This document shows positions 1 to 64,000 of a stretch of DNA of 64,000 bases, one piece after another. The stretch is from the NCBI GenBank assembly GCA_017416285.1, contig JAFQCU010000001.1, positions 26,556-90,555 of the forward strand, given 5' to 3'. This DNA comes from Clostridia bacterium. Its GTDB lineage: Bacteria > Bacillota > Clostridia > Oscillospirales > Acutalibacteraceae. Under the pieces are notes generated by a model. That model searched no databases and had not been told where the DNA came from. It was given only the letters and a program-made list of their open reading frames with translations. The translations under genes and the position numbers were made by a program. The first letter of the stretch is position 1. Each line of letters starts with the position of its first letter.

Positions 1-549
1 TGACATTTTGTTAAGGCGTTCATAGGTCTCATTTTCAATAACGCTTTTAATGTGGGTAAGACCACTAACCTCTCTACCCTGACGGATATCATAAATCTTC
101 TGCTCGGCAGCGCTGATAAGCTTATCGGCATCCTCGCTGTCCTCGTTAATATCCTTTATAATATCCTGTGCAGCGGTCATTAGAGCACGGGCATAATAAC
201 GGTCACGCACAATGGCGGCGTATGTAAGCACATTTGCCGAGGTTGGTACAGTTTGTACCAACTGGGTTAAATATGCTTTTCCGCCTGCGTCATCATAAAC
301 GCCGTTTTTCTTAAGCTTTTCTAAAAGCGAAACCAAATCAATAGTTTGGCTTAATTCATACATTGAAGCCAAGGTTTTATAAATTTCCTTGTGCTGCGGA
401 ATATAGAAGAAATCGCTTTTCATATTAACGGCAATATCCTTAAGGCAGTTAGGGTCGATAATAATCGAACCGATTACCGCCTGTTCAGCTTCAACAGAAT
501 ACGGAAGCCTTACGCCGTCTAAATCGTAAATTAATTTATTTTCGGCCAT
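1..549 (-). CDS. dnaB: Replicative DNA helicase DnaB, N-terminal 183 codons (rest lies left of the window)
   Basis: Absent from the ORF track because there is no in-window stop. Manual reverse translation from the ATG at 549 gives MAENKLIYDLDGVRLPYSVEAEQAVIGSIIIDPNCLKDIAVNM..., the conserved DnaB N-terminal motif. The frame stays open to nt 1. The TAAtATG junction with rplI and rplI-dnaB synteny are typical of Firmicutes. Confidence 0.85.
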   Translation of the reverse strand, partial: MAENKLIYDLDGVRLPYSVEAEQAVIGSIIIDPNCLKDIAVNMKSDFFYIPQHKEIYKTLASMYELSQTIDLVSLLEKLKKNGVYDDAGGKAYLTQLVQTVPTSANVLTYAAIVRDRYYARALMTAAQDIIKDINEDSEDADKLISAAEQKIYDIRQGREVSGLTHIKSVIENETYERLNKMS

Positions 550-550
550 A

Positions 551-991
551 TTATTCAGTAACCTTTACGTTAATTTTTGCAACAATACCTTGATAAAGCT
601 TAATTTCGGCTGTGTATTCACCAAAGTTTTTAATATCAGCAACAGACATTTTCTTTTTGTCAATTTCAATGCCCAATTTGTTCTTGATTTCGGCAGCAAT
701 TTCTTTAGAGGTAACCGAGCCGAAAAGCTTACCGTTTGAGCCTGCCTTTGCCTTAATAACAACCTCTTTACCATTTAAAGCATCTGCGGTGGCCTTTGCG
801 GCGTTAATTTCTTCCTGCTTGTGATGCGCCGCAGCCTGCTCACGATTTTTAAGTTCATTTAAAGCAGCGTTATCTGCTTCAACAGCCAATTTTTTAGGGA
901 ACAAAAAGTTTCTTGCATATCCGTCAGAAACGTTGCAAAGCTCACCCTTTTTGCCGTGACCCTTAACATCTTGGAGTAAAACAACCTTCAT
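551..991 (-). CDS. rplI: 50S ribosomal protein L9
   Basis: 146 aa. [36 protein letters not shown] is the canonical L9 N-terminus. Located directly upstream of dnaB. Confidence 0.95.
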
Positions 992-1003
992 AACAATTCT
1001 CCT

Positions 1004-2824
1004 TTACACTTCCATAATAATGGGTAATACCATAGGACTGCGCTTTGTTCTTGTAAACAAGAATCTTGAAACGCCATCCTTAATTTTGTTTTTAATTGTT
1101 GCCCAATCACGAATATTCTGGTACTGGCAACGGTCCATAATATCCCAAACCAAGTCACTGATTTCCTGTATAAGCTCCTCGGATTCCTTCATATAGATAA
1201 ACCCACGGGAAACAATATCAGGACCTGCAATAACTTCATGTGTTACAGAATCAATAGTAACACCAACAATAATTATACCGCCGTCTGACAAAAGCTTACG
1301 GTCACGAAGCACAATACTGCCGACGTCACCAACGCCAAGACCGTCAACCATTACCCTGCCTGCAGTAACAACCTCGCTACACTTGACACCCTTTTGTGAA
1401 AGTTCAATAACCGAACCGTTTTGAGCAACAACGGTATTTTCTTTAGAAATACCCATAAGCTGGGCAAGCTCAGCATGCTTCATTAAATGCTTTTGCTCAC
1501 CGTGGATAGGTATAAAATACTGAGGTTTCACAATGCTCATAATAAACTTTAATTCTTCCGCACAGGCGTGACCCGAAACGTGCACGTCGTACATTCTTTC
1601 ATACACAACGTTAGCGCCACGCTTCATAAGCTCGTTTATAACCTTGGTAACTAATTTTTCATTACCCGGTATTGGGGTTGCTGAGATAATTATCATATCA
1701 TCAGGTGCAATTTCAACCTGACGATGGTCTGAAAAAGCCATGCGGTGAAGGGCTGATAACGGTTCACCCTGACTGCCGGTTGTCACCACAACGATTTGAC
1801 CCGGTGTATAATTTTTAATTGTTTCAATTGGGGTTAAAACGTCTTTAGGAACCTTTAAATAGCCAAGCTCCTCCGCAACAGATACAACGTTCAGCATGCT
1901 TCTGCCCGAAACGGCAACCTTACGGTTACAGCGTGCGGCCTCATCAATAATCTGTTGAATACGGTGAATATTAGATGAGAAGGTTGCAACGATAATTCGC
2001 TTACCCTCTGCCTTGGCGAAAAGGTTCGAAAACGACCCGCCCACAAGCCTTTCACTTGCTGTAAAGCCTGCACGTTCAGCATTTGTAGAGTCTGCAAGCA
2101 AAGCCAAAACGCCTTCCTTACCAAGCTCGGCAAAGCGGGCAATATCAATCACCTTATCATCAATAGGCGTTGTATCTATCTTAAAGTCACCCGTGTGAAC
2201 AACAGTACCGCCCGCACACCTAATTGCAAATGCGGCCGCATCGGGAATTGAGTGATTAACGTGAATAAATTCAACCGTAAATTTACCTAGCTTTACAACA
2301 CTTCCCGCCTTTACAACGTTAAGGTTGGCGCTTTCAAAAAGCTTATGCTCTTTAAGCTTGCCTTCGATAAGACCAATGGTTAAGCGTGTGGCGTAAATCG
2401 GAATATTGAAATTTCTTAAAAGATACGGTATTGCACCAATATGGTCCTCGTGACCGTGGGTAACAACCATACCTCTGATTTTATCCTTATTCTCCAAAAC
2501 ATAGGTAAAATCAGGTATAACTATATCAATACCGGGCATATCCTCATCAGGAAAGGACATACCACAGTCAACCAAGAACATATCGCCATCGTATTCGTAA
2601 AGTGTTATGTTCTTGCCAATTTCACCCAAGCCGCCAAGCGGAATAATTTTAATTGGTTTTTTGTTGGTTTTTTTATTGGTTTGTTTTTCGTATTTAACTT
2701 CTTTTTTAGGCGCATTCTTTTTAGGCGCTGTATATTTTTGTGTTCGGCTTTTTTGTGTATTCTTCTTTTGAGTCTTACTACTTGTCTTTTTGTTATATTT
2801 TTTAGACTCTTTATTTTCAGCCAT
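1004..2824 (-). CDS. rnj: Ribonuclease J (metallo-beta-lactamase/beta-CASP) with a ~58-aa lysine-rich N-terminal extension
   Basis: IIPLGGLGEIGKN start motif, HGHEDHIG zinc motif and a C-terminal RNase J domain. Strong SD GGAGGT lies 6 nt upstream of the ATG at 2824. Confidence 0.9.
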   Translation of the reverse strand: MAENKESKKYNKKTSSKTQKKNTQKSRTQKYTAPKKNAPKKEVKYEKQTNKKTNKKPIKIIPLGGLGEIGKNITLYEYDGDMFLVDCGMSFPDEDMPGIDIVIPDFTYVLENKDKIRGMVVTHGHEDHIGAIPYLLRNFNIPIYATRLTIGLIEGKLKEHKLFESANLNVVKAGSVVKLGKFTVEFIHVNHSIPDAAAFAIRCAGGTVVHTGDFKIDTTPIDDKVIDIARFAELGKEGVLALLADSTNAERAGFTASERLVGGSFSNLFAKAEGKRIIVATFSSNIHRIQQIIDEAARCNRKVAVSGRSMLNVVSVAEELGYLKVPKDVLTPIETIKNYTPGQIVVVTTGSQGEPLSALHRMAFSDHRQVEIAPDDMIIISATPIPGNEKLVTKVINELMKRGANVVYERMYDVHVSGHACAEELKFIMSIVKPQYFIPIHGEQKHLMKHAELAQLMGISKENTVVAQNGSVIELSQKGVKCSEVVTAGRVMVDGLGVGDVGSIVLRDRKLLSDGGIIIVGVTIDSVTHEVIAGPDIVSRGFIYMKESEELIQEISDLVWDIMDRCQYQNIRDWATIKNKIKDGVSRFLFTRTKRSPMVLPIIMEV

Positions 2825-2923
2825 TAATTTACCTCCATTATAAATTTATGTAAAATATACCGTACACTCGGCATAAAAAGTTCAAAATAAGTAACATTTT
2901 CCCTTATAATCATATCTCATAAT

Positions 2924-2953
2924 ATATTACTATCTTTCGCACCCGATTGTCAA
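2924..2953 (-). promoter_or_regulatory. Putative sigma-A promoter for rnj
   Basis: On the minus strand: TTGACA (2948-2953), 18-nt spacer, TAATAT (2924-2929). About 95 nt upstream of the rnj ATG. Confidence 0.4.
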
Positions 2954-2994
2954 GTGCAATAATAATATTATTATATATAATTTCCAAATTTATG

Positions 2995-3023
2995 CAAAAA
3001 AGACCGCCTTTTTACAGGCGGTC
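2995..3023 (-). terminator. Rho-independent terminator after nfnB
   Basis: Stem GACCGCC/GGCGGTC (3002-3008 / 3017-3023) followed on the minus strand by TTTTTT. Immediately downstream of the stop at 3030. Confidence 0.65.
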
Positions 3024-3029
3024 AAATTT

Positions 3030-4418
3030 TTATTGGTTTTTTAAATATTCATCAATAGCCTTTGCGGCGGTTTTACCCGCACCCATTGCGCTGATAACTG
3101 TTGCGGCGCCCGTAACAGCGTCGCCACCCGCATAAACACCCTTAAGTGAGGTTAAAGCGGTTTCCTCGTTAACAACAATTCCACCGTATTTATTAACCTC
3201 TAACCCCTTTGTTGTGTCTTTAATTAAAGGGTTGGGTGACGTACCGATAGACATAATTACGCAATCGGTCTTAATTTCATACTCGCTATTAGGAATTTTA
3301 ACAGGTCTTGCACGACCGGATTCATCAGGCTCGGAAAGCTCCATACGGTCACACACAATACCGTTTACCCAACCGTTTTCATCACCATTAATTTTAACGG
3401 GGTTTGTAAGCATTGCAAAGTTAATGCCTTCCTCTTTAGCGTGGTGTACCTCTTCCAAACGGGCGGGCAATTCCTTTTCTGTACGGCGATAAACAATAGT
3501 AACCTCACTGCCAAGTCGCTTTGCTGTGCGAGCGGCATCCATTGCAACGTTACCGCCGCCAACAACCACCGTGTGCTTAGCCTTCATAATCGGTGTGTCA
3601 CTATCTTCTTTATACGCCTTCATAAGATTGTTTCTTGTTAAAAATTCATTGGCAGAATAAACACCGTTAAGGGATTCACCCTCAATATTCATAAATCTTG
3701 GAAGTCCCGCACCAGAGCCAATGAAAACAGCCTTATAGCCTTCCTCGAAAAGCTCTTCAATAGTAAGGGTTTTGCCAATAACAACGTTAGTTTGCAAATC
3801 CACCCCAAGCGCAATCAAAGCATCAACTTCTTTTTGAACTATAGCTTTTGGCAAACGAAATTCGGGAATACCGTAAACAAGCACGCCGCCGGCGGTATGA
3901 AGTGCTTCAAAAATTGTTACCTCATAACCTTTTTTAGCAAGCTCGCCCGCACAGGTAAGTCCCGACGGACCCGAACCGATAACCGCAACCTTTATGCCGT
4001 TGCTTTCGGGTTTTTTAAGGGCTTCAGCACTGTGGGCATTATGCCAGTCAGCGACAAAGCGTTCTAGTCTGCCAATGCCAACGCTTTCACCCTTTATGCC
4101 TCGGATACAGCGTTCCTCGCATTGCTTTTCTTGCGGACATACACGACCGCAAACCGCAGGAAGTGATGACGACTTATAAATAACCTGATAAGCGGCCTCA
4201 AAATCCCCCTCTTTAACCTTTGCCAGAAATTCAGGAATATGTATATTTACGGGGCAACCCGCAACGCAGGGTGCATTTTTACAATTAAGACAGCGAAGTG
4301 CTTCATCAATTGCGGTTTCTTCGCTATAGCCTAAAGCAACCTCATTAAAATTCGTTGCACGAATAACGGGGTCTTGAGTAGGCATTTCATTACGTTTTAA
4401 AGACATATTTGCAGCCAT
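3030..4418 (-). CDS. nfnB: NADH-dependent reduced ferredoxin:NADP+ oxidoreductase large subunit (GltD/SudA-like, homotetrameric glutamate-synthase-like)
   Basis: 462 aa. N-terminal 2x[4Fe-4S] Cys motifs (CLNCKNAPCVAGCP, CGRVCPQEKQCEERC). Two Rossmann motifs (VAVIGSGPSGL, VVVGGGNVAMD). Paired with a 283-aa partner by a TAATG overlap. Confidence 0.75.
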   Translation of the reverse strand: MAANMSLKRNEMPTQDPVIRATNFNEVALGYSEETAIDEALRCLNCKNAPCVAGCPVNIHIPEFLAKVKEGDFEAAYQVIYKSSSLPAVCGRVCPQEKQCEERCIRGIKGESVGIGRLERFVADWHNAHSAEALKKPESNGIKVAVIGSGPSGLTCAGELAKKGYEVTIFEALHTAGGVLVYGIPEFRLPKAIVQKEVDALIALGVDLQTNVVIGKTLTIEELFEEGYKAVFIGSGAGLPRFMNIEGESLNGVYSANEFLTRNNLMKAYKEDSDTPIMKAKHTVVVGGGNVAMDAARTAKRLGSEVTIVYRRTEKELPARLEEVHHAKEEGINFAMLTNPVKINGDENGWVNGIVCDRMELSEPDESGRARPVKIPNSEYEIKTDCVIMSIGTSPNPLIKDTTKGLEVNKYGGIVVNEETALTSLKGVYAGGDAVTGAATVISAMGAGKTAAKAIDEYLKNQ

Positions 4419-5269
4419 TATTTTGCTTCCTTTTTAAACAAATTACAAGTATTTTCATAAGCGTGGCGTTCAAAATCACGATAGGTCGTTCCACGCTTCA
4501 TAGCTTCATCAAAATCAATCAAAAAGCCATCAAAATCGGGGCCGTCAACACACGCAAACTTAGTAACGCCACCAACGGTTAAACGACAGCCGCCACACAT
4601 ACCCGTACCGTCAATCATAATAGGGTTCATAGAAACGGTTGTAGGTATGTTATAAGGCTTTGTGGTTGCCACAACAAACTTCATCATAATAAGCGGACCA
4701 ACTGTTATTACCTCATCATAAACCACACCATTTTCAAGTGCTTCCTTTAAAGGCATCGTAACGTTGCCCTTAATACCGTAAGAGCCGTCATCGGTAGTAA
4801 CAATAAGCTTATTTGATGCAGCCTTGAATTCATCCTCTAAAATAAGTAAATCCTTATTTCTAAAGCCGATTATCGAATCAACCTCGGCGCCCATTTCCTT
4901 TAATTTTTGGGCAATCGGAAGCGCAATGGCACAACCAACGCCACCACCGATTATACAAACCTTTTTAAGTCCTTCCACCTTTGTGGCTTTACCCAAAGGA
5001 CCAACAAAGTCGCTTATATAGTCGCCCGCGTCTTTTTGGTTTAATTTATTGGTGGTACCGCCCACAATTTGGAAAATAATTTTAACTAAACCCTTTTGGC
5101 GGTCATAACCTGCAACGGTCAAAGGGATACGCTCACCCTCGCTGTCAACACGCAAAATTATAAACTGACCGGGCTCTGCTTTTTTCGCCACCAAAGGTGC
5201 TTCAATTTCCATTTGTGTAACGAAGGAATTCAGCACTTTTTTACTTGCAATTTTATACACTTTTTTCAC
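4418..5269 (-). CDS. nfnA: NfnA / SudB-like FAD and [2Fe-2S] ferredoxin-NADP+ reductase subunit
   Basis: 283 aa. C-terminal cluster motif GTGMCGGCRLTVGGVTKFACVDGPDF. PyrK-like fold motifs. 1-nt overlap with nfnB. Confidence 0.75.
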   Translation of the reverse strand: MKKVYKIASKKVLNSFVTQMEIEAPLVAKKAEPGQFIILRVDSEGERIPLTVAGYDRQKGLVKIIFQIVGGTTNKLNQKDAGDYISDFVGPLGKATKVEGLKKVCIIGGGVGCAIALPIAQKLKEMGAEVDSIIGFRNKDLLILEDEFKAASNKLIVTTDDGSYGIKGNVTMPLKEALENGVVYDEVITVGPLIMMKFVVATTKPYNIPTTVSMNPIMIDGTGMCGGCRLTVGGVTKFACVDGPDFDGFLIDFDEAMKRGTTYRDFERHAYENTCNLFKKEAK

Positions 5270-5927
5270 CTGTTTTAGTAATTTTTGTAACTGTTAAAAG
5301 GTTGTCCACAACCTTAAATTCAATATGATATTTTGAAAATTCAAAGGCGTAAATACGCTCGGGATCATTTTGATAGTGCGGTCTTGGGTCACCCTCTAAA
5401 ACCGCTACCGTTTTATCGTAATCTTCACCCAAAATCGCCTTAAACTCCTCAGGTATTTCTACCCTTAAATTGTCACTAAAAACCTCGTCAGAAAAGCCGC
5501 CTGAAGCATCGTTATGACAATCGGTATACGGTATATACGGCTTAATATCATAAATGGGTGTGCCGTCTAATAAATCAGCGCCCGAAACGTAAATTTCACC
5601 GTTTTTGATTTCTAAAATCTTCACACTTGAAAGACCAATGGGATTAGGTCTATAGGGCGAGCGTGTAGCAAACACCCCAACCCTTTTATTACCGCCAAGA
5701 CGTGGCGGGCGAACGGTTGGCGACCAATCGGTTTTATCAACCTCTGAAAAGCCCCAAATAAGCCATAAATGTGAAAAATCCTCAAGCCCTTTAAGTGCGG
5801 CAGGATTTTTATATTCCTTTTCAAAAACAATTTTACCCACAGTATCCACCAAACCACTTTGACGTGGAATGCCGAATTTTGTGGGAAAATCGGTTTTAAT
5901 TTTCGCTATAACCTTTAATTCGTTCAT
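5253..5927 (-). CDS. trmO: tRNA (N6-threonylcarbamoyladenosine37-N6)-methyltransferase TrmO (TsaA/YaeB family)
   Basis: 224 aa. Motifs FGIPRQSGL, RSPYRPNPIGLS and LDGTPIYDIKPY. 17-nt overlap with the nfnA start. Confidence 0.75.
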   Translation of the reverse strand: MNELKVIAKIKTDFPTKFGIPRQSGLVDTVGKIVFEKEYKNPAALKGLEDFSHLWLIWGFSEVDKTDWSPTVRPPRLGGNKRVGVFATRSPYRPNPIGLSSVKILEIKNGEIYVSGADLLDGTPIYDIKPYIPYTDCHNDASGGFSDEVFSDNLRVEIPEEFKAILGEDYDKTVAVLEGDPRPHYQNDPERIYAFEFSKYHIEFKVVDNLLTVTKITKTGEKSV

Positions 5928-5930
5928 AGC

Positions 5931-6533
5931 CTAAAATTTGTAATTGCGAACAAATTCTTCCCAATCGGTTTTTTCATTTTCGGGAAGTGAATTATATTCT
6001 TCATAAACAATTTCTAAAGTTTTGTTGTAAGCCTTTTTGGTCTTGAAATAAGAGGTAATTACAACCAGCATCATACCCAAAGCACAAAGAGCTAAAATAG
6101 CATTTGGTGCCAAATGGCGCCAATAAAAAGCAATGTCTAACCCGCCCGCAACAGTGTCATCAATAAGAATATTCTTAAAAATCAATACAGTTGTTAAGGC
6201 ACCGACAAAATTAACCCCACCAAACACAGATGATATTATTAAATTGCCGTTGTATTTTGAAATTATAGCTGCAGCCACTAACAATGCCGAAATCACCGAA
6301 ACAATGATTGCTGTATCCAGCTGACCGGAAAAGCGTGAATCATCAATAAACAACAATATTCCTATAACATACAGCAAATTCATAACCACTGCAAAAGCCA
6401 TAGCCAATATGTAAAACACCTTCAAGGTTTTATAAAGCTTGCCGTCTTTTTCAGGGTAGCTTATTCCCGCCTTATATTGCTTTTCACGGGTGCGTTTCAT
6501 CACATTATCGTAGTAAATCATAATCTTCTCCAA
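5931..6533 (-). CDS. Hypothetical integral membrane protein (4-5 TM)
   Basis: 200 aa with several hydrophobic helices and no recognisable motif. First gene of the membrane-protein/trmO/nfnAB operon. Confidence 0.5.
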   Translation of the reverse strand: MEKIMIYYDNVMKRTREKQYKAGISYPEKDGKLYKTLKVFYILAMAFAVVMNLLYVIGILLFIDDSRFSGQLDTAIIVSVISALLVAAAIISKYNGNLIISSVFGGVNFVGALTTVLIFKNILIDDTVAGGLDIAFYWRHLAPNAILALCALGMMLVVITSYFKTKKAYNKTLEIVYEEYNSLPENEKTDWEEFVRNYKF

Positions 6534-6546
6534 AACAGTTTTCTAC

Positions 6547-6575
6547 ATTATACTACCAATTTTAAAAGTTGACAA
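6547..6575 (-). promoter_or_regulatory. Putative sigma-A promoter for the membrane-protein/trmO/nfnAB operon
   Basis: On the minus strand: TTGTCA (6570-6575), 17-nt spacer, TATAAT (6547-6552). Confidence 0.5.
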
Positions 6576-6596
6576 GTGGCATTTTACAAATATAAT
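6569..6596 (+). promoter_or_regulatory. Putative sigma-A promoter for trmL
   Basis: TTGACA (6569-6574), 16-nt spacer, TATAAT (6591-6596). Its -35 box overlaps the -35 box of the divergent promoter by 5 nt. Confidence 0.55.
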
Positions 6597-6633
6597 AAAA
6601 TAGTGCAAAAAAAGATAAGCTAGGTGGTAAAGA

Positions 6634-7137
6634 ATGTCAAAACTTAACATTGTAATGGTCGAGCCTGAAATTCCACAAAACACAGGTAACGTTGCCCGAA
6701 CCTGTGCTGCAACGGGGGCAAGACTGCATTTAGTCGGTCCTATGGGTTTTAAAATTGATGATAAAAAGCTTAAGCGTGCAGGGCTTGATTACTGGCAATA
6801 TCTCGATATTACCTATTACGATTCTTTGGATGAGTTTTTTGAGAAAAACGATGGTGATTTCTATTATTTCACAACCAAGGGTCGCCACGTACACAGCGAC
6901 GTTGATTATCCCGATAACTGCTACCTTTTATTCGGTAAAGAAACAAAGGGTCTTCCCGAAGAATTACTTATTAAACACCCTGATAAATGTGTAAGAATTC
7001 CAATGGAGGGTGAAATCAGAAGCCTTAACCTTTCAAACTCGGTTGCAATAGCAACTTACGAGGTTTTAAGACAATGGAACTACCCCGCTTTGCAAAATTT
7101 CGGTCAATTACACAATTATAAGTGGGAAGACATTTAA
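6634..7137 (+). CDS. trmL: tRNA (cytidine/uridine34-2'-O)-methyltransferase TrmL (SpoU/TrmH family)
   Basis: 167 aa. LNIVMVEPEIPQNTGNVARTCAATGARLHLVGPMGF is the TrmL/YibK signature. SD AGGTGG lies 6 nt upstream. Confidence 0.8.
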   Translation: MSKLNIVMVEPEIPQNTGNVARTCAATGARLHLVGPMGFKIDDKKLKRAGLDYWQYLDITYYDSLDEFFEKNDGDFYYFTTKGRHVHSDVDYPDNCYLLFGKETKGLPEELLIKHPDKCVRIPMEGEIRSLNLSNSVAIATYEVLRQWNYPALQNFGQLHNYKWEDI

Positions 7138-7167
7138 AAATTCTACATATAAATATTTAAATAAATA

Positions 7168-7195
7168 TTGAAAAAAATATTTTTTGTGGTAAAAT
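7168..7195 (+). promoter_or_regulatory. Putative extended -10 sigma-A promoter for pgk-tpiA-gpmI
   Basis: TTGAAA (7168-7173), 16-nt spacer, TGg-TAAAAT (7187-7195). Confidence 0.45.
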
Positions 7196-7239
7196 AGTAG
7201 TTGTAAAAAAATTAACAAACTTTGAAAGGATTGTTTCAA

Positions 7240-8451
7240 ATGAGCGCACTCAATAAAAAAACAGTTGACGACATTAATGTAAAAGGCCAAAAGGTTCTCG
7301 TTCGTTGTGACTTTAACGTTCCGCTTAAAAACGGCGTTATTACCGATGAAAACCGCATTAATGCCGCTCTCCCCACCATTGAAAAATTAATTGCTGACGG
7401 CGGCAAGGTTATTCTTTGCTCACACCTTGGCAAGCCCAAGGGCGAACCCAAGCCTGAACTTTCATTAGCACCTGTTGCAAAGCGTCTTTCCGAAAAGCTT
7501 GGTAAAGAAGTTGTTTTCGCTGCTGATGACTGTGTTGTTGGTGAAAATGCAAAGGCTGCTGTTGCTAATATGAAGGACGGCGACGTTGTTCTTTTACAGA
7601 ACACACGTTATCGTGCAGAAGAAACCAAGAACGGCGAAGCTTTATCTGCTGAGCTTGGCGAATTAGCTGACATCTTCGTAAACGATGCATTCGGTACTGC
7701 TCACCGTGCACACTGCTCAACCGTTGGTGTTGTTTCACACGTTAAGGAAGCTGTTGCAGGCTATCTTATCGGCAAGGAACTCAAATACCTCGGCAATGCT
7801 GTTGAAACCCCTGTTCGTCCCTTCGTTTGCATCTTAGGCGGCGCAAAGGTTGACAGCAAGCTCCCCGTTATTGAAAACCTTTTAACCAAGGCTGATACCC
7901 TTATCATCGGCGGCGGTATGGCTTACACCTTCCTCGCAGCTAAGGGCTACACCGTTGGTACCTCACTTATCGACGAAACTAAGATTGAATATTGCCGTGA
8001 TATGATGGCTAAAGCAGAAGAAAAGGGCGTTAAGATTTTGCTTCCTATCGACTGCACAATCACCAAAAACTTCCCTGATCCTATCGATGCTGAAATCGAA
8101 GTTACCGTTGTTGACGCTGACAAGATTCCTGCTGATATGATGAGCCTTGACATCGGCACAAAGACCGCTGCTCTTTATGCTGAAGAAGTTAAGAACGCTA
8201 AGACCGTTGTTTGGAACGGACCTATGGGCGTTTTCGAAAACCCCATCTTAGCTAAGGGCACAATGGCTGTTGCACAGGCTATGGCTGATACAGATGCTGT
8301 TACCGTTATCGGCGGTGGCGACTCTGCAGCTGCTGTTAACATTATGGGCTTTGGCGACAAGATGACCCACATTTCTACCGGTGGCGGCGCAAGCCTTGAA
8401 TTCCTTGAAGGCAAGGAACTTCCCGGTATCGCAGCACTTAACGATAAATAA
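7240..8451 (+). CDS. pgk: Phosphoglycerate kinase
   Basis: Canonical PGK sequence ([32 protein letters not shown]). I prefer the ATG at 7240 (SD AAAGGA upstream) over the TTG at 7222 given in the ORF track. Confidence 0.95.
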
Positions 8452-8460
8452 TTTTAAATT

Positions 8461-8482
8461 TGTAGGGCGGCAACGCCCTACA
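8461..8482 (+). promoter_or_regulatory. Intercistronic stem-loop with a GCAA tetraloop between pgk and tpiA
   Basis: TGTAGGGCG-GCAA-CGCCCTACA: 9-bp stem with a GNRA loop, followed only by TTTATGT (weak U tract). Confidence 0.45.
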
Positions 8483-8506
8483 TTTATGTAAAAGGAGATT
8501 TTAAAA

Positions 8507-9274
8507 ATGAACAAGGCAACAAGACAAGCAGTTATCGCAGGTAACTGGAAAATGAACAAAACTCCCGCACAGGCTACCGCTCTTATTAACGAAATGAAGC
8601 CTTTAATAGCAGATGCTGACTGCAAGGTTGTACTTTGCGTTCCCTTTATCGATATCCCCGCTGCTGTTGAAGCTGCAAAGGGCTCTAATATTGAAATCGG
8701 CGCTGAAAACGTTCACTTTAAAGCTAACGGCGCTTACACAGGCGAAATTTCTGCTGAAATGCTCGTTGAATCAGGTGTTAAATATGTTGTTATCGGTCAC
8801 AGCGAACGTCGCCAGTACTTTGGCGAAACCGACCAAACTGTTAACCTTCGCACCCTTGCTACTGTAAATGCAGGTCTTACTGCAATCGTTTGCGTTGGTG
8901 AAACACTTGAACAGCGTGAACTCGGCTATACCGAAACCTTGCTTAAATTCCAGACAAAGATGGCTCTCACAAATGTTACTGCTGACCAGCTTAAAAATAT
9001 TATCGTTGCTTACGAACCCGTTTGGGCTATCGGCACAGGCGTTACCGCTACTGCTGAACAGGCAGACGAAGGCAACGGTTTCGTTCGTGAAGCTATTGCT
9101 GAAGTTTACGGCAAAGACGTTGCTGAAACTGTTACAATTCAGTACGGCGGCTCTATGAATGCTAAAAACGCTGATGAATTAGTTGCAAAGGTTAACGTTG
9201 ACGGCGGTCTTATCGGCGGTGCTTCACTTAAAGCAGAAGATTTTGCAGTCATCGTTAAAGCTGCAAGCAAATAA
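8507..9274 (+). CDS. tpiA: Triosephosphate isomerase
   Basis: 255 aa. Motifs AGNWKMN, VIGHSERR, AYEPVWAIGTG and GGASL. Confidence 0.95.
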   Translation: MNKATRQAVIAGNWKMNKTPAQATALINEMKPLIADADCKVVLCVPFIDIPAAVEAAKGSNIEIGAENVHFKANGAYTGEISAEMLVESGVKYVVIGHSERRQYFGETDQTVNLRTLATVNAGLTAIVCVGETLEQRELGYTETLLKFQTKMALTNVTADQLKNIIVAYEPVWAIGTGVTATAEQADEGNGFVREAIAEVYGKDVAETVTIQYGGSMNAKNADELVAKVNVDGGLIGGASLKAEDFAVIVKAASK

Positions 9275-9292
9275 TTTTAAGGTGACAGTATA

Positions 9293-10825
9293 ATGAAAAA
9301 ACCTATTGTTTTAACTATTATGGACGGCTTTGGCTTTAATCCAGAAGTAAACGGTAACGCAATCAAAGCCGCTAATACTCCCCGTCTTGATAATATCTTT
9401 GCTTCTTGCCCTACTACCGAAATTGGCGCTTCAGGTATGGACGTTGGTCTTCCCGACGGTCAGATGGGTAACAGCGAGGTTGGTCACACCAACATTGGCG
9501 CAGGCCGTGTTGTTTATCAGGAGCTTACCCGTATTACCAAATCAATCGCTGATGGTGACTTTTTCACAAACGAAGCATTTTTAAACGCTGTTGAAAACTG
9601 CAAAAAGAACAACAGCGCATTGCACCTTATGGGTCTTTTGTCAGACGGTGGTGTTCACTCACATATTGAGCATTTATATGCTTTGGTTGAGCTTGCAAAG
9701 CGCAACGGTCTTGACCGTGTTTATATTCACGCTTTGCTTGATGGCCGTGACGTGCCTCCCGCAAGCGCTGCTGACTTTATTGACGCTTTAAACAATAAGC
9801 TTAATGACCTTGACTGTGGCAAACTTGCAACTGTTTTGGGCCGTTTTTACGGTATGGACCGTGACAACCGTTGGGACCGTGTAAACAAGGCGTACGCCGC
9901 GTTGGTTTACGGTGAAGGCGTTAAGACTGATGATGCCGCCGCTGCTGTAAGATATTCTTACACACAGATTGATGAGGACGGCAAAAACATTACTGATGAA
10001 TTCGTACTTCCTACTATTGTCGAAGGTACTGAAAGAATTAAATCGGGCGACAGCGTAATATTCTTCAACTTCCGCCCTGACCGTGCACGTGAAATTACCC
10101 GCACATTTGTTGATGAGGCTTTTGACGGTTTTGAACGTGTTGGCGGCAAGCTTAACGTTTACTACGTTTGTATGACACAGTATGATGCTTCAATGCCTAA
10201 TGTTGAGGTTGCTTTCAAGCCCCAGTCATTGGTTAACACCCTTGGTGAATATTTAAGCGTTAAGGGTCTAAGTCAGCTTCGTATTGCTGAAACCGAAAAA
10301 TATGCTCACGTAACCTTCTTCTTTAACGGCGGTCGTGAGGTTATGTTTGAGGGTGAGGACAGAATTCTTGTCAACTCACCCAAAGTTGCAACCTATGACC
10401 TACAGCCCGAAATGAGTGCAAATGAAGTTTGCGATAAAGTTTGTGAAGCTATCGAAGCCGGCAAGTATGACGTTGTTATATTAAACTTTGCAAACTGCGA
10501 TATGGTTGGCCACACAGGCTTCTTTGATGCTGCTGTAAAGGCGGTTGAAACCGTTGATAACTGTGTTGGCAGAGTTCAAGACAGCGTTCTTAAAATGGGC
10601 GGTGTAATGCTTCTCACAGCAGACCACGGTAACGCTGATAAAATGCTCGACACCGATGGTTCACCCTTTACCGCACATACAACCTTCCCTGTTCCCTTTG
10701 CTGTTATTGGTAAGGATTGCGAACTTCGTGAAGGCGGTAAGCTTTGCGACATTTCGCCAACAATCATTAAGCTATTAGGTTTAGAACAACCCGCTGAAAT
10801 GTCTGGCGAATCAATAATTAAATAA
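9293..10825 (+). CDS. gpmI: 2,3-bisphosphoglycerate-independent phosphoglycerate mutase
   Basis: 510 aa. Motifs LTIMDGFG, GNSEVGHTNIGAGR, NFANCDMVGHTG and ADHGNAD. Confidence 0.95.
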   Translation: MKKPIVLTIMDGFGFNPEVNGNAIKAANTPRLDNIFASCPTTEIGASGMDVGLPDGQMGNSEVGHTNIGAGRVVYQELTRITKSIADGDFFTNEAFLNAVENCKKNNSALHLMGLLSDGGVHSHIEHLYALVELAKRNGLDRVYIHALLDGRDVPPASAADFIDALNNKLNDLDCGKLATVLGRFYGMDRDNRWDRVNKAYAALVYGEGVKTDDAAAAVRYSYTQIDEDGKNITDEFVLPTIVEGTERIKSGDSVIFFNFRPDRAREITRTFVDEAFDGFERVGGKLNVYYVCMTQYDASMPNVEVAFKPQSLVNTLGEYLSVKGLSQLRIAETEKYAHVTFFFNGGREVMFEGEDRILVNSPKVATYDLQPEMSANEVCDKVCEAIEAGKYDVVILNFANCDMVGHTGFFDAAVKAVETVDNCVGRVQDSVLKMGGVMLLTADHGNADKMLDTDGSPFTAHTTFPVPFAVIGKDCELREGGKLCDISPTIIKLLGLEQPAEMSGESIIK

Positions 10826-10830
10826 TTTTA

Positions 10831-10859
10831 AAAAGCCGATGTAATACATCGGCTTTTTT
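10831..10859 (+). terminator. Rho-independent terminator after gpmI
   Basis: AAAA-GCCGATG-taata-CATCGGC-TTTTTT. Confidence 0.8.
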
Positions 10860-10965
10860 GTTTCATTTTTTAACAATTTTCGCAATTTTTACCTATTATA
10901 TTTTTGCATTCGCAACACACAATAATATTGCAAACGCAAAAATATTTATAGGAGAGTAATTAAAA

Positions 10966-11151
10966 ATGGCTAAACATGTAGTTCCCGAAGCTAAGGACGC
11001 ACTCAACCGCTTCAAGATGGAAGCAGCTAACGAAGTTGGCGTTAACTTAAAGCAGGGTTACAACGGCGACCTCACCGCTAAGCAGGCTGGTTCTATCGGC
11101 GGTCAGATGGTTAAAAAGATGATCGAATCTTACGAAAACAGCATGAAATAA
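10966..11151 (+). CDS. Small acid-soluble spore protein, alpha/beta type
   Basis: 61 aa. The LNRFKMEAANEVGV ... GDLTAKQAGSIGGQMVKKMI pattern is the conserved alpha/beta SASP core. Monocistronic, with SD AGGAG and its own terminator. Confidence 0.85.
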   Translation: MAKHVVPEAKDALNRFKMEAANEVGVNLKQGYNGDLTAKQAGSIGGQMVKKMIESYENSMK

Positions 11152-11164
11152 TTTTATTTCAAAT

Positions 11165-11193
11165 AAAAAACCTCTCATTACGAGAGGTTTTTT
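11165..11193. terminator. Bidirectional Rho-independent terminator (SASP gene on +, rhaD on -)
   Basis: AAAAAA-CCTCTC-attac-GAGAGG-TTTTTT, symmetric A/T tracts. Confidence 0.75.
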
Positions 11194-11232
11194 GTTGTTT
11201 AAAGAGAAATTTAATTTATCTTGCTTAAAAAA

Positions 11233-12048
11233 TTAAAGATCCAAAAAATCTTTTCTGTATTCTAAACCAAATGCATCTGCAACGGCTTTGAGTTCTTCAT
11301 CACGGATTGTATTAATGTGAGGCAAATGTGCTATTGACATATAAAGCTGTGCTGCCTTTTCAACAGTTTCAATAAGGCCGAAGGTTTCATCCATATCCTT
11401 ACCAGCGCCGTAAATACCATGAAGTCCCCAAACAACAAGGCGATATTCTTCCATCTTCTTGGCAGTTGCAATACCAATTTCGTTATTGCCGCAAACCATC
11501 CAAGGAAGCACACCAATACCATCAGGAAAAACAACGATACATTCGGTGCACATTTCCCAAATGGTGTGAGTGAACTTTTTATCATCAAGCTCGTGAATAT
11601 GTGTCATAGCGAGGGTTGCGGTGGGGTGTGTATGCATTACAACACGGTGGTTGGGGTCCTTCTTAAGTCTTGTCATATGGCTCATAAGATGGGCAGGAAG
11701 CTCACTTGTAAAACGACCGCCGTCCTTATATCCCCAAAGTAACTCTGCAGTAGTGCCGTCTTTAGCAATGCGGATAATACCAAGGTTGGTTTCAGGGTCA
11801 AATTCAACATTCTTGAAGTATTTGCCGGTACCTGTTACGATAAAGATTTTACCGATAAGGTCGGTCGCATCAAAACCAGTAGGAATAGTGCGGATAACTT
11901 TATCGAGGTCGAGATATTCGGCAACCTCATCGGTTTCAAGCATATAGCTTATGTTACCTCCGTTGCGTTCGTCCCAACCAAGGCGATACATATTAGCAGT
12001 TGTTTTCATCATTTCTTGCACAAATGGTGCGGTTAAAATATCTTTCAT
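11233..12048 (-). CDS. rhaD: Rhamnulose-1-phosphate aldolase
   Basis: 271 aa. N-terminus FVQEMMKTTANMYRLGWDERNGGNISYML and the HTHP metal motif. Last gene of the rhaB-rhaA-rhaD string. Confidence 0.85.
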   Translation of the reverse strand: MKDILTAPFVQEMMKTTANMYRLGWDERNGGNISYMLETDEVAEYLDLDKVIRTIPTGFDATDLIGKIFIVTGTGKYFKNVEFDPETNLGIIRIAKDGTTAELLWGYKDGGRFTSELPAHLMSHMTRLKKDPNHRVVMHTHPTATLAMTHIHELDDKKFTHTIWEMCTECIVVFPDGIGVLPWMVCGNNEIGIATAKKMEEYRLVVWGLHGIYGAGKDMDETFGLIETVEKAAQLYMSIAHLPHINTIRDEELKAVADAFGLEYRKDFLDL

Positions 12049-12049
12049 T

Positions 12050-13312
12050 TTAATTTCTCTCCTTTAAAATTTCAGTTTCATATTCTTTGACGGCTGCAAA
12101 CCATTCACCATCAACAGGGGCGCCGCATACCTTACAGTATTCAGCCCATACGTCACCAAAAGGCAAGGTTTTGAGTTCTTCCTGTTTGACCATAAGCTCG
12201 GTCCAGTTATCCTTATTTTGAATATCAGTAAGTTCAGCATTAGGTGTAAGTAATGCCATAAGCAATGCCTTTTGTACATTTCTAAATCCTACTGTCCAAG
12301 CAGATACACGGTTAATAGATGCATCAAAATAGTCAAGCGCAATTTTAACGCTACCTTCTAATCCGCCACAACGCACGATTTCCTTGCAAATTTCTTTTGT
12401 TTCGTCATCTAAAAGCACAACGTGATCGCTATCCCAACGAATAGGACGTGTAACATGAAGCGCAACTTCGGGGAAAAACGCAAGTAAAGCGGGTATTTTA
12501 TCAGACACAACTTCAGTTGGATGATAGTGACCGTTATCCATAAGCGGTATGCACTTATCTTTATTTGCAGCTGCATAAGAAAGTGAAAATTCCGCACTGC
12601 CAACTGTATATGCTTCAACACCGATACCAAAAACCTTAGATTCAACACAGGGCTTAACCTTATTAAAATCGAACGGTTCAGACAAAATTTCATCAATGGA
12701 TTCTTTATATCTAACACGTGGGCCCATTCTGTCAGCGGGAATATCCTTGAAACCGTCCCCTGTCCAGATGTTCATAACACATTCTTGTCCGAGTTCTTCT
12801 GCCAAGTACTGCGAAATTCTAATACAAGCTTTACCATGCTCAATCCAGAATTTTCTAGTTTCTTCGTTAGGGCTTGAAAGGGTTAAAGGGTCGCACTTGG
12901 GATGTGAGAAAAACGTAGGGTTAAAATCACAGCCAAGGCCGCGTTCTTTACAAAAATCCACCCATTTTTTAAAGTGCTTGGGCTCGATTTTATCTCTGTC
13001 AACCCAACCACCGTTTTCATCATCAAAAATAGCGTAACAGGCATGTAAATTAAGCTTTTTAGTGCCAGGGCAAAGCTTTAATACCATATCAATGTCTGCC
13101 ATTAGCTCTTCAGGAGTTCTTGCACGACCGGGATAATTACCTGTGGTTTGAATACCGCCCGAAAGAGCATCTACCTTTTGGTCAAAACCACGAACGTCAT
13201 CACCTTGCCAGCAGTGGAGTGCAATCGGCACCGATTTTAAGGCTTCGATAGCCTTGTCAGTATCAATTCCCCATTTTGCATAAATCTCTTTAGCTTCTAA
13301 ATATCTTGACAT
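12050..13312 (-). CDS. rhaA: L-rhamnose isomerase
   Basis: 420 aa. ALHCWQGDDV and the length are typical of RhaA. 1-nt TAATG overlap with rhaB. Confidence 0.9.
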   Translation of the reverse strand: MSRYLEAKEIYAKWGIDTDKAIEALKSVPIALHCWQGDDVRGFDQKVDALSGGIQTTGNYPGRARTPEELMADIDMVLKLCPGTKKLNLHACYAIFDDENGGWVDRDKIEPKHFKKWVDFCKERGLGCDFNPTFFSHPKCDPLTLSSPNEETRKFWIEHGKACIRISQYLAEELGQECVMNIWTGDGFKDIPADRMGPRVRYKESIDEILSEPFDFNKVKPCVESKVFGIGVEAYTVGSAEFSLSYAAANKDKCIPLMDNGHYHPTEVVSDKIPALLAFFPEVALHVTRPIRWDSDHVVLLDDETKEICKEIVRCGGLEGSVKIALDYFDASINRVSAWTVGFRNVQKALLMALLTPNAELTDIQNKDNWTELMVKQEELKTLPFGDVWAEYCKVCGAPVDGEWFAAVKEYETEILKERN

Positions 13313-14682
13313 TATTCTACCTCCTGAATATCAAATGTATTTATAACAATTTTTCTAGCCTCGGCTAAATCGATATCGTTATTGGTATACATCAGCTGTG
13401 CAATAAGATTGCCAATGGCAGTTCCCTCTGTCGGTCCAACGGTAACACGTCTTCCCGTATACTCTTTAGTGAGTTTATTGAGATATCTGTCCTTGCTGCC
13501 GCCGCCGACAATAGCAACACGGTCTACCCTTTTACCTGCAACCTGCTCAATTTCCTCAACGGTGTTTTTATAGCTTGTTGCAAGCGAAATATACACACTT
13601 TTTAGTACGTCACCAATAGGAAGCTCGGGCTCGCCAAGATAATTTCTTATAGCTTCAATCATATTTTCCGGTGCTAAGAAGCAATCATCTGTCGGGTCAA
13701 TAAGCTTATCGTAGCTGCTTTCCATTGCCATTTGCATCATTTCATCATAGGTATACTTCTTATCCAGATTTTTGCGAATATTTTGGAAAAGCCACATACC
13801 CATAATATTTTTAAGGAAACGGAATCGGTAATTTATACCGCCCTCATTTGAAAAGTTTGCTTCCATAGCGGCGGGTGTAGTAACAGGATAAAGGTTTTCG
13901 GTACCAACAAGGCTCCACGTACCTGATGAAATGAAAACTGAATTTTCATCCACAGGGCAAGCTGCAACGGCAGATGCGGTATCGTGGCTGGGACAAAAGA
14001 TGACCTTACTATCAAAGCCAACCTTTTCCTTGATTTCATCGGTAAAGTTTCCGATATATGTACTTGGCAAATTAAGCTCGCCAAAGATTTCAGCATTTAT
14101 GCCCAAAGCATCACACACCGATTTGTCAATCACTTTGTTTTCGGCATTTACAAGCCCTGTAGTTGAGGCGTTGGTATATTCATTTTTCATAACCCCTGTT
14201 AAGCGGTATGAAAGATATTCCGGCATCATAAGAAGGCGTTTAGCATTATTAAGCTTGCCGGTTTTTTTATCACACCAAAGCTGGAAAATGGTGTTATATG
14301 GTTGAATTTGAATACCTGTTTTTAAATAAAGTTCTTCTTTGCTTATTACAGCAAAAACCTCATCAACAGCCGTGGTAGTACGTGAATCACGATAAGAAAC
14401 ACAAGGCAATATTTCCTTATTGCTTCCGTCAAACAGCACGTAATCCACACCCCATGTGTCTATTGCCACGGTTTCAGGTATTTTGCCCATTTTTTTACAT
14501 TCGGCAATACCGCTTACAACGTCGCTTGTAAGCTTTTCAATATCCCAAATAAGTGTGCCATCCTGTTCTTTGAAACCATTTTCGAAACGGTAAATTTCGG
14601 TGGTTTCAAGACGACCGTTTTTGAGTTCACCCAAAATGTGACGACCGCTGGAAGCACCAATATCTATTGCTAAATAATACAC
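13312..14682 (-). CDS. rhaB: Rhamnulokinase (FGGY family)
   Basis: 456 aa. The AIDIGASSGRHILG ... IYRFENG ... WDIEKL pattern is characteristic of RhaB rather than FucK. Confidence 0.85.
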   Translation of the reverse strand: MYYLAIDIGASSGRHILGELKNGRLETTEIYRFENGFKEQDGTLIWDIEKLTSDVVSGIAECKKMGKIPETVAIDTWGVDYVLFDGSNKEILPCVSYRDSRTTTAVDEVFAVISKEELYLKTGIQIQPYNTIFQLWCDKKTGKLNNAKRLLMMPEYLSYRLTGVMKNEYTNASTTGLVNAENKVIDKSVCDALGINAEIFGELNLPSTYIGNFTDEIKEKVGFDSKVIFCPSHDTASAVAACPVDENSVFISSGTWSLVGTENLYPVTTPAAMEANFSNEGGINYRFRFLKNIMGMWLFQNIRKNLDKKYTYDEMMQMAMESSYDKLIDPTDDCFLAPENMIEAIRNYLGEPELPIGDVLKSVYISLATSYKNTVEEIEQVAGKRVDRVAIVGGGSKDRYLNKLTKEYTGRRVTVGPTEGTAIGNLIAQLMYTNNDIDLAEARKIVINTFDIQEVE

Positions 14683-14707
14683 TTTTAAAAGCCCTCCTTA
14701 ATACCGA

Positions 14708-15655
14708 CTATACATAACTATACAATACTTGTGCCTTACCGCTAATAACAATTTTTAAACCGGCCGGCACAAACACGCTTGCCCCTTTAGTAAGATCAAG
14801 CTTATCGCCGTTGTACTCAATAACAGCATTACCTTCGAGTACAATAAGGGAAGCAAAGCTATCAGGTAAATATATATCCATTGTTTTATCAAGCTCAATT
14901 ATCCTTGCGGTGAATTTTTCGCAAGTGGCAAGCTCGGTCACGCCATCTTCTATAACTCTGCCGATTTTACCGTAAGGAATTTTGGGTGCTTCGCATTTTG
15001 TGACCTGCAGTGCTTTATCTACGTGCAGTTCACGTGGTTTGCCATCAGCACCAAGACGACCAAAATCGAACACACGATATGTACTATTGGAGTTTTGTTG
15101 CACTTCAGCAATTAAGATACCTGCACCGATTGCATGCAAGGTGCCTGCGGTTATGAAGAAAACATCTCCCTTTTTAACCGGAACTGAATTACAAACCTCC
15201 AAAAGTGTATTATCTTTAATACGTCTTTCAAATTCTTCTTTTGTTATGTCCGATTTAAAACCATAAATTAGCTCGGCGCCCTCTTCACAGTCGACAATAT
15301 ACCACATTTCAGTCTTGCCGTATTCACCCTCGACCGATAATGCGTAGTCATCATCAGGATGAACCTGAACCGACAAGCTTTGCTTGGCATCAATAAACTT
15401 AATAAGTATCGGAAAATATGAAAAATCAGCTGCATTTTTGCCAAGCGCTTCGCTTCCCCAAATTTCCAAAACTTCGTTTATTGTTTTCCCTTTATGTTCA
15501 CCGTTAAGAACGATATTCATACCATCCTTGTGGCAGGATAACAGCCACGCTTCTGCGGCAATATCCTTATCGGTTTTAAACCCAAAGTCGGTTTTTAGTT
15601 TTGTGCCGCCCCAAATATAATCCTTCATGGGTGGCTTTAATAATAGCGGATACAT
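14708..15655 (-). CDS. manA: Class I mannose-6-phosphate isomerase (cupin)
   Basis: Motifs YIWGG, SVQVHPDD and LHAIGAGILIAEVQQNS. I prefer the ATG at 15655 (SD GAGGT 5 nt upstream). The ORF-track start at 15667 would give an ATGA overlap with the upstream gene. Confidence 0.75.
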   Translation of the reverse strand: MYPLLLKPPMKDYIWGGTKLKTDFGFKTDKDIAAEAWLLSCHKDGMNIVLNGEHKGKTINEVLEIWGSEALGKNAADFSYFPILIKFIDAKQSLSVQVHPDDDYALSVEGEYGKTEMWYIVDCEEGAELIYGFKSDITKEEFERRIKDNTLLEVCNSVPVKKGDVFFITAGTLHAIGAGILIAEVQQNSNSTYRVFDFGRLGADGKPRELHVDKALQVTKCEAPKIPYGKIGRVIEDGVTELATCEKFTARIIELDKTMDIYLPDSFASLIVLEGNAVIEYNGDKLDLTKGASVFVPAGLKIVISGKAQVLYSYV

Positions 15656-15663
15656 TTTATACC

Positions 15664-16968
15664 TCATTTTAATTTCAAGTCAAAGGGTGATGCCAAATAC
15701 CCCGCAGCATTATATAAATTATGCTCAGGAGCATTATTATACCCTAATGTTATTCTATTAGGAATTAAATTTGTTGTCAATAATATATTTAAACAATTAT
15801 TATCAATTTGTATATCAAAAGGTAACGCTTTGCCGTCTTTCGAATATACGTAAAAATCACGCAAACCTTCCCCTTTGATATTAAGCCCCAAAGCGTGTGA
15901 AAAAAACAGTTTGATTTTATTATCAACGTATTCGTATTTTTCTAAAATAGGGCCACAATACTCAACATTTTCGCCAAATTGAACGTTTCTTACGGCATTT
16001 GCCAATTCATAAGAAACAGTTTTCTTTCGTACGGGATGAATTAGCTTGCTTTCCCCAGTATTAACAATGGTAACAAGGTAAGTATTATCAACTGTTTTTG
16101 ACACTAGTTCCTGTTGACTTCTAATCATTGCCCAATCAGCAATTTCGGCATTTTCATTATATGGCATCAACTGAACGCAATAAAACGGCAAATTATCGTT
16201 CCAAATTTCACGCCAGTTTTTTATCATAATTTCCAGCATTTCGGCGTAATGAACACTTTCTTCATTACCACGGTTGCTTTCACCCTGATACCACAAAACG
16301 CCCGAATTGGGAAAAGGAACAATGTTTAAAAGCTTATTCTTATAAAGATAAGAATTATGATTAAATTTGTAAACGTTATAATCATTATGACGAACCTTTT
16401 GCATTTGGATATAGCGCTCACTATTAGTGTATTCCGGTGATGTCCACGCATCAACACGTGAAGCACCTTTTGAACAGGAAATCACACCCACGGGAACGCC
16501 TGTATGCTTTTGCAAAGAATTCGCAAAATAATAGCCAATAGCCGAAAATTTATCCGCACCTTTATCCCTGCAAATTATCCAATCAGCAGAATTATGTATA
16601 GGATTATTTTCTTCGTCAACACTGTTTGGCTCAGTAAAAAAGCGGATATTTTCATTATCGAAATATTCAATATCGGCAGTTTCTTCTAAAAGAAATTCTA
16701 TATTAGACTGCCCCGCCGCAATATAAACATCACCAATTAAAATGTTTTTGATAACTCGTTTTTCACCATTTAAGGTAACCGTCATATCAAATGGTCCGCC
16801 CGCTTTATGTGGCGGAAGATAAAAATTAAATTTATCGTTTTTGGATATAAAGTTATAAACTTTACCGCATAATTCAATTTCTAATTTGCCTTCGCCGCAA
16901 CCAAAAATGCAAATTTCCTTATCACGCTGAAGGACCATATTGTCACCAAAAATTTCGGCCAGATTCAT
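15664..16968 (-). CDS. Sialate O-acetylesterase-like carbohydrate esterase (DUF303/SASA family)
   Basis: Block motifs AAGQSNIEF and VLWYQGESN. No signal peptide. ATG at 16968 with SD AGGTG 6 nt upstream. Confidence 0.65.
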   Translation of the reverse strand: MNLAEIFGDNMVLQRDKEICIFGCGEGKLEIELCGKVYNFISKNDKFNFYLPPHKAGGPFDMTVTLNGEKRVIKNILIGDVYIAAGQSNIEFLLEETADIEYFDNENIRFFTEPNSVDEENNPIHNSADWIICRDKGADKFSAIGYYFANSLQKHTGVPVGVISCSKGASRVDAWTSPEYTNSERYIQMQKVRHNDYNVYKFNHNSYLYKNKLLNIVPFPNSGVLWYQGESNRGNEESVHYAEMLEIMIKNWREIWNDNLPFYCVQLMPYNENAEIADWAMIRSQQELVSKTVDNTYLVTIVNTGESKLIHPVRKKTVSYELANAVRNVQFGENVEYCGPILEKYEYVDNKIKLFFSHALGLNIKGEGLRDFYVYSKDGKALPFDIQIDNNCLNILLTTNLIPNRITLGYNNAPEHNLYNAAGYLASPFDLKLK

Positions 16969-16981
16969 ATACAACACCTAC

Positions 16982-18124
16982 TTACAGTTTAAGTTCGTAA
17001 TTATGTAATTCCTTTAACTCCTGCAAAAGCTTATCAAAATCATCGGCGCTTAAAAGTTCTGCCCTAACAAATCTGTAAAGCAAGCTTCTTATCCCTAAAA
17101 AGGGCAATTCATGCAAGTGACAAGCAAAAAAGATTGAAATTTCGTTTTTAATATCAATCGCAGCAAAAGAGCCGGCTGCTCCATCCCAACCGAAATCAAG
17201 ATATCTATCATCACCGCCGAAGCAACGAACACCCAAGCCGTAGCCGTGCGTGTCCCTAAGCCAAAAAGTACTTCTTTGTTGCTCAGTCAAGCGGTTAGTA
17301 CTCATAAGCTCAAGAGTTTCCTTCTTTAAAAGCACACCAGTGCGAAGACCCTCTAAAAACTTGATATAATCTTCAACCGTGGAAATACAGCCCGCACCGC
17401 CGGAAGCATATTCACTACCAAGCTTGAAAAATGGCATAATCGGTTTTCCGATATTGACCGGTTTGCCATCCACAAATTTATATTGCTCGGAAACAGTTTC
17501 TATCTCATCTTCCGGCAACAAATAGGTAGATCGTGTCATACCCAAAACATCAAAAATGTTCTTTTTTACATAGTTTTCAAATTTTTCGCCTGTGAGAACC
17601 TCAACTAACGCAGCCAACACGTCGTGTGCCATGCTATATTGCCATCTCTCACCCGGTTCAAAACATAGCGGTTCTCTTGCGGCATATTTAAACGCCTCAC
17701 GAGTTGGACTTTTGCCCTTTGTTTCTTCCCTGAATTTCATAAGTGAGGGTGATTCAAGGTCATAAGAAAGTCCCGAAGTCATTTCAAACAAATGCTTGAT
17801 AAGAATTGGGTTTTCGGCTTTTTTAATGCCGTTTTCGGTTTGAACATTCATATTTTCAAACTCAGGCATATAGTCCGAAAGCTTGTCTTCAAGCGAAAAA
17901 AGTCCTTTTTCCCACAACTGCAGTACAGCGGTACAAGTAAGCGGTTTTGAGCAAGAATAAATATTATACCTTTCCTTGCCGTTAATTTTAACCTTATTTT
18001 CAAGGTCGCTATACCCGTTAAAGTGGCGGAGAACACATTCTCCGCCTTTGAAAACAGTAATATCAAAACCGGGCAAGCCCATATTTAAAAAAGAATCGCA
18101 AAACGCTTTTGTTTTTTCTAACAT
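16982..18124 (-). CDS. Beta-lactamase-fold serine hydrolase (class C/esterase-like)
   Basis: 380 aa. S-x-x-K motif in YSCSKPLT and typical family VIII esterase/AmpC-like length. Cytoplasmic. Confidence 0.65.
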   Translation of the reverse strand: MLEKTKAFCDSFLNMGLPGFDITVFKGGECVLRHFNGYSDLENKVKINGKERYNIYSCSKPLTCTAVLQLWEKGLFSLEDKLSDYMPEFENMNVQTENGIKKAENPILIKHLFEMTSGLSYDLESPSLMKFREETKGKSPTREAFKYAAREPLCFEPGERWQYSMAHDVLAALVEVLTGEKFENYVKKNIFDVLGMTRSTYLLPEDEIETVSEQYKFVDGKPVNIGKPIMPFFKLGSEYASGGAGCISTVEDYIKFLEGLRTGVLLKKETLELMSTNRLTEQQRSTFWLRDTHGYGLGVRCFGGDDRYLDFGWDGAAGSFAAIDIKNEISIFFACHLHELPFLGIRSLLYRFVRAELLSADDFDKLLQELKELHNYELKL

Positions 18125-18137
18125 AATAAACCTCTAA

Positions 18138-20402
18138 TTAGAATTCGCAAATAACAGTATGCTCACTACCCTCGGGGAAAATCGGTGCGATGTTACCGTC
18201 AATTTCCTCACCATCAACAATAAGCTTGTAATAGCCCGTTCTTTTAAACGTAATATTATATCTGGCATTTCGATAAACACGGGAAACAAATATATTATCC
18301 CAGCAAGTAGGAATACATGGCTTAATTTGAAGTCCTGTATATTCGCCCTTAACACCAAGAATAAATTCAGTTATATCACGATAAACCCAAACTGCCGCAC
18401 CCGTAAACCAAGCATAAAACGAGAAGCCGGGACGGTATTTCTCTTGAGGACCAAAATACATATTGGTTATAACATAAGGTTCAACGCCTGAATTTGCGTT
18501 TTTGGGATTATCGTAACGCATCATCATAAGGCTTTCATAAGCAGTATCAGCCTTACCAAGCAGACAGTCAGCCGCAATTTTAAATGCAACACCGTGATTA
18601 TAAACCGAGCCATTTTCATATCCACCGGGGATAAAGTAAGCCATACGGCCTATATGTAAATCACTTTCGCTGTAAGCGGGAGCGCATTGTACGTAACCAA
18701 AATCGCACTTCAATTTATCTTCAACGGTCTGCATAATTTTATTAAGACCCTTTTCATCAAGCATTTCAGCCAAAACAGCCCAAGTTTGAGCATTAAGGTA
18801 TGTCTTGCCCTGATAGCTTTCGTGTGAGCCTACCTTTTCGCCCCAGTCGTTGATGCCATAGATAAACTGGTCGCCCTCAAAAGCATTTTCTAAAATAGCA
18901 GATTTAAGAACTTCTCTCTCTTCCGTCAATTTGGCAATAAGTTCTTCTTTACCGCCCATTATTTCACAAATGCGGCAAAATTCCTTAATTGCTTTGACAG
19001 TAGCTATACTAAGCCAAGCGCTTTCGCCCTTAAGCTGATTACCGGCGTTGTTGATTGAATCGTTCCAGTCGCCGCCGCCCCATAATACCATATTATGTTC
19101 GCCACGGTTATCCAAAAGGAAGCGAATACCACGGTACATATGCTCAAAAACAGTATCGTGTTCGTCACTTTCAAAATAAGGCACGTCTTCAACCAAAACG
19201 GTTAAATCGCCCGTTTCATTAAGATAAGCCAAAACTGCTTCAGGTGTCCAAACCGCACCGTCATAATAAGGGTCACGGTCAATAGGAGCAAAGGAACGCA
19301 TTGGGTTGCCGTTAGGACGCTGGGTAGCAAGACAAACCATAATCTTTTCCCTTGCAAACTTGCCATCAAAAGCAGAAAGACCTGCTGTGTCCTGCATAAT
19401 ATCACGGAAGCCCTTGTTGTAAACTCGACCCCAGGTTTTGCCGAGAGAAATTTGACGCTTAAGCCAAATATTAACCATTGTGTTAATATATTCGTCGGGC
19501 GAATTAAGTACATAAAGGCCGTCCATCTTATCAGCATCGGCCTTAACCTTAGCAATAGATTCTTCAAAAAATCCGGGCTTTAAATAGGTATCGCAAGATT
19601 TTTTTGCATCCTCTAAATCGGTAGCCATACCCAAAACAACGTATACGGTTTTTTCTTCGCCTGCCTCTAAATCGAGCTGGAACTGCATAGCGCCGCAATA
19701 ATTCGGGTCAAATGCAGAACCGATATTTGAAAGCTTTTCGTTATGAAACGCTACGGGGTCTGAAACGCTGTTATAAACGCCCTTAAAATTAATATCACTA
19801 ATATCATACGAATCGGGCGACAAGGTCGCTTTCATATAAATACTAACGTAATTATGAATAATATTGTAAGCATCATGTAAGAAATATAAACCGTCAAGCT
19901 CACTGTTATAATCTGCTCTGCCGTAAGCCAAATGGCTTGTAACATTAACCGCAGGACGGCAATAAGGCACCAAATCGATTTTCTTAAGCTTATCGGTATT
20001 GTTCTTAACCTCAATTTTCCAAAGTTCAGCAAAGCCTTCGGTAGGGAGCGTAAGTGTATACTTTACCTCTAGGCCCTTATATTCACTAACGATTTGCTGA
20101 TAACCGATGCCAACGTGACATTCGTGTTTTTCAAAAGGCTTATTTAGAAAGTTACGGTTAGCATCGTAAAACTCGCCACTTTCACGGTCCTTTATGTAAA
20201 TTACACGACCTGCTTCACCATCATTAACTACAAAACGACGCTCCTCAGGAGTAATATACCTAAAGCTTTCGCCAAAACCAAAATGGTCTAGAATCAAAAT
20301 AAATTGTTCGTTCCACAGAAAGTTTTTAAGCGGTCGGCGAGGACGCATATTTTCAATTACATATTCTTTTTTATCATTATTAAAATAGCCCAAATTAGAC
20401 AT
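18138..20402 (-). CDS. GH94-like glycoside phosphorylase (cellobiose/chitobiose phosphorylase superfamily)
   Basis: N-terminus MSNLGYFNNDKKEYVIENMRPRRPLKNFLWN. Motifs GFRDIMQD, GGGDWNDS, EPYVITNMYFGP and WFTGAAVWVY. I prefer the ATG at 20402 (SD AAGGAG; TAAtATG junction) over the ORF-track start at 20426. Confidence 0.6.
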   Translation of the reverse strand: MSNLGYFNNDKKEYVIENMRPRRPLKNFLWNEQFILILDHFGFGESFRYITPEERRFVVNDGEAGRVIYIKDRESGEFYDANRNFLNKPFEKHECHVGIGYQQIVSEYKGLEVKYTLTLPTEGFAELWKIEVKNNTDKLKKIDLVPYCRPAVNVTSHLAYGRADYNSELDGLYFLHDAYNIIHNYVSIYMKATLSPDSYDISDINFKGVYNSVSDPVAFHNEKLSNIGSAFDPNYCGAMQFQLDLEAGEEKTVYVVLGMATDLEDAKKSCDTYLKPGFFEESIAKVKADADKMDGLYVLNSPDEYINTMVNIWLKRQISLGKTWGRVYNKGFRDIMQDTAGLSAFDGKFAREKIMVCLATQRPNGNPMRSFAPIDRDPYYDGAVWTPEAVLAYLNETGDLTVLVEDVPYFESDEHDTVFEHMYRGIRFLLDNRGEHNMVLWGGGDWNDSINNAGNQLKGESAWLSIATVKAIKEFCRICEIMGGKEELIAKLTEEREVLKSAILENAFEGDQFIYGINDWGEKVGSHESYQGKTYLNAQTWAVLAEMLDEKGLNKIMQTVEDKLKCDFGYVQCAPAYSESDLHIGRMAYFIPGGYENGSVYNHGVAFKIAADCLLGKADTAYESLMMMRYDNPKNANSGVEPYVITNMYFGPQEKYRPGFSFYAWFTGAAVWVYRDITEFILGVKGEYTGLQIKPCIPTCWDNIFVSRVYRNARYNITFKRTGYYKLIVDGEEIDGNIAPIFPEGSEHTVICEF

Positions 20403-20403
20403 A

Positions 20404-21993
20404 TTAAAACTCCTTAATGCAATCATTCGGTATGAGTTGTTTTTCTATTTTTTTATCTTCATAAGCAATAGTGAAATCAATACCGTTTTCAGCAATACCC
20501 CAAATAGATAATAATTTTCCGTCTAAATCGGTTATAATTCTTGCACCGACAGAAGCAGTAAAGATTTTCTTGGAATCAATATAAGCCGTTACTTCCTTAC
20601 CATCGGACACAAGCTTGTATACCTTACCGTACATATTTTGTGTATACTCGAAGGCACCCATTTCGGTAGCGGCGCTCCAATTAACCTTCTTATAGCTAAT
20701 GTTAACACCGCAAAGCATACTTATATATTCAAGTGCTGAAAGCATTGTGGGGCCGTAACCATCCATACCGTTTGCAGGATTGCCTGTAAAGGGGTTATAA
20801 TTTTGAACATACTTGCGATGCTTTTTAAGAATAGATAAAAGCTTTTTACCAATCTTCACTACTTCAGCATGATAGCCGTAATTAATAAGCGCTTCTATAC
20901 ATCTTTGCCATACAAGACCGTTAATGGGGCCCGACCAAGAATTATCGTCAATACCGTGTGCTTCTATACCCGTTTTTTCGAGCTCTTCCGCACAGTTTGA
21001 ATGCTTACTATTAAGATGAAAATATTTATCGTTAGCCGCAATTGCAGGAACGGGATACGGTGTCCAAAATTCGTCGGGATTTAAAAGGTGTTCCTTAATA
21101 AACTGATCAGCCATTTCTTGTGTCATAAGTCCGCAATACATACACTTAATGTTTTCTTGTGTAAGCGCAGCAATAACATCATCGTTCTTATCACGAAGAT
21201 AAAATGCGTGTTTTTCCTTATCCCACAAAACTTCCTCGGCACGTGTTTGAACAAACCTTGCTCCTTCTTCCCACTTGTCAGCCATTCCGTTTTCCAAAAT
21301 TCTTGAAATTTCAGCCAAAACCTTACGGCAAGCATAGGAATAACCCATATATTGAGGCGATTTATAAGGCATATTCATATAATCGGTCGGAGGAGTTGAC
21401 TTACCCCATGCTCCGTGCTCGGGCATTTTAAGTCCGTTAAGCATATACACGGTGCTATTATCCTCACCTACGTCCCAAATGCACCAGTTTTCGAGGCAAC
21501 CGTTACCGGTACTGTCGCGATATGCCCAAAGGTAACCGTCAAAATCCTTAAGGGCGTTATAAAGCATATTCAAATAATCCTTATCCTCGCCTATAAGGTA
21601 ATAAAGCTTGAGCGCAGGATACGGCAAAAAACAGCCCTGCATCCAATCATAGTGCGCAACCAGACCCGACCAAGGATCTCTATAAGAAATCATACCCGGA
21701 ATTTTACCGTCACGACGCTGATATCTGAAAAATATAAGAATATTAGCCAAAGCAGTTTCGATACTGCGTTTAGCGTACATTTCCCCGCCCAAGGGCTGAG
21801 TTTCAAGCCAAACACCGTTATATTTGGCGCCTTCAATCAAAACGTCATAATCGGCAAAGGTTTTGATGTTTTCCTTGCAGAGAGCTTCGCAATCCTCCAA
21901 AACACCCTGCAAAGCTTTATCCTCTGCCGTAAAACTAACGCCCGAAGGTAAGAAATCATAATCTTTAATATTCCATTTATATTTAAATGACAT
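20404..21993 (-). CDS. Putative (alpha/alpha)6-barrel glycoside hydrolase (GH63/GH37/MGH1-like)
   Basis: 529 aa. Toroid-type motifs (CIWDVGEDNS, DDNSWSGPINGLVWQRCIEALINYGY). The family cannot be assigned by eye. Confidence 0.4.
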   Translation of the reverse strand: MSFKYKWNIKDYDFLPSGVSFTAEDKALQGVLEDCEALCKENIKTFADYDVLIEGAKYNGVWLETQPLGGEMYAKRSIETALANILIFFRYQRRDGKIPGMISYRDPWSGLVAHYDWMQGCFLPYPALKLYYLIGEDKDYLNMLYNALKDFDGYLWAYRDSTGNGCLENWCIWDVGEDNSTVYMLNGLKMPEHGAWGKSTPPTDYMNMPYKSPQYMGYSYACRKVLAEISRILENGMADKWEEGARFVQTRAEEVLWDKEKHAFYLRDKNDDVIAALTQENIKCMYCGLMTQEMADQFIKEHLLNPDEFWTPYPVPAIAANDKYFHLNSKHSNCAEELEKTGIEAHGIDDNSWSGPINGLVWQRCIEALINYGYHAEVVKIGKKLLSILKKHRKYVQNYNPFTGNPANGMDGYGPTMLSALEYISMLCGVNISYKKVNWSAATEMGAFEYTQNMYGKVYKLVSDGKEVTAYIDSKKIFTASVGARIITDLDGKLLSIWGIAENGIDFTIAYEDKKIEKQLIPNDCIKEF

Positions 21994-22045
21994 AATGTTT
22001 TCCCCCTAAAATCTACAATAACACGTTTTATTGACTATATGCTTA

Positions 22046-22744
22046 TTATTTTTCTTCGTTGTAATGCTTATAACCGGGATGCTTACCGGTAACCTTATAA
22101 TAATTTTCACGAAGATACATAAGCTTATCAATTTGCGGTCTTTCGATTTCCTGTGCGCCGCCCAAAAGATGAGCAGTTAAAGAAATCTTTGCAAAAAGCT
22201 CTAAGGTTTCCATACGGTAATAAGCAGTAATCAAATCGCAACCAACAGTTAACGCACCGTGGTTTTGAAGCAAAAATACATCGTGTTCCTTAAGGTAAGG
22301 CGCAATTGCTTCGGGAACTTCATTAGTTGAGGGAGTACCGTAAGGAGTAAGAGGAATAGAACCTATAGCAATAACGGTTTCAATCATAGAATATTCATCT
22401 AATGCCTTGCCTGCAACTGCATAACCGGTAGCTGTCGGAGGATGTGCGTGAACAACAGAACCAACGTCCTCACGTTCCTTATAGCAACGCAAGTGCATTT
22501 TAATTTCGCTTGACGGCTTATAGCCCTCAAGACCCTCAACAACCTCACCGTTCTCGTTAATAATAACAAGCTTTTCAGGGGTTATAAAGCTTTTACTAAT
22601 ACCTGTGGGTGTAGCAAGAAAGTTACCGTCGGGCAATTTTACAGATACGTTACCGTCGTTAGCCGCAACCCAGCCCAATTGCCACATTTTATGGCAAACG
22701 TCACACATTTGCTCTCTTAGTTCTTGATATTTCATTTTTATCAT
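22046..22744 (-). CDS. Class II aldolase/adducin family protein (L-fuculose-phosphate aldolase-like)
   Basis: 232 aa. Motifs NDGNVSVKL, SSEIKMH, VVHAHPP and LLQNHGALTVG. Confidence 0.75.
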   Translation of the reverse strand: MIKMKYQELREQMCDVCHKMWQLGWVAANDGNVSVKLPDGNFLATPTGISKSFITPEKLVIINENGEVVEGLEGYKPSSEIKMHLRCYKEREDVGSVVHAHPPTATGYAVAGKALDEYSMIETVIAIGSIPLTPYGTPSTNEVPEAIAPYLKEHDVFLLQNHGALTVGCDLITAYYRMETLELFAKISLTAHLLGGAQEIERPQIDKLMYLRENYYKVTGKHPGYKHYNEEK

Positions 22745-22758
22745 GCTCCTTTTTAAAA

Positions 22759-23757
22759 TTATAAAACCTTTCGGTTTTTACCATCGCCGAAGCGAACAAT
22801 TTCTATTTTATTATCGATAGGGTCATAAACCATAATGTCAATAGCCATTTCAAACACATTTTCAGACCCATCACGTGAATGTCCGACAGCATTACGTATT
22901 ACTACCTGTCTGCAAGGCAAATAGTTGATATGTTCGCCCTGCACTTCATACGGTTCACGCAAAAAATCAATGTGCACGTGACCGCTAAAGCAAGCAAGTA
23001 CATTGCCTTTGGCTTTGACAATTTTAGCCGCATCCTCTGCATCGTCTATCCAACCGCACAACGCACTTATATACGACTTTGCTTCGTATTCACCGTTCCA
23101 TACAGATAATTTGCTTTCCATATCGCCCGTATATTTATAGAAAAACGGAACGTGGCTAAAAAGTAAGACCTTATAATCGGTATTAAGTGCAATCTCATCT
23201 AACCATTTAAGCTGAGCTTCACCAAATTTCCAAAACGGTGTGGGATGCTCGGCATATAAATCGGAATCCGACGGGACTGACATAAACACAAGTCTTGTTT
23301 TTGCGTCATCAAAATCTACGTAATAATAGCCTTTACCGTCAATCCTGTTTGCCAAACCGTCATCATATTTGCCATTTACTATATTAAACCAAAATTGGGG
23401 CTTGAAAAAATCTGTGCCAAGCGCATCGTGATTGCCGTTCATAAGCAAAAGCGGACAATTAATTTTATCCTTTACCGTCCCTAATAATGCACCATACTTA
23501 TCGGCTAGAACGGTCGTTTCAATATGCTTTTCTCGTCCAAGCATGGCAAAATTATCACCCAAATTAACGACAGCAGTCGGATTAACCGTATTACACAAGT
23601 TGCCTAAACAATCAACAAATTTTGCTGTTGATTCGGTTTCAATACCATACGAATGTAAATCCGAATACATTACAAAAACAAGCGAATTTGTTTTTACAAT
23701 GCTGCGTACTTCCGCCCTTACACGCTCTAATTCTTGTAATATAATTTCTTTATTCAT
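22759..23757 (-). CDS. Calcineurin-like metallophosphoesterase
   Basis: Motif series DLH, GDN, GNHD, SHVP and SGHVH. Confidence 0.65.
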   Translation of the reverse strand: MNKEIILQELERVRAEVRSIVKTNSLVFVMYSDLHSYGIETESTAKFVDCLGNLCNTVNPTAVVNLGDNFAMLGREKHIETTVLADKYGALLGTVKDKINCPLLLMNGNHDALGTDFFKPQFWFNIVNGKYDDGLANRIDGKGYYYVDFDDAKTRLVFMSVPSDSDLYAEHPTPFWKFGEAQLKWLDEIALNTDYKVLLFSHVPFFYKYTGDMESKLSVWNGEYEAKSYISALCGWIDDAEDAAKIVKAKGNVLACFSGHVHIDFLREPYEVQGEHINYLPCRQVVIRNAVGHSRDGSENVFEMAIDIMVYDPIDNKIEIVRFGDGKNRKVL

Positions 23758-23769
23758 TTTAAATTCACC

Positions 23770-26001
23770 TTATGAAAGGGTAAAATTATACTCACCTTCG
23801 GCAATTTGTTCTTTGTTTCCGCCGTACATAAAACAACCGCTAACACCTTGTGGCAGCTTCACTGTAACTTGGATTGCTTTATCTTTTCGCTCCCACGAAA
23901 CCGCAAGCTCACCCTGCGGCATTATATGTGTGGCATTAACATAATCAAGTTCATCAATAAAATCGGGTTTTATAATCACTTCATTAAAGTTTTTGCCGGT
24001 AGGATTAACCACGATACCCGCAAGAGTTTTATAAAACCAAGCACTTATATCACCCCAAAAATGATGATTTGGCGAATCCATAAAATTGGGGTCAAAGTTT
24101 TCCCAAAGGGTTGTAGCCCCTCGTTTAATCCAGTTACCATATGATGGGTAATCCGGACGGGTTATCATCTTGTAAGCCAAGCTACTGTAGCCAAAACGGC
24201 TAAGTACGTGGAAAATAACCCTGCCGCCAAGCACACCAACATCGATATGGTCATCAAATTCGTGTACAAATTCGAGCAGCTTTTCAAAAGCCTTTGCTTC
24301 CTCATCGGCTTCAAAAACGCCGTAATAGAGCGCCATTGCCTGACTTGACTGACAATCGCCTGATACCGTCATGGTATTAAAATTGATAAGATTTTCACGA
24401 ATTGCCGCCTTTAAATCACTAGCAAATTTATCGGCATAATTTTTATATTCTTTAAGTCCAACCGCTTCGAACATCAATGATGCTTTATTAGCCATATCCA
24501 TTGAAATAATGCTATCGGTAACTGCACGAGGTGCTTTTGGCATTACTTCAGGAGAATGACGTCCCACATGACACCAGTCACCAAGACCAAAATCCAAAAG
24601 ACCGTTTTGTTCTTTTCTCGACTCTAAATATTTGAAATATTTTATAAAAGCATCAACCGATTCGCTAATCATAGCGGTCTCGCCACGATAAACGTATGTG
24701 AAATACGGCAAATAAAATAAAGCGCTATCCCAAGCGGGACCATTAAGCTCGCTATAACCCCAGTTTGCGGTTGGAACAATTCCGGGTACAACACCCTCGG
24801 GGGACATTGCCTTACGAACGTTATTCATCCATTCACGGTAGCTTTTTTCAGGGTTGAAATTAAGTAACATTTGTTCAGCAGATAATGCGGCATCAGCAGT
24901 CCAACCATTTTTTTCACGCTGTGGACAATCGGTTGGGAAATAATGGAAGTTTGAAATATCACTTCTTCTTGTTATTTCCTGAAGTTTGTTTACCGTTTCG
25001 TTCGAACAATTAAAGCTACCACGTGATTTTAAATCACTATGTAACACCACAAAGGTTAATAAATCTTTAGTTGCCTGTTCCTCAGTTATACCTGTAACCT
25101 TAACATAGCGGAAGCCGTGATAGGTAAAGGTTTGAGTATAGGTTTCGTTCTTCTCACCCTTGCAAATATAGACGTCCTTATGAACTATATGCTTATCTCT
25201 TTCCCAATAATCACGCACAAACCATACGTTGGCAACCTGAAATTTACCTTCTTTTAACATATCGGTATAACGAAGGACTATTTCTTGACCCTTAACCCCA
25301 TCAACACATAAACGGCAAACGCCCGCATGAGAAATGCCGAAATCATAAATATAGCCATCTTCGTCTTTAATAATATCGACGGGCTTAATTTCGGTTTCTT
25401 TAATAATCGGCTCGGCCTCACAAAGCTTTATTTCACCCTTTGGAGGCTTGACATTAATCGCATTGCTCCACAAAGAATCATCAAAACCGACTTTATTCCA
25501 ATTTTCAATTTCTAAATTAGCGTTATAGCTTTCACCAAAACGATAATCATCAGCAATTATAGGCGAAGCATGGGTTTTAAAGGTTTCATCGGTTAAAAGA
25601 GTTACTTCTTCACCGTTATTTTCATAAGTCATTATGATGGCAACCTTGGGCGCACTTCTAAAAGGCGCTTTATCAAAGTCCCAAATATACCCGCCGGGAT
25701 TATTTTGAAGTCCGTTACCCAGTAAAAAAGCAATTACGTTTTCACCTTTTTGAAGCTCAACTTCATATTCATCATAATAAATATAATCATCTGTGTTGCT
25801 AATATAAGGTGCCAAATAGCCCTTGGTAATTCTTTCGCCATTAATATATAGCTCATAAAAACCGCAAGCGGCAATTTTAAGCTTACCCATAGTAACAGCA
25901 TCACAATTAAATACTTTGCGCAAATACGGCGCAGCGACCGCCTTTTCAAGCGTGTTATATTCAATTGTTGCCGCAATAAAATTCCAATTTGCTGCTATCA
26001 T
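23770..26001 (-). CDS. Alpha-L-rhamnosidase (GH78)
   Basis: 743 aa. N-terminal APYLRKVF ... CGFYELYINGERI pattern plus a C-terminal (alpha/alpha)6 region, typical of bacterial GH78. No signal peptide. Confidence 0.8.
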   Translation of the reverse strand: MIAANWNFIAATIEYNTLEKAVAAPYLRKVFNCDAVTMGKLKIAACGFYELYINGERITKGYLAPYISNTDDYIYYDEYEVELQKGENVIAFLLGNGLQNNPGGYIWDFDKAPFRSAPKVAIIMTYENNGEEVTLLTDETFKTHASPIIADDYRFGESYNANLEIENWNKVGFDDSLWSNAINVKPPKGEIKLCEAEPIIKETEIKPVDIIKDEDGYIYDFGISHAGVCRLCVDGVKGQEIVLRYTDMLKEGKFQVANVWFVRDYWERDKHIVHKDVYICKGEKNETYTQTFTYHGFRYVKVTGITEEQATKDLLTFVVLHSDLKSRGSFNCSNETVNKLQEITRRSDISNFHYFPTDCPQREKNGWTADAALSAEQMLLNFNPEKSYREWMNNVRKAMSPEGVVPGIVPTANWGYSELNGPAWDSALFYLPYFTYVYRGETAMISESVDAFIKYFKYLESRKEQNGLLDFGLGDWCHVGRHSPEVMPKAPRAVTDSIISMDMANKASLMFEAVGLKEYKNYADKFASDLKAAIRENLINFNTMTVSGDCQSSQAMALYYGVFEADEEAKAFEKLLEFVHEFDDHIDVGVLGGRVIFHVLSRFGYSSLAYKMITRPDYPSYGNWIKRGATTLWENFDPNFMDSPNHHFWGDISAWFYKTLAGIVVNPTGKNFNEVIIKPDFIDELDYVNATHIMPQGELAVSWERKDKAIQVTVKLPQGVSGCFMYGGNKEQIAEGEYNFTLS

Positions 26002-26023
26002 AATAGTTCACCCGCTGTTTCGA

Positions 26024-26326
26024 TTACTCTTCGTTTTTCTTATCCAACTTTTTGTTTCTGAAATAAAGAATTAAATCAGCACCAACCATAATTAAATTTA
26101 AGAAATAGAAAAATAATACATACCATTTATCTGCAAACGATGCCATATAAGCTTCGTTCACAAACTTTGATATTATACCCGCAATGTAGCCAAAGAAAAT
26201 AAGGCACAAAAAGCCCAAACTTTTTCCCTTGGCAGTTCTCGCCTTATACGATTTAATTACATTCATCGGCCAAGACGCACCAAAGCTTAATATCATAACA
26301 ATTTCTAACAATTCTGACATTTTCAA
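26024..26326 (-). CDS. 100-aa three-TM membrane protein, PQ-loop/SemiSWEET-like
   Basis: Three hydrophobic helices. The loop after TM1, SWPMNVIKSYKARTAKGKS, resembles the PQ-loop motif with PM in place of PQ. Confidence 0.4.
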   Translation of the reverse strand: MKMSELLEIVMILSFGASWPMNVIKSYKARTAKGKSLGFLCLIFFGYIAGIISKFVNEAYMASFADKWYVLFFYFLNLIMVGADLILYFRNKKLDKKNEE

Positions 26327-26337
26327 TTCTCCTATAA

Positions 26338-26946
26338 TCAGTATTTCAAAATCTCGGTTTTGAATTTATCGACACTACCCTCGAAAAGTATTGTTTTTAT
26401 ACCGGCAGCCTGTGCACCAATGATATTATTTATTCTATCATCAATAAAAACGCTTTCCTCGCATTTTAAATTATAATGTCGCAACAAATAATTAAAAATT
26501 TCTTTATTAGGTTTGGTAATACCAAGCTCCGCTGAAAATACAAGACCATCAAACATATCTAAAACTTGTTTAATTTCAGGTACAGTATGGTAGCTTTCTG
26601 CAAATGTTTTACTAATGTTTGAAAGCAAATATAAATGTCCACCATTTGATTTGATTTCCCTCAAAATTTCGGGCATACCCTTAATAAACGGTACATTTTT
26701 ATACCAATTATCATACACAAGGCAAGCCTTTTGGTGTAACGCATTTGGTAAGCGGCTGCAAACGCCTTGCTTTACCTCATCATCAGTAATACTGCCCTCA
26801 TCAAGCTTATCCCAATAAAGTCGGTCAAAAACAACCTCTTCAACCAATTTGGCATCCTTATAATTTTTAACGTAAACCGAAGTCATATATTCCGTATCAA
26901 ATTTAACTAAAACCTCGCCAAAATCAAATATGTAGTTCTTAACCAT
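26338..26946 (-). CDS. HAD-IA hydrolase, YihX-like (sugar-phosphate phosphatase type)
   Basis: Motif I YIFDFGEVLV (as in YihX, DLGNV), motif II LLSN, motif III TKPN, motif IV FIDDR. 8-nt overlap with the activase gene. Confidence 0.65.
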   Translation of the reverse strand: MVKNYIFDFGEVLVKFDTEYMTSVYVKNYKDAKLVEEVVFDRLYWDKLDEGSITDDEVKQGVCSRLPNALHQKACLVYDNWYKNVPFIKGMPEILREIKSNGGHLYLLSNISKTFAESYHTVPEIKQVLDMFDGLVFSAELGITKPNKEIFNYLLRHYNLKCEESVFIDDRINNIIGAQAAGIKTILFEGSVDKFKTEILKY

Positions 26947-27700
26947 CTAAAGAAAACTCCATTCCGAGCATTTTGTACTTTGCTCCTGCGGCAGCGTTAT
27001 AGGGTAATTTTTCCCATACGCTGTCCCCAATTATTTCTTTGATTTTAGTTAAATTATCATCCGTATCAATAATACTGGGAATTAGCGGTGTACGAATAAT
27101 ATATGGTTTACCACTTTGTTTTAAGATTTTAAAATTATCAAGTATTACCTTGTTATCAACACCTGTGTATTTTTGATGTAGCTTGCTGTCAGCAAGCTTA
27201 ATATCCATAATAACAAGATCGAGCTTTTCAATCACTGATTTAAATACTTCACTATCAGCAAAGCCGCTTGTTTCCATACACAGATGATAGTCCTTAAGCT
27301 TTTCAATAAGTGATAAAAGGAAATCGTGTTGTGCAAGTGGTTCGCCACCCGAAAACGTAAAACCGCCAAAAGAATCACCCAAAACATCAGCAGAGGCTTT
27401 AAGTTCTTTAACAAGGTCATTAACCGAAATGTCACGTCCGGTTATTTCAAGACAATTTTCAGGGCAAGCATAAATACATCTGCCAAACGGCCTACATTCA
27501 TCATGATTGCACTCTTTTTGACAACTTTTGCAGTCAATACATCTTACCGACTTATACATAAGCTGAGGCTTGCGTGACAGCCCTTCAGGGTTATGACACC
27601 ACCTGCAACGAAGCGGACAGCCCTTAAAAAACACTGTGGTTCGAATACCGGGGCCGTCATGCACCGCCATTTCCTTAATATCAAAAATTGTACCGTTCAT
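26939..27700 (-). CDS. Glycyl-radical enzyme activating enzyme (radical SAM)
   Basis: HDGPGIRT, then CPLRCRWC (nt 27596-27619). Extra ferredoxin-like Cys clusters CIDCKSCQKEC and CRPFGRCIYACPENC. I prefer the ATG at 27700 (TGAtATG junction) over the TTG at 27718. Confidence 0.9.
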   Translation of the reverse strand: MNGTIFDIKEMAVHDGPGIRTTVFFKGCPLRCRWCHNPEGLSRKPQLMYKSVRCIDCKSCQKECNHDECRPFGRCIYACPENCLEITGRDISVNDLVKELKASADVLGDSFGGFTFSGGEPLAQHDFLLSLIEKLKDYHLCMETSGFADSEVFKSVIEKLDLVIMDIKLADSKLHQKYTGVDNKVILDNFKILKQSGKPYIIRTPLIPSIIDTDDNLTKIKEIIGDSVWEKLPYNAAAGAKYKMLGMEFSLDG

Positions 27701-27701
27701 A

Positions 27702-28352
27702 TCAATACTTGATTTCAAAATTTATACCACTAACGCCACATACAGCGCCACCGTCTTTAAGCTCTTTATTATCAACGTGGGCAATCATCCACTTGTTTTT
27801 TGCCCATAAAAGCTTATCAGCATATTCACCGTCAAGAGGTGTATTTGTTCCCTTGGGAAGCGCAACAACCCAGCCAAATCCTTCAGAATTGGCTTCACAG
27901 GGACCATAGTGCAAGGTTGTGGCGTAACATTCTAAAACTGTGCCTGCGGGCACGTAAAATGCCTTAAATTTTGAAGAATCAATTTTATTATCCTTAACGT
28001 CCCACAAGTGACCAACAATAATTACAAGATCAGTTACTGCAATATTAATTTCACTTGAAGTGTGCCATTCGGTTGCGTTAAAGAAGTTGTTTCTACCCCA
28101 ACAGTAACCGATTTGAGTATCCATTTCACCGAAAAAGCGAATTCTTATTTCATCAGCTATTGCAAGCTTTTCAAATTCATCAACGCTTGGTTTATAAGCT
28201 GAGCCGCTTTCGGGATTGGCAATTTTCTTGGCTTCATTAACGATTTCGGTAATATCTACACCATCGATTATTCTACCAAACGAGTTAAACTCATCCGAGC
28301 AAACGTCAAAAAATTCCAATTCAGGATTTAATTTTTTCAATTTTTCTAACAT
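27702..28352 (-). CDS. DUF4867-like protein (cupin/ureidoglycolate-lyase-like?), function unknown
   Basis: ~217 aa starting at MLEKLKKLNPELEFF (ATG 28352, SD AAGGGTGA). The ORF-track N-terminal extension would overlap the GRE. The DUF assignment is from memory of the family. Confidence 0.55.
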   Translation of the reverse strand: MLEKLKKLNPELEFFDVCSDEFNSFGRIIDGVDITEIVNEAKKIANPESGSAYKPSVDEFEKLAIADEIRIRFFGEMDTQIGYCWGRNNFFNATEWHTSSEINIAVTDLVIIVGHLWDVKDNKIDSSKFKAFYVPAGTVLECYATTLHYGPCEANSEGFGWVVALPKGTNTPLDGEYADKLLWAKNKWMIAHVDNKELKDGGAVCGVSGINFEIKY

Positions 28353-28365
28353 TTTAATCACCCTT

Positions 28366-30351
28366 TTATACTGTATATGCCTGTCGTGCAATAACGTGGT
28401 CTTGATATTCCTTATCAAGTTCAACAAAGTATGCACTCCAACCCCAAATTCTAACCACTAATTGACGGTGATTTTCGGGATGTTTTTGAGCATCCAGCAT
28501 CTTATCAAGATTAACAGTATTAAGCTGTAGCTGGTGACCGCCACGATCAATAAAGTTTTTAACAAGTAAGCCCACTTTTTCAATACCATCATCATCGGAA
28601 AATACGCTTTGATGGAATTCAAGAGTTAGCGGTCCGCCGTTCATAGCATTTTCAAAATGCTGCTTAGTCATTGAAGCCACAACCGAAACCGGACCCTTTA
28701 CCTTTGCAAAAAGCGATACGGAATAATTGGTGCCAAAGGGTTCTTTTTCTCTTCTGCCGTCAGCAGAAGCACCAATTTCATTTGCGTGCCAAAGATAATA
28801 CATCGCACTGCCGGTACCCGCTCTGAAAATACCGCCACGGCAATTTTTTCTACCCTTGAGAGCGTTACCAAAGGCATCCAAAAGGTCAGTAGCAATACTG
28901 TCTACGAAATCATCATTATTGCCAAGTTTGGGCGCTTCATAACGTAGTTTGTGAAGCAATTCAGGAGTATTTTCAAAATTGCTGTCTACTGCTGAAATCA
29001 GTTCCGCCTTACTAATGCTTTGTTCTTCAAAAACATATTTCTTAATAGCGGCAAGGCTGTCAGCAGCGGTAGCAATACCCGTACCGTGAATACCAAAATT
29101 ATTGTATTTGCCGCCATTATAAATATCGCAGTCCATAAGCACGTTCATAAAGGGTGACGGAACAAACCACAAATCCTTTATGTTATCGCAAATGCTGTCA
29201 CATTCCTTGTTAATTTCGTTCTTTACGCTTGTGAAAAATTCTTCGTAAGAATTAGATGACAAAAGATTATTGTGTAATGCTATATCAACCGCTTTAGGAT
29301 AAGACATAGCGCTTATATTAGCAACGTCAGCGCCTATAAATGGAACTATAAATTCCCAACAAGCTGCCACTGCATAATTGGTTGCATCCTTATAATCATA
29401 TCCCATTTCAACAAGTGCCGGTATAACCACATCATCATTAGAATATTGTGGGAAGCCAAGACCCGCTTTAGTAAGCTTTGTAGCTTCGGTATAACGGTCA
29501 GCGGGTGTATTTTTAGAAACCCTCAAATTGATTTTTGGGTCAATCATTTTATTATTGCAAGAAGCTTTTAAGCAAAGCTCTGACAAGAAATTATAAACGT
29601 CATTTCCCTCTTCATCACAACCGCCAAGCATCATACTTTGACCGTTATCACCTTGCTGAACGCCAACGTAAATATCACTGTCAATATTAAAGGATAAGAA
29701 GAAATCCTCCAACAATTCAAGTGCTGTATCGGCAGTATAAACGCCGTTATCCATGTCTGCTCTAAGATACTGATACATATATCTGTCAAAACGACCGATT
29801 GTATTATGATAATTGCCTTCAAGCCACAACGCATAATGCAAAATGCGGAAAAACTGCAAAGCTTCACGGAAATTACGTGCCGGATAACGTGGCACCTGAG
29901 TTAATACCTCAACCAAATCTTCTCTGCCCTGTTTTTTAGCTTCTTCTAAATACTTATCCGAAAGCGCAATAATACTATCAATAGCTTTTTTACCATATTC
30001 ATCGGCAGATTCACGCTTTTTCAAAAGACCTGCGGCAATTGTATCGTAATAATTGGGTGATAAGTTCGATAAAAAGCCAAGCTCGTGTATGTAATGCTTT
30101 GATTCAATTTCTTTCCACTCTTCATCTGTGAAAATTTTAGGAATATTAGAAACCGTACGCAAAAATACAATTTGTTGACCTTCTAAAATTACAGCCTTTT
30201 CTTCCTTGCAAAGCTTATCCAAGCGATCGGTCATACGTTCAATAGGCGATAAACCCTTTTGGGAATATTCGCTTGCCAAATCCCAATCAACGACATGACG
30301 AAACTCATGATGTTCTTTATTTAAAATAAAGCTATACAAATTCTTATTCAT
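28366..30351 (-). CDS. Compact glycyl radical enzyme (PFL-fold, Cys-x-Glu eliminase-type active-site loop)
   Basis: 661 aa. C-terminus LDAQKHPENHRQLVVRIWGWSAYFVELDKEYQDHVIARQ (Gly637 = nt 28441-28443). Cys loop YAVAACWEF (Cys331 = nt 29359-29361). Also GQSMMLGG and DPKINLRVSKNTP blocks. SD AAAGGGGA. Confidence 0.85.
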   Translation of the reverse strand: MNKNLYSFILNKEHHEFRHVVDWDLASEYSQKGLSPIERMTDRLDKLCKEEKAVILEGQQIVFLRTVSNIPKIFTDEEWKEIESKHYIHELGFLSNLSPNYYDTIAAGLLKKRESADEYGKKAIDSIIALSDKYLEEAKKQGREDLVEVLTQVPRYPARNFREALQFFRILHYALWLEGNYHNTIGRFDRYMYQYLRADMDNGVYTADTALELLEDFFLSFNIDSDIYVGVQQGDNGQSMMLGGCDEEGNDVYNFLSELCLKASCNNKMIDPKINLRVSKNTPADRYTEATKLTKAGLGFPQYSNDDVVIPALVEMGYDYKDATNYAVAACWEFIVPFIGADVANISAMSYPKAVDIALHNNLLSSNSYEEFFTSVKNEINKECDSICDNIKDLWFVPSPFMNVLMDCDIYNGGKYNNFGIHGTGIATAADSLAAIKKYVFEEQSISKAELISAVDSNFENTPELLHKLRYEAPKLGNNDDFVDSIATDLLDAFGNALKGRKNCRGGIFRAGTGSAMYYLWHANEIGASADGRREKEPFGTNYSVSLFAKVKGPVSVVASMTKQHFENAMNGGPLTLEFHQSVFSDDDGIEKVGLLVKNFIDRGGHQLQLNTVNLDKMLDAQKHPENHRQLVVRIWGWSAYFVELDKEYQDHVIARQAYTV

Positions 30352-30371
30352 TATTTATCCCCTTTCAAATT

Positions 30372-32306
30372 TTAAAGTGTTATTTCATATACAGCGGCTG
30401 TAAGTGGTTTGGAAGCCTTAAAGCTAACCTTACCGTCAGCCAATGAAATACTTTTGTCATCGTTAATACACGGATATATTTCACTAATAGTGCCATTTGA
30501 AAATTCTTTTGGCACTTCAAAGCTTATTTCATCTTCGCCACCATTGCGGAAAATACCAAGTCTGATTTTGTTGGCATTTTTTAAGGCTAAAACGCTGTAT
30601 CCTTTTGTATAAACCTTTTGCTGCTCGCCAATAAACACAGGCATTGCACCTAAAAGAAAATTTCGATTTTGCTTATAAACATCAATTCCCTTTTTGATAA
30701 GCGAAAGATTATAATCATCACATTTTTCAATGTGACCTGACAATGTCATTATTCCAAAAAATGCACACGACATGTTAAAAATTGTTTGCTGACCATCTGC
30801 CATTTGCTTGTAATATTCATCAGTATATGCTGAATTAATATCTAAACGGTGAGCATAGGTTGCAGGGAATGGAAAGCTCCAAATACCCATTTTTTCAGGA
30901 ATCATACAGCCCTGCATACCACGGATTATCGATGGGTTGTTTGTGAAGATTTCCTGATCGCTTGTGCTTTGCAAATGGAAATGCTTTAAAGTTCCGTTAT
31001 CACAGCGCATTGCTCCGCTTCCGCAGTTTTCAATAACCAAATCGGGCATATCCTCCATAAGCTTATCGATAAACTTGAAGAAGTTGTTGTTATTATCAAT
31101 TAACGCCGCTGCAAATGAACCTTCGCCATCACAACCGACACCCGTACTATGATTATAGTCGTTCTTAATGTAACGAATACCCATATCATAAAGATGCTTT
31201 ACTCTGCCGTATAAATAATCGGTAACTTCCTTGCATCCAAAATTTAAAAACTGTCTTTCTTCACCAATAGGCAAGCCACAACGAGTAAGTATTGCATCAG
31301 GTGAAATTTTGGAAATTGAAGTGTAACAAAATGCAGTTTCAAGCTCAAGCCATATACCGGGAATCATATTTTTAGATTTGATATATTCAATAATTGATTT
31401 GAATCCGCCTTCACCAAAAATGGCATCGTTTTCAATCCAATCACCAAAATCGGTTCCATTACCATTGCGAATAAACCAACCGTCATCTATACAGAAAAGC
31501 TCTGCGCCAACATTTGCGGCTGCATCAATAAGCGGTATAAGCTTTTCACGGCTTGGCATTGCCCACAAGCAGTTCATATAATCGTTAAAGCAAACCGTAA
31601 GCTCATCCAACTTTTTGCCGTTTTTACGCTTGTATTTTAAAAGCGATAATACAGCTTCATCAAAGCTTTCTGCCTCACCGTAAAGAACTGCTGGAGTTTC
31701 ATAACCCTCGTTCGGCTCTAAAACCTTATAAAAACCGTTATTATTTTCACTTGTAGCGGTACAATCAACACTTAGAGTGCAAACACCGTTATCACCCACA
31801 GTACCAAGCTCGAAAGACCAATTAGCAGATGCTTCTAATTCAAAGTACCATGCTTTTTTATCAGTCTTATCCTCAATAATTAAAATTGGATAATACTTAT
31901 GTGTTGACCAACTACCAGTACTTGAAATTGTTTTATCAATATGGGAGAAAGCATGCTTTGCAACAGGGTAAATACCAAGCTGGTACGGTGTAAGCGTTGT
32001 CCATTGTGCCTCACCCTGCCAAGCAAAATTACAAATATGTATAAGCACTTCCCTGTTATGAAAATCGGGAGCTATGTTTTCAAGATAAAGCGAACTAATA
32101 TGTGATACACGTAAGGGTTTATCGGTTATATTGTAAATAACATTGCTTCTTTTAGTAACGCCGCTTTCTTTACAGTATACTGATTTTTTATCAACACTAT
32201 ATTTTAAAAGATCAAGTCTTTTTTCGCCATCTCTTTCAGGTATGTTTTTTATCATACTTGCCGCAACGTTTGAGCCGTTATCAACAATAACCTTAAAATC
32301 TTTCAT
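30372..32306 (-). CDS. GH36 family alpha-galactosidase-like enzyme
   Basis: 644 aa. Motifs FCIDDGWF, YIKNDYN and ENCGSGAMRCD correspond to the GH36 catalytic blocks. Confidence 0.7.
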   Translation of the reverse strand: MKDFKVIVDNGSNVAASMIKNIPERDGEKRLDLLKYSVDKKSVYCKESGVTKRSNVIYNITDKPLRVSHISSLYLENIAPDFHNREVLIHICNFAWQGEAQWTTLTPYQLGIYPVAKHAFSHIDKTISSTGSWSTHKYYPILIIEDKTDKKAWYFELEASANWSFELGTVGDNGVCTLSVDCTATSENNNGFYKVLEPNEGYETPAVLYGEAESFDEAVLSLLKYKRKNGKKLDELTVCFNDYMNCLWAMPSREKLIPLIDAAANVGAELFCIDDGWFIRNGNGTDFGDWIENDAIFGEGGFKSIIEYIKSKNMIPGIWLELETAFCYTSISKISPDAILTRCGLPIGEERQFLNFGCKEVTDYLYGRVKHLYDMGIRYIKNDYNHSTGVGCDGEGSFAAALIDNNNNFFKFIDKLMEDMPDLVIENCGSGAMRCDNGTLKHFHLQSTSDQEIFTNNPSIIRGMQGCMIPEKMGIWSFPFPATYAHRLDINSAYTDEYYKQMADGQQTIFNMSCAFFGIMTLSGHIEKCDDYNLSLIKKGIDVYKQNRNFLLGAMPVFIGEQQKVYTKGYSVLALKNANKIRLGIFRNGGEDEISFEVPKEFSNGTISEIYPCINDDKSISLADGKVSFKASKPLTAAVYEITL

Positions 32307-32343
32307 AAAGCACTCCTATATTCATAAAAAAATTCAAGTTTTC

Positions 32344-32375
32344 ATATGCGCAGTATAAAAATATACTGCGCATAT
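32344..32375. promoter_or_regulatory. Perfect 14-bp inverted repeat (hairpin or operator) between araC-like gene and GH36 gene
   Basis: ATATGCGCAGTATA-aaaa-TATACTGCGCATAT. The T tract (TCTTTTT) lies only on the plus-strand side. Confidence 0.6.
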
Positions 32376-32396
32376 TCTTTTTAACATAACACAGGA

Positions 32397-33224
32397 TTAT
32401 TTTCTGCGTTTTTCATTGCCACCGTTTGCTATACGATATTCTTCCGGTGTAACACCATAATATCGCTTAAACACACGGTGAAAATAGCTCTTGTGGTTAA
32501 AACCAACTTCATATCCTATATTTTCAATACTCTTTGTAGTTTCAACCAGCATTTTTTGAGCAGTTTCAAGCTTTCTTAGATTTATATATTCACTAAGATT
32601 TTGACCGATGTTCTTTTTAAATAATTTAGAAAAATAAGGGAAATTATAACCTGAAAAAGCCGCTACCGAACTTGGTGTCACAGTTTTCAAATTATTATCA
32701 ATATATGTCAAAATTGTTCTGACATCTATTGTAGCAACCTTGCTGCTTTCTAAAGTGCTTCGGTTAATGCGTATTAGTAATGCAAATAATACCTCCAAAC
32801 AACCCTCTATTACGTCTGAGAATAAGTCGTTTTGATCATTAAATTCCTTTTCAATCATAAAAAGAATATTTTCAATTCTTCTTATTTCGTTGGGAGGAAT
32901 ATTAATAATACTCACCGGACCAAATTCATCGGCGTGCTCTTTAAATATTTGGGGTAACGAAGTAGGCTTAATTTGAATTCTGAAAACCTCGACCTCATTA
33001 GAAGTGTCAAACCTATGACGTGAATCTGGATTAAACAAGCTCATACACCCACGAGAGCACTCGTAGGATTCATCCTTTACGTTTTGATGATAGCTGCCTG
33101 ATAAAACGTATTCCATTTCATAATACACATGAGCATGAACATTAACACCATAAGACGTTTTATACCGACTTATGGAATATTTTTTATCATTCTCAATGAA
33201 TGCAACTGGCCAATGGCATATCAT
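32397..33224 (-). CDS. AraC family transcriptional regulator (cupin sensor + 2x HTH)
   Basis: 275 aa. The C-terminus, IGYEVGFNHKSYFHRVFKRYYGVTPEEYR, is the AraC signature. Confidence 0.85.
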   Translation of the reverse strand: MICHWPVAFIENDKKYSISRYKTSYGVNVHAHVYYEMEYVLSGSYHQNVKDESYECSRGCMSLFNPDSRHRFDTSNEVEVFRIQIKPTSLPQIFKEHADEFGPVSIINIPPNEIRRIENILFMIEKEFNDQNDLFSDVIEGCLEVLFALLIRINRSTLESSKVATIDVRTILTYIDNNLKTVTPSSVAAFSGYNFPYFSKLFKKNIGQNLSEYINLRKLETAQKMLVETTKSIENIGYEVGFNHKSYFHRVFKRYYGVTPEEYRIANGGNEKRRK

Positions 33225-33257
33225 TTATAACACTCCAAATATTTTTTAATTAACCGA

Positions 33258-34049
33258 TTAAAGATCGTCTTCTTCAAGCGGTTGATCTACAATATCCAAA
33301 ACTGCGTTCTTAATTTTTTCTATTATTCCCTTATCGGCAACTTCTTCGCCCTTAAAAGGTAAAAATTTGTTATTAATAACGTCGCCATTAAAAAGCGAAC
33401 GGTAAAACGTAAGACCGGCGGCATATCTTCCGTAAATTTCAGTAAGGTGATAACCGTCACGGTTTAAACTCATACCACCGTTTTTATAATCAAATTCAGG
33501 TACGGTTTCTCTGATATGCTGAATAACGTCACCAACAGGAATAATAGGTGCGTTTATTAGTTTGGATGCCATTTTATAGCAGTCTCTTGCACGAATATAC
33601 ATTTCTCTCTGGTCAGAATTATAAACCGGGAAATACGGATGAGTAGCATCACTTTCATAAGCCCAAGTTTGATAAATATAAAACTTTGCATTAGGTGACT
33701 GCTTTAAAATTATATCGTAAAGCTGATTGATATAAGGATAATAAGTAAATGGGCGGCCGCATTGAACACTGCCTTGATTAAAGGTTACGATATCCCACTC
33801 TTCCATTTCGAGAGCTTCCATAAAGGTAACCTTTTTACCGGTGTTGTGACCATCAATTATCAAATCATAATCGGCGGCATTACTTTCAATTTTATCCATA
33901 TGACGCTTCAAGGTATGTCCCCCAATAAAAGGGCATACCAATTTAACTTCAATACCTGCATCAGCACAAATTTGTTTAAGCCACGTATGTGCATCTTCAG
34001 TGAAGCTATTACCAACACCAAAAATTTTAATCAAACCTATTCTCCCCAT
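33258..34049 (-). CDS. SGNH-like hydrolase (DUF4886-type), putative glycan deacylase
   Basis: Block I FGVGNSFTED and block V RDGYHL. 13-nt overlap with the upstream gene. Confidence 0.5.
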   Translation of the reverse strand: MGRIGLIKIFGVGNSFTEDAHTWLKQICADAGIEVKLVCPFIGGHTLKRHMDKIESNAADYDLIIDGHNTGKKVTFMEALEMEEWDIVTFNQGSVQCGRPFTYYPYINQLYDIILKQSPNAKFYIYQTWAYESDATHPYFPVYNSDQREMYIRARDCYKMASKLINAPIIPVGDVIQHIRETVPEFDYKNGGMSLNRDGYHLTEIYGRYAAGLTFYRSLFNGDVINNKFLPFKGEEVADKGIIEKIKNAVLDIVDQPLEEDDL

Positions 34050-36169
34050 TCAAGTATAATCTTCTTTTCATCACAAGAAAGATTAACAGAATAAAGCATA
34101 TCGCTAATTTTTTCAGCTTTAAGAGCTTCACCGTTAGCACAAATATTCTTAGGCTCGGTTTCACTGATAAAGCAGAATTTGCCGCCCTCTTCTACAACAC
34201 ATTTATTTTTAGCAAATAAACTAAAGGTTGCAGGTGCCATATATTTATCAATAATTCCGACAGGAATAAGTGACTTATTCAAAGGAATTATGTAATAAAG
34301 ACGGAAATCATCATAGTTTTTAAGAGTAAGATCAAGCTTTTCGCCCTTTTCAAGTACGGTAACTGTTTTTGCGAAATAATCAACAACAGCGCAACGTTCG
34401 TCAGCCATTCCGTATACGTCGGTAATAGAAACAGTACCCGAAACACTCTTTTCGTCCTCGTCGATATTAAAGGCTGCTACTATACCACCCTTTTCGGTCT
34501 TGTTAAACACCTTAAATATCTTGCCGTTGTGCTCACAATCCTCAAGCAAGCATTCATATACAGGGCGTGCAGATTCTTTAAGACGAATAATCTTACCGTC
34601 GCTGTAAACAATAGGCATAATCTTTTCTTTAATACTTCTGCCAAGCTCATCACTGACATAAACGGGACCGCCGCTCATTGCACGAAGAACAGAATTCTTA
34701 ACGCCTTGAGCATCATCAGACCACCACATATCCCAGTCACCGGTATAGATACTACCCTGAGCAAAAGCATTAAAGCTGCACTGTATAAGGTGTTGAACAA
34801 ACCACTTACGGTCTTCAGGCATAAAGTCACCGCTAATACGATTAACAAGACTTAAAGGACGGTTCCAGAAGTTTTCATTAGCCATACCCATACAGTTGAT
34901 AAGGTTACCGTCAAAATTACCTCCAACAGTTGCTTCTATAGCAGTATGAAGATTCTTAGCTATGTAACCAACGGGTGCCAAGTGTTCATAATTTAGAAGT
35001 ATGCAAGACTGCCAGTCAACCTTTACAAAATCGGCATTACAATCCTTGAAAAAGCTATTGTACATATTAAAATATTGGAATAACTTATCAAGACGAGGTG
35101 ACGGGATAAGACGTCCGTTATTATGGCTTATAGTTAAAAGGTCGCTATGCTCTCTTGCAATGGGACCTTCGGGGTCAATACCGTTCCAGTAGCCCAATGT
35201 AGGATACCAAATGCCAACCTTTAAGCCGTACTGTTCCTTAAGGTCGCCTACAGCAGCGGCAAGACCGTTCGGGAAGCGTACAGGGTCAGCTTCAAAGTTA
35301 TATAACTCACGTGAGTGCATTGTGGGAATATTATTGTTATGTACTTCAGCCCACATATCGTCGATAATTGCCCAACGTACAGGAATTCCCTTATCTTTAA
35401 ATTCTTGTGCCTTTTGAAGCAAGCCCTCGTGAGTAACGTCCATGTGGAATGCGTCCCAGCTACACCAACCGAGATATTCAAAAACTTCGGGATATCGTCT
35501 TTCTTTTCTAACCTTACCCTTTTTCTTCATAACTTTAAGACCGTATTCAGCAGTAATGTCAGGAAGCTTATAGGGGTCATTTTCAAAGCCGAGAATAAGA
35601 ATATGCTCAGAGCATTTACTAATCGGGAAACGAGCATAGATAAATAAGGTTATGCCGCCTTCTTCACAAGCAATAATATTACTTTTAAAGTAATTATCGC
35701 AGGTAGTTAAAAGATATGCATAGCTATTATCAGCCTGTTTAGCTAATAAAGCTTGTGTTCTTATCGGCATTTCCTCTAACTTAGAAAAAATCTTGGTACC
35801 ACACCAATAATCACAACGCATAAAGTTTGCCATATAGCTTTCACACGAAGGCATTGATTCAATATCAATACCCGCAGCGCTATCGGTATCAAGGTGATTT
35901 TGTCCCCAGTTTTTACCCAAAACAGGAGCATAATCGATATCAACCTTTAAAGCGGCAGTATTATCTTTAAATACAAGTGAAAGGAGAGCAGTAATATCAT
36001 TAGTTTTGTTTGAAAAACTAATTTCATTTTCACTCGCCTTTACAATATCTAAATACTGCTTGTCGCCACCTTGACCTCTAACCCAGAATTTCATTCCGTC
36101 AAAAAGAACGGCATCATTATTTAAAAGGCAAAGCTTGTTATCATATAAAAATTTTGTCATTAACATCAA
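34037..36169 (-). CDS. GH36 raffinose-synthase/Sip1-type alpha-galactosidase-like enzyme
   Basis: 710 aa. Motifs LGWCSWDAF, AIIDDMW and VKVDWQ are typical of the Sip1 branch. ATGA overlap with the upstream gene. Confidence 0.65.
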   Translation of the reverse strand: MMLMTKFLYDNKLCLLNNDAVLFDGMKFWVRGQGGDKQYLDIVKASENEISFSNKTNDITALLSLVFKDNTAALKVDIDYAPVLGKNWGQNHLDTDSAAGIDIESMPSCESYMANFMRCDYWCGTKIFSKLEEMPIRTQALLAKQADNSYAYLLTTCDNYFKSNIIACEEGGITLFIYARFPISKCSEHILILGFENDPYKLPDITAEYGLKVMKKKGKVRKERRYPEVFEYLGWCSWDAFHMDVTHEGLLQKAQEFKDKGIPVRWAIIDDMWAEVHNNNIPTMHSRELYNFEADPVRFPNGLAAAVGDLKEQYGLKVGIWYPTLGYWNGIDPEGPIAREHSDLLTISHNNGRLIPSPRLDKLFQYFNMYNSFFKDCNADFVKVDWQSCILLNYEHLAPVGYIAKNLHTAIEATVGGNFDGNLINCMGMANENFWNRPLSLVNRISGDFMPEDRKWFVQHLIQCSFNAFAQGSIYTGDWDMWWSDDAQGVKNSVLRAMSGGPVYVSDELGRSIKEKIMPIVYSDGKIIRLKESARPVYECLLEDCEHNGKIFKVFNKTEKGGIVAAFNIDEDEKSVSGTVSITDVYGMADERCAVVDYFAKTVTVLEKGEKLDLTLKNYDDFRLYYIIPLNKSLIPVGIIDKYMAPATFSLFAKNKCVVEEGGKFCFISETEPKNICANGEALKAEKISDMLYSVNLSCDEKKIILEWGE

Positions 36170-38067
36170 TCCAATCTAGTAGTATAAATAGCCATTGAAT
36201 TGGCCGGTAAAACGTCGGAAATTACGTCACTAACATTTTCAAATATCTTATCAATTCCAATTATTTCGCCCTTATCATCTGGAACAATCTTAGCCGAATC
36301 ATAAAGATGACGAGCGAATTTAGCCTTAATTTCGGATTCGAATTCGATATTAACTTCACGTGCTTCTTTGCCTGAATTAACCGCTAAAATAGTATAATTA
36401 CCATCGCTTGCCTTCACTAATGAAGCGCAAATCGTATCATTAACGTTGCCCTCGTAAATTTTTGAATCGTGGTCCCCTAAATACTTACTCATAAGCGTAA
36501 AAGCATAGTAAGAGGGATACGGTGTGTGTGTTCTTTTTAAGTTCGGCATAATACCAAAACGATGATCACCGTCAACGAAATTATCAAATCCATCCCATTT
36601 ACAGAAAGGCCATCTTTGGTCAAACAAAGACCAAAGCAGGTTGCAGTTTACACCGGAATTCAAGAAAGCGGTTTGAATTTCAGCCAATGCAATTCCCTGC
36701 AAGGGATTTGTATACATATCGTAAAAACAAGCGTTATATTCATCAAACCAAAATTCCTTACCTTCGGGAACACAGCGAGTGTATCTTGAAAGCATATGGG
36801 AAACACCCGTATATAAGGGTACCTTATCATCCTTATAACCTATGCCACCCTTATAAGCAAGCCAAGCGGTGCTCTTTTGATCTTCGAAACTACCATTTTC
36901 TAAAAGTTCTTTATTATCGCCAACCTTATGAAGCGAAACTTTGTCATAAAACATTGTAGCCTCAAAAGGAAGCACATCATGGTATATACCTATATAAGCA
37001 TAATCCTTATCACAGGTATTAAACTTCATTGAATATTTTTTCCACTCAAGTGAAATTTCATTAACAGGAATACTAATTACACTGTTTTCCGTAAGATTAC
37101 TTACGCCTTCAAGACCTGCCTGAATAAGTGTATTTTCAATTTCAGTAGCTTCAAAAGCACCAAATAAAAATCCACGTTGCCAAGTTTCAATATTGCTGCC
37201 TTCAGCTGCCTTGGCATATAACTCAAGCACGTATTCGGTATTGGGTTCAAGCTTAACGTATTGTTGAGCTCTAAAACCGGGAACACTTAACTTCAATGAA
37301 CCAATTCCGTTATAGGTTTCACGTTCAATATCGACCGTATCAATATAATCCATATATTTATGGGATGAATAAATATCAATACTGTCATCAATACTTTTTA
37401 CAGCCCATTGAAGCATCTTAGGATCGCAATCGCCCATAACGCCGGTATTAGGACCTACAAGCTTAACGAGGTGTCGACGGTGATCTGCACGTAGTTGACG
37501 GTCAACCGCCCTTGCACAAAGCTCATATGCTTTATAATCGGGAAGGTCATCCCTTTCGCAAGAAAGAGTCCAACAACCATCATTTGGTTCAGTTAAAATA
37601 ATAAGATACTTAATATTAGTGTATCCCCTAATTTCGATAAGCTGATGAACAACCTCGCTCACCCAATTTCCGTATTTTTTTGCGGCAATTTTTGGGTTTT
37701 CATCGTATAAGGGAGATTCTTTATTTATAAAAATATGACCGGCAATCCACCAAGCGGCATTGAGAGCAACCTCTACACCAAATTCCTGCATTTTCGAAAG
37801 CCACTTATAGAGTGCCTGCATTTCTTCGTTTTCCCAATTCCATTCGCCATCTTTATAAGCACACAAATCAAAAAAGGTACGAGCGATTTTAAGTTCCATA
37901 TTCTTAACACGCTCAAGCTCTAAATTACGTTCTTCCTCGTTATACTGCTTATCAGGATAATCAGCACGAAATGTATATGCATGATAAATGGCGCCAGCAC
38001 CATGAAAGTGCTCTTGAATACAATTATTATTGTTAAGTTTTAAAGATACTTTTTTAATTTCTGACAT
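36166..38067 (-). CDS. Cytoplasmic TIM-barrel (clan GH-A-like) glycosidase candidate with an internal beta-sandwich insertion; family unassigned
   Basis: 633 aa. Putative acid/base in ILTEPND (E160, nt 37588-37590). Putative nucleophile in FWFDEYN (E443, nt 36739-36741). Paralogous to the 41024-42682 product. No signal peptide. Confidence 0.45.
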   Translation of the reverse strand: MSEIKKVSLKLNNNNCIQEHFHGAGAIYHAYTFRADYPDKQYNEEERNLELERVKNMELKIARTFFDLCAYKDGEWNWENEEMQALYKWLSKMQEFGVEVALNAAWWIAGHIFINKESPLYDENPKIAAKKYGNWVSEVVHQLIEIRGYTNIKYLIILTEPNDGCWTLSCERDDLPDYKAYELCARAVDRQLRADHRRHLVKLVGPNTGVMGDCDPKMLQWAVKSIDDSIDIYSSHKYMDYIDTVDIERETYNGIGSLKLSVPGFRAQQYVKLEPNTEYVLELYAKAAEGSNIETWQRGFLFGAFEATEIENTLIQAGLEGVSNLTENSVISIPVNEISLEWKKYSMKFNTCDKDYAYIGIYHDVLPFEATMFYDKVSLHKVGDNKELLENGSFEDQKSTAWLAYKGGIGYKDDKVPLYTGVSHMLSRYTRCVPEGKEFWFDEYNACFYDMYTNPLQGIALAEIQTAFLNSGVNCNLLWSLFDQRWPFCKWDGFDNFVDGDHRFGIMPNLKRTHTPYPSYYAFTLMSKYLGDHDSKIYEGNVNDTICASLVKASDGNYTILAVNSGKEAREVNIEFESEIKAKFARHLYDSAKIVPDDKGEIIGIDKIFENVSDVISDVLPANSMAIYTTRLD

Positions 38068-38091
38068 AAATATATCTCCTTAAAGAGACTC

Positions 38092-38129
38092 TTTGTAACG
38101 AAGGCAATAGCTATTGCCTTCGTTACAAA
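38092..38129 (-). promoter_or_regulatory. Perfect 38-nt palindrome (up to 19-bp hairpin) between fucI and the downstream glycosidase gene
   Basis: TTTGTAACGAAGGCAATAG|CTATTGCCTTCGTTACAAA. No U tract follows it on either strand. Confidence 0.6.
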
Positions 38130-38138
38130 AAATTATAA

Positions 38139-39944
38139 TTACTTCTTGAATTGCGGACCATAGGTCTGACAAGCACGATAGTCCTGACCTTCCTTATCCA
38201 TTCCAAAAGCGTTCCAGCAAGCAGGACGGAAAATATCATCCTCGGGAACGTTGTGCATACAAACAGGTATGCGAAGCATCGAACACATTGTAATTAAATC
38301 TGCACCAATATGACCATAAGAAATTGCACCGTGGTTAGCACCCCAGTTATTCATTACGTCATAAGCAGTTTTAAAGGGGCTGCCCTCTTTACCGTCGGTA
38401 CGGGGAGCAAACCAAGTACAAGGCCATGTCGGATTCGTTCTTTCCATAAGAGTATCTGATACTTCATCAGGAAGGTTAACTGTCCAACCTTCGGCAATTT
38501 GTAAAACGGGACCCAAACCTTTTACAAGGTTAAGTCTTATCATTGTGCAAGGCATTTCGGCCTTGGTGGTAAAGTGGCTCGAGAAGCCGCCACCACGGAA
38601 GTTATCAAAGCCGGCTTCGCACCAAACGGTAGCATCGGTCATCTTTTTGATATCTTCTTCGGTAACTTCCCACCATTTTTTCATTATGGCATTTCCGTTT
38701 TCATCGGTACATACGCCCGATGCATCAAGACAAGCCGCACCCGAGTTAAGAAGGTGAATTACACCGCCTGCTTCTTTTGCCTTGCCTTCAAATTCATAAC
38801 CGGCAACACGCTTTGTAGCTTCGGGTGACCAATAGGTACGAACGTCAGCAAAAATCTGTGCACGGTGGGTAAGCAATCTCATAAAGAGCATACCCATACC
38901 GTTTAATACGTCATTTTCAGTAGCAAGTGTGTATGGCTCACGAGCACCCTCATAGTCAAACGAAGAACTCAAAAGTGCTTCGGGATAGTCACAGTTGGGC
39001 CAATGGTCTGTCCATTGACGCTGTCCTTGGAAGCCACCAACAATAGCATTATGGCCAACCATTTCTTCTTCAAAGCCTTCGGGCAAGTTTTTGTTTCCTG
39101 CCATAAGGTCCTTGATTATGCAATACATTTTGACGGTGAATTCCCACTGCTTTTCTTTTTCTTCGGGAGAAAATTTAACAAATTCAGGGTTATCGTCTCT
39201 TCCCTCTTTGCAATGTTCTTTAGTCCAAGCAAGGGCTTTTTGATATTCTTCCTCGTTATAAATGCCTTCTTCCATACGACGGAGAATTTCAACCTCGTCA
39301 ACCGATTCAACACGCATACCGAAGTATTCTTCCATAAAGCTTTGGTCCATAATTGAACCTGCAATACCCATACACTGTGAACCGATTTGAAGATATGACT
39401 TACCACGCATGGTAGCAACCGCAATAGCTGCACGACCAAAGCGTAAAAGCTTTTCTTTTACGTCTTCAGGAATAGTGTCAACCATATCGGTGTCCTGTAC
39501 TTCATGGCCATAAATACCGAAAGCAGGAAGTCCCTTTTGTGCGTGACCTGCCAAAACAGCAGCAAGATAAACTGCACCGGGTCTTTCGGTACCGTTAAAG
39601 CCCCATACACCCTTAATGGTGTGGGGGTCCATATCCATTGTTTCAGAGCCATAGCACCAGCAAGGTGTTACAGAAAGGGTGATATCAACACCCTCTTTTT
39701 TAAATTTATCAGCGCAAGCTGCAGTTTCGGGCACACGACCGATAGTGGTATCTGCCATTACAACCTTTACAGGTTCACCATTTGAATAGAAAAGATTTTC
39801 TTCAAACAATTTTTTTGCAGCATTTGCCAAAGCCCAAACCTGAGGCTCTAAGCTTTCACGTAACTTCATTGGTCCACGTCTGCCATCAACAACAGGACGT
39901 ATACCAATTACGGGATAATCGCCAATATATCTGTTATTTGCCAT
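38139..39944 (-). CDS. fucI: L-fucose isomerase
   Basis: 601 aa. The N-terminal [24 protein letters not shown] pattern and the length match FucI. Confidence 0.9.
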
Positions 39945-39946
39945 AA

Positions 39947-40960
39947 TTATTCACCCTTTTTTGCTTCTTTTTCTCTTAAAAGAGCGCCCAACTTCTTGAA
40001 AATTTCAATTGTAGGAGCAGGAATTCTGCCAAGACCGTCGGGGCCAACATTCAAAAGATAGTTGATGCCACGTTCATTAAGATGTTCCTTAATCTTAAAC
40101 ACTTCTTCAGCTGACTTCCAGTTATTATCAAAGCTCTTATAACCCCAAGTATCGTTGAGGGTACAAGCCGATTCATATAATGTTGTCATATAATCGTCGG
40201 GAATTTCATTATCACCGCAAGAGAAATAATCCCCAACACCGTTACCGATACGTGAATTGACAAGCGCATTGGGCTGATATTTCTTAACCATATCATAAAG
40301 CTCCATGCTCTGTTCCGGAGTAATAACACCGGGTGTATCGAACCAAATAAGACATAAGTCGCCATATTTGGTTAAAATTTCTTTAACCTGAGGTTTAATT
40401 TTCTTTTCAAAGCAAATAGAATAATCCTTTTCTCCTTCAGGGAAATCCCAATGGTTAGACCATCTGCAGCCCTTTAAGTCCTTTTCGGTTATGTTGTAAC
40501 CGCCGCCGTGCTCTTCGTGCCAGTCAAGTTCTTGTGAATAATAAAGACCAAACTTCATATCAGCACGCTTACAAGCGTCAGCAAGCTCTTTGATAATATC
40601 ACGCTTAAAGGGTGTAGCATCAACTACGTTAAAGGGGTCAGCTTCAGACTTAAATAGTGCAAAGCCTTCGTGATGCTTACTGGTAATTACAATATACTTC
40701 ATACCTGCTTCTTTTGCGAGTGCTACCCATTCGTCAGCATCAAAGAAAACAGGATTAAAAGCCTGTGCTAATTTTTCATATTCTTTAATCGGGATTTCAT
40801 AACGAGGCATAATCCATTCGCCAACGGGATCCCAGCCCTTAACCATTTCATCGTTATAGTCATAACGTTGACCGTTATATTCACCGGCAAGCAAGGAATA
40901 AAGTCCCCAATGGATCATCATACCGAATTTTGCCTCTTTAAACCACTCTTTATTAGTCAT
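39947..40960 (-). CDS. Alpha-L-fucosidase (GH29), catalytic domain only
   Basis: 337 aa. Motifs [17 protein letters not shown] and HHEGFALF. No signal peptide. Confidence 0.9.
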
Positions 40961-40987
40961 TTTTTTGCCTCCAAAATATAGTGCAAT

Positions 40988-41016
40988 GACTATCCCGATT
41001 AAAAATCGGGATAGTC
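40988..41016 (-). promoter_or_regulatory. Intercistronic hairpin (12-13 bp) after the lipoprotein glycosidase gene
   Basis: GACTATCCCGATT-aaa-AATCGGGATAGTC. No adjacent U tract on the minus strand. Confidence 0.5.
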
Positions 41017-41023
41017 TTATAAA

Positions 41024-42682
41024 TTACTCCTTAACAGTTGAATAAACGGTTATGGAACCTGCGGGAATTGTATCCTGTAAAACTTTATCAACGTTTTTAA
41101 AGCCCTTATCGGCATCAATCATTTCAGCCGAGGTATTAGGTTTGATTGTAACGGGGTCAAAGCAATATCTGTACATATTCTTGCCGATACTCTTCTTGAA
41201 GTTGATGCTTATCTTTTGTTCCATAGAGGTTGAATTGACAACGATAACGTTTTGGTACTTTTTGCCGTCCTTTTCGTATTCAACCATTGAAAGACATACA
41301 CCGTTTTCTCCTTCAGCGTAATAAATCTTATTATTCGAGAATTCACCGGCAAATCTGGTAAGCAATGAATATCCGTAAAACAGCTTATAAGGAATTGCGC
41401 TGGTATAGAGCGAAGGAGCAGTACCTAAAATATGGATACCTTCTTTAAATTCGCCGCCTGTATCGGTTCTTGTAGGCCATACGATTTCAAACATTTGCCA
41501 ATAAATACAACTGTTAACTCCCGAATTCATTGCAGCAATTACCGTTTGAGCAATTTGCTGAGCATAGAAGTCGGTCTTTTGATTTTCGATAGCGTTACCG
41601 CCATACATCCATTCGTCAAACCAGAACGGCTTGCCGGTTTTCGAAATAATTCTTACGAATTCTTCAAAATAATATACCCAGAGGTCATAGTTATCATCGT
41701 AAACAGATGCAGCTGAATTGATGGTACCCGAACCGGGCCATGTAGGAATATACCAGTGGAAGGTATAAACGTCGATGTAATCGTCAATTCTGCTAATCCA
41801 CCAGTTGATTTCTTCCTCTAAGGTTTCACCCTCATAGAAATCTTTGCTTAAGCCGTACTGAGGACCGGTAAGCTTTACCATATCACGTAGACCCTCGTCC
41901 TTAAGCTTCTTATCGGTTGCCTGAATAACGTCAACGGTTACTTCCCAAGCATTCTTGGTTTCCTTTTTACCCGGAGCAACATAGAAGGTATATTCATTGA
42001 AGTGATAGGGTTCAGTAAACATTACGAAATATTCAATATCGTAACCACGTTTGATGATAACCTCTTCAATAAAGAGCTTAACCCAATCGGAGTACATATC
42101 GAGCATATCAGAATAAATGTTCAACTGACCGCTTATATACCAAGGAATAGTATATTTGAGGTGGTCTTGAGTGGTGGCATTGGCAATAGAGCCAATACCC
42201 CAACCCATATTAACTGCAACCTCAATATCACGTTCTTCCATAGCGTCAAGCCATTTATAGAACGCCTGCATTCTTTCGCTGTCCCAGTCGTAGATGACCT
42301 GGTCGCCGTTACGTTCTTTAAAAGCAAATCCGGCGTCCATATAAGAACGAACCATACCTACGTCCATATCGTCCATTCTTTTAAGTTCTTCTTCTATCTG
42401 AGCATCACTATAATTACGGCCGTACTCATCGGGCAAGAACATAAAGCCCTGGTTAATAGCGTTAACACCATTCCATTTAGAATTAAACACCTTATTGTTT
42501 TCAACATTAAGATTTAAAACCTCAGGATCAGATTCGGTAAATGTCTGTGTTTCATACACGGGGTCCTTGGCTGCAGAATTATCGGCAGGTACTTCTACCT
42601 TAGTTTCAACGTATTTGCCACAACCAGCAACACCTAAAACCATAACCAAAGCCAATACTAAAGCAATAATTTTTTTAGTCAT
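41024..42682 (-). CDS. Surface lipoprotein, TIM-barrel (clan GH-A-like) glycosidase candidate; family unassigned
   Basis: 552 aa. Lipobox LGVAGC. Motifs MFTEPYH and FWFDEWM. Paralogue of the 36166-38067 product. Confidence 0.45.
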   Translation of the reverse strand: MTKKIIALVLALVMVLGVAGCGKYVETKVEVPADNSAAKDPVYETQTFTESDPEVLNLNVENNKVFNSKWNGVNAINQGFMFLPDEYGRNYSDAQIEEELKRMDDMDVGMVRSYMDAGFAFKERNGDQVIYDWDSERMQAFYKWLDAMEERDIEVAVNMGWGIGSIANATTQDHLKYTIPWYISGQLNIYSDMLDMYSDWVKLFIEEVIIKRGYDIEYFVMFTEPYHFNEYTFYVAPGKKETKNAWEVTVDVIQATDKKLKDEGLRDMVKLTGPQYGLSKDFYEGETLEEEINWWISRIDDYIDVYTFHWYIPTWPGSGTINSAASVYDDNYDLWVYYFEEFVRIISKTGKPFWFDEWMYGGNAIENQKTDFYAQQIAQTVIAAMNSGVNSCIYWQMFEIVWPTRTDTGGEFKEGIHILGTAPSLYTSAIPYKLFYGYSLLTRFAGEFSNNKIYYAEGENGVCLSMVEYEKDGKKYQNVIVVNSTSMEQKISINFKKSIGKNMYRYCFDPVTIKPNTSAEMIDADKGFKNVDKVLQDTIPAGSITVYSTVKE

Positions 42683-42697
42683 CGTTTTGTACCTCCT

Positions 42698-45600
42698 TTA
42701 ATTCTTCTTGCGCTTTTTAGCCAAAATAACAATTAAAACAACGGCTGCAGCGCCAACAACAAGCACGCCACCAATAATTGAAAGAACAATTACAAGCACG
42801 CTGGGGCCAACCCATTCTCTTGTAATGAGATACTTCTTATTGTTTGTGCCTTCGCTTCCCTCTTCAACAAGAACCTCTTCGGTAATTACTTTATCAGGGA
42901 AAGCAATCGGGTCGGTTTCTTGGAAAGCAGTCTTATAATCACCATAGGTGTTCGGGTCAACCTTAAAGCCACGTTCAGCAACAAAAATTTCAACCATATC
43001 AAGCTCTAAGGTACCCTTAGTACCCTTAATTACGAGATATGCATCCTTGCTGCTGCCAGAATTAAAGCTGAAGTTTACACGGTTCCACTTGCCGTCATCC
43101 TTCATAGGAAGCTTGCCGGTTTCACCGTTCTTAATGTTTTCAAATACAGTATATTCGCCGTCGCTATAAAGTCCTACGGTAATATCGCTGCCCTTTGAAA
43201 GCTTAGTCCAAGCTGCAAAGGTGTAGTTTTTATTCTGCTTAGAAAGCGGAATAACTCTTACGTATTCTTTGCCGTTAGATGCAGCGGCATCAAACTTGAA
43301 CTGGTAATTCTGTTGCCAGTCATGTTCCTTGTTGGTTACCTTTTCTACTGTTGCGCCGTCAGTTAACGGACCCCAGTTTTCGTTGGTAACTTCTTCTTCA
43401 AAGTGAGAGTTTGAAACCTCATTAAAGAATTTTTCGGTATACTTAAGGTTTTCAAAATCGGGTGTGCGTTCTACAAGTTCAACACGGTCAATGTATATAT
43501 CGTCGACCGAAGCACCTTCGTTACGGTTTGCATGGAACTTACAAATCTGGAAGCAGAAACCGTCTTTGTCGGTATGGTCCTTAGTAACAGTACCTAAAAG
43601 ATACTTGTACCAACCGTTATTTTCTTCTAAAGCAGAAGCTTTTTGAGGTTTAATGTTAGTTGAAACACCGATATATGCATATTCGCCTGATTGAAGCATA
43701 TCCGACTGGTCGCGGGTATTTGAACCAAGGAATGCATAATAGTAAACGTTTTCTGCCGGCTGTGCAGGCTTAATCCAAACGTATACGTCATAGGTGTAGT
43801 CATCCTTCATCTGGAATTCCTTGTTAGAAACTACGGGGAAGAAAATACTGGTTTCAATACTTTCCATAATCTTACCGGGTTTAGCGTGAAGTGATTGTTT
43901 GCCTTCTAATACGTTCTTAGGATCATTAACAATTTCATAATATTCGAAACCGATATCGCCAAGCTCGTAATCTTCAAAGCCCTGAACAATAACTGTACCG
44001 GGTTTTGCCTTACCGCTAAAGCGTGCTTCAAGCTTATGATTATCGCTAATGTCGTTTAAACGATAGGTCTTATTGGTAGAAACCAAATCACCGTATTCGT
44101 ACCAACCTTCAAAGGTAGCGCCTTCAAATGCGTTAGCAACTACTCTTGCATCATCACCTGCTTGAACACCGAAGGACTTGGTAACAGTACCGAGTGTTGC
44201 ATCGTTAGGTGAGGTTTCAATTGAATACTGTTCAGTTAAAGTGAAATTATCGAACCACATGGTTCTGGGTTCACTACTGTCATTAACGTCATAAATTACC
44301 AACTTAAAGTATTGCGCATTAGGAACAACCTCGCCCGTTGTAAGAGTAAAGGTTACGGTATTCCAGCCACGTGTTCCAACATTGTTGATAAATGACCACT
44401 GAGTATCTGAACCCATACCAAGGTTCTTTTTATCGTAACCAAACGCTGCTGCATAATCGGTAAACGGAGCTTCAACATAGTAGTCAAGCGAAACCTTATA
44501 GGTCGTATTTGACTTCATCTTTATACCCTTAAAGACATAGGTTTGGTTAGAGTTTTTAGAAGTATTAGTGTATTCGGTAGCATTAACAACCTTAAAGGTA
44601 CCGCCCTTTTCGCTTGAGTGCTCGAATACAGCTTCTGCTTGCTTAAAGTAAGGATAGATTGAATCGTCCTTATCGTCAAAGGTAAGTTTGGTAACTACCT
44701 TATTGTTATCGATTTCGGTTTCTTCAACGGTAAAGTCATCAAAGAATACCCAAGCATCTGGGTTGAGAACAAGCTGGAACCAATCAGCCGAAGCGTTTGT
44801 AATATTACCTGTTGAGAATACTACCTTAACCTCGGTCCAACCGTCGGCATTATTTTTCTTAAACCAGGTAACGTCATTTGCTTTACCGAGAGCAGATTCG
44901 ATAAACTTAACACCAAAAAGGTTTAACTCACCGCTTGCGGTGGGATTTGCCTGATAGTATTTAAAGATAAGCTTATATGTTTTGTTCTTTTCAAGAGTGA
45001 GGGGGCTCTTAGCACCGCCGAGAGTAATCGACGCACCGTCCTTACCTGCCTTCCCCTTTAAAATAGCGATTTCAAGACCGCTTAAGTTGCCCGAAGGAAC
45101 GTAATCAGGGTCAATCTTAGCAGGAAGCTTAACAACAGTTGCACCAGCTGAGGTTTTACCTTCGTTGGTTTCATCAAAGGTTAAACGGGCCACTTCGGTA
45201 TCACCATCGTATACACAGAAGTTATCAAGATAACCCTTAAAGCCGGCGCCTACGTATAAGGTATGATAAGCAAGGGCTTTATCACCTGTCGGAGTAAAGT
45301 TAACCGACTGGGTTGCCCATTCGTTAAGCTTGTCAGAGGTATCCCACCAATTTTGGCCGGTGATACCGCCACCTGTGTTATGAACACCAACATAGCAGTG
45401 ACCTTTAAAGCTTTCATTAAGTGCATAGTTATCAAACTTTAAGGTATAAGTCTTACCGGGGGTAAGAGACATTTCGGGAACACCCAAAAGGTTAAACCAA
45501 ATTTGACCTGATTGAATATCATTAGCTGAGTTATCAATATAAATCGCATAATTCGGTTCAGAAGGTTTAACTGTCGTATTGTTGGTTTTTTCTTTTTCAA

Positions 45601-47998
45601 GCTTAAGATAATTGTTATAATCATCTTTTTTAATAGTAAGACCGCTAAAGTTAGTTTCGGTACCTTCTACTACATTGCCTTTATCGTCAAGAAGCTTAAA
45701 GTTATCGATATAACCCTTAAAGCCGCCGTAAACGTAAAGAATGTGGTTACCGCTTTTAGCACCGTCAGCAATAGTGATTGTGCTTGTAGTGGTTTGCCAA
45801 GTGTTAAGTTGTAAATCAGGTTTCCACCAGTTACCTTGAGTTGAACCATTTGCCTGACCGCTTGCAGTACGGAAGTGGAAAAGATTAGAACTGTTAGGCA
45901 TCTTGATAGGATAAACGTCAAAGCTTACGGTATAGGTCTTACCTGCTTGAAGCTTGTTGTAATAGCTTTCCATACCCAATTCGTTGAACCAGAAGTTTCT
46001 GTTATCACTGCCGTTGTCAGAAACCTTTGTGGTATCGATAAGCATTACGTAGTTATCCTCAGCTTCGCTTGAACCGCCTAAGTCACCAATATTGGGAACG
46101 TCGCCAACAGTGATTTTTTCAAATTCACAGGTTGTACGACCTACGTATGAAGCGAAATCTAATTCAGTACCGTCTTGTGTGAGCTCAACGTTCCAAATAT
46201 AAAGCTCATCAGCACCATCTCTTTCTGCTAACCAAAACGAAGGAGAGTTCACACTTAATTCGAAGCTGTTTACACCTGCTTGAAGGTTTCCGGCTTCATT
46301 TCCATCACTAGAACCATAAACTTTAATTCTACCACTTTTAAGATAGTAGTCAAATTTTATAGTAGCTTTATACGCCTTACTGCTATCATAACTTGTGCGG
46401 AACGCTTCACCTGAATCGAATGTCATTTTATACGCAGGTGCAGTTAAATCAACTGCACTGCCGCTGCCGCTATTGCCTGAATTGTTGTCAGGTTCTTCAT
46501 AATTTGCACCGGGAATATCTGCGAAAGAAATTTCTTCAAATTCACAAGTGGTACGGTCGGTTCTGTTAGCCATCTTGGCAGGGTTGCCATCGGTAACAAT
46601 CTTAACGTTCCAAATATAAATTACTGCATTTTCGGTTGCAGTTAATTTAAGAGATTTGGTGTTTTTATCAGCTGTAAAGGTATGACTTCCAACACCGGGG
46701 GTAAGCTCGGTATCAAGGTTGCCAACGTTAGCTGAACCTGCAGTAACCTTGCCCTTTGAAAGATAATAATCAAAGCTATAAGTAATTTTATCGTTGCAAG
46801 GAGTATCAGAAGTTCTGAAAATTTCGTCCTTGTCCATAGTAAGTTTATATGCAGGATATGTTTTAGCCACAATTTCCTTAGGTAATTCAACAATCTTTGC
46901 ACCGTTACTTACATTATTAAGATGGGTTTCATCAATATTAAACGAGAATATTACAGTACCTGTCGCATCCTTAACCTTAAAGTTATCTAAATAACCTTTG
47001 AATGCAGAATTACCTTCGCTTATAATATGGAAATAAACACCTGCTAAATTTTCGGTTGTAGTAATTGGGAATGAATAATGTGTCCATTCATTTAACTTTG
47101 TAGGTGCTTCATTCCATACCTGACCGTTGGGAATTGCATGGTCGGTATTCATATGTGCTTTAACGCCGTTAAATACAACTCTATGACCTAAAGTAAGCGC
47201 ATAAACGTCAAACTCTACAGTATAGGTGTTGCCTTTCACAAGTGAAAGACCTTGCATACCAAGTGAGGTAAGCCAAAAGCTGTTGCTGCTTGAATTATCA
47301 AAGTAGGCAACATAGTCGGGTTCGCCGTTAAATGAGGGGCCTGTTGGCTTCATGCTGCCGCCTGCAAGCTGAGCAAGAGTACCGTATGCGAATACACCGC
47401 CGCCGCTGTAGCTGCCGCATGCTGTAGCCAAATCAAGATTAACCTTCTTGCCGTCTTCGCCGATAATTGAAAAATCTTCAATTAAAGCACTTGCAGAGGT
47501 GAAAGCTGAAAAATCAAGTTTATCACTTCCCTCTTTTGCGGTAAAGGTAAAATGGAAATTAGTCCATTCTTCAGCAGAAGCATTGTCATTAGTAGCAAAA
47601 GCTTCTACCGATGCTTCATTACCGCCGTATACCTTAATACCGAACATTTTGCCGTCGCTTGCCTTAGAAAGACCCATGGCATAAATATCCATATCTACGG
47701 TATACTTTTTGCCCGCTTGGAGCTGTAATCCGTTTACTGTAAGGGTTACAGTTTCTTCAGTAGCATTGCTTGCGTAAAAATAAAGTTTATCTGCATTATC
47801 TTGACCACCGATTGTAAAGTGGTCGTTACCGTCTACGATATCGCCGGCATCTTCGCCTTGGAAATCAATAATCTCGCCTTCTGCAGCATTTACGTTAAAA
47901 AGCAATGCGCTTAAAGGCAAAGAAGCCATCAAAATCGCAACGGCACATAAAACACTTATAATTTTTTTAGTGTTTAAATTCAAAAATTTAAAATTCAT
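42698..47998 (-). CDS. 1766-aa cell-surface multi-CBM-like glycan-binding protein with a C-terminal TM anchor and no recognisable catalytic domain
   Basis: Signal peptide aa 1-38. About 10 beta-sandwich modules end in [GW][YF][LIF]D[ND]F-type motifs, as in CBM4_9/22-like domains. One InlB-B/Listeria-Bacteroides-type repeat spans aa 1262-1327. TM helix (nt 42722-42805) plus a KKRKKN tail. No LPXTG. Confidence 0.7.
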   Translation of the reverse strand: MNFKFLNLNTKKIISVLCAVAILMASLPLSALLFNVNAAEGEIIDFQGEDAGDIVDGNDHFTIGGQDNADKLYFYASNATEETVTLTVNGLQLQAGKKYTVDMDIYAMGLSKASDGKMFGIKVYGGNEASVEAFATNDNASAEEWTNFHFTFTAKEGSDKLDFSAFTSASALIEDFSIIGEDGKKVNLDLATACGSYSGGGVFAYGTLAQLAGGSMKPTGPSFNGEPDYVAYFDNSSSNSFWLTSLGMQGLSLVKGNTYTVEFDVYALTLGHRVVFNGVKAHMNTDHAIPNGQVWNEAPTKLNEWTHYSFPITTTENLAGVYFHIISEGNSAFKGYLDNFKVKDATGTVIFSFNIDETHLNNVSNGAKIVELPKEIVAKTYPAYKLTMDKDEIFRTSDTPCNDKITYSFDYYLSKGKVTAGSANVGNLDTELTPGVGSHTFTADKNTKSLKLTATENAVIYIWNVKIVTDGNPAKMANRTDRTTCEFEEISFADIPGANYEEPDNNSGNSGSGSAVDLTAPAYKMTFDSGEAFRTSYDSSKAYKATIKFDYYLKSGRIKVYGSSDGNEAGNLQAGVNSFELSVNSPSFWLAERDGADELYIWNVELTQDGTELDFASYVGRTTCEFEKITVGDVPNIGDLGGSSEAEDNYVMLIDTTKVSDNGSDNRNFWFNELGMESYYNKLQAGKTYTVSFDVYPIKMPNSSNLFHFRTASGQANGSTQGNWWKPDLQLNTWQTTTSTITIADGAKSGNHILYVYGGFKGYIDNFKLLDDKGNVVEGTETNFSGLTIKKDDYNNYLKLEKEKTNNTTVKPSEPNYAIYIDNSANDIQSGQIWFNLLGVPEMSLTPGKTYTLKFDNYALNESFKGHCYVGVHNTGGGITGQNWWDTSDKLNEWATQSVNFTPTGDKALAYHTLYVGAGFKGYLDNFCVYDGDTEVARLTFDETNEGKTSAGATVVKLPAKIDPDYVPSGNLSGLEIAILKGKAGKDGASITLGGAKSPLTLEKNKTYKLIFKYYQANPTASGELNLFGVKFIESALGKANDVTWFKKNNADGWTEVKVVFSTGNITNASADWFQLVLNPDAWVFFDDFTVEETEIDNNKVVTKLTFDDKDDSIYPYFKQAEAVFEHSSEKGGTFKVVNATEYTNTSKNSNQTYVFKGIKMKSNTTYKVSLDYYVEAPFTDYAAAFGYDKKNLGMGSDTQWSFINNVGTRGWNTVTFTLTTGEVVPNAQYFKLVIYDVNDSSEPRTMWFDNFTLTEQYSIETSPNDATLGTVTKSFGVQAGDDARVVANAFEGATFEGWYEYGDLVSTNKTYRLNDISDNHKLEARFSGKAKPGTVIVQGFEDYELGDIGFEYYEIVNDPKNVLEGKQSLHAKPGKIMESIETSIFFPVVSNKEFQMKDDYTYDVYVWIKPAQPAENVYYYAFLGSNTRDQSDMLQSGEYAYIGVSTNIKPQKASALEENNGWYKYLLGTVTKDHTDKDGFCFQICKFHANRNEGASVDDIYIDRVELVERTPDFENLKYTEKFFNEVSNSHFEEEVTNENWGPLTDGATVEKVTNKEHDWQQNYQFKFDAAASNGKEYVRVIPLSKQNKNYTFAAWTKLSKGSDITVGLYSDGEYTVFENIKNGETGKLPMKDDGKWNRVNFSFNSGSSKDAYLVIKGTKGTLELDMVEIFVAERGFKVDPNTYGDYKTAFQETDPIAFPDKVITEEVLVEEGSEGTNNKKYLITREWVGPSVLVIVLSIIGGVLVVGAAAVVLIVILAKKRKKN
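46103..46858 (-). repeat. Diverged tandem duplication of a ~113-aa module inside the giant surface protein (aa 381-495 and 520-632)
   Basis: Both copies share AYK.T.D..E.FRTS, FDYYL, YIWNV and RTTCEFE.I. They are separated by an NSGNSGSGS linker. Confidence 0.6.
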
Positions 47999-48028
47999 TA
48001 ATTACACCTCTCGTTTAGGTTAGCTTGC

Positions 48029-48051
48029 CGCACCGCAACTTGTGCGGTGCG
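48029..48051 (-). promoter_or_regulatory. GC-rich intercistronic hairpin after the SBP gene
   Basis: CGCACCGCA-acttg-TGCGGTGCG (9 bp). No U tract. Nested within a possible SD-sequestering helix (48007-48014 / 48052-48059). Confidence 0.55.
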
Positions 48052-48069
48052 ACGGGAGGATTAAATTTA

Positions 48070-49431
48070 TTATTTAACTGCTTTATTTGCCTTGTTTACT
48101 GCGAAATCAAAATTAGTTGCATAAGACTTAACCTTTGAAGTTACCTGTGCGGCATCGGTAAGCACGATGTTATGGCAAACGTTTGCAAAGTCAACCTGTG
48201 CACCGTTGTTTACAACACCTTCACTTATAGAAACACGCTTATCCATCTTAGCCAACTCATTAAAGGTCTTTTCAAGGTTTTTGTTAATAAAGTTGTCAGA
48301 CATACTATAGTTCTGCGGATCAAGGAAGTAACGCAAGAAGTGTGCTGCACCCTCAGAGTTTTTAGCACCCTTAAGTATGCCAAATAAGCAAGAGTCAACA
48401 AGTGCTACCTGCTTCTGACCCTTAGGCATGGGGAACGGAACTGCGTCAATAGTATCAGACATTTGACTAAACTTAGTATCAGATTCCTTAAACATAGCAT
48501 AAGTAATTACAGAGAACATTGCAGCTTCACCTGAACGGAAGTGAGGCACACCATAGGTATCGTCGCCCATAATCTTATACTTGGTTCTAAATTCGTTGTA
48601 ATATTTAATGTTATTCAAAAGCTTAGCATCAGAAAGGTTACTCTTAAACTTGGTGCCGTCATAGGTAATAAAGTCAGTACCGGCAGCCTGTAGCCAGTAT
48701 GTCATATAGCCTGTACCACGGTTTATATAGCCATAAACCTGAGCGCCGTTTTCCTTATAGGTCATAGCCTTTGCAGCATCAAGGAAGGTATCCCAATTCC
48801 AGTTGCCTGCTTCCCAAAGCTGGCGAGGTGTTTTAACGCCACGGTTTTTAAACATGGTTTCGTTAAAGTACATAGCAACGAATTCATTAGTATGACCGCC
48901 CACGATGTTTACACCGTAATATTTGCCGTTAATCTTCTGAGTATCCATCAATGCCTTATCCCAAGCGGGGTCGCTGAAGTCAAAGCCCTTAATATCATTT
49001 AAAGGCTGCATAATGCTTGTGGGTCTGCCGGGGAAGTTAATGTTATTAAACATTGCAATATCGTAACCTTCCTTAGCAGCCAAGGAAGCAGAAATAAGTT
49101 CAGCATAAACGCCACCTGCATTTGCCGCAAACTTAAACTGAACCTTCATACCGGTTTGCTTTTCAAAGCTTGCAACAACTGCTTTTTCATCATTTGTTAA
49201 CGGACGCCAGAAAAGCACCTTAACGGTTGTGCCCTTGAGGTTGGTGGGAACTTCAGTAACAATGTCCTGTGTGGCATTATTGCCTGTGCTACCGCCATTG
49301 TCGCCGCCATTTTCACCGGGAACTTCTTCATAATAAGAAGAGGTTGTGCCGCCGTTATCACAGCCTGCAAAGCAAAGAACCATTGCAAAAACCATAATAA
49401 GGGCTACGATTTTTTTAAGATCAAATTTCAT
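48070..49431 (-). CDS. CUT1-family ABC transporter substrate-binding lipoprotein
   Basis: Signal/lipobox MKFDLKKIVALIMVFAMVLCFAGC, a Gly/Ser-rich tether, and SBP family-1 length. Start is ambiguous (ATG 49431 preferred; 49443 and 49452 are possible). Confidence 0.8.
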   Translation of the reverse strand: MKFDLKKIVALIMVFAMVLCFAGCDNGGTTSSYYEEVPGENGGDNGGSTGNNATQDIVTEVPTNLKGTTVKVLFWRPLTNDEKAVVASFEKQTGMKVQFKFAANAGGVYAELISASLAAKEGYDIAMFNNINFPGRPTSIMQPLNDIKGFDFSDPAWDKALMDTQKINGKYYGVNIVGGHTNEFVAMYFNETMFKNRGVKTPRQLWEAGNWNWDTFLDAAKAMTYKENGAQVYGYINRGTGYMTYWLQAAGTDFITYDGTKFKSNLSDAKLLNNIKYYNEFRTKYKIMGDDTYGVPHFRSGEAAMFSVITYAMFKESDTKFSQMSDTIDAVPFPMPKGQKQVALVDSCLFGILKGAKNSEGAAHFLRYFLDPQNYSMSDNFINKNLEKTFNELAKMDKRVSISEGVVNNGAQVDFANVCHNIVLTDAAQVTSKVKSYATNFDFAVNKANKAVK

Positions 49432-49482
49432 TTCAAAATACATCCCTTTCAAAATTTATATAATAAATCCTTAATGGATAAA

Positions 49483-50460
49483 TTAACCAACAATACCAAC
49501 GCTGTCAATGCTCTTAATAAACTTCTTTTGAAGGATAAGATACATTATTAAAACAGGAAGAATAAACAACATACAGCTTGCCATAGCAACACCTGTGTGT
49601 GAATTTATAGCATCGCCGCCACGTAGCTTTATTAATTCCATAATGCCTGATAAAACCACGGCTAGAGGTTGGTTTTCATTGAAATAAAGTGCTGTGAGAT
49701 AATATTCATTCCAGTGCCAAATTATTGAAAGAATGGTTACTGTCAAAATTGCAACGCTAGAAGACGGTACAATAATTCTTACGAAGGTACCGATAGGACC
49801 TGCACCATCTATCCAAGCAGCTTCTTCCAATTCTTTAGGAATACCCTTAAGGAACTGGATATAAATCATAATAAACAAGCCCGACTGATAACCAACACCA
49901 AAAATTGAAGGTAGATAGAAAGTAAACGGAGTGTTTATAAGATTTATAGTTAGGTCTTTTCCGATAAGGTCACCTATTATTGAGGTAATACCGAAAAAGT
50001 CGAAATTACGGAAATTTACATACTGTGCCAAGAAGGTCATTCTTACGGGAACCAAAATTGTTATAAGCAAAAGTGCATAAAGAATTTTGCGTTCGGGAAA
50101 TTTAAACCTTGCAAAGCCGTAAGCCGCAACGCCGCAGGCGGCCACCTCAAGAAAGGCGCTTAATACCATAATTGATACGGTATTAAGGAAGGTTTTTAAA
50201 TAATCCATAACATGAAATGCATCAATATAGTTTTGGTAGAAGAAGGTGGTCGGTATCCACGAAACGCTTGTATTCATAAAGTCGGATTGGTTTTTAAGCG
50301 AGTTCGAGATTATTTGAAAAAGCGGTGATAATACCGTAAAGCCAACCGCAATCAGCATTGCATAGCGGAATAAGGAAACTGCTACTTTTGATGCAACCTT
50401 TTTATATTCGTAATTCGATTTAAGGTTCTTTTTTAATGTTAAGCCTTTCAAATGTGCCAC
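49483..50460 (-). CDS. Carbohydrate ABC transporter permease (MalG-like)
   Basis: 325 aa, 6 TM, EAA loop PKELEEAAWIDGAGPIGTF. Confidence 0.85.
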   Translation of the reverse strand: MAHLKGLTLKKNLKSNYEYKKVASKVAVSLFRYAMLIAVGFTVLSPLFQIISNSLKNQSDFMNTSVSWIPTTFFYQNYIDAFHVMDYLKTFLNTVSIMVLSAFLEVAACGVAAYGFARFKFPERKILYALLLITILVPVRMTFLAQYVNFRNFDFFGITSIIGDLIGKDLTINLINTPFTFYLPSIFGVGYQSGLFIMIYIQFLKGIPKELEEAAWIDGAGPIGTFVRIIVPSSSVAILTVTILSIIWHWNEYYLTALYFNENQPLAVVLSGIMELIKLRGGDAINSHTGVAMASCMLFILPVLIMYLILQKKFIKSIDSVGIVG

Positions 50461-50464
50461 CTCC

Positions 50465-51367
50465 TTAATTCCATTTCTTCATAAGAATTCGGTTATACGC
50501 TAAAAGAATTAACGCACCGACAGCGCCAACCACAACAAAGTAAGCCCAAAGTATTGCTGCACTTTGGTCATATACGCTGTTTTTACTTATAAGGTCATAT
50601 GCCTGCTTCATTATTGGGTTGTCAAATGCCGTAAACAGGTCAACAATAGTGTAAACCAACACAAGGAAGGTTACGTTGCCAAGCATTGGGAAGGTAACAA
50701 ACCAAAATTCTTCCCAAGTGGTTGCGCCTTCGATTTTTGATACCTCATAAAGCTGGTCAGGAATTGACTGAAGACCCGCAACAAACAAAAGTATCTGAAT
50801 ACCGCAGCTCCACACAAGGTTAAATACCCTTGCAATATAATCAGACAAAAGCTCGGTTATTGACTGCGGAAGACCAAGGTTTATAAGCAACTCGTCAAAC
50901 CTTATGCCTGAATAGGATTCGGTTTCGCCCATAGACGTGCTGAGTGCCGCACCTTCTTGAAGCGCAGCGCCTGTTACGAACTGCATTACAACACCTGTTG
51001 CAATAATTACGGGAAGGAAAAATACCGCACGGGCAAAAATTCTTCCCCTGAATTTTTGATTAAGTATAATAGCAAAAATTAAACTTAAAGCTACAATAAT
51101 CGGTAATGAGTATACAAAAGATGTAACCGCATCCTTAATGTTATCCATAAAGTTGGGATCATCATTTATAAGATACTTAAAATGCTCAAAACCGACAAAC
51201 GATAACATTTTATCGTTAACAAGTGAAACGTTACAAAATGCATAAGCAATTGAACTAAACAGCGGAACCAAAAAGAAAAGTAATAAACCGATAGTCCAAG
51301 GTAGAACGAACATTCTGCCATAACGAACCTTTAAACGCTCAATACCGGTTACTTTTTTATTACGCAT
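50465..51367 (-). CDS. Carbohydrate ABC transporter permease (MalF-like)
   Basis: 300 aa, EAA-type loop LYEVSKIEGATTWEEFWFVTFP. Confidence 0.85.
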   Translation of the reverse strand: MRNKKVTGIERLKVRYGRMFVLPWTIGLLLFFLVPLFSSIAYAFCNVSLVNDKMLSFVGFEHFKYLINDDPNFMDNIKDAVTSFVYSLPIIVALSLIFAIILNQKFRGRIFARAVFFLPVIIATGVVMQFVTGAALQEGAALSTSMGETESYSGIRFDELLINLGLPQSITELLSDYIARVFNLVWSCGIQILLFVAGLQSIPDQLYEVSKIEGATTWEEFWFVTFPMLGNVTFLVLVYTIVDLFTAFDNPIMKQAYDLISKNSVYDQSAAILWAYFVVVGAVGALILLAYNRILMKKWN

Positions 51368-51408
51368 ATTCTCATCCTTTCTAAAAGTAAGTAAACATCA
51401 AATTACAA

Positions 51409-53607
51409 TTAACGGTATACAAAGCTTTCAGCCTCAACCACACCAAAGGGGGTTTCAACCGCCTTATCAGTGTAATTAACAATAACCGAGGTACCGTTTT
51501 CAAAATCGGTCTGGTTAACACCGTCAGAAAGTATTGTATGCTTTTTAATTGTTGTACCCGAAACCTTTTCTAAAAGGGTGGACAACTCAGTGTAATTTTC
51601 AAAAATGTTTTCCTTATAATCAGAATAAACGCTTTTTGCCAAAACGCTGTCATTCAAGCGGAATTTTGCATTAAAGTTATTGCTTACTGTGTAAAGCAAG
51701 CCACAGCCCGTTTCAGCCGAGCTTAAAACTTCCAGTCTGGAATTTTTAGCTGTATTAACCGATTCGGAAGCTATGGGAACAAGTCCCTTAAATACCATAC
51801 GATAGAAGGGTACCTGAGCATCAAGCGTCGTAAAGCCCGAATGTGTAGAAGGTGTTGCAATTATATGTGATGAATAAACCGCTGCATAAGCATTTGCACT
51901 TTCAGTTAAAAGTCCGGTTTTGCCCTTGCCTGAAAGTATGGCCGAAACATCACTGTCAAGGTTGCCCTTTGAATAATATTTGGGACTTTCATAATCGGAA
52001 TATGCCATCGAACCGAGAGTTGAAAGCGATAAACCGAAAATTTCGTTATCAGTTGTGGTTTTCAAAGCCTTATTAAAGGCATCGCCGATTCTATCCCTTG
52101 CAAGAAGGTTATAACGGCCCTTCGCCTCATTAATGTTAGAAGCAGCAACCGCATAATAATACTGATAAGCTGTACCGCCGTTTTCAGCCTTTGCTGAATC
52201 GGCAATTTTTGTAAAGCCAACACCGGAAGAAGCAAAACTTAAAAGGTCAAAGTCAAAGTAAACGTCGCAAAGACCGCCAAGAGTTTTAACATCGCTCCAC
52301 TTACCAAGCTTTTTATTAATCTTAAAGCCGCCACCGATTTTACCTACTTCCAAGCCTGTTGCACCAAAGCCCTTTAGCTGAACAACCGGCTTAACACCTG
52401 TGTTTTTAGTAATATCAGCCACAATTTCCTGTGCCTGTTTTAAGGTTGTAGCGCTTTCAAGGGTTTTATAAGGAACGCCCACAAAGGATTTTTCAGTCAT
52501 AGCGCCGCCTAAAACCTGTAAATAAATAGCAGAATCCTTACCGTTATATTTGGTATTAAATTTTTCGGAAATATAATCACGGTAAAGCTTTGCCATACCC
52601 GAATATCCCGAATCTTCACCACTAAGCGGATAGTAAGCTACTGTACAGTTGCCGTCTACAAGACCATCACTGTAGGCATTTACATAGTTATAAAAACCAC
52701 TTGCCATTGCAACCTTTTCGGTGTTACGGCCACGAACCGAGAATACAGCACGTGCACCCGAATAACCGATTGTGCTATCCCCTGCTGTTGCCTTCACGTC
52801 ACAGGAAGCCGCACCCTCTTCAATTATTGCAAAGAGTGAATTTTCACCACGTGTAACACCAAATACAGGAAGTGAGGCATTATAAATGTTTTCGCTTATA
52901 TGTTCGGTAAAAATAGCTAAATCGTTACCGTATACCGTTTCCTGATAACCACGTTCAGCACCATCACGCTCATCGGCATACATTAAAGCGCCGCTGCCAG
53001 AAGGAACAAAAACATAGCTGTCTTTTTCATCACTTGCAGGAATTGCTGCAAGGAAGGGTGCAATTTCCACCTGATAAACCTTATTGGTATTTTCCAAAAT
53101 ACCCAAGGTATCAACCGTTACAGTAAAATGGTCATCATAAAGCTTGTAAATAAGCGGAACAGAAATTTCAACATTGTTGAAGAAATAACCAATTTGCACA
53201 CCGTTTTCGATTTGCTTTACAGTTATAAAGCCATCGTCCTGTACGGCGGCACCGTTAACGGTTTTTAGTGAATTATTGGGTGGGGTTGTATAAGTAACAA
53301 TTAGAGGAGAGTTAAATAAAACCTCTGCTCTGGCACCGGCTTCAATACCGTTATAAAAATCATTAGGTATTGTAGACCAGATATAGCCATTCTTTTTATT
53401 GACAACCACCACACAGGATTTTTCATTATCCCAACGCATTTCAAGATTATCGTTTTCAGCAACAACCGTGCTTTCAAGTGTGTTGACACGAATATTTGAT
53501 ATATACTTGCCAACCGCACGGGGCTTTTGCATGCCGCAGGCAGTAAGGCTTAAAAGCATCAAGGATAAAACCATTAAAACTGAAATTATTCGTTTTGTTT
53601 TTAACAC
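51409..53607 (-). CDS. 732-aa lipoprotein, DUF5696-like, function unknown
   Basis: GTG start with SD AGGGGG. Lipobox LSLTAC. No motif I can assign. The DUF label comes from memory of similar genes found next to Yip1/ABC genes. Confidence 0.5.
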   Translation of the reverse strand: MLKTKRIISVLMVLSLMLLSLTACGMQKPRAVGKYISNIRVNTLESTVVAENDNLEMRWDNEKSCVVVVNKKNGYIWSTIPNDFYNGIEAGARAEVLFNSPLIVTYTTPPNNSLKTVNGAAVQDDGFITVKQIENGVQIGYFFNNVEISVPLIYKLYDDHFTVTVDTLGILENTNKVYQVEIAPFLAAIPASDEKDSYVFVPSGSGALMYADERDGAERGYQETVYGNDLAIFTEHISENIYNASLPVFGVTRGENSLFAIIEEGAASCDVKATAGDSTIGYSGARAVFSVRGRNTEKVAMASGFYNYVNAYSDGLVDGNCTVAYYPLSGEDSGYSGMAKLYRDYISEKFNTKYNGKDSAIYLQVLGGAMTEKSFVGVPYKTLESATTLKQAQEIVADITKNTGVKPVVQLKGFGATGLEVGKIGGGFKINKKLGKWSDVKTLGGLCDVYFDFDLLSFASSGVGFTKIADSAKAENGGTAYQYYYAVAASNINEAKGRYNLLARDRIGDAFNKALKTTTDNEIFGLSLSTLGSMAYSDYESPKYYSKGNLDSDVSAILSGKGKTGLLTESANAYAAVYSSHIIATPSTHSGFTTLDAQVPFYRMVFKGLVPIASESVNTAKNSRLEVLSSAETGCGLLYTVSNNFNAKFRLNDSVLAKSVYSDYKENIFENYTELSTLLEKVSGTTIKKHTILSDGVNQTDFENGTSVIVNYTDKAVETPFGVVEAESFVYR

Positions 53608-53618
53608 ATTACCGCCCC

Positions 53619-55742
53619 CTAACGATAGAAAATTTCGGTAAATATAGAACCGATGAAATCAAATAACTGCTGGAACAAGATAAACAACATAAATATAATG
53701 AATACAACCAACAACATACCAAGAACAGTCAATATAGTTGTTATAAGGAATTTGAAGAAGTCATATTCATGAATTGCCATAATACCAACACAAAGAACTA
53801 CTGCGGCAAGTATATGACAAACCACTGAAATTACAGTAAGAATTGCTGCTTCTTCAGGAATTAACATATTTGTTAAAGCTAAATTAAGTACTGAATTTAA
53901 AATTTCAGGTATTAAAGCGAAGCAGGTAACAATAAAGATTTCTTTAAGCTTACCCTTACCTTCTGCCAACACGCAAACGCCCCAGTTTACAATTACAAAA
54001 AGAACTGCAACGCCTACGCTACCAAGCAAGGTTTCAAATGAATTATATTCAGCAGGTTCAAATATTTTAAAGGTAAAACCACTGTAAATATCACATAAAA
54101 CCTTAGAAATATAGAACAGTAGAAGTGCACCGATAGCAACAACCACCGAGCCCTCGCCCTTATTCTTTAATCTGTAGAATGTGTCAAACGGATGAATCAC
54201 AGAATTAAGTGCAAATACTACACCATTTGTGCTCAGCTTCTTTTCAGCGTTTTTGCTCTTGATGATGTACCAAACAACACCGCCAATAAGCGCAGCGCCT
54301 AAAATAAGCATCCACCAAATGTTTTTGGAAATAAATTCACCACGTAACTGTTCGAAAGCTATAGCATAATCAGATTGACTAAAGCCAATTTTTGAATATT
54401 CAATAGCAGCTTCATAATCTTCATTAAGAAGTGCAGCTTTTGAAAGACCACGGTAAGCAAGAAGGTTGTTTTTATCTTGCTTTAATACTTCTTCCCAAAG
54501 CGCAACAGAATCGTTATACTTACCATCTAAGGTAAGAATTTGAGCTTGCTTGTAAAGCTTGCCATAATCAGTAAGCTTAAACGAGGTTACACTTGCATCA
54601 AGCGAATCAAGCACATAAAGCATATCGCCGTGTACCGCAACTGATTCAGGTCTTGTAAATGTGCCGTCTTGCATACCTGAACCAAAACCGCCACCGAATA
54701 CTGCAAAAGAATTACACTTATTGTCATAAACAAAAATATGACCGTAGGTTGTATCAACCGCATAAACGAATCCGTCGTCATCTACACAAAGCTTTTTAAA
54801 GTTGGTCATTATGGGGTGACCCATATCGTTACGATAATCAGATTCATCGGCAAAATTCATTGTATCCGAACCATCACCTTCAGAATCTTTCAAAATGTTA
54901 ATACCGGCGGGATTAAGTCGTCTGATTTGACCTGTACCAACATCCCAAATACTGTCAGTTAAACCAGTTAAGGTATAAATAAAACCACTTTTATCTATAT
55001 CCATACTGATAAACTGATAAGGTAATTTTTGCTGACTGTTAGCACGCTTTGCTTCAGTCTGGGTGAGTCTGTCCCAAAGCTTTCCAAAAATGTCCACCAC
55101 AGACGATTTTACGCTGTTTGCACCGTAGAAGCCAAGGAATTCACCCTGATCGGAATAAACAAGCGCACCATAATATGAACCACTGCTGAGTACATATATA
55201 TAATCACGTGAGTCGGTCAACACCTTTATAGGTGCATAGTTAAAGTCATCAGGAATAACTGTAGCATCGGGTAAGCCGATAATACGCTTAAGGCTTCCGT
55301 CGGGGTTTAAAACAATTATCCTTTGACCGTTTGTGTCAGCGATATAAATGGTATTATCTTCTTTAAGATATATACCGCTGGCACCGCTAAAGTTTACTTC
55401 TTCACCATTTTGTACAGGTGAAGATATAACTCTTAATAACTTCATTTGACTGTCAACAACAACTATTCTACTGTTGTCACCATCAAGTATGTAAAGATTT
55501 CCGTCCTTATCACAATCCAAATCTGTCGGCATTGAAAAAGCGTCAATTCCGAGATCATAGCCACTAACCTTGTCTACTACCTCGAAAACCTCACGAATCT
55601 CAACCGCTTCCCTTTTTTCACCCTTTTGCCAATAAGCATAAGTGTTATAAGGAACAGTATTGGCTTCGGCTGCCGAAACGGTAGGCACTACCATAAAAGC
55701 AGCAAGAACAAAAACCATCAAGAGCACTAAATATTTTTTCAC
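53619..55742 (-). CDS. Signal peptide + NHL-type beta-propeller + TPR + TM + Yip1-like polytopic membrane domain fusion protein
   Basis: GTG start with SD AAAGGAG. Repeated DG.LY[IV].D...RI.V blades span aa ~60-390. TPR-like helices span aa ~395-460. TM at aa 475-494. A 5-TM Yip1-like domain spans aa ~510-707. Confidence 0.55.
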   Translation of the reverse strand: MKKYLVLLMVFVLAAFMVVPTVSAAEANTVPYNTYAYWQKGEKREAVEIREVFEVVDKVSGYDLGIDAFSMPTDLDCDKDGNLYILDGDNSRIVVVDSQMKLLRVISSPVQNGEEVNFSGASGIYLKEDNTIYIADTNGQRIIVLNPDGSLKRIIGLPDATVIPDDFNYAPIKVLTDSRDYIYVLSSGSYYGALVYSDQGEFLGFYGANSVKSSVVDIFGKLWDRLTQTEAKRANSQQKLPYQFISMDIDKSGFIYTLTGLTDSIWDVGTGQIRRLNPAGINILKDSEGDGSDTMNFADESDYRNDMGHPIMTNFKKLCVDDDGFVYAVDTTYGHIFVYDNKCNSFAVFGGGFGSGMQDGTFTRPESVAVHGDMLYVLDSLDASVTSFKLTDYGKLYKQAQILTLDGKYNDSVALWEEVLKQDKNNLLAYRGLSKAALLNEDYEAAIEYSKIGFSQSDYAIAFEQLRGEFISKNIWWMLILGAALIGGVVWYIIKSKNAEKKLSTNGVVFALNSVIHPFDTFYRLKNKGEGSVVVAIGALLLFYISKVLCDIYSGFTFKIFEPAEYNSFETLLGSVGVAVLFVIVNWGVCVLAEGKGKLKEIFIVTCFALIPEILNSVLNLALTNMLIPEEAAILTVISVVCHILAAVVLCVGIMAIHEYDFFKFLITTILTVLGMLLVVFIIFMLFILFQQLFDFIGSIFTEIFYR

Positions 55743-55770
55743 ATTTATGTCTCCTTTCAGATGTTTTCCG

Positions 55771-56637
55771 TTATCCCTTAATACCTGCGCTACCCATTGT
55801 CTCCATAACGCTTCCCTGTGAAACCATGTACACTATAATAGGTGGAATAAGAAGAATAACCGTAGCCGCCATTGCGCTGCCCGAACGTGCTATACCACCT
55901 GCAGAAATCGTTGACATTATATTAGGTAACATTTTAAGTTCTTCACTAAAAATTGTTCCGGCAGGCTGCATTGACCAAATATCTCTGAATGCGAACAAGG
56001 CCAATGTGAGCCATGCGGGTTTCATTATAGGAAGTGCAATTTGATAATAAATCCTGAAAATGCCTGCGCCGTCAATTCTTCCGGCTTCCAGCAATGCATC
56101 AGGTATACTACTGTCAATAAACTGCTTAACTAGGAAAACACCCAATGTAGAAGGAAGATATGGCAAAATATAAACCCAATACGTATCAATGATATTTAAC
56201 TTTGAGAAAATAACATATTGAGGAATTGCCAATGTGTATGCATTATACAAGAGTGCAAACTGAATCAACATAAATAAGGTTTGGCTACCTTTAAATTTAA
56301 CCTTTGCAATAACAAACGCAGCCATAGAAGCAATAAAAATATGTAAAACTGTAGTTGAAACACTTACAAATAAGCTGTTAAAAATATATCTTGAAAGCGG
56401 AACACTCAAGTTAGATAAAAGCTTAGGTAATGCTGTGTAATTGTCTATGACAGGTCTTGTTACAAAGAAACGAGGAGGAAATATAAGTATTTCCTCAAGC
56501 GGCTTGAGTGATGTACATACGGTATAAATCATAGGTAAAACCGAAAACAAACCGAAAAGTATTAAAAAGAAGAAATAGAAGAAGTTACCCCAAGATGAAC
56601 GGGTATATCTTCTATATTGAGCTTTTACATTTTTCAT
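55771..56637 (-). CDS. Carbohydrate ABC transporter permease
   Basis: 288 aa, EAA loop PDALLEAGRIDGAGIFRIYYQIALP. SD GGAGGT. Confidence 0.85.
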   Translation of the reverse strand: MKNVKAQYRRYTRSSWGNFFYFFFLILFGLFSVLPMIYTVCTSLKPLEEILIFPPRFFVTRPVIDNYTALPKLLSNLSVPLSRYIFNSLFVSVSTTVLHIFIASMAAFVIAKVKFKGSQTLFMLIQFALLYNAYTLAIPQYVIFSKLNIIDTYWVYILPYLPSTLGVFLVKQFIDSSIPDALLEAGRIDGAGIFRIYYQIALPIMKPAWLTLALFAFRDIWSMQPAGTIFSEELKMLPNIMSTISAGGIARSGSAMAATVILLIPPIIVYMVSQGSVMETMGSAGIKG

Positions 56638-56651
56638 CTTTCTACCTCCGC

Positions 56652-57554
56652 TTATCTGCCAATGGCGTCAACCACTTTGCCAATAATGACACGGCTTACA
56701 GCCATCATAGCAAAGAGGAATACTGAAAGTGCTGCTGCATAGCCCATCTCGTATCGGCTTGTACCAACGTCTTGAATTAAGGTTACAAGTGTATCTACTG
56801 AATAGTTAACACTTGGGAAGCCTGCAAGAGCAGTTACTACCGCACCAATTGAGAACGAGCTTTGAATCTGCATTACAGCGCCAAACAAAAGTATTGGCTT
56901 CATAGAAGGAAGAGTTATGTACCAAAGCTCTGCCCATCTGTTTCTGATACCATCGATACAGCCGGCTTCATACATTTCGGGGTTAACATTTTGAAGACCC
57001 GAAATATTGGAAAGGAATGAAATACCCATACTCATCCAAAGCTGAACAACAACAATGATTACCATTACATAATTGGCATCTTTAAACCATTGAATAGGTT
57101 CAGAAACAACACCCAATGAAAGCAATGCACTATTAATGTAACCATAGCTATCACCGCTAAAGAGCACCTGCCAAATAAAATAAACGTTAGAGGAAAGTGC
57201 CGGAGCGTAGAAAAGGAATGATAAAATTGTACGTGCTGTTCGGTTAAGCTCGTTAATCATCCAAGCGAGAACAAAAGAAAGCATATAACCGATAGGACCC
57301 GTAATTATTGCTAGAACTAAGGTGTTACGAAGCACATTAGGGAACATATCATCGGATGAGAACATTTTAATATAGTTCGAAATTCCGTTGAATTTAGGAG
57401 CCGATATCATATCATAGGTTGTGAAGCTAAGCACAACAGATGATAAAATCGGAAGAACTGTAAAAACAAAGAACAATATTAAGAACGGAGATAGCATAAT
57501 AAGACCGGTACGAACTTCGCTACTTCCTCGTGTTTTTAAAGATTTAACTTTCAC
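56652..57554 (-). CDS. Carbohydrate ABC transporter permease
   Basis: 300 aa, EAA loop PEMYEAGCIDGIRNRWAELWYITLP. Confidence 0.85.
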   Translation of the reverse strand: MKVKSLKTRGSSEVRTGLIMLSPFLILFFVFTVLPILSSVVLSFTTYDMISAPKFNGISNYIKMFSSDDMFPNVLRNTLVLAIITGPIGYMLSFVLAWMINELNRTARTILSFLFYAPALSSNVYFIWQVLFSGDSYGYINSALLSLGVVSEPIQWFKDANYVMVIIVVVQLWMSMGISFLSNISGLQNVNPEMYEAGCIDGIRNRWAELWYITLPSMKPILLFGAVMQIQSSFSIGAVVTALAGFPSVNYSVDTLVTLIQDVGTSRYEMGYAAALSVFLFAMMAVSRVIIGKVVDAIGR

Positions 57555-57575
57555 GTGATTATCTCCCTTCTTTTA

Positions 57576-60425
57576 TTATTCATACTGTGCACGTTTTTCA
57601 GCAATTTCGGTATCCGCAACCTTATCCCACTTGATAAGCTCTTCGTGAATACCCTTACCGCTTACAACGTTCCAGAAAGCCTGGTCAACAACACGGGGAA
57701 TATAATATCCACCGGGAACCTCAGGCATTTCCTGCACCCAACGCCACTGTTCTTCAATGATTTCAAAATCGCCACGATTCCAAGAAAGCTTAGAAAGTGC
57801 TTCAACGTTTGAAGTCATATTTCTACCAGTTGTGCCAAGTATGGATTCAATATTTTGTGAATACTTGAGTTGTGCTTCATAAGATGTCCACCACTTAAGG
57901 AACTTCCAAGCACCCTCTATATTGTCGCTATCTTTCAAAATCGCACAACCACTGCCTGCACCTGCAAGTGAACGGTTTATTTCACCGTTTTCATCCTTAA
58001 AGCCAGGTATTGGAGCAATGCCCCAAAGACCACGAATTTCAGAAGCCGCAGCACTTATGGTGTTGTACTGAGTTACAGATTGAATTGCCAAAGGCATTGT
58101 ACCTGTACGGAAGCGGTTATAGAAGTCATATGTTTTATCGAAACTGTATTTATTATAAAAATCAGTCCACATAGTAAAGGTATTAACCGCATCTTCCGAA
58201 GTTAAGTTAATGCTCTCAAGTTTATCATCATAAAGACTTATTCCCTGCTGCATTAAAAGTGTGGGGAAAATGTTGAGTGCGCCAAGACCTTGGTTAACCA
58301 AATTCATATCGGTAATTTGTGTGTATGGTAAGCCAACACGCATGTTGTTTCGCATAATTATTGCAGACGCTGCAATAAAATCATCCCATGTTTGTGGCAC
58401 CTCAATACCAAGGTCATCAAGAATATCCTTGCGATAATACATTATCGAGAAGGTTTGAGTATCCGGTAAAGCGTAAACCCCACCTTTATATGTATAAGGA
58501 ACGGTGGCACTTGGCATAAAGCGCTTGGTAACCTCTTCAAAATCTTCAAATTGACTAAGGTCATATAAGCCGCCACGCATTGCAAGGTTAACCGGCTCAG
58601 TACGTGACATATGTAAGTAACAGTCAGGTCCATTGCCCGAAAGCATACCTTGAATAATTGTGGCGTTTGTCATTTTAATGTCAACGCCAACGCCGTACTT
58701 TGCAGAAAAATCACTTTGTGCAAGATAGTTAAGAACCTGAACCTGATCACGACCCCAGTTAACCCAAAGTGTGATTTTGTCAGTTCCTACATCACCTGAA
58801 ATATTATTGTAATCCGACATAAACGAAACAAAGAATTTCTTTATTCCGAAAAGCAAACTTTCAAAGAAGCCTGCACCAAGATGCTCTGCCTTCTTTTCGG
58901 GAGCAGTGATATAAATAGCATCGATATCAAGCGGCATACCAATTATTTCGTAAAGCCATGCACTCATGCTGGAATAATTATCGTAATAGTTTGATTTGTA
59001 GATTTGTGCCTGATACTTATACTCAAGCATACGACCAATTACTGCCGACATGTTCTTAAGTGTAGAAGTGTTGGACGAACCGCCCATGTCACTAAGTTCA
59101 TCAGCTTCTTCAACAAGCTCATCAAGCACCTTGCGGCAATCAGTAAGTCTTTGTTCCAAATTTGGTATCTGGGTAAATAATGAATAGTCACGATTAGAGT
59201 CGGGTGTTTCACCGGTTATCATTACTATTTCACGATAAATATTACCTAGTTCATAAATTTGCTTTTTAAGTTCAACAGCAAAGTTAGAAAGCGAACCCAA
59301 ATTAACCTCTAACGAAATTGTGCGTTCACCTTTAGGAAGATAAATGAGGTAAGGCTCGTCATCATCCTTATTAAAGGATTTGCGCTTCCAGCTGTTGCAA
59401 TACGCAAAATCTATCTGCGAAGCTTCTTTAAAAGGAATTTCACCATCTACACGTAATACACGATATGAACTTCCGTTTACGATGTAGCTTTGTTGATAAG
59501 CAAAGGTAATAGCATAAAGTCCGTCCTCAGGAACGTCAACCTTCCATGTAATACGGTCGCCTGCGCCACTCCAGTTGTTACCACCAATATAGTTTACCTT
59601 GCTTTTAGTAGCACTGTAGGGATAAACCTTTGCACTAGTAGAATCTGACTGAGAAATAAGATTGTTAGCAGATTTCAGATATGCCTTCTCGCCCTGAATA
59701 TTAATCTGTGCGCCATTATATTTTTTATAACCGTTTTGCTTATAAATCTTCAAAACTTCTTCATATGATAAGATTTTTTCCTCGGCACAAAGCTTTAATT
59801 CGCTAATAGCAATCGGGTCACTGCAATCATAAATAGTAATCGTATGCTCACCCTTTGTTAAAGCAAAGAGATAAGGCTTTGAATTAAGACCCTCAGAATC
59901 GGAAAAACGATTTGTCTGCCAAGCAAATAATTCTTTCTGTTCGGGAGCAAATTCGTTTCCTATACCGTCCTTTCTAACATCGCCGTCATCGACGAAGATA
60001 CGAGGCAAGGATATATTATTAACGCCATCAAAGGGTTCCTCACCGTCAACCAACATACTGAATTCGATTGCTTCAGTATTAGTTTCAAGAGCGTAATAAT
60101 TAATTGAAACGTTATAAAGGCCGTCTTTCAAAACCTTAAATTTAAAGGTAAGCGACCCTTCTCCATTTCCCCATTTTAAAACATTGGATTCGCCTTCAAA
60201 AGTATCAGCCTTTTCAATGGCAGCCTCACCGCCGATTTTAACATCGGCAATAACAGCAGCTATCTCATCAACGTCCGTGTTCAGATCTTTATGAGCTTTT
60301 AAATACTCACTGTAATCCGAAGTTTCAACGACAGAATCCTCCGTATCAACTTCAGCAGCAAAACAAGTATAACCTGAACCCGCTATAATTATGAAAGCAA
60401 TTAATAATGACAGGATTTTTTTCAA
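57576..60425 (-). CDS. 949-aa extracellular solute-binding protein with two N-terminal CBM6/35-like modules and a helical linker
   Basis: TTG start with SD AAGGGGA. Signal peptide without a lipobox. Two ~135-aa beta-sandwich-like modules lie in aa ~75-375. The C-terminal ~410 aa is SBP family-1-like. First gene of the array. Confidence 0.65.
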   Translation of the reverse strand: MKKILSLLIAFIIIAGSGYTCFAAEVDTEDSVVETSDYSEYLKAHKDLNTDVDEIAAVIADVKIGGEAAIEKADTFEGESNVLKWGNGEGSLTFKFKVLKDGLYNVSINYYALETNTEAIEFSMLVDGEEPFDGVNNISLPRIFVDDGDVRKDGIGNEFAPEQKELFAWQTNRFSDSEGLNSKPYLFALTKGEHTITIYDCSDPIAISELKLCAEEKILSYEEVLKIYKQNGYKKYNGAQINIQGEKAYLKSANNLISQSDSTSAKVYPYSATKSKVNYIGGNNWSGAGDRITWKVDVPEDGLYAITFAYQQSYIVNGSSYRVLRVDGEIPFKEASQIDFAYCNSWKRKSFNKDDDEPYLIYLPKGERTISLEVNLGSLSNFAVELKKQIYELGNIYREIVMITGETPDSNRDYSLFTQIPNLEQRLTDCRKVLDELVEEADELSDMGGSSNTSTLKNMSAVIGRMLEYKYQAQIYKSNYYDNYSSMSAWLYEIIGMPLDIDAIYITAPEKKAEHLGAGFFESLLFGIKKFFVSFMSDYNNISGDVGTDKITLWVNWGRDQVQVLNYLAQSDFSAKYGVGVDIKMTNATIIQGMLSGNGPDCYLHMSRTEPVNLAMRGGLYDLSQFEDFEEVTKRFMPSATVPYTYKGGVYALPDTQTFSIMYYRKDILDDLGIEVPQTWDDFIAASAIIMRNNMRVGLPYTQITDMNLVNQGLGALNIFPTLLMQQGISLYDDKLESINLTSEDAVNTFTMWTDFYNKYSFDKTYDFYNRFRTGTMPLAIQSVTQYNTISAAASEIRGLWGIAPIPGFKDENGEINRSLAGAGSGCAILKDSDNIEGAWKFLKWWTSYEAQLKYSQNIESILGTTGRNMTSNVEALSKLSWNRGDFEIIEEQWRWVQEMPEVPGGYYIPRVVDQAFWNVVSGKGIHEELIKWDKVADTEIAEKRAQYE

Positions 60426-60498
60426 AGTTATTCCCCTTTTCTGAATTTTTTATGATAGCATACGATTTATAAATATAGGTATAAAAAGTCACATTATC

Positions 60499-60527
60499 AT
60501 TATAAATTATTTGTTTTTTTTAGACAA
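60499..60527 (-). promoter_or_regulatory. Putative sigma-A promoter of the 49-kb minus-strand array
   Basis: On the minus strand: TTGTCT (60522-60527), 17-nt spacer, TATAAT (60499-60504). About 70 nt upstream of the TTG start. Confidence 0.45.
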
Positions 60528-60588
60528 TGCACTATCATAACCAAAGGGTGAACTTTTTTGTCTTTTTGAAACTTTGTACAAAATATAG

Positions 60589-60617
60589 TTGCGATTTGGT
60601 AAACTATTTTGTAAAAT
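60589..60617 (+). promoter_or_regulatory. Putative sigma-A promoter for the divergent sugar-phosphate isomerase/epimerase gene
   Basis: TTGCGA (60589-60594), 17-nt spacer, TAAAAT (60612-60617). Confidence 0.35.
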
Positions 60618-60675
60618 TATTACATAAACAGTTACATTTTAACCCAAAATATTGACTTTTACCGAGGTGTTTATT

Positions 60676-61521
60676 ATGAAAATTGGTATTGGGCTTGGAA
60701 GTTATAGCCGATTCGGCGATGATAGGTATAGAAAACTTTCCGAACACGGTTATGAGTGTGTCGATTTCAATATGATGTCCACCGACAACTTCCCCTATTA
60801 CGGTTCTTCAAGCGAAATCGAACAAAAATTAATAGCTGAACGAGACTTGGCTAACACCCACAACATTGAAATTTATCAAGTGCACGGACCGTGGCATTGG
60901 CCACCTGATGACTCAACAAAAGAATTGCGTGACATAAAGCTTGAACATGTTAAGCGCTCGTTGTGGGCAACGGCGGTACTCGGCTGCAAAAATTGGGTTC
61001 TTCATCCGATTATGCCATACGGCATCAGTGAGAAAAACACAGAAGAGCAACCCCTCACATTAGACATAAATTTTGAATTTATGAATAAGGCTTTAAAAAT
61101 CGCAAAAGAATACAACATTACCATTTGTTTGGAAAATATGCCGATGAGAAATTTTTCGCTTGCCACACCGTATGAAATACTCGATTTTGTCAAGCTAATA
61201 AATGACGATAACTTTAAAATCTGTCTTGACACTGGTCACATCGTAACCTTCCCCGAAATATCTGCGGCGCAAGCGGTGCGTGATTTAGGCAATGAAATCC
61301 GTGCATTCCATATTCACGACAGCTTCCCCGATAGGGATTTGCACCTACTTCCCTACTGCGGCACCATTGATTGGCAAGATTTTAAAACCTCACTAAAGGA
61401 TATAAATTACACCGGAGGTTTGTGTCTTGAAACCGCACCTCCACATAAGCTGCCAAACGATATTTATGAGGAATTGTGCATATCTCTCAATAAAATCATG
61501 CGGCTTATAACCGATAAATAG
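60676..61521 (+). CDS. Xylose-isomerase-like TIM-barrel protein (sugar phosphate isomerase/epimerase family)
   Basis: MKIGIGLGSY start (SD GAGGTG 6 nt upstream; the ORF-track TTG at 60652 is rejected). LENMP, DTGH and HIHD metal-ligand motifs. Confidence 0.65.
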   Translation: MKIGIGLGSYSRFGDDRYRKLSEHGYECVDFNMMSTDNFPYYGSSSEIEQKLIAERDLANTHNIEIYQVHGPWHWPPDDSTKELRDIKLEHVKRSLWATAVLGCKNWVLHPIMPYGISEKNTEEQPLTLDINFEFMNKALKIAKEYNITICLENMPMRNFSLATPYEILDFVKLINDDNFKICLDTGHIVTFPEISAAQAVRDLGNEIRAFHIHDSFPDRDLHLLPYCGTIDWQDFKTSLKDINYTGGLCLETAPPHKLPNDIYEELCISLNKIMRLITDK

Positions 61522-61545
61522 TTTTAATGCTATAATACATAAATA

Positions 61546-61588
61546 ATCACCCCACCCGATTTTAATATCAGGTGGGGTGATATTTTTT
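61546..61588 (+). terminator. Rho-independent terminator between convergent genes
   Basis: ATCACCCCACC ... GGTGGGGTGAT (11 bp) followed by ATTTTTT. Confidence 0.75.
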
Positions 61589-61660
61589 AATTAATTTGCA
61601 CCTTCAGGCAATCCTTAACAAGGCAATTATTTATCAAGCTTTATCTACATAAAGCACTTC

Positions 61661-64000
61661 TTAAAATTCTAACTCTGCTACGGTTTTTTCACTAAAATCA
61701 AGAGTGACAGTTTTAATTTCGCCATCTTTTGCAAGATTGAATTTAACCTCGCCCTCGCCTTGAACAACAGCCTTTTGACCGTCAAAGGTGATTACCTCAC
61801 CGTTTTCGCTTAGCGGCCATGCAGCAAAACCGTTATTAACAACAACCTTTGTCATCAAACCAAAGGGCAGCTCAACCGCATAGCTATTGTCATCAACCAA
61901 AAGCTCGGCTCGTCTTATACCGTCACGACCGTTATACCAGTCAACCGCTATAAAATAACAATGCATACTGCCGTCTGACTGCTTATACATAGCCGTTCCA
62001 ACGTCATTGCCGGTTTTTGCCCAAACCTTTTCGGCTTTAACAGCTTTTGCAATTTCGGATTTAACTACGCCTTCGTAAATACCTTTAATAGACGGGTGCG
62101 CAGGGTAAACCTTTGTGTTAAACAAAATAACCTCACCCTCGCCGATTTTATACTTGCAAACCAAAGGCAAGCCGCTATCGGTGGCTTCAAGAATTTCATC
62201 ACATTGTGTGAAGCTTTTGCAAACAGGAAGTTCAACACCGTTTTTAGTGTCACTTACAAACTCTGCCTCGCTATTTAAGAACGAAAATTCGTGATTTTCG
62301 AAAGATAAATCAAAGCTTCTTATCTTTTCATAATCGGTAGTATTCGTTAAATGTGCACGTGTAAGAACAACCTTGCCGCCCTGCTTAACATAAGCCAAAA
62401 GCTTTTTAGCCTCTTCTTGTTCGCACATATTATAACCCGCAAAAATCAGCAATTTATAGCCGTTTAATATGTCATTTTCACTTTCTAACGGTATAATATC
62501 CGGATTTCCGTCAGGTGTGCCGGTGTAATATCCCATCGGCTCCTTCCAGTCACCTACACCGTGACGATAAAGGGCTTCCTGCGGGAGAGAAAGCGGATAA
62601 ACCATTTTCAACAGTTCACGCCAGCTATCCTCTGCACAGGTTTGGGGAGTATTATCCCAACCCCACATATTATTGCTTCCAAACATTAAAATACCATCGT
62701 GCTTGCCGCTTACAAAGGCAAATGGTGTATAAAATTCGCCTGTACGACTGTGGGTTTTAACATAGCGATAAAAATCCTGTTCTTGCTTTAAATGCTCTAA
62801 GCACTCTTCCTTAAAACGATGAGGATGTAAGAAATATTCCTCCATGCGCCAAAGTCCCTCTTCGGTGTTAATATCGGTAACACCAAGCATATACGAAAGA
62901 TAAAGCGCTAAACGATAACGGTCGTAATGCTTTATATCCTTAAGAGGAGTAGACGACCACTGAAGTGCGTGATGAACACCAAATTTTCTCATGCCGTTAG
63001 CCTTGCAAAAGCCACGCATAAAGCCAACAAGAGGTTCGAGTGAAGAATACATCGTTTCTGCACCTACCCAATTGTAGCCCACAGCCTTAAAGATTTTAAA
63101 CATAACTGACGGACCTGTGTGGCGTGTTTCATTAACCGTCATAACCTTTAATTGCTTTGCGGTATATTCCTCTGCAAGCTTAACGTCACGAGGATAATTC
63201 TTGTTTATATAGCGATACATTATCTCGCCGTCGTGAACATAAGTGGTTGGATTATATTCGCAATTTGTATGTTCGGGGTCTTCATTAAATGCAATATGAC
63301 ATAAATCGTGCCATTGTTCTTCAGATATATTACCACGAAGCGCACGTTGCCACCAATAAAAAATCGCACCGTCATTTTCGTGGTTTTGACGTCCCAAATA
63401 TCCTTCACCCTTTAAAAGTTCATCATCAGGAAGAGCGTTAATACCCGGAAGCTCACGACCGTCGCACATAAGCACGTACTGTATTCCCATTTCATTTAGC
63501 ACCCTAACAAAAGGCCTCCAACAGTCTTTATTAAGGATTCGGCTGCCAGCCCAGCGGTAAACGGGGCGAATAGTCAGAAAATTACCAACATTATTAGCAA
63601 CGTACCACGCAAGGTATTGCATCATATAATCAAGGTCCTGCCCGATATAAACCATATCGCCGCTACCTGTAATTACGTCATCATTTTCCTTAATAACAAT
63701 GCGTTCAATTTCTCCGTTTACAACCGCATCGTCGCAAATTATATTAAATTTAGCGTTCTGACACGGATTTTTACAATCAATCGCAATTCCGTGATAACCC
63801 GCATCAACAAAAGTATATTCACCCTCACCGCTTAAGTTTTCGTTTAAATATTCCATTTTTAAAACGGTATTTGGCTTGTTTGTATGTAATAAAACGTAAG
63901 CCTTGCCGTTTGCAACACCGACCGTAGAGTTACTGATAATACTAACCGAAGCATCGGGTTGCTCGATAACGCCAAGCTCTTTAATGCAATATGGCAACGG
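61661..64000 (-). CDS. Large (>779 aa) uncharacterised protein, possibly a GH42-like multi-domain glycosidase; N-terminus may lie beyond the window
   Basis: The frame is open to nt 64000. YKLLIFAGYNMCEQEEAKKLLAYVKQGGKVVLTRAHL resembles the GATase-like trimerisation domain of GH42-type enzymes. No catalytic motif recognised. Confidence 0.35.
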   Translation of the reverse strand, partial: PLPYCIKELGVIEQPDASVSIISNSTVGVANGKAYVLLHTNKPNTVLKMEYLNENLSGEGEYTFVDAGYHGIAIDCKNPCQNAKFNIICDDAVVNGEIERIVIKENDDVITGSGDMVYIGQDLDYMMQYLAWYVANNVGNFLTIRPVYRWAGSRILNKDCWRPFVRVLNEMGIQYVLMCDGRELPGINALPDDELLKGEGYLGRQNHENDGAIFYWWQRALRGNISEEQWHDLCHIAFNEDPEHTNCEYNPTTYVHDGEIMYRYINKNYPRDVKLAEEYTAKQLKVMTVNETRHTGPSVMFKIFKAVGYNWVGAETMYSSLEPLVGFMRGFCKANGMRKFGVHHALQWSSTPLKDIKHYDRYRLALYLSYMLGVTDINTEEGLWRMEEYFLHPHRFKEECLEHLKQEQDFYRYVKTHSRTGEFYTPFAFVSGKHDGILMFGSNNMWGWDNTPQTCAEDSWRELLKMVYPLSLPQEALYRHGVGDWKEPMGYYTGTPDGNPDIIPLESENDILNGYKLLIFAGYNMCEQEEAKKLLAYVKQGGKVVLTRAHLTNTTDYEKIRSFDLSFENHEFSFLNSEAEFVSDTKNGVELPVCKSFTQCDEILEATDSGLPLVCKYKIGEGEVILFNTKVYPAHPSIKGIYEGVVKSEIAKAVKAEKVWAKTGNDVGTAMYKQSDGSMHCYFIAVDWYNGRDGIRRAELLVDDNSYAVELPFGLMTKVVVNNGFAAWPLSENGEVITFDGQKAVVQGEGEVKFNLAKDGEIKTVTLDFSEKTVAELEF

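Follow-up and report, generated by a model that had tools for sequence, protein, structure and literature searches.

The question raised by this locus is what a compact glycyl radical enzyme (GRE), encoded in a Clostridia bacterium, acts on, and which of the genes packed around it belong to the same system. The analysed stretch of DNA (the window; 64,000 nucleotides) is tiled by genes, with no gap longer than 410 nt after base 1004. An initial annotation had joined five genes into a dedicated pathway module, and all five ORFs were read on the minus strand with the coordinates and tight junctions that it reported: the GRE gene (661 aa; 28366..30351), a DUF4867 cupin gene (27702..28352), a gene for a radical-SAM GRE-activating enzyme (253 aa; 26939..27700), a gene for a HAD-IA family phosphatase that is distantly YihX-like (26338..26946), and a gene for a small membrane protein (98 aa, three hydrophobic segments; 26024..26320, within an ORF extending to 26326). 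The gap between the GRE and DUF4867 genes is 13 nt long and includes a ribosome-binding site, while the DUF4867 and activase genes meet in the junction TGAtATG; for the small membrane protein, the ATG at 26320, placed after an AGGAG motif, is the likely true start.

The module is flanked by genes of GH36 and GH78 glycosidases, and a class II aldolase gene is located downstream, followed by rhaB, rhaA and rhaD at about 10 kb, an arrangement that agrees with the initial annotation; the window also encodes FucI and a FucA-like aldolase. The GH36-type gene (PF02065; 30372..32306, minus strand) lies directly upstream of the GRE gene, and beyond it, on the same strand, is a gene of an AraC-family regulator (Pfam HTH_18 and AraC_binding; 32397..33224). 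A palindromic hairpin with a 14-bp stem (32344..32375), detected by a consensus scan only, separates the AraC and GH36 genes and is a possible transcription boundary heading the GH36-GRE unit; the same scan found no terminator-like sites on the minus strand between 23.8 and 32.3 kb. No alcohol dehydrogenase, aldehyde dehydrogenase or microcompartment shell gene was found by a Pfam scan of the window's genes; the hallmark accessory genes of the known GRE pathways are absent, as had been stated.

Pfam and NCBIfam searches, a PDB sequence search, an AF2 model and Foldseek were used to classify the GRE. It is a member of the (PFL-like) glycyl radical enzyme superfamily, with the barrel domain (PF02901; 4.7e-84, 284 bits, covering profile positions 209-637 only) and the C-terminal glycine-radical domain (PF01228; 3e-19, 70 bits). 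The AF2 model shows a full barrel (pLDDT 89.4), which Foldseek matched to solved GREs with a probability of 1.00 and TM-scores of 0.83-0.88, and the protein aligns end-to-end with canonical GREs (hhalign). It is about 100-130 residues shorter than the characterised eliminase- and isomerase-type GREs and about 125-180 residues shorter than the glycerol and propanediol dehydratases, from which it differs by deletions near 87-160 and 186-215 in canonical numbering. The Cys loop reads A330-C331-W332-E333 and the glycyl motif, of the R-V-x-G-[FWY] type, R634-I-W-G637-W-S; alignments of 82 and 62 sequences, covering two phyla, show no variation in this motif or in C331, W332 and E333. A Cys-x-Glu motif on the Cys loop marks the GRE 1,2-eliminase/isomerase class (PMC13450708), and it is intact here as C331-W332-E333. 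The activase scores 252 bits against TIGR02494 (cut-off 174), which places it among the GRE-activating radical SAM enzymes; its CX3CX2C motif is formed by Cys28/32/35, and a short ferredoxin-like insert contributes eight further cysteines (Cys54-83). At the level of sequence, it is strongly supported that the pair has what glycyl/thiyl radical chemistry requires: the radical-SAM cluster motif in the activase, and Gly637 and Cys331 in the GRE.

A match of high identity to a characterised GRE was sought and none was found. The best PDB match, glycerol dehydratase, reaches 247 bits and 24% structural identity, identity to any solved GRE does not exceed 25% (structural comparison), and no NCBIfam equivalog model comes near its cut-off. 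In agreement with the initial annotation, the GRE is an orphan, with no close characterised GRE, and it belongs to a large "C-W-E" clade of compact, uncharacterised GREs of gut and digester anaerobes. The publicly annotated name, pyruvate formate-lyase, was rejected, since the Cys loop carries a single cysteine (A330-C331) and no adjacent Cys-Cys pair, and its score with TIGR01255 is 80 bits (cut-off 994).

For comparative analysis, 80 loci were fetched, of which 70, at species level, extend far enough downstream of the GRE gene to be compared. The activase gene adjoins the GRE gene in 66 of these 70 (immediately after it in 52, and after one intervening gene in 14). An AraC-family gene is located within three genes of the GRE gene in 43 of 73 loci, mostly divergent and heading the operon; besides the activase, this is the sole recurrent neighbour family. 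The AraC-family gene of the window is the likely regulator of the GRE-activase unit. A census of the other neighbours (first 52 loci, AraC-cluster genes omitted; 96 flanking proteins) yielded 134 Pfam families, none of them in more than four proteins, and the microcompartment shell and aldehyde dehydrogenase families that define GRE microcompartments (GRM) were not among them. In Lentisphaerae, the GRE gene is found among housekeeping genes with no adjoining activase. The sole alcohol-dehydrogenase-family gene noted near a GRE gene is of the zinc type and lies on the opposite strand (L081-L083).

The remaining genes of the proposed module are much rarer. DUF4867 occupies the position between GRE and activase in 5/70 loci, and homologues of the HAD phosphatase and of the PQ-like membrane protein were each found in 1/80 (L039, representing one other species, and L002, respectively); the five-gene "module" is therefore not a conserved unit. 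Judged from gene neighbourhoods, the conserved unit consists of the AraC-family regulator, the GRE and the activase, the other three genes being local additions. The HAD and membrane proteins, in particular, are sporadic, lineage-specific acquisitions. The former passes the generic HAD-IA model (TIGR01509; 53 bits, cut-off 29.4), but a YihX-type glucose-1-phosphatase was rejected (NF006991; 70 bits, cut-off 295). The latter, described at first as a PQ-loop mini-transporter, resembles SemiSWEET/PQ-loop transporters in its size (about 98 aa), its three hydrophobic segments seen in the hydropathy profile and a weak PQ-loop match; it differs from them in that its PF04193 score (19.5 bits) is below the Pfam gathering score of 22, and no PDB entry, solved SemiSWEETs included, was matched by sequence.

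The DUF4867 protein is a member of the SftX/SqvB cupin family (PF16161; 5.7e-71, 239 bits, cut-off 28.7). It matches PDB 9GYY with 183 bits, and E95, H97, E101 and H148 align with the four metal ligands (2-His/2-Glu) of that structure. With the SftX/SqvB cupins of sulfoglycolysis clusters (PDB 9GYY and 9GYZ) it shares the family, all four metal ligands and the isomerase and kinase neighbours, whereas its context is not that of sulfoglycolysis. A FucI-family isomerase and an FGGY kinase are the usual company of the DUF4867 family; no mutarotase activity was detected for an SftX/SqvB-type cupin, and no GRE neighbourhood was reported in the survey of the family (PMC11968277). The constant placement of DUF4867 between GRE and activase that the initial annotation assumed was not borne out: adjacency was largely not conserved across genomes, and all five loci that show it encode GREs at least 86% identical to that of the window. 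Within this lineage, the GRE-DUF4867-activase trio occurs in four distinct genomic contexts (L001, L005, L006 and an arrangement shared by L002 and L039). In L004 and L007, the DUF4867 gene is situated about 7 kb away, at the operon end, and in L005 and L042 it lies beside genes of a FucI-like isomerase, an FGGY kinase and a class II FBP-type aldolase. DUF4867 is a lineage-specific insertion between GRE and activase. It probably belongs with a ketose isomerase/kinase/aldolase pathway that sometimes adjoins the GRE, and might process a substrate or product at the level of its ring or anomeric form.

Indications of the substrate come from the gene context in two phyla. A sister group of GREs from PVC bacteria (Kiritimatiellia and Lentisphaeria) shares 46-50% identity with the GRE of the window and has the same residues at every compared site, including 514-522; an AraC gene is also present in the sister loci L085 and L086. 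In 23 of 57 sister-group loci, a gene of a sugar-porter-family MFS transporter abuts the GRE gene on its upstream side (TIGR00879; 336 bits, cut-off 238; XylE is the nearest model). None of the 80 Bacillota loci carries this porter. Genes of GH51 arabinofuranosidases adjoin the GRE gene both in Bacillota (6 loci) and in Victivallales; the two sets share only 26% identity and were recruited independently. Genes of GH127 and GH27/36-like enzymes and of GDSL esterases also recur near the GRE gene, the GH27/36-like genes in both phyla, and in nine loci, each from another species, a GDSL esterase gene fills the slot between GRE and activase. The curated family nearest to the GH36 of the window is beta-L-arabinopyranosidase (NF053652), although the score of 202 bits is far below the cut-off of 1100. 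The link to fucose or rhamnose drawn in the initial annotation is confined to the lineage of the window and a few other loci, genes of these pathways being found near the GRE gene in only about 9 of 80. Each glycosidase partner is limited to a minority of the loci, and its presence may reflect just the general gene content of these glycan degraders. Moreover, in roughly 20 of the 80 loci the operon is composed of the AraC, GRE and activase genes alone, often amid housekeeping genes, which would also fit a freely diffusing small diol.

Such a diol is the substrate in one alternative, which we consider unlikely: a compact, microcompartment-free dehydratase of 1,2-propanediol (derived from fucose or rhamnose), glycerol or ethylene glycol, whose aldehyde product would pass to general alcohol or aldehyde dehydrogenases encoded elsewhere. 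Glycerol dehydratase and propanediol dehydratases (the latter with 226 and 220 bits) are the top PDB sequence matches and give the best Foldseek E-values. These enzymes (1R8W, 5I2A and 9RCO) have in common with the GRE of the window the barrel fold (TM 0.84-0.85), the Cys-x-Glu loop, the C-terminal glycyl radical domain and a dedicated activase next door. They differ from it in sequence (24% structural identity), in having Val at the position of Trp in the Cys loop and R-V-A-G-Y in place of R-I-W-G-W, and the window GRE, unlike them, has no aldehyde-handling or shell genes nearby. The products of fucI, the FucA-like aldolase gene and rhaBAD would supply lactaldehyde and then propanediol, FucI and aldolase genes adjoin the GRE gene in L061 and L066, and PocR, a propanediol sensor, belongs to the AraC family. 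The active site argues in the opposite direction. Of the glycerol dehydratase substrate contacts, which we take to be His164, Tyr339, Asp447 and Tyr640, all four are replaced (by Asn96, Gly237, Asn345 and Gly514, respectively), and the replacements are invariant; among the pocket positions only the His281 equivalent (H182) is retained, Ser282 being Asn183 in most members. The score against TIGR01774, 299 bits with a cut-off of 678, excluded the GRE from the glycerol/1,2-propanediol dehydratase family. In the general neighbour analyses, which were not specific to these families, no Fe-ADH, aldehyde dehydrogenase, PduL or shell gene recurred beside the GRE gene, and the sister-group GRE is coupled to a sugar-porter MFS and not to an aquaglyceroporin. 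Still less probable, and by our estimate barely tenable, is a dehydratase of the hydroxyproline type, using hydroxyproline set free from hydroxyproline-rich glycoproteins of plants (extensins and arabinogalactan proteins), with the GH127, GH51, GH36 and GH78 enzymes encoded nearby trimming the glycans of these proteins. Such glycans are known targets of GH127, GH51 and related enzymes, GH127 and GH51 genes adjoin the GRE gene in several loci, a U32 collagenase-like peptidase gene does so in L001, and HypD (trans-4-hydroxy-L-proline dehydratase) is the second-best NCBIfam and third-best PDB match. The cut-off of its model (NF043068) is, however, 1100 bits, and with a score of 279 bits the GRE was rejected as HypD; the Trp-Asp pair of HypD aligns with His182-Asn183. 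No P5C reductase or amino-acid transporter gene recurred in the neighbour analyses, and in the sister group it is a sugar porter to which the GRE is coupled.

The pathway originally proposed, in which the GRE and an obligate DUF4867 partner open a fucose- or rhamnose-derived sugar phosphate and the aldolase, HAD phosphatase and mini-transporter complete the route, now seems very improbable. It drew on the tight packing and apparent co-transcription of the genes, to which the integrity of the trio in four contexts, the downstream class II aldolase and rhaBAD may be added, and on the precedent of YbiW and PflD, correctly described as GREs that act on 1,5-anhydrohexitol-6-phosphate ahead of an aldolase. 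These C-O lyases (8ID7, 8ID0 and 8YJO) are likewise CXE-loop GREs that cleave a carbohydrate C-O bond and feed an aldolase, and TM-scores normalised to the query are highest for PflD (0.87-0.88). A close relationship was nevertheless rejected, since the PDB matches reach 170-220 bits at 21-24% identity and the proteins differ in size and sequence signatures. Their substrate is a 6-phosphate, whereas neither PTS nor kinase genes, which would indicate phosphorylation of the substrate, were seen beside the GRE gene of the window or found conserved with this GRE in the neighbour analyses, and the transporter of the sister group is a sugar porter of the proton-symport type. The rarity of the three additional genes, the displaced DUF4867 of L004 and L007, the GDSL esterase in the same slot and the scarcity of fucose and rhamnose genes likewise count against this pathway; comparative genomics already contradicts an obligate GRE-DUF4867 partnership. 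Of the proposed role in carbohydrate metabolism, the sugar link retains indirect support from gene context in the two phyla, while its phosphorylated form does not, no kinase or PTS being conserved and the HAD occurring in one other species.

The explanation that we favour, with about even confidence, is a two-gene radical system, composed of the compact GRE and its own activase, controlled by an AraC-family regulator and acting on a neutral sugar or polyol derived from plants. The unit would normally be governed by the adjacent AraC-family sensor, and in this genome it would be embedded in a long plant-glycan utilisation operon. In the predicted mechanism, the thiyl radical would take a hydrogen from a carbinol carbon, the hydroxyl of which would be deprotonated by Glu333; from the resulting ketyl radical, a substituent bound through a beta C-O bond would be expelled, be it water, an alkoxide or a ring oxygen. 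The cysteine would then give the hydrogen back, yielding a deoxy-keto compound. Most likely, a neutral sugar or polyol that carries no phosphate and is set free from plant glycans serves as the substrate; pentose or galacto-type sugars, e.g., L-arabinose, are our leading guess.

A broader and more tentative proposal, possible rather than probable, is that the compact "C-W-E" GREs form a substrate-diversified radical family whose direct substrates are plant monosaccharides in free, unphosphorylated form, cyclitols or even glycosides. One member might be a C-O lyase of L-arabinose or another galacto-configured sugar, with the DUF4867 cupin or the GDSL esterase preparing the correct ring, anomeric or deacetylated form. 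If this is true, the "C-W-E" GREs would constitute a previously unrecognised radical entry into plant-sugar fermentation for strict anaerobes.

The five tightly packed minus-strand genes described in the initial annotation were found in region 26024-30351, and direct reading confirmed its junctions (TGAtATG, and a 13-nt gap with a ribosome-binding site). The glycyl radical enzyme (GRE; 28366-30351, minus strand; 661 aa) carries a glycine-radical domain and a PFL-like one, the latter matched only over profile positions 209-637. It is followed on the same strand by a DUF4867 protein (27702-28352, minus; PF16161, 5.7e-71) and an activase (26939-27700, minus), which scores 252 bits against the cut-off of 174 of the curated GRE-activase model. 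The predicted YihX-like HAD phosphatase (26338-26946, minus) proved to be a HAD protein, passing only the generic HAD-IA model, but not a YihX (70 bits vs. the cut-off of 295). The last gene (26024-26320, minus), whose start is probably the ATG at 26320, encodes a small membrane protein that has three hydrophobic segments and matches the PQ-loop model below its threshold; a sequence search against solved structures gave chance matches only, and the SemiSWEET label is therefore tentative. The activase is also compact: its ferredoxin-like insert, a mere 30 or so residues long, has a single CX2CX2CX3C motif and, after it, an atypical CX5CX3CX3C. A consensus scan revealed no minus-strand terminator-like site inside the module, and located a perfect palindromic hairpin with a 14-bp stem (32344-32375) in the 90-nt gap separating the AraC and GH36 genes, which may act as a terminator in both directions or as a binding palindrome for a regulator.

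Bases 1-11 kb of the window contain housekeeping genes (RNase J, PGK, TPI and iPGM), and from 11.2 kb to its end a single minus-strand array forms a glycan-utilisation locus. This contains rhamnose catabolism genes (rhaD, rhaA and rhaB) and other sugar-handling genes (encoding a PMI-like cupin, a SASA esterase, a beta-lactamase-fold protein, GH94 and an MGH1-like GH), separated from the five genes by a class II aldolase, a metallophosphoesterase and a GH78. Beyond the five genes lie GH36, AraC, DUF4886 and a raffinose-synthase-like GH36; the locus also encodes a true L-fucose isomerase (987 bits vs. the cut-off of 775) and a GH29 and, at a greater distance, ABC sugar transporters and a CBM protein of 1766 aa. 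The GH36 and GH78 flanks, the class II aldolase and the rhaBAD genes noted in the initial annotation are all present, and the absence of GRE hallmark genes is upheld across the window, which lacks genes for alcohol and aldehyde dehydrogenases and leaves no space for shell genes.

Several other proteins of this locus deserve mention. The sole curated match of the GH36 next to the GRE, to a beta-L-arabinopyranosidase, is weak. The class II aldolase-family protein (22046-22744, minus; 232 aa) has similar below-cut-off scores on models of 3-oxo-tetronate-4-phosphate decarboxylase, L-ribulose-5-phosphate 4-epimerase and L-fuculose-phosphate aldolase, so its role is ambiguous; a protein of this family is paired with fucI in one related locus (L061). 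The 1766-aa protein (42698-47998, minus), with CBM_4_9 as its only Pfam match, and two proteins without a confident family match (552 aa, 41024-42682, minus; 633 aa, 36166-38067, minus), the latter kept in window-like loci, may be unclassified glycoside hydrolases. DUF5696 (51409-53607, minus) and DUF4886 (33258-34049, minus) lie within the same sugar-utilisation operon, and the adjacency of DUF4886 to the raffinose-synthase-like GH36 is conserved in six related loci.

A scan with one genome per species yielded 151 relatives of the GRE, of which the best 80 (64-89% identity) were examined; matches in metagenomes numbered 231. All 80 come from uncultured MAGs of Acutalibacteraceae, Oscillospiraceae and further Clostridia, and the hosts are ruminants, other herbivores and Hadza humans. 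The five window proteins were compared by tblastn with the loci of these relatives, 70 of which had enough downstream sequence. The activase lies directly 3' of the GRE in 52 of the 70, usually so close that the stop codon overlaps the start codon; one gene intervenes in 14, and no activase was detected by tblastn in four. The proposal of a constant DUF4867 between GRE and activase was refuted: DUF4867 is the intervening gene in only 5/70 loci (L001, L002, L005, L006 and L039), whose GREs are all at least 86% identical to that of the window, and occurs elsewhere in four further loci. Across the 80 loci, tblastn found a homologue of the HAD protein only in L039 and of the small membrane protein only in L002. 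The window arrangement is common only to L002 and L039, and partly to L004, L007 and L011, although a single sub-lineage retains the GRE-DUF4867-activase trio intact in four distinct contexts. The five genes are not a conserved unit.

In nine other species (loci L019, L021, L031, L033, L038, L042, L047, L052 and L053) the GRE-activase slot holds a GDSL/SGNH esterase of about 245 aa. The junction has thus gained an extra gene at least twice, DUF4867 in the window sub-lineage and the esterase in another. A protein of about 490-510 aa without a Pfam match, with the look of a right-handed beta-helix when judged by eye, lies directly beside the GRE-activase pair in six species (L008, L019, L021, L068, L070 and L071).

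Clustering of all neighbouring ORFs recovered only two recurrent partners, the activase and an AraC-family regulator, the latter located within three genes of the GRE in 43/73 loci, usually divergently, at the operon head. A Pfam census of 96 flanking proteins (first 52 loci, AraC-cluster genes excluded) gave 134 families, each in at most four proteins, with no conserved pathway partner among them. The conserved unit is therefore AraC, GRE and activase.

All four metal ligands of the solved DUF4867 family member (SftX/SqvB, PDB 9GYY) are conserved in the window protein. Those who characterised the family proposed for it a putative role in ketose ring or anomer handling, and observed FucI-family isomerases and FGGY kinases as its neighbours (PMC11968277). 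The same company was found in two loci: alongside DUF4867, L005 encodes a FucI-like isomerase, an FGGY kinase, a class II FBP-type aldolase and DUF4432, and L042 an FGGY kinase and an aldose epimerase. DUF4867 therefore most plausibly belongs to a rare-sugar pathway of isomerase, kinase and aldolase that is encoded next to the GRE in some genomes, and is not a GRE subunit. A possible accessory role of DUF4867 or the GDSL esterase would be to prepare the substrate form.

The GRE itself is complete. Its profile aligns end to end with those of canonical GREs of 780-830 aa, the shortening being due to deletions at canonical positions ~87-160 and 186-215. An AF2 model built from a two-phylum alignment (pLDDT 89.4, pTM 0.90) has a well-defined second half-barrel and both finger loops, the N-terminal strands appearing as short elements only. 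Foldseek aligned it with all solved eliminase- and isomerase-type GREs (TM 0.83-0.88, 20-25% identity) and, with TM values of about 0.8-0.88 for all, did not discriminate between the two types. Cys331, Glu333 and Gly637 are invariant in the family alignments, and the first two form the CXE motif, a mark of eliminases and isomerases (PMC13450708). The public record, from an uncultured "Clostridia bacterium" MAG, names the window GRE "pyruvate formate-lyase"; this identity is ruled out because the protein is without the Cys-Cys pair, and the name is wrong for compact-clade proteins.

The substrate-contact residues of glycerol dehydratase (His164, Ser282, Tyr339, Asp447 and Tyr640) are not kept. 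Ser282, Tyr339 and Tyr640 are replaced by Asn183, Gly237 and Gly514, His164 by an invariant Asn96 (equivalence via a 50%-identical proxy with a -1 numbering offset) and Asp447 by Asn345 (equivalence from an ungapped alignment reading), while the Val of the Cys loop becomes Trp332. Curated equivalog models (HypD, CutC, sulfopropanediol dehydratases, PFL and others) all scored far under their cut-offs, and the description of the GRE as an orphan is borne out by NCBIfam, PDB sequence search and Foldseek, none of which gave a characterised close relative.

When the representatives of 50%-identity clusters were searched exhaustively, many relatives of 640-750 aa emerged that share a signature (C-W-E, R-x-W-G-[WF], Asn345 and a short N-terminus), with 105-150 residues before the aligned core vs. 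190-250 in canonical GREs. The GRE/activase pair is a member of this large, uncharacterised and architecturally distinct clade, comprising hundreds of species-level matches in two phyla and so far confined to uncultured rumen, hindgut and digester organisms. Its members vary at positions 514-522 (GSAMYYWH in the window GRE), as is expected when the members of a family have diverged to use related substrates. No solved structure or curated family model exists for any member. Within the searchable library, the literature on DUF4867 with GREs, on short GREs and on GREs with anhydro-sugars, Kiritimatiellia or arabinofuranosidase makes no mention of the clade; the only relevant items, a review of GREs from 2026 and the paper on the DUF4867 structure, do not include it.

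Some loci (L013:1-21983, L014, L020, L045 and L072) contain tandem cassettes of two to four GRE paralogues (650-750 aa), each with its own divergent AraC-family regulator and some without their own activase, which suggests a battery of sensor-plus-radical-enzyme modules. These paralogues have G-C-Y-E or other Cys loops, and their R-V-C-G-W-N glycyl motifs rule out glycine-less aminoacyl-radical enzymes.

A sister group of GREs from Kiritimatiellia, Lentisphaeria and Victivallales is 46-50% identical to the window GRE and has the same residues at all compared sites. The activase lies directly 3' of the GRE in 42 of 68 sister loci, and frequent close neighbours are a melibiase-like gene and an AraC gene in convergent orientation. 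In 23 of the 57 with enough upstream sequence, the GRE is abutted by a sugar-porter-family MFS gene (TIGR00879, 336 bits vs. the cut-off of 238), whose score on its nearest model, the xylose transporter XylE, is under the cut-off. The Victivallales GRE is flanked by a GH51 arabinofuranosidase on its 5' side and a GH27 on its 3' side. Operon mates in Bacillota, when present, are plant-glycan debranching enzymes, namely GH51 (6 loci), GH127, GH36 (two types), GH3 and GDSL esterases; the GH51 proteins of the two groups are only 26% identical, and were therefore recruited independently. In three Lentisphaerae loci (L081-L083, 1.2-Mb contig) the orthologous compact GRE lies between FtsJ-type methyltransferase and Sua5/YciO genes; stop and start codons overlap, and the nearest 8 kb contain no activase, an arrangement recurring in many samples.

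The sister-group porter, together with the glycosidase neighbours in Victivallales and Bacillota, points to a neutral sugar-like molecule freed from plant glycans as the substrate, with a pentose or galacto-type sugar as a loose lead. A predicted AraC-controlled, CXE-type radical C-O cleavage of a neutral sugar or polyol is the mechanism we favour, at roughly an even chance. The main rival, a compact diol dehydratase acting on a diffusible diol, seems rather unlikely to us, but it is still a serious one, since the Bacillota loci lack the sugar porter and a good number of loci are minimal. We consider an anionic or phosphorylated substrate improbable: no kinase is conserved with the GRE, and neither Arg nor Lys occurs at those aligned pocket positions that could be mapped.

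GREs catalyze chemically difficult anaerobic reactions, and every newly assigned clade has brought to light a gut or environmental pathway, such as those for choline, hydroxyproline, isethionate and anhydro-sugars. The compact clade is linked by context to the release of plant cell-wall sugars. Its small GRE/activase pair would perhaps be more convenient to work with, and assignment of its substrate could reveal a new step of fibre fermentation in ruminants and humans.

Follow-up and report, generated by a model that had tools for sequence, protein, structure and literature searches.

The operon around the glycyl radical enzyme gene

We analyzed a window of 64,000 nucleotides, meaning the whole stretch of DNA presented here, which carries a gene for a glycyl radical enzyme (GRE) assigned to the PFL-like division of the superfamily. 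The features are listed in Table 1. The GRE gene is an intact open reading frame with an ATG start and a GAAAGGGGA ribosome-binding site upstream, and its product matched the Pfam models PFL-like (PF02901; 283.7 bits against a cutoff of 24.3, E=4.7e-84) and Gly_radical (PF01228; 69.9 bits against a cutoff of 22.2, E=3.2e-19). The activase has a CX3CX2C motif at residues 34-41 and eight further Cys at residues 60-89.

Table 1. Positions of genes and protein motifs in the window
Feature	Position	Strand	Evidence
Compact GRE, 661 aa, WGW clade	28366..30351	-	ORF, translation, Pfam, AlphaFold2, Foldseek
Cys loop AACWEF: C331 (predicted thiyl radical site), W332, E333 (CXE glutamate)	29350..29367	-	Translation; aligned with glycerol dehydratase GCVE
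Glycyl radical loop RIWGWSAYF: G637 between W636 and W638	28426..28452	-	Translation; aligned with RVAGYSA of 1r8w
N96, at the eliminase general-acid His position (glycerol dehydratase H164)	30064..30066	-	Alignment block
GDNGQ loop (aa 234-238), shortened polar loop in place of the glycerol dehydratase Y339 loop	29638..29652	-	phmmer, 5-residue deletion
DUF4867 cupin metalloprotein, 216 aa from ATG, between GRE and activase	27702..28352	-	Pfam DUF4867, E=4.4e-71
GRE-activating radical SAM enzyme (activase), 259 aa	26939..27718	-	NCBIfam TIGR02494, 252 bits against a cutoff of 174
HAD-family phosphatase	26338..26946	-	Pfam/NCBIfam HAD-IA
Intracellular GH27/36-type glycosidase, melibiase-like, directly upstream of GRE	30372..32306	-	Pfam Melibiase
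AraC-family regulator with cupin ligand-binding domain	32397..33224	-	Pfam HTH_18, HTH_AraC, AraC_binding

The GRE gene sits among intracellular glycosidases. For the GH27/36-type enzyme, the best NCBIfam match was the beta-L-arabinopyranosidase model NF053652 (201.9 bits, below cutoff), and a homologue was found near the GRE in 8/80 related loci. The window also encodes RhaA, an FGGY kinase, two class II aldolases, FucI, an alpha-L-fucosidase, and a GH78 rhamnosidase. The DUF4867 cupin contains ExHxxxE and a later His, which match the metal ligands of SqvB (PMC11968277); no function for DUF4867 was found in the published literature. Two operon members were considered as partners of the GRE and rejected: the DUF4867 gene, considered as an obligate partner, adjoins the GRE in just 7/80 related loci, and the HAD phosphatase gene, although in the same operon in the window, lies beside the module in 1/80.

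Length, predicted fold, and radical loops

Next, the length of the protein was compared with those of known GREs. The phmmer alignment paired query residues 119-659 with residues 222-785 of glycerol dehydratase 1r8w, which leaves the GRE short of ~103 residues at the N-terminus and of ~23 in the remainder (~126 in total). Compared with the GRE, 31 classical representatives (all 770 aa or longer) had a median of ~101 extra residues before query residue 139, followed by 4 at residue 230, 15 at 361, 5 at 394, and 6 at 407. Therefore, the original prediction, made from the sequence alone, that about 100 aa are missing before the Cys loop and about 25 after it was right; relative to classical eliminases, the GRE lacks ~100 aa ahead of the barrel and about 26-30 aa behind it. 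Its claim that a 661-aa protein is short for the PFL fold was likewise upheld, as the chains of all solved PFL-like GREs with a fold match to the model run to 764 residues or more. The GQSMMLGG motif was also present, although the translation places it at aa 237-244 and not at 236-244 as first given.

An AlphaFold2 model built from a diverse alignment of 106 sequences reached a pLDDT of 95.9 and a pTM of 0.94; it superseded a model from 41 close homologues (81-99% identity) with a pLDDT of 61 and a poor barrel. In Foldseek, the accepted model matched 40+ solved GRE chains with query-normalised TM of 0.83-0.90, and it superposed in this range on every solved eliminase or isomerase GRE (GDH, CutC, PD, HypD, PflD, and YbiW). 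The predicted structure has the ten-stranded beta/alpha barrel with central Cys and Gly loops. Comparison of the model with solved GREs shows the whole fold kept; what is deleted belongs to the periphery at the N-terminus and to loops.

The Cys loop AACWEF spans aa 329-334. C331 aligned with C433 of glycerol dehydratase, a Cys shared by 90% or more of the 106 representatives; within the clade, C331/W332/E333 were kept in 76/77 and 73/75 members. A CXE motif is common to all eliminase and isomerase GREs (PMC13450708). Together with the alignment, this bears out the view that the loop is of the single-Cys eliminase/isomerase type and not the Cys-Cys type of pyruvate formate-lyase.

The glycyl loop RIWGWSAYF spans aa 634-642, and W636/G637/W638 are near-invariant across the WGW clade. 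G637 is thus a glycyl site and not the Ala, Ser, or Thr of aminoacyl radical enzymes (AAREs). At the position before the Gly, 46 representatives without Trp showed A24/T9/S5/H4. The glycyl fingerprint of GREs is RVXG[FWY], in which Trp at Gly+1 is allowed (PMC11528403). The GRE agrees with it as R634-I-W-G637-W638, in which Ile for Val is conservative (V22/I11 in the clade). The loop had been called atypical for Trp on both sides of the radical Gly; the fingerprint allows Trp at Gly+1, and therefore the loop is atypical at one position, Gly-1, and not at two. The stricter PROSITE-type pattern, which we take to have [CSA] before the Gly, does not match the GRE.

The active-site pocket was then assigned by sequence alignment to known GRE pockets. 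The general-acid His of the G-H-x-x-P-D-Y segment (GDH H164, PD H166, and HypD H160) is replaced by N96. This position was Asn in 33/33 WGW representatives and His in 43/46 others, and Asn was counted in 77/77 and 73/75 clade members. The residues Y339 and Y640 of glycerol dehydratase, which we take to be glycerol-binding, are probably not retained either: the segment with Y339 is missing, and G514 aligned with Y640. In the GDNGQ loop that replaces this segment, D235/N236/Q238 are near-invariant. Counted in 77 and 75 clade members, the near-invariant polar residues were N96, H182, Q232, D235, N236, Q238, N275, Q302, Y303, E333, D342, N345, N418, H422, R510, T513, G514, Y519, T576, and E578, a polar and largely non-basic signature. 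Since the general-acid His is Asn in every WGW representative, the enzyme is not simply a smaller version of the glycerol, propanediol, or hydroxyproline dehydratases.

The WGW clade and its gene neighbours

Relatives at 81-99% identity formed more than 120 clusters, nearly all of 659-664 aa, and a relative of 650-700 aa was encoded by at least 553 species genomes and by at least 572 metagenome stretches. In an NJ tree computed after removal of the motif columns, WGW proteins grouped together in 40/40 bootstraps. A single clade uniting every protein that has Trp ahead of the Gly was rejected (0/40 bootstraps), and only the WGW group split cleanly. The distinct minimal clade proposed in the original prediction thus stands as a monophyletic, compact, widespread group of full-length proteins. 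The two findings that would have spoken against it did not materialize: the protein is not a truncated or degenerate copy, given its full-length relatives and complete modelled fold, and its length and loops are not shared by many characterised GREs. No NCBIfam equivalog or solved structure for the clade was found, nor any paper on it in the literature, including GRE papers of 2025-26; it is a large, so far uncharacterised GRE family from anaerobes of the gut, the rumen, and bioreactors. The W-G-F compact sister GREs are of 664-815 aa, and the 815-aa representative had no close PDB match. PDB 9rco was considered as a W-clade member and rejected, as it is a propanediol dehydratase.

Both the window and the 80 related genome loci are situated in CAZyme loci that also carry AraC regulators. 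The activase was directly beside the GRE in 67-73 of the 80 genome loci and in 58/79 metagenome loci, and AraC regulators (33/80 loci and 21/88 upstream genes) were the only other recurrent neighbour. Beyond the activase, and in many loci a regulator of the AraC type, the GRE has no constant partner. In the window's own branch (61-88% identity), a mutarotase was found in 2/80 loci and a transporter in 0/80, with no conserved dehydrogenase, kinase, or aldolase. In the 688-aa branch (44-48% identical, with the same signature), the neighbours included a Sugar_tr MFS transporter (27/80 loci), an aldose 1-epimerase (19/80), and a CUT2 ABC transporter (6 loci); of the 37 loci having at least 3 kb of flank, 22 carried one or more of the three. 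Its compact operons include a regulator followed by AE-GRE-MFS-epimerase, and in locus L088 the order glycosidase-MFS-GRE-AE occurs amid housekeeping genes.

Proposed chemistry and comparison with known enzymes

The carbohydrate context, which the original prediction did not take into account, is the main clue to the function of the GRE. We put at about even the chance that it is a radical 1,2-eliminase or isomerase, performing C-O bond chemistry on a free, neutral sugar. By analogy, dehydration or C-X elimination, as originally proposed, would fit the CXE motif and the nearest folds, and isomerase-type C-O cleavage as in PflD/YbiW would be equally compatible. In such a reaction, the adjacent activase would put a radical on G637, which would move to C331, and the resulting thiyl radical would take H from a hydroxyl-bearing substrate carbon. 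E333 would deprotonate the hydroxyl of that carbon, the ketyl radical would expel the oxygen substituent on the adjacent carbon (1,2-elimination or ring C-O cleavage), and C331 would give the H back. The substrate would most likely be an uncharged free monosaccharide, taken in one particular ring or anomeric form; in the window, it may be freed intracellularly by the glycosidases of the locus, and the DUF4867 cupin possibly provides the right form. The product may be a deoxy-keto sugar or 2-deoxy-aldonolactone (C1-H abstraction with loss of the 2-OH), or a ketose or 1,5-anhydroketose (C2-H abstraction with C1-O cleavage).

Several observations weigh against this assignment. The apparent lack of the general-acid His clouds the leaving-group chemistry, and the invariant R510 could bind an anionic group. 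The need for a radical enzyme on common sugars is not obvious. Furthermore, mutarotase and transporter genes are rare in the 61-88% branch, and therefore the sugar inference is partly carried over from the 44-48% branch.

Among the alternatives, C-O cleavage in a non-reducing carbohydrate derivative is unlikely but survives best. In loci for glycan degradation, the enzyme would act as an accessory "decoration remover" on a cyclitol (myo-inositol or pinitol), an O-methyl sugar (with methanol loss), or a glycoside or glyceryl glycoside. A stand-alone GRE-AE(-AraC) module inside highly variable CAZyme loci would suit this role, as would the polar pocket signature, which suits a polyol; the module also lies near esterases (GDSL/SGNH, DUF4886, and SASA) and GH36/raffinose-synthase-like genes (15/80). 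In locus L019 (77% identity), FBA-II, PfkB, IolB, and FGGY genes adjoin the GRE, and the IolB scored as an equivalog (219.6 bits against a cutoff of 205). However, Iol-type genes occurred in this one locus only, and the mutarotase genes that accompany the sister branch indicate a reducing sugar.

A sugar-phosphate isomerase or eliminase like PflD/YbiW, which would pass the product of a phosphorylated (anhydro- or deoxy-) sugar to an aldolase, is rather improbable. PflD gave the highest TM, R510 is invariant, and the kinases and aldolases of L019 and of L081 (63% identity; one operon of FBA-II, GRE, AE, FBA-II, a FucI_C-type isomerase, and an FGGY kinase), with the IolB of L019 and the HAD phosphatase in the window operon, would fit a phosphorylated or cyclitol-derived substrate and count against a free sugar. 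Nevertheless, kinases and aldolases were found in just 2-4 of 173 loci, no PTS genes were seen, and the recurrent partners were free-sugar transporters and mutarotase, which acts on unphosphorylated reducing sugars. The conserved charge balance is also acidic (D235, E333, D342, and E578, the last a Glu in place of Lys), and the PflD equivalog NF007437 scored 244.3 bits against a cutoff of 1109.

We find a minimal, non-encapsulated 1,2-propanediol or glycerol dehydratase, whose diol would come from L-fucose or L-rhamnose (via lactaldehyde) or from glyceryl glycosides, more doubtful still. The best sequence and fold matches are dehydratases of this type, the fucose and rhamnose genes listed above share the window, and an Fe-ADH gene adjoins the GRE of a 47% relative (L084). 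In contrast, the key residues at H164, Y339, and Y640 are apparently not kept, and a propanediol pocket is unlike the strongly polar WGW signature. Fuc/Rha genes were not conserved over 160 related loci, genes for microcompartments, aldehyde dehydrogenase, or 1,3-propanediol dehydrogenase did not recur, and TIGR01774 (PFL2/glycerol dehydratase) gave 298.8 bits against a cutoff of 678.2. Finally, a truncated or degenerate non-catalytic remnant, suggested by the ~126-aa deficit and by two clade representatives (P0129 and P0166) without the Cys and Gly, is scarcely credible against the intact gene with its ribosome-binding site and cognate activase, hundreds of same-length orthologues retaining C331, E333, G637, and R634, the confident full-barrel model, and deletions confined to the periphery and loops.

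Returning to the free-sugar reading, we know of no enzyme in the GRE superfamily that acts directly on free sugars. Newly assigned GRE functions have each exposed a new anaerobic pathway, namely those of choline to TMA, hydroxyproline, isethionate, and anhydro-sugars. A 2026 review noted that whole GRE clades are still without validation. The WGW clade stands out by its occurrence in hundreds of species in the human gut, ruminant gut, and bioreactors, and by combining the smallest PFL-type scaffold among those compared with an altered radical site, loss of the usual eliminase acid, and ties to carbohydrate loci. If the enzymes act on free sugars or on decorations of glycans, anaerobic glycan use would gain a class of radical enzymes; with free sugars, anaerobes of the gut, rumen, and digesters would also have a redox-neutral, ATP-independent route into the catabolism of sugars. 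The clade would also offer a compact, tractable GRE for mechanistic and engineering work, and a cultured host exists (Ructibacterium gallinarum DSM 107454). More tentatively, it is possible that WGW enzymes are the first GRE family on unphosphorylated free sugars and that the W-G-F sister performs related sugar chemistry in polysaccharide biosynthesis, both forming a carbohydrate-dedicated branch with a compact scaffold and a Trp-flanked radical site. In one example reaction, an aldopyranose would undergo radical dehydration with anomer specificity and yield a 2-deoxy-aldonolactone or 1,5-anhydroketose.

Among known systems, pyruvate formate-lyase differs in its Cys-Cys, where the GRE has a single Cys (A-A-C-W), and TIGR01255 gave 79.9 bits against a cutoff of 994. 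CutC (choline TMA-lyase) and HypD (hydroxyproline dehydratase) share the fold class and the CXE motif (TM 0.85-0.89). However, identity is 22%, residues differ at the H164/D216 position, the equivalog scores were far under the cutoffs (224 against 1050 and 279 against 1100, respectively), and the window GRE lacks Cut or Hyp context genes. The B12-independent glycerol dehydratase of Clostridium butyricum (1R8W/1R9D) was the best sequence match (E=3.9e-72) and, with the propanediol dehydratases 5I2G and 9RCO, a top fold match (TM 0.86-0.89). These enzymes share the PFL-type barrel, the single-Cys CXE, the C-terminal glycyl loop, and an adjoining PFL2-type activase, whereas the window GRE is ~126-180 aa shorter, is 24-30% identical, and has no diol-pathway or microcompartment genes. 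Relative to glycerol dehydratase, H164 is replaced by Asn, the Y339 loop by GDNGQ, Y640 by Gly, and the Ala before the radical Gly by Trp. The uncharacterised W-G-F sister GREs share the Trp before the radical Gly, the CWE Cys loop, and the GD(T/N)GQ loop, but show 29-35% identity, Phe after the Gly, and another pocket signature, and lay in polysaccharide biosynthesis loci, not catabolic loci, in 3/3 cases examined. PflD and YbiW (1,5-anhydro-hexitol-6-phosphate ring-opening isomerases) are, to our knowledge, the sole characterised sugar-acting GREs, and they showed the highest TM to the model (0.89-0.90; 8yjo/8id0). They have a CXE loop and abstract H at a carbinol carbon before C-O cleavage (PMC13450708). 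In contrast to the WGW clade, which goes with free-sugar transporters, mutarotase, glycosidases, and AraC regulators, these isomerases have 765-810 aa and act on phosphorylated, non-reducing substrates.

Compact glycyl radical enzyme and its fold

ORF calling and translation gave a 661-aa protein, preceded by the ribosome-binding site GAAAGGGGA, whose Pfam matches, PFL-like (E=4.7e-84) and Gly_radical (E=3.2e-19), are those of a glycyl radical enzyme (GRE). A phmmer search of PDB sequences aligned its residues 119-659 with residues 222-785 of 1r8w, the B12-independent glycerol dehydratase (E=3.9e-72), placing C331-W-E333 opposite C433-V-E435 and R-I-W-G637-W opposite R-V-A-G-Y. Thus, the enzyme has ~103 fewer residues N-terminally and ~23 fewer elsewhere. 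Compared with 31 classical GRE representatives, each of at least 770 aa, ~101 residues in total were absent ahead of the barrel (13 at the N-terminus, ~57 between residues 68 and 91, 20 at 117/118, and 11 at 138/139), and the later deficits were small loops of 4, 15, 5, and 6 residues. The original prediction, that about 100 aa are missing before the Cys loop and about 25 aa after it, was therefore accurate. The AACWEF and RIWGWSAYF motifs were found where it had placed them, and GQSMMLGG was also present, its predicted range (236-244) being off by one residue.

Features of the window and of loci of relatives (L numbers)
Feature	Location	Position	Strand	Remark
pgk-tpi-gpmI glycolytic operon	window	7222-10825	+	just upstream of L-rhamnose set, opposite strand
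Complete L-rhamnose set	window	11233-14682	-	class II aldolase, RhaA, FGGY kinase; beginning of long minus-strand array
100-aa ORF	window	26024-26326	-	weak PQ-loop match (E=8.6e-4, under Pfam cutoff); just downstream of HAD gene
Activase	window	26939-27718	-	259 aa; TTG start overlaps DUF4867 stop
DUF4867 cupin	window	27702-28352	-	wedged between GRE and activase
GRE	window	28366-30351	-	661 aa
GQSMMLGG	GRE	aa 237-244
AACWEF	GRE	aa 329-334
RIWGWSAYF	GRE	aa 634-642
Large genes around ABC sugar transporter	window	42698-47998, 51409-55742, 57576-60425	-	include 1766-aa ORF, DUF5696 protein, NHL-repeat/Yip1 membrane protein, 949-aa solute-binding-domain protein
Genes adjoining 77%-identical GRE	L019	783-7916
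W-G-F GRE	L089/L090	7001-9082
W-G-F GRE	L092	1641-3869
W-G-F GRE	L093	7001-9127

More than 120 protein-database clusters were 81-99% identical to the enzyme, and nearly all were 659-664 aa long. AlphaFold2 reached a pLDDT of 61 with a shallow alignment, and of 95.9 (pTM 0.94) with 106 diverse sequences. With Foldseek, the model could be superposed on all eliminase and isomerase GREs of solved structure (query-normalised TM 0.83-0.90; all matched chains at least 764 residues), indicating that the predicted barrel is kept and that the absent parts are the N-terminal periphery and loops. The same-length relatives and the full-barrel model refuted a truncated or degenerate copy, and we give a dead remnant virtually no credence.

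The WGW clade

Scanning a single genome for each species yielded at least 553 relatives; the best 80 were full length, 61-88% identical, and hosted mostly by rumen and gut Clostridia (Acutalibacteraceae, Oscillospiraceae, Lachnospiraceae, Erysipelotrichaceae). Cultured hosts among the relatives listed include Ructibacterium gallinarum DSM 107454 and also strain 1xD8-48. A scan using a more distant branch added at least 572 metagenome stretches from human gut, bioreactors, sludge, and sediments.

The 106 nearest representatives at 50% identity were then aligned. Trp preceded the radical Gly in 59 of them (median length 689 aa, versus 787 aa in the others). W-G-W with AACWEF and GDNGQS was observed in 33 of the 106, at 641-709 aa, and W-G-F with CWEP and GDTGQ in 23-25. 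In neighbour-joining trees, the WGW group and two degenerate members were monophyletic in 40/40 bootstraps, even without the motif columns; all proteins with the preceding Trp, pooled, gave no clean split among the 106. Across 77 genome and 75 metagenome members, the near-invariant residues were N96, H182, Q232, D235, N236, Q238, N275, Q302, Y303, C331, W332, E333, F334, D342, N345, N418, H422, R510, T513, G514, Y519, G573, P574, T576, E578, W636, G637, and W638. The monophyly, compact lengths, and signature confirmed and extended the distinct minimal clade first proposed.

The two degenerate members, P0129 and P0166, are nested within the clade and lack both catalytic Cys and radical Gly (Cys loops AAGSCF and SSRGEP; Gly loop degenerate); pseudo-enzymes and sequencing artefacts are both possible. 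The sister W-G-F GREs looked up (693-742 aa, 29-35% identical) lay with activases within polysaccharide biosynthesis loci in 3/3 cases, beside Wzx flippase, Wzz, GT2/GT4 glycosyltransferases, NDP-sugar epimerases/dehydratases, UDP-galactopyranose mutase, and pyruvyl transferase. Glycan biosynthesis is not among the GRE roles that a 2026 review describes.

Gene neighbourhoods

The minus-strand order in the window was AraC regulator, GH27/36-type glycosidase, GRE, DUF4867, activase, HAD phosphatase, PQ-loop protein, and GH78 rhamnosidase, within an array of ~50 kb, all in one direction, that comprises intracellular glycosidases, esterases, an ABC sugar transporter, and genes for L-rhamnose and L-fucose catabolism. 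DUF4867 kept the metal ligands of the SqvB structure (E95-x-H97-x3-E101 and H148); its listed GTG-start ORF (to 28436) runs into the GRE end, and translation more likely starts from the ATG at 28352. The activase carries eight extra Cys within residues 60-89, a compressed auxiliary-cluster insert, and is short relative to the ~290-310-aa profiles of other PFL2-type activase models. The PQ-loop-like ORF, also present in L001, is by its sequence possibly a SemiSWEET-type sugar transporter.

Across the best 80 of at least 553 genome loci, the only recurrent partners were the activase (67-73) and the AraC regulator (33, often divergent); GH36/raffinose-synthase-like (15), LacI (9), DUF4867 (7), and HAD (1) genes were rarer. 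In the 688-aa branch (44-48% identical, same polar signature), the genes that recurred beside the GRE encode aldose 1-epimerase (19/80) and two kinds of monosaccharide transporter, Sugar_tr (27/80) and a CUT2 ABC system (6); of the 37 loci having at least 3 kb of flank, 22 carry one or more of them. Compact operons occurred there, e.g., GntR | activase-GRE-MFS-epimerase. Individual loci showed glycosidase-MFS-GRE-activase (L088), FBA-II, isomerase, and FGGY kinase beside the GRE (L081), and Fe-ADH with NagA/NagB (L084). At L019, class II ketose-bisphosphate aldolase, PfkB kinase, and 5-deoxy-glucuronate isomerase IolB (above NCBIfam cutoff) adjoined the GRE, and aldose epimerase, DUF4867, FGGY kinase, and a fused beta-alpha electron-transfer flavoprotein lay further along. 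This set hints at a deoxy-sugar-acid route, the flavoprotein perhaps supplying electrons specifically to the activase. The WGW clade is uncharacterised, widespread, and tied to carbohydrates. In ~16 metagenome loci (L127-L141), the gene immediately downstream of the GRE, on the other strand, encodes a 1302-aa protein without Pfam match; after it come two conserved unknown ORFs (122 aa and 202 aa) and an aldose epimerase.

Proposed chemistry and comparison with known enzymes

Because of the CXE loop, the nearest folds, and the activase, we infer a standard GRE radical relay. The G637 radical would generate the C331 thiyl, which would take H off a carbinol carbon; E333 would deprotonate the hydroxyl, and the neighbouring carbon would lose its oxygen substituent. 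Elimination chemistry is plausible. The polar, mostly acidic signature suggests, as substrate, a reducing sugar that is free and uncharged and has a defined ring form; the free-sugar transporters, the glycosidase loci, and the mutarotase (or DUF4867, for which ring/anomer isomerisation has been proposed; PMC11968277) point the same way. Galacto-configured substrates (D-Gal, L-Ara) are weakly suggested by the neighbouring glycosidase families. Two options are consistent with GRE chemistry. Abstracting the C1-H and losing the 2-OH would yield a 2-deoxy-aldonolactone, a reaction with precedent in carbohydrate radiation chemistry; abstracting the C2-H and cleaving the C1-O bond would yield a ketose or 1,5-anhydroketose.

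Alternatively, the enzyme could be a C-O lyase acting on a cyclitol, methyl-ether, or glycoside, which is unlikely but the best placed of three rivals. A sugar-phosphate isomerase of the PflD/YbiW kind comes second and is likewise doubtful, and a dehydratase of small diols, working in the catabolism of fucose and rhamnose, is the least probable of the three. The free-sugar reading is preferred.

No NCBIfam equivalog came near its cutoff (best TIGR01774, 298.8 versus 678.2), the June 2026 GRE superfamily review contains no WGW-type enzyme, and literature searches found no publication on the clade. Compared with glycerol dehydratase, the phmmer alignment showed that the Y339 loop is shortened and that Gly occupies the position of Y640. 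Furthermore, H164 of glycerol dehydratase (the His of G-H-x-x-P-D-Y) was replaced by Asn in all 33 WGW representatives, whereas His was kept in 43 of the 46 others.

Follow-up and report, generated by a model that had tools for sequence, protein, structure and literature searches.

An NHL propeller-TPR-Yip1 membrane protein as a fixed component of a widespread cassette of two sugar ABC importers and a surface glycosidase-like lipoprotein

The window analysed here is a 64,000-nucleotide stretch of a Clostridia bacterium contig (JAFQCU010000001.1). On its minus strand lies a block of eight genes, referred to below as the cassette, in the order long substrate-binding protein (SBP), two permeases, NHL-TPR-Yip1 protein, DUF5696 protein, two permeases and short SBP. 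The NHL-TPR-Yip1 protein, the target of this study, is encoded by a minus-strand open reading frame of 707 aa at 53619..55742. It begins with a GTG start, and a Shine-Dalgarno sequence, GAAAGGAG, is present 8 nt 5' of that start. The features of the locus are as follows.

60499..60527, minus strand: promoter-like site TTGTCT-17-TATAAT, 5' of the long SBP gene; the strongest match on the minus strand (10/12), by consensus only
57576..60425, minus strand: CUT1-type long SBP, 949 aa (SBP_bac_8, E 1e-22; PDB sugar SBPs, E 1e-10)
56652..57554, minus strand: permease A1, MalF-like, BPD_transp_1 (Pfam)
55771..56637, minus strand: permease A2, MalG-like, BPD_transp_1 (Pfam, below cut-off in this copy)
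53619..55742, minus strand: target, signal peptide/NHL propeller/TPR/TM/Yip1, 707 aa (Pfam, AF2, PDB profiles, Foldseek)
55671..55742, minus strand: predicted signal peptide of the target, aa 1-24, ...TVSA|AE, SPase I type (sequence, hydropathy, AF2 helix 2-15)
54573..55646, minus strand: predicted extracellular NHL propeller, aa 33-390, with a conserved low-confidence helical insertion at aa 210-236 (Pfam; PDB Pizza, PknD and TRIM NHL profiles; AF2; Foldseek)
54378..54572, minus strand: TPR-like hairpins, aa 391-455, running on as one helix into TM1 (family profile, AF2)
54255..54323, minus strand: TM1, aa 474-496, ectodomain anchor and end point of the split gene versions (hydropathy, split genes)
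53622..54203, minus strand: Yip1 domain, aa 514-707, with a cytoplasmic HPF motif (H517 P518 F519) and five TM helices (Pfam, invariant columns, AF2)
51409..53607, minus strand: DUF5696 lipoprotein, GH129/GH101-like fold (Pfam E 1e-123, AF2, Foldseek)
50465..51367, minus strand: permease B1 (Pfam, synteny)
49483..50460, minus strand: permease B2 (Pfam, synteny)
48070..49452, minus strand: short SBP lipoprotein of importer B, 460 aa, lipobox FAGC (phmmer)

A strong terminator at 61581-61546 ends the gene upstream of the cassette, and the promoter-like site is, judging by its letters, likely the start of the cassette operon. The permease pairs, the DUF5696 protein and the 949-aa SBP, which the initial annotation of this DNA had placed around the target, are present as it described them; for the target it had given no strand. 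In the long SBP, the SBP domain is C-terminal (~550-931) and follows an N-terminal extension of ~550 aa with weak CBM-like matches. The signal peptide of the window copy is without a canonical lipobox, and among the homologues a lipobox is carried by 1/56 long SBPs, 46/62 DUF5696 proteins and 29/33 short SBPs. The N-terminus of the long SBP in Mollicutes and Paenibacillus resembles an uncleaved anchor by sequence prediction; thus, a separate tether may not always be needed. The short SBP has no Pfam match; through phmmer it matches the arabino-oligosaccharide-binding protein AbnE (6rjy, E 1e-8). There is no ATPase gene in the window, while a UgpC-like ATPase adjoins the Paenibacillus cassette. 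The target itself matches none of the CUT1 classes (SBP, MalF/MalG-type permease, ATPase) in Pfam or NCBIfam and is, relative to a CUT1 importer, an extra component. To our knowledge, no accessory transmembrane subunit has been described for CUT1 importers. NCBIfam membership of the target was also considered and set aside, as the matches lie far under the cut-off (ScyF NHL, 52 vs 350 bits).

The order of domains proposed at the outset, namely a signal peptide, NHL repeats, a TPR-like segment, a single TM helix and a Yip1 domain with five TM helices, is borne out by Pfam, PDB profile searches, AF2 and Foldseek, and the four repeat strings quoted for it are all found in the translation. The Yip1 and NHL assignments on which that proposal depended find support across Pfam, the PDB profiles and Foldseek. 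In Pfam, Yip1 (PF04893) covers residues 514-682 with 44.3 bits against a cut-off of 28.6, spanning profile positions 3-171 of 173, and the same precomputed match is carried by all homologues of ~700 aa. NHL (PF01436) scores 40 bits against a cut-off of 20. When the profile of the target family was compared with PDB, NHL proteins were matched at E 1e-36 to 1e-17, with the 'Pizza' propellers, which are designs derived from PknD, at 1e-36 and PknD itself at 5e-17. The TPR-like segment is present as claimed; it is, however, short, comprising about two repeats and a capping helix whose extension enters the membrane. Although TPR_16 in the target alone stays below the Pfam cut-off (21 vs 32.7 bits), the family profile matches PDB consensus TPR proteins over residues 402-455 (E 1e-22 to 1e-9), relatives match TPR_19, TPR_11 and TPR_2, and the AF2 model has helical hairpins in this segment.

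The AF2 model of the target (pLDDT 80, pTM 0.72) places a signal helix at 2-15, a beta-propeller at 34-390, four TPR-type helices at 392-453, and one continuous helix at 456-499 that enters TM1 (474-496). The helices of the Yip1 part follow at 533-553, 568-592, 599-624, 629-658 and 662-706. Through Foldseek, the propeller was matched to the six-bladed NHL domains of Thin, TRIM71, TRIM2, Brat and PknD (E 1e-14 to 1e-10, target TM 0.72-0.79). The strand count and these six-bladed top matches suggest that the propeller of the target is likewise six-bladed; 26 strands are modelled, and those at the N-terminus (34-60) may form a hairpin additional to the six blades. The top 50 Foldseek matches in PDB were all propellers, and no solved structure matching the Yip1 part was found among them. 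Hydropathy and K/R counts predict that the ectodomain lies outside, the loop 497-532 (6 K/R) inside and the C-terminus outside, which gives the Yip1 part five predicted TM helices with a cytoplasmic N-terminus. As the TPR stalk runs in the model as one rigid helix into TM1, the ectodomain would sit just above the membrane. Thus, the matches and the model show an exported, anchored protein with a PknD-like NHL propeller, predicted to be six-bladed, outside the cell. The most conserved stretch of the family is GKGKxKEIFIVTC (aa 595-607), in the cytoplasm-proximal loop/TM4 of the Yip1 part, and a homologue search pattern was derived from it.

The neighbouring DUF5696 protein is a lipoprotein with the lipobox LTAC, and the lipobox Cys24 is invariant in its alignment. 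Its AF2 model (pLDDT 87.6) matches in Foldseek the 3,6-anhydro-D-galactosidase ZgGH129 (5opq, E 4e-32) and NagBb (5wzr, E 1e-24) with TM 0.61-0.69. The match to the GH129/GH101 fold is full-length, with an N-terminal beta-sandwich and a (beta/alpha)8 barrel, but the identity is 12-13% and DUF5696 is a separate Pfam family without an assigned activity. The PDB profile match to ZgGH129 is weak but ordered (E 8.6e-9), and the HMMER alignment of the two covers residues 44-403 and 668-735 only, missing the catalytic strands of the barrel. D229 is conserved in 66/66 and D538 in 63/66 sequences, with an Asp at 596 or 598 in most; from the spacing, our guess is that D538 could be the nucleophile. A literature search found no paper on DUF5696 (PF18952).

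The identical gene order was observed in 69 loci from 60 species-level genomes and, in addition, in annotated isolates, down to 25-28% identity. The gene immediately upstream of the target homologue encodes a permease in 60/61 loci, and the one immediately downstream encodes DUF5696 in 59/61. Of the 44 related loci with enough flank, 43 contain all six partners; the long SBP is part of the cassette at all loci with enough flank. The expectation that orthologues are not placed at random with respect to ABC transporter genes is upheld by these counts. The hosts belong to Oscillospirales, Lachnospirales (Butyrivibrio), Paenibacillus and, in the Mollicutes, Acholeplasmataceae/Izimaplasma. Among annotated isolates, the cassette is also found on pNP243 of Butyrivibrio fibrisolvens D1, as WAA20_RS20505-20550, and on a plasmid of Paenibacillus cellulosilyticus KACC 14175, as HUB94_RS00490-00525, and three loci retrieved with DUF5696 as the query hold the same cassette. 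The Yip1 part alone retrieves 1352 clusters at 50% identity (E <= 1e-3), and in most of the best 150 of these the ~700-aa architecture is the same.

Duplication of the whole cassette, with 2-4 copies per genome, is seen in at least 7 genomes. The pairwise distances of all seven cassette components correlate with r 0.87-0.96 in a mirror-tree comparison; these values are uniformly high and dominated by inheritance of the whole block, so no single partner is picked out by them. The cassette has, in short, been inherited, duplicated and diversified as one unit. The permeases A1 and A2 are its slowest-evolving part, with A1 at 57-78% identity across cassettes. The CAZymes beside the copies vary and include GH16, GH130, GH32/43, GH38 and GH29/36/78. 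When all other ORFs of the window were compared with the related loci by tblastn, no further conserved neighbour was found; hence, the conserved unit is the cassette and not the surrounding rhamnose/fucose locus. A literature search combining Yip1, NHL, SBP and glycoside hydrolase returned nothing on the cassette. The target is a fixed and unstudied component of a cassette, widespread among gut Firmicutes and their relatives, that comprises two sugar ABC importers and a surface glycosidase-like lipoprotein.

Butyrivibrio and four further loci (L072, L074, L075 and L076) have one gene for the NHL-TPR-TM part (~480-498 aa) and another for the Yip1 part (~206-234 aa). The two genes are translationally coupled, either sharing 4 nt or being separated by 11 nt. 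Such a split argues for two interacting modules. A frameshift artefact was ruled out for Butyrivibrio, as the same split occurs in independent contigs and in a 6.3-Mb assembly. TM1 alone is enough for anchoring, yet the Yip1 part is always kept. It also evolves no faster than the propeller (distance 1.06 vs 1.07) and holds the most conserved stretch of the family. These points together argue that anchoring is not its sole function.

Among the closest known systems is YknW, a Yip1-family protein and the fourth component of the YknWXYZ exporter of Bacillus subtilis and B. amyloliquefaciens, which is reported to modulate how YknX, an extracytoplasmic protein, and the ABC exporter YknYZ come together (PMC4887032, PMC4338810). 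The initial annotation had named this precedent correctly but had taken it as the only one; Yip1 genes also recur in bacteriocin clusters, beside HlyD/MacB-type ABC exporter genes, and one product, BawG, has 5 TM helices and is encoded beside HlyD/ABC genes (PMC10707071). What the target shares with these two is a polytopic membrane domain of the Yip1 family whose gene lies within an operon for an ABC transporter, with YknW compared through its published description. YknW and BawG are Yip1-only proteins of ~220 aa whose partners are MacB-type exporters and an MFP. In contrast, the target adds a ~470-aa extracellular part with NHL propeller and TPR segment and an extra TM helix, and it is encoded together with two sugar importers of the CUT1 class (type I) and their SBPs. 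Neither an MFP nor a MacB-type gene is present in the cassettes of the window, Butyrivibrio, Paenibacillus or the related loci.

The ectodomain finds its counterpart in PknD of Mycobacterium tuberculosis (1rwi/1rwl), where a single TM helix likewise carries a six-bladed NHL propeller outside the cell. Pizza and the PknD sensor domain are the best sequence-profile matches of the target, and Foldseek gives PknD an E of 5e-10. However, the PknD propeller is coupled to a cytoplasmic Ser/Thr kinase, whereas that of the target is coupled to TPR and Yip1 without a cytoplasmic domain and carries conserved insertions at aa 210-236 and 280-312 that set it apart. The eukaryotic Yip1/YIPF Golgi proteins share PF04893, five TM helices and a cytoplasmic N-terminal side; they act in Rab and vesicle traffic without a link to ABC transporters, and their homology to the target is remote only.

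What, then, does the target do? The explanation we favour, at a little short of an even chance, is that it is a dedicated, non-transporting membrane scaffold subunit of a glycan-uptake cassette with two importers. The Yip1 bundle would pack laterally against the TM domains of the ABC permeases, as the Yip1 protein YknW may do with YknYZ, and the propeller/TPR platform would keep the extracellular components of the cassette at the transporter. The likeliest partners of the platform would be the long SBP, which is almost never lipid-anchored, and/or the DUF5696 enzyme. Capture, trimming and import of the glycan would then be physically coupled. Against this, the precedent of YknW comes from exporters of the MacB type, which include an MFP, and not from type I importers. 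The lack of any known accessory transmembrane subunit for CUT1 importers and the anchor-like N-termini of the long SBP in Mollicutes and Paenibacillus also count against a scaffold, as does the fact that NHL propellers can be enzymes too. Direct binding of glycan by the propeller is compatible with a scaffold.

Another reading, which we regard as unlikely, is that of a surface receptor, in which the propeller itself binds the glycan, be it a polysaccharide or an oligosaccharide of large size, for delivery to the SBPs or DUF5696, comparable to the SusE/F-type proteins of Bacteroidota, while Yip1 serves mainly as a stable anchor. The ectodomain is indeed predicted to be extracellular and membrane-proximal, and the propeller diverges at a rate close to that of the substrate-binding protein, with distances of 1.07 and 0.99, respectively. 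Of the cassette components, the long SBP gives the highest distance correlation with the propeller (r 0.91), the small differences within 0.87-0.96 having no discriminating power. The differing CAZymes beside the copies would fit a specificity that shifts along with the cassette, and some family members carry an insertion of ~270 aa in blade 1. Nevertheless, the structural neighbours found through Foldseek are RNA or protein binders or have unassigned ligands, with no carbohydrate-binding NHL among them, and Pfam finds no CBM signature in the target. The conserved propeller residues are, by our reading, structural positions of the NHL repeat, and a plain anchor would not account for why five additional TM helices are kept and conserved. 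This reading and the scaffold overlap, the sole difference being what the ectodomain binds. Far less probable is an extracellular enzyme, a lyase, lactonase or esterase of the SMP-30/gluconolactonase, virginiamycin B lyase or PAL kind, which would modify the glycan before import. It has on its side a weak SGL match (21.5 bits), one JGI annotation as 'sugar lactone lactonase YvrE', the presence of the Vgb lyase among the Foldseek matches, and a locus for decorated deoxy-sugar glycans with a SASA esterase. The SGL match, however, lies under the Pfam cut-off of 26.3 bits and extends over 37 residues only, which leaves the target outside that family. Vgb reaches a TM-score of 0.6 at 8-10% identity, the best matches in sequence and structure being non-enzymatic NHL domains, and no metal-binding or catalytic constellation is evident to us among the invariant columns of the alignment.

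A role as a sensor or regulator, where the propeller senses the substrate, as has been proposed for the sensor domain of PknD, and Yip1 transmits this inside the membrane, either to the transporter so as to gate uptake or to a histidine kinase, seems scarcely probable. Homology to the extracellular sensor domain of PknD would suit it, as would the histidine kinase and response regulator upstream of the Butyrivibrio cassette and the AraC-type response regulator upstream of L074/L075. But these regulators are not conserved, since L081 has a LacI and the window has none adjacent, its AraC lying 15 kb away. Sensing is disfavoured by the absence of an output domain in the cytoplasm, where the one segment of any size has ~36 residues, and of any regulator conserved in the cassette; the gene, moreover, sits inside a structural operon between transporter genes at all loci. 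That the target is an unrelated passenger, a membrane protein caught by chance between two ABC operons, has next to no probability, given a gene order kept across Bacillota classes into the Mollicutes, the duplication of the block as a whole and the joint divergence of its components.

A broader proposal, more doubtful than the scaffold from which it extends, is that the eight-gene block is the conserved core of an unrecognised monoderm machine for glycan capture, trimming and import, a counterpart of the Sus system, in which the NHL-TPR-Yip1 protein would organise a single supercomplex of both importers and the proteins that accompany them at the surface. Within one genome, such a cassette would have undergone duplication and a change of specificity many times over. 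The Sus-like PULs of Bacteroidota, with SusE/SusF, offer a functional analogy only. Both are modular and multi-copy, and in both a transporter is combined with binding proteins tethered to the surface, an enzyme located there and variable adjoining CAZymes. They differ in that there is no homology, the envelope is monoderm, ABC importers take the place of the TonB-dependent SusC, and glycan binding by the target is only putative.

Oscillospirales and Lachnospirales are major gut degraders of fibre and host glycans. The cassette bears on how these bacteria, which have neither an outer membrane nor a Sus-like apparatus, hold large glycans and deliver them to ABC importers, and it offers an entry point, being widespread, multi-copy and always equipped with two functionally unassigned proteins. 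On the broader proposal, CUT1 importers would gain in the target their first described accessory transmembrane subunit. As a transporter subunit, it would extend the bacterial role of Yip1 from ABC exporters to importers, and DUF5696 would gain a testable glycosidase assignment. Cassette-aware names could supersede 'YIP1 family protein' and 'DUF5696 domain-containing protein'. Cultivable hosts of the cassette are at hand in Butyrivibrio fibrisolvens D1 and Paenibacillus cellulosilyticus.

The gene order agrees with the initial annotation, which placed the target protein downstream of the permeases of importer 1 and upstream of DUF5696 and importer 2. Its 707-aa reading frame is real, with the minus strand as a refinement, and the ribosome-binding site GAAAGGAG lies ahead of it. 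All the cassette genes of the window are on the minus strand, 4-41 nt apart:

57576-60425 (-), long SBP, 949 aa, CUT1-type SBP domain at ~550-931
56652-57554 (-), permease A1, permease pair A
55771-56637 (-), permease A2, permease pair A
53619-55742 (-), target reading frame, 707 aa, GTG start
51409-53607 (-), DUF5696 protein, E 1e-123, lipobox LTAC
50465-51367 (-), permease B1, permease pair B
49483-50460 (-), permease B2, permease pair B
48070-49452 (-), short SBP, 460-aa lipoprotein, matches arabino-oligosaccharide SBP AbnE (6rjy), E 1e-8

The window copy of the long SBP carries an N-terminal extension of ~550 aa with weak CBM35/Golvesin_C matches, and the window copy of the short SBP has no Pfam match. 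A promoter-like site (60527-60499) and a strong terminator of the gene upstream of the cassette (61581-61546), each a consensus match only, together suggest that the cassette may begin its own transcript.

The architecture claimed for the target was borne out. The four repeat strings that had been quoted all occur in its translation, and two Pfam cut-offs are passed, by Yip1 with 44.3 bits against 28.6 (residues 514-682) and by NHL with 40 bits against 20. TPR_16 and SGL scored under theirs, and the NCBIfam search returned no match above cut-off. A family profile built from 21 members (alignment A1) and run against PDB sequences matched the PknD-derived 'Pizza' NHL propellers (E 1e-36), PknD itself (5e-17), the NHL domains of TRIM, Brat and Thin, and, over residues 402-455, consensus TPR proteins (E 1e-22). 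In the AF2 model (mean pLDDT 80.3, pTM 0.72), a signal helix (2-15), in line with the claimed cleavable signal peptide, is followed by a beta-propeller (34-390), four TPR-type helices (392-453), a single unbroken helix (456-499) that includes TM1 (474-496), and five further TM helices at 533-706. The TPR-like segment is thus refined by profile and model to about two repeats, rigidly continuous with TM1. In Foldseek against the PDB, six-bladed NHL domains ranked first (E 1e-14 to 1e-10, target TM 0.72-0.79) and the seven-bladed Vgb lyase scored below them. One TM helix plus a 5-TM Yip1 domain is predicted from Pfam, AF2 and hydropathy. The 36-residue loop 497-532, with six K/R, is predicted from hydropathy and charge to be cytoplasmic, which would place the ectodomain and the C-terminus outside. 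The most conserved stretch is KEIFIVTCY-like, at residues 600-609.

The neighbouring DUF5696 protein was modelled well (pLDDT 87.6, pTM 0.89). In Foldseek it matched GH129 enzymes over their full length, namely ZgGH129 (5opq, E 4e-32, TM 0.61-0.69), the Zobellia 3,6-anhydro-D-galactosidase, and NagBb of Bifidobacterium (5wzr, E 1e-24); GH101 ranked after them, followed by GH31, GH36 and GH97. The sequence profile also reached ZgGH129 (E 8.6e-9). D229 is invariant in the 66 family members compared, 63 of them keep D538 and most have an Asp at 596 or 598, a pattern compatible with a putative retaining glycosidase. This function-unassigned family would thus gain, from its modelled GH129/GH101-like fold, a testable glycosidase assignment. 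A lipobox in 46 of 62 copies, or an N-terminal TM-like anchor in those of Mollicutes and Paenibacillus, marks it as a predicted membrane-tethered protein. Of 33 short SBP copies, 29 are lipoproteins. SBPs of monoderms are normally lipid-anchored. Among the long SBP homologues, taken from retrieved loci L001-L071, a lipobox-like motif occurs in 1/56 only and most copies carry an AxA-type signal peptide; for the long SBP, retention at the cell would therefore require either that its signal stays uncleaved or that another protein holds it.

Clustered at 90% identity, the target family has no fewer than 389 clusters. An identical GenBank MAG protein (100%) is named 'YIP1 family protein [Clostridia bacterium]', and of the 120 matches listed, those of ~700 aa have Yip1 and, in most cases, NHL too. 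A pattern from the KEIFIVTCY-like stretch retrieved 69 loci in 60 species-representative genomes. The hosts are gut MAGs (ruminant, horse, rabbit and human) of the Acutalibacteraceae, Oscillospiraceae and 'Ruminococcaceae' and, more distantly (25-28% identity), Acholeplasmataceae, Izimaplasma and other Mollicutes. When the window's seven target neighbours were used as tblastn queries, order and strand in the retrieved loci were as in the window, often with the short SBP. Permease A2 lies directly upstream of the target in 60/61 loci, 54 by automatic scoring plus six whose overlaps were produced by the ORF-start rule, the one exception being L059. DUF5696 is the next gene downstream in 59/61, and 43 of the 44 loci with enough flank have the full set of six partners. 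Look-ups seeded with DUF5696 reached the target cassette in three of three cases. Annotated isolates with the block include Butyrivibrio fibrisolvens D1 (plasmid pNP243) and Paenibacillus cellulosilyticus (plasmid). The comparison shows that the target is an obligatory member of a block that unites two CUT1 importers with a GH129-like surface protein. In locus L059 (8760-21396) the order is permuted to short SBP-like, NHL-Yip1, DUF5696, permease pair B, long SBP and permease pair A, and in L072 a permease pair also precedes the long SBP.

At least seven genomes hold 2-4 cassette copies; the single MAG JAZQHX01 has four (L014, L031, L058, L082) and SVPF01 three (L008, L021, L022). Pairwise distances of seven cassette proteins over 48 cassettes correlate at r 0.87-0.96, and therefore the block was inherited and duplicated whole. 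Mean distances are 0.55-0.57 for permease pair A, 0.89-0.91 for pair B, 0.99 for the long SBP, 1.08 for the target (propeller 1.07, TPR 0.94, Yip1 1.06) and 1.41 for DUF5696. No other gene of the window is conserved beside the cassette in related loci, and the CAZymes flanking it vary by copy (GH16 three times, GH130, GH32/GH43, GH38 and GH43; GH29/36/78 in the window). No ABC ATPase is encoded within the 64-kb window, nor was one seen near most other cassettes, implying that they share an ATPase whose gene lies elsewhere; the Paenibacillus cassette (L071) has a UgpC/MsmX-type ATPase at 5888-6997, directly 5' of the long SBP.

A search with the Yip1 part (residues 470-707) against 1.84 billion representatives gave 1352 matches at E <= 1e-3 and 901 at <= 1e-10. 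The best 150 are mostly ~700 aa, with a minority of 200-270 aa and a few of 820-1030 aa. The long members (P0256, P0291, P0345, P0346, P0348) have the target-type architecture; P0256, which was compared in detail, owes its extra length to a first-blade insertion of ~270 aa, for which no Pfam match was found. All the short forms that could be placed lie in the cassette, directly 3' of a separate NHL(-TPR) gene of ~480-497 aa, with a 4-nt overlap or 11-nt spacing:

L070, 11923-14018, split NHL(-TPR)/Yip1 pair
L072, 6509-8705, split pair
L074/L075, 6511-8639, split pair
L076, 6559-8630, split pair

L075 is a 6.3-Mb scaffold of GCA_002884445.1, L077 goes with L076 as a split example, and the Butyrivibrio cassette is split likewise. 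In these several lineages the break falls just past TM1, which resolves the target into two modules: the ectodomain with its anchor, and the bundle of Yip1 helices. Their occurrence as one chain or two coupled chains argues that they function as a complex.

The idea of an accessory subunit had been put forward initially and is partly supported: comparative genomics gives strong backing to a functional link of the target with the ABC importers, of which it is a putative subunit. The Yip1 domain would be more than an anchor, it can be argued, because TM1 on its own could hold the ectodomain in the membrane, five further helices are invariably kept, Yip1 evolves no faster than the propeller, and the family's most conserved motif lies there, cytoplasm-proximal. 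On the reading we favour, at just short of an even chance, the Yip1 bundle would contact the permease TM domains, and the membrane-proximal propeller/TPR platform would keep one or both of the extracellular partners, the long SBP and DUF5696, beside the transporters. That the propeller itself binds glycan is rather unlikely, and is compatible with such a scaffold. That the propeller is an enzyme is improbable, and that the target is a sensor slightly more so; the nearest NHL propeller is the PknD sensor domain, but the target has no kinase. A mere passenger gene is barely credible. On a bolder reading, which is doubtful, the cassette would be a Sus-like but ABC-based machine of monoderm bacteria for glycan capture, trimming and import, organised by the target.

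Among known systems, YknW is closest in proposed working; it belongs to a MacB/MFP exporter context, which the target lacks. It had been named the only precedent. Yip1 does accompany an ABC system there, but in bacteriocin clusters, too, Yip1 genes adjoin genes of HlyD/ABC exporters (PMC10707071), so it is not the sole case. The target is a member of the Pfam Yip1 family and is not an SBP, permease or ATPase of CUT1 systems. No paper was found on the NHL-TPR-Yip1 architecture, DUF5696 or the cassette, and public annotation goes no further than 'YIP1 family protein', 'NHL repeat-containing protein' and 'DUF5696 domain-containing protein'. What appears new here is a putative Yip1 accessory-type protein of ABC systems with an extracellular propeller, among importers.

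Beyond the cassette, the window between ~11 kb and 64 kb is a largely minus-strand region for glycan utilisation and deoxy-sugar catabolism. It encodes a GH29 fucosidase, fucose isomerase, GH36-type enzymes, a GH78 rhamnosidase, RhaA, an FGGY-family sugar kinase, class II aldolases, a GH94-like protein, a SASA esterase, a glycyl-radical enzyme with its activase, an AraC regulator and a 1766-aa CBM_4_9 protein. Two proteins of this locus, of 552 aa (41024-42682, -) and 778 aa (61661-63997, -), gave no or only sub-threshold Pfam matches (GH42M-like trimerisation domain); the latter frame extends up to 3 nt from where the window ends, its start being assigned mechanically. The 1766-aa protein, very large, secreted and with four CBM_4_9 stretches, follows the cassette (42698-47998, -). 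Such a protein is often found 3' of it, as in L080 (14758-18555, 1265 aa) and L081 (15045-19661, 1538 aa); tblastn found no homology among these three. At 26939-30351 (-), amid the rhamnose/fucose catabolic genes, lie a glycyl-radical enzyme (PFL-like plus Gly_radical, 661 aa), a DUF4867 protein (244 aa) and a radical-SAM activase (259 aa), of which the frames 27702-28436 and 28366-30351, as called, have 71 nt in common. This group may be a dehydratase module for deoxy-sugar-derived diols.
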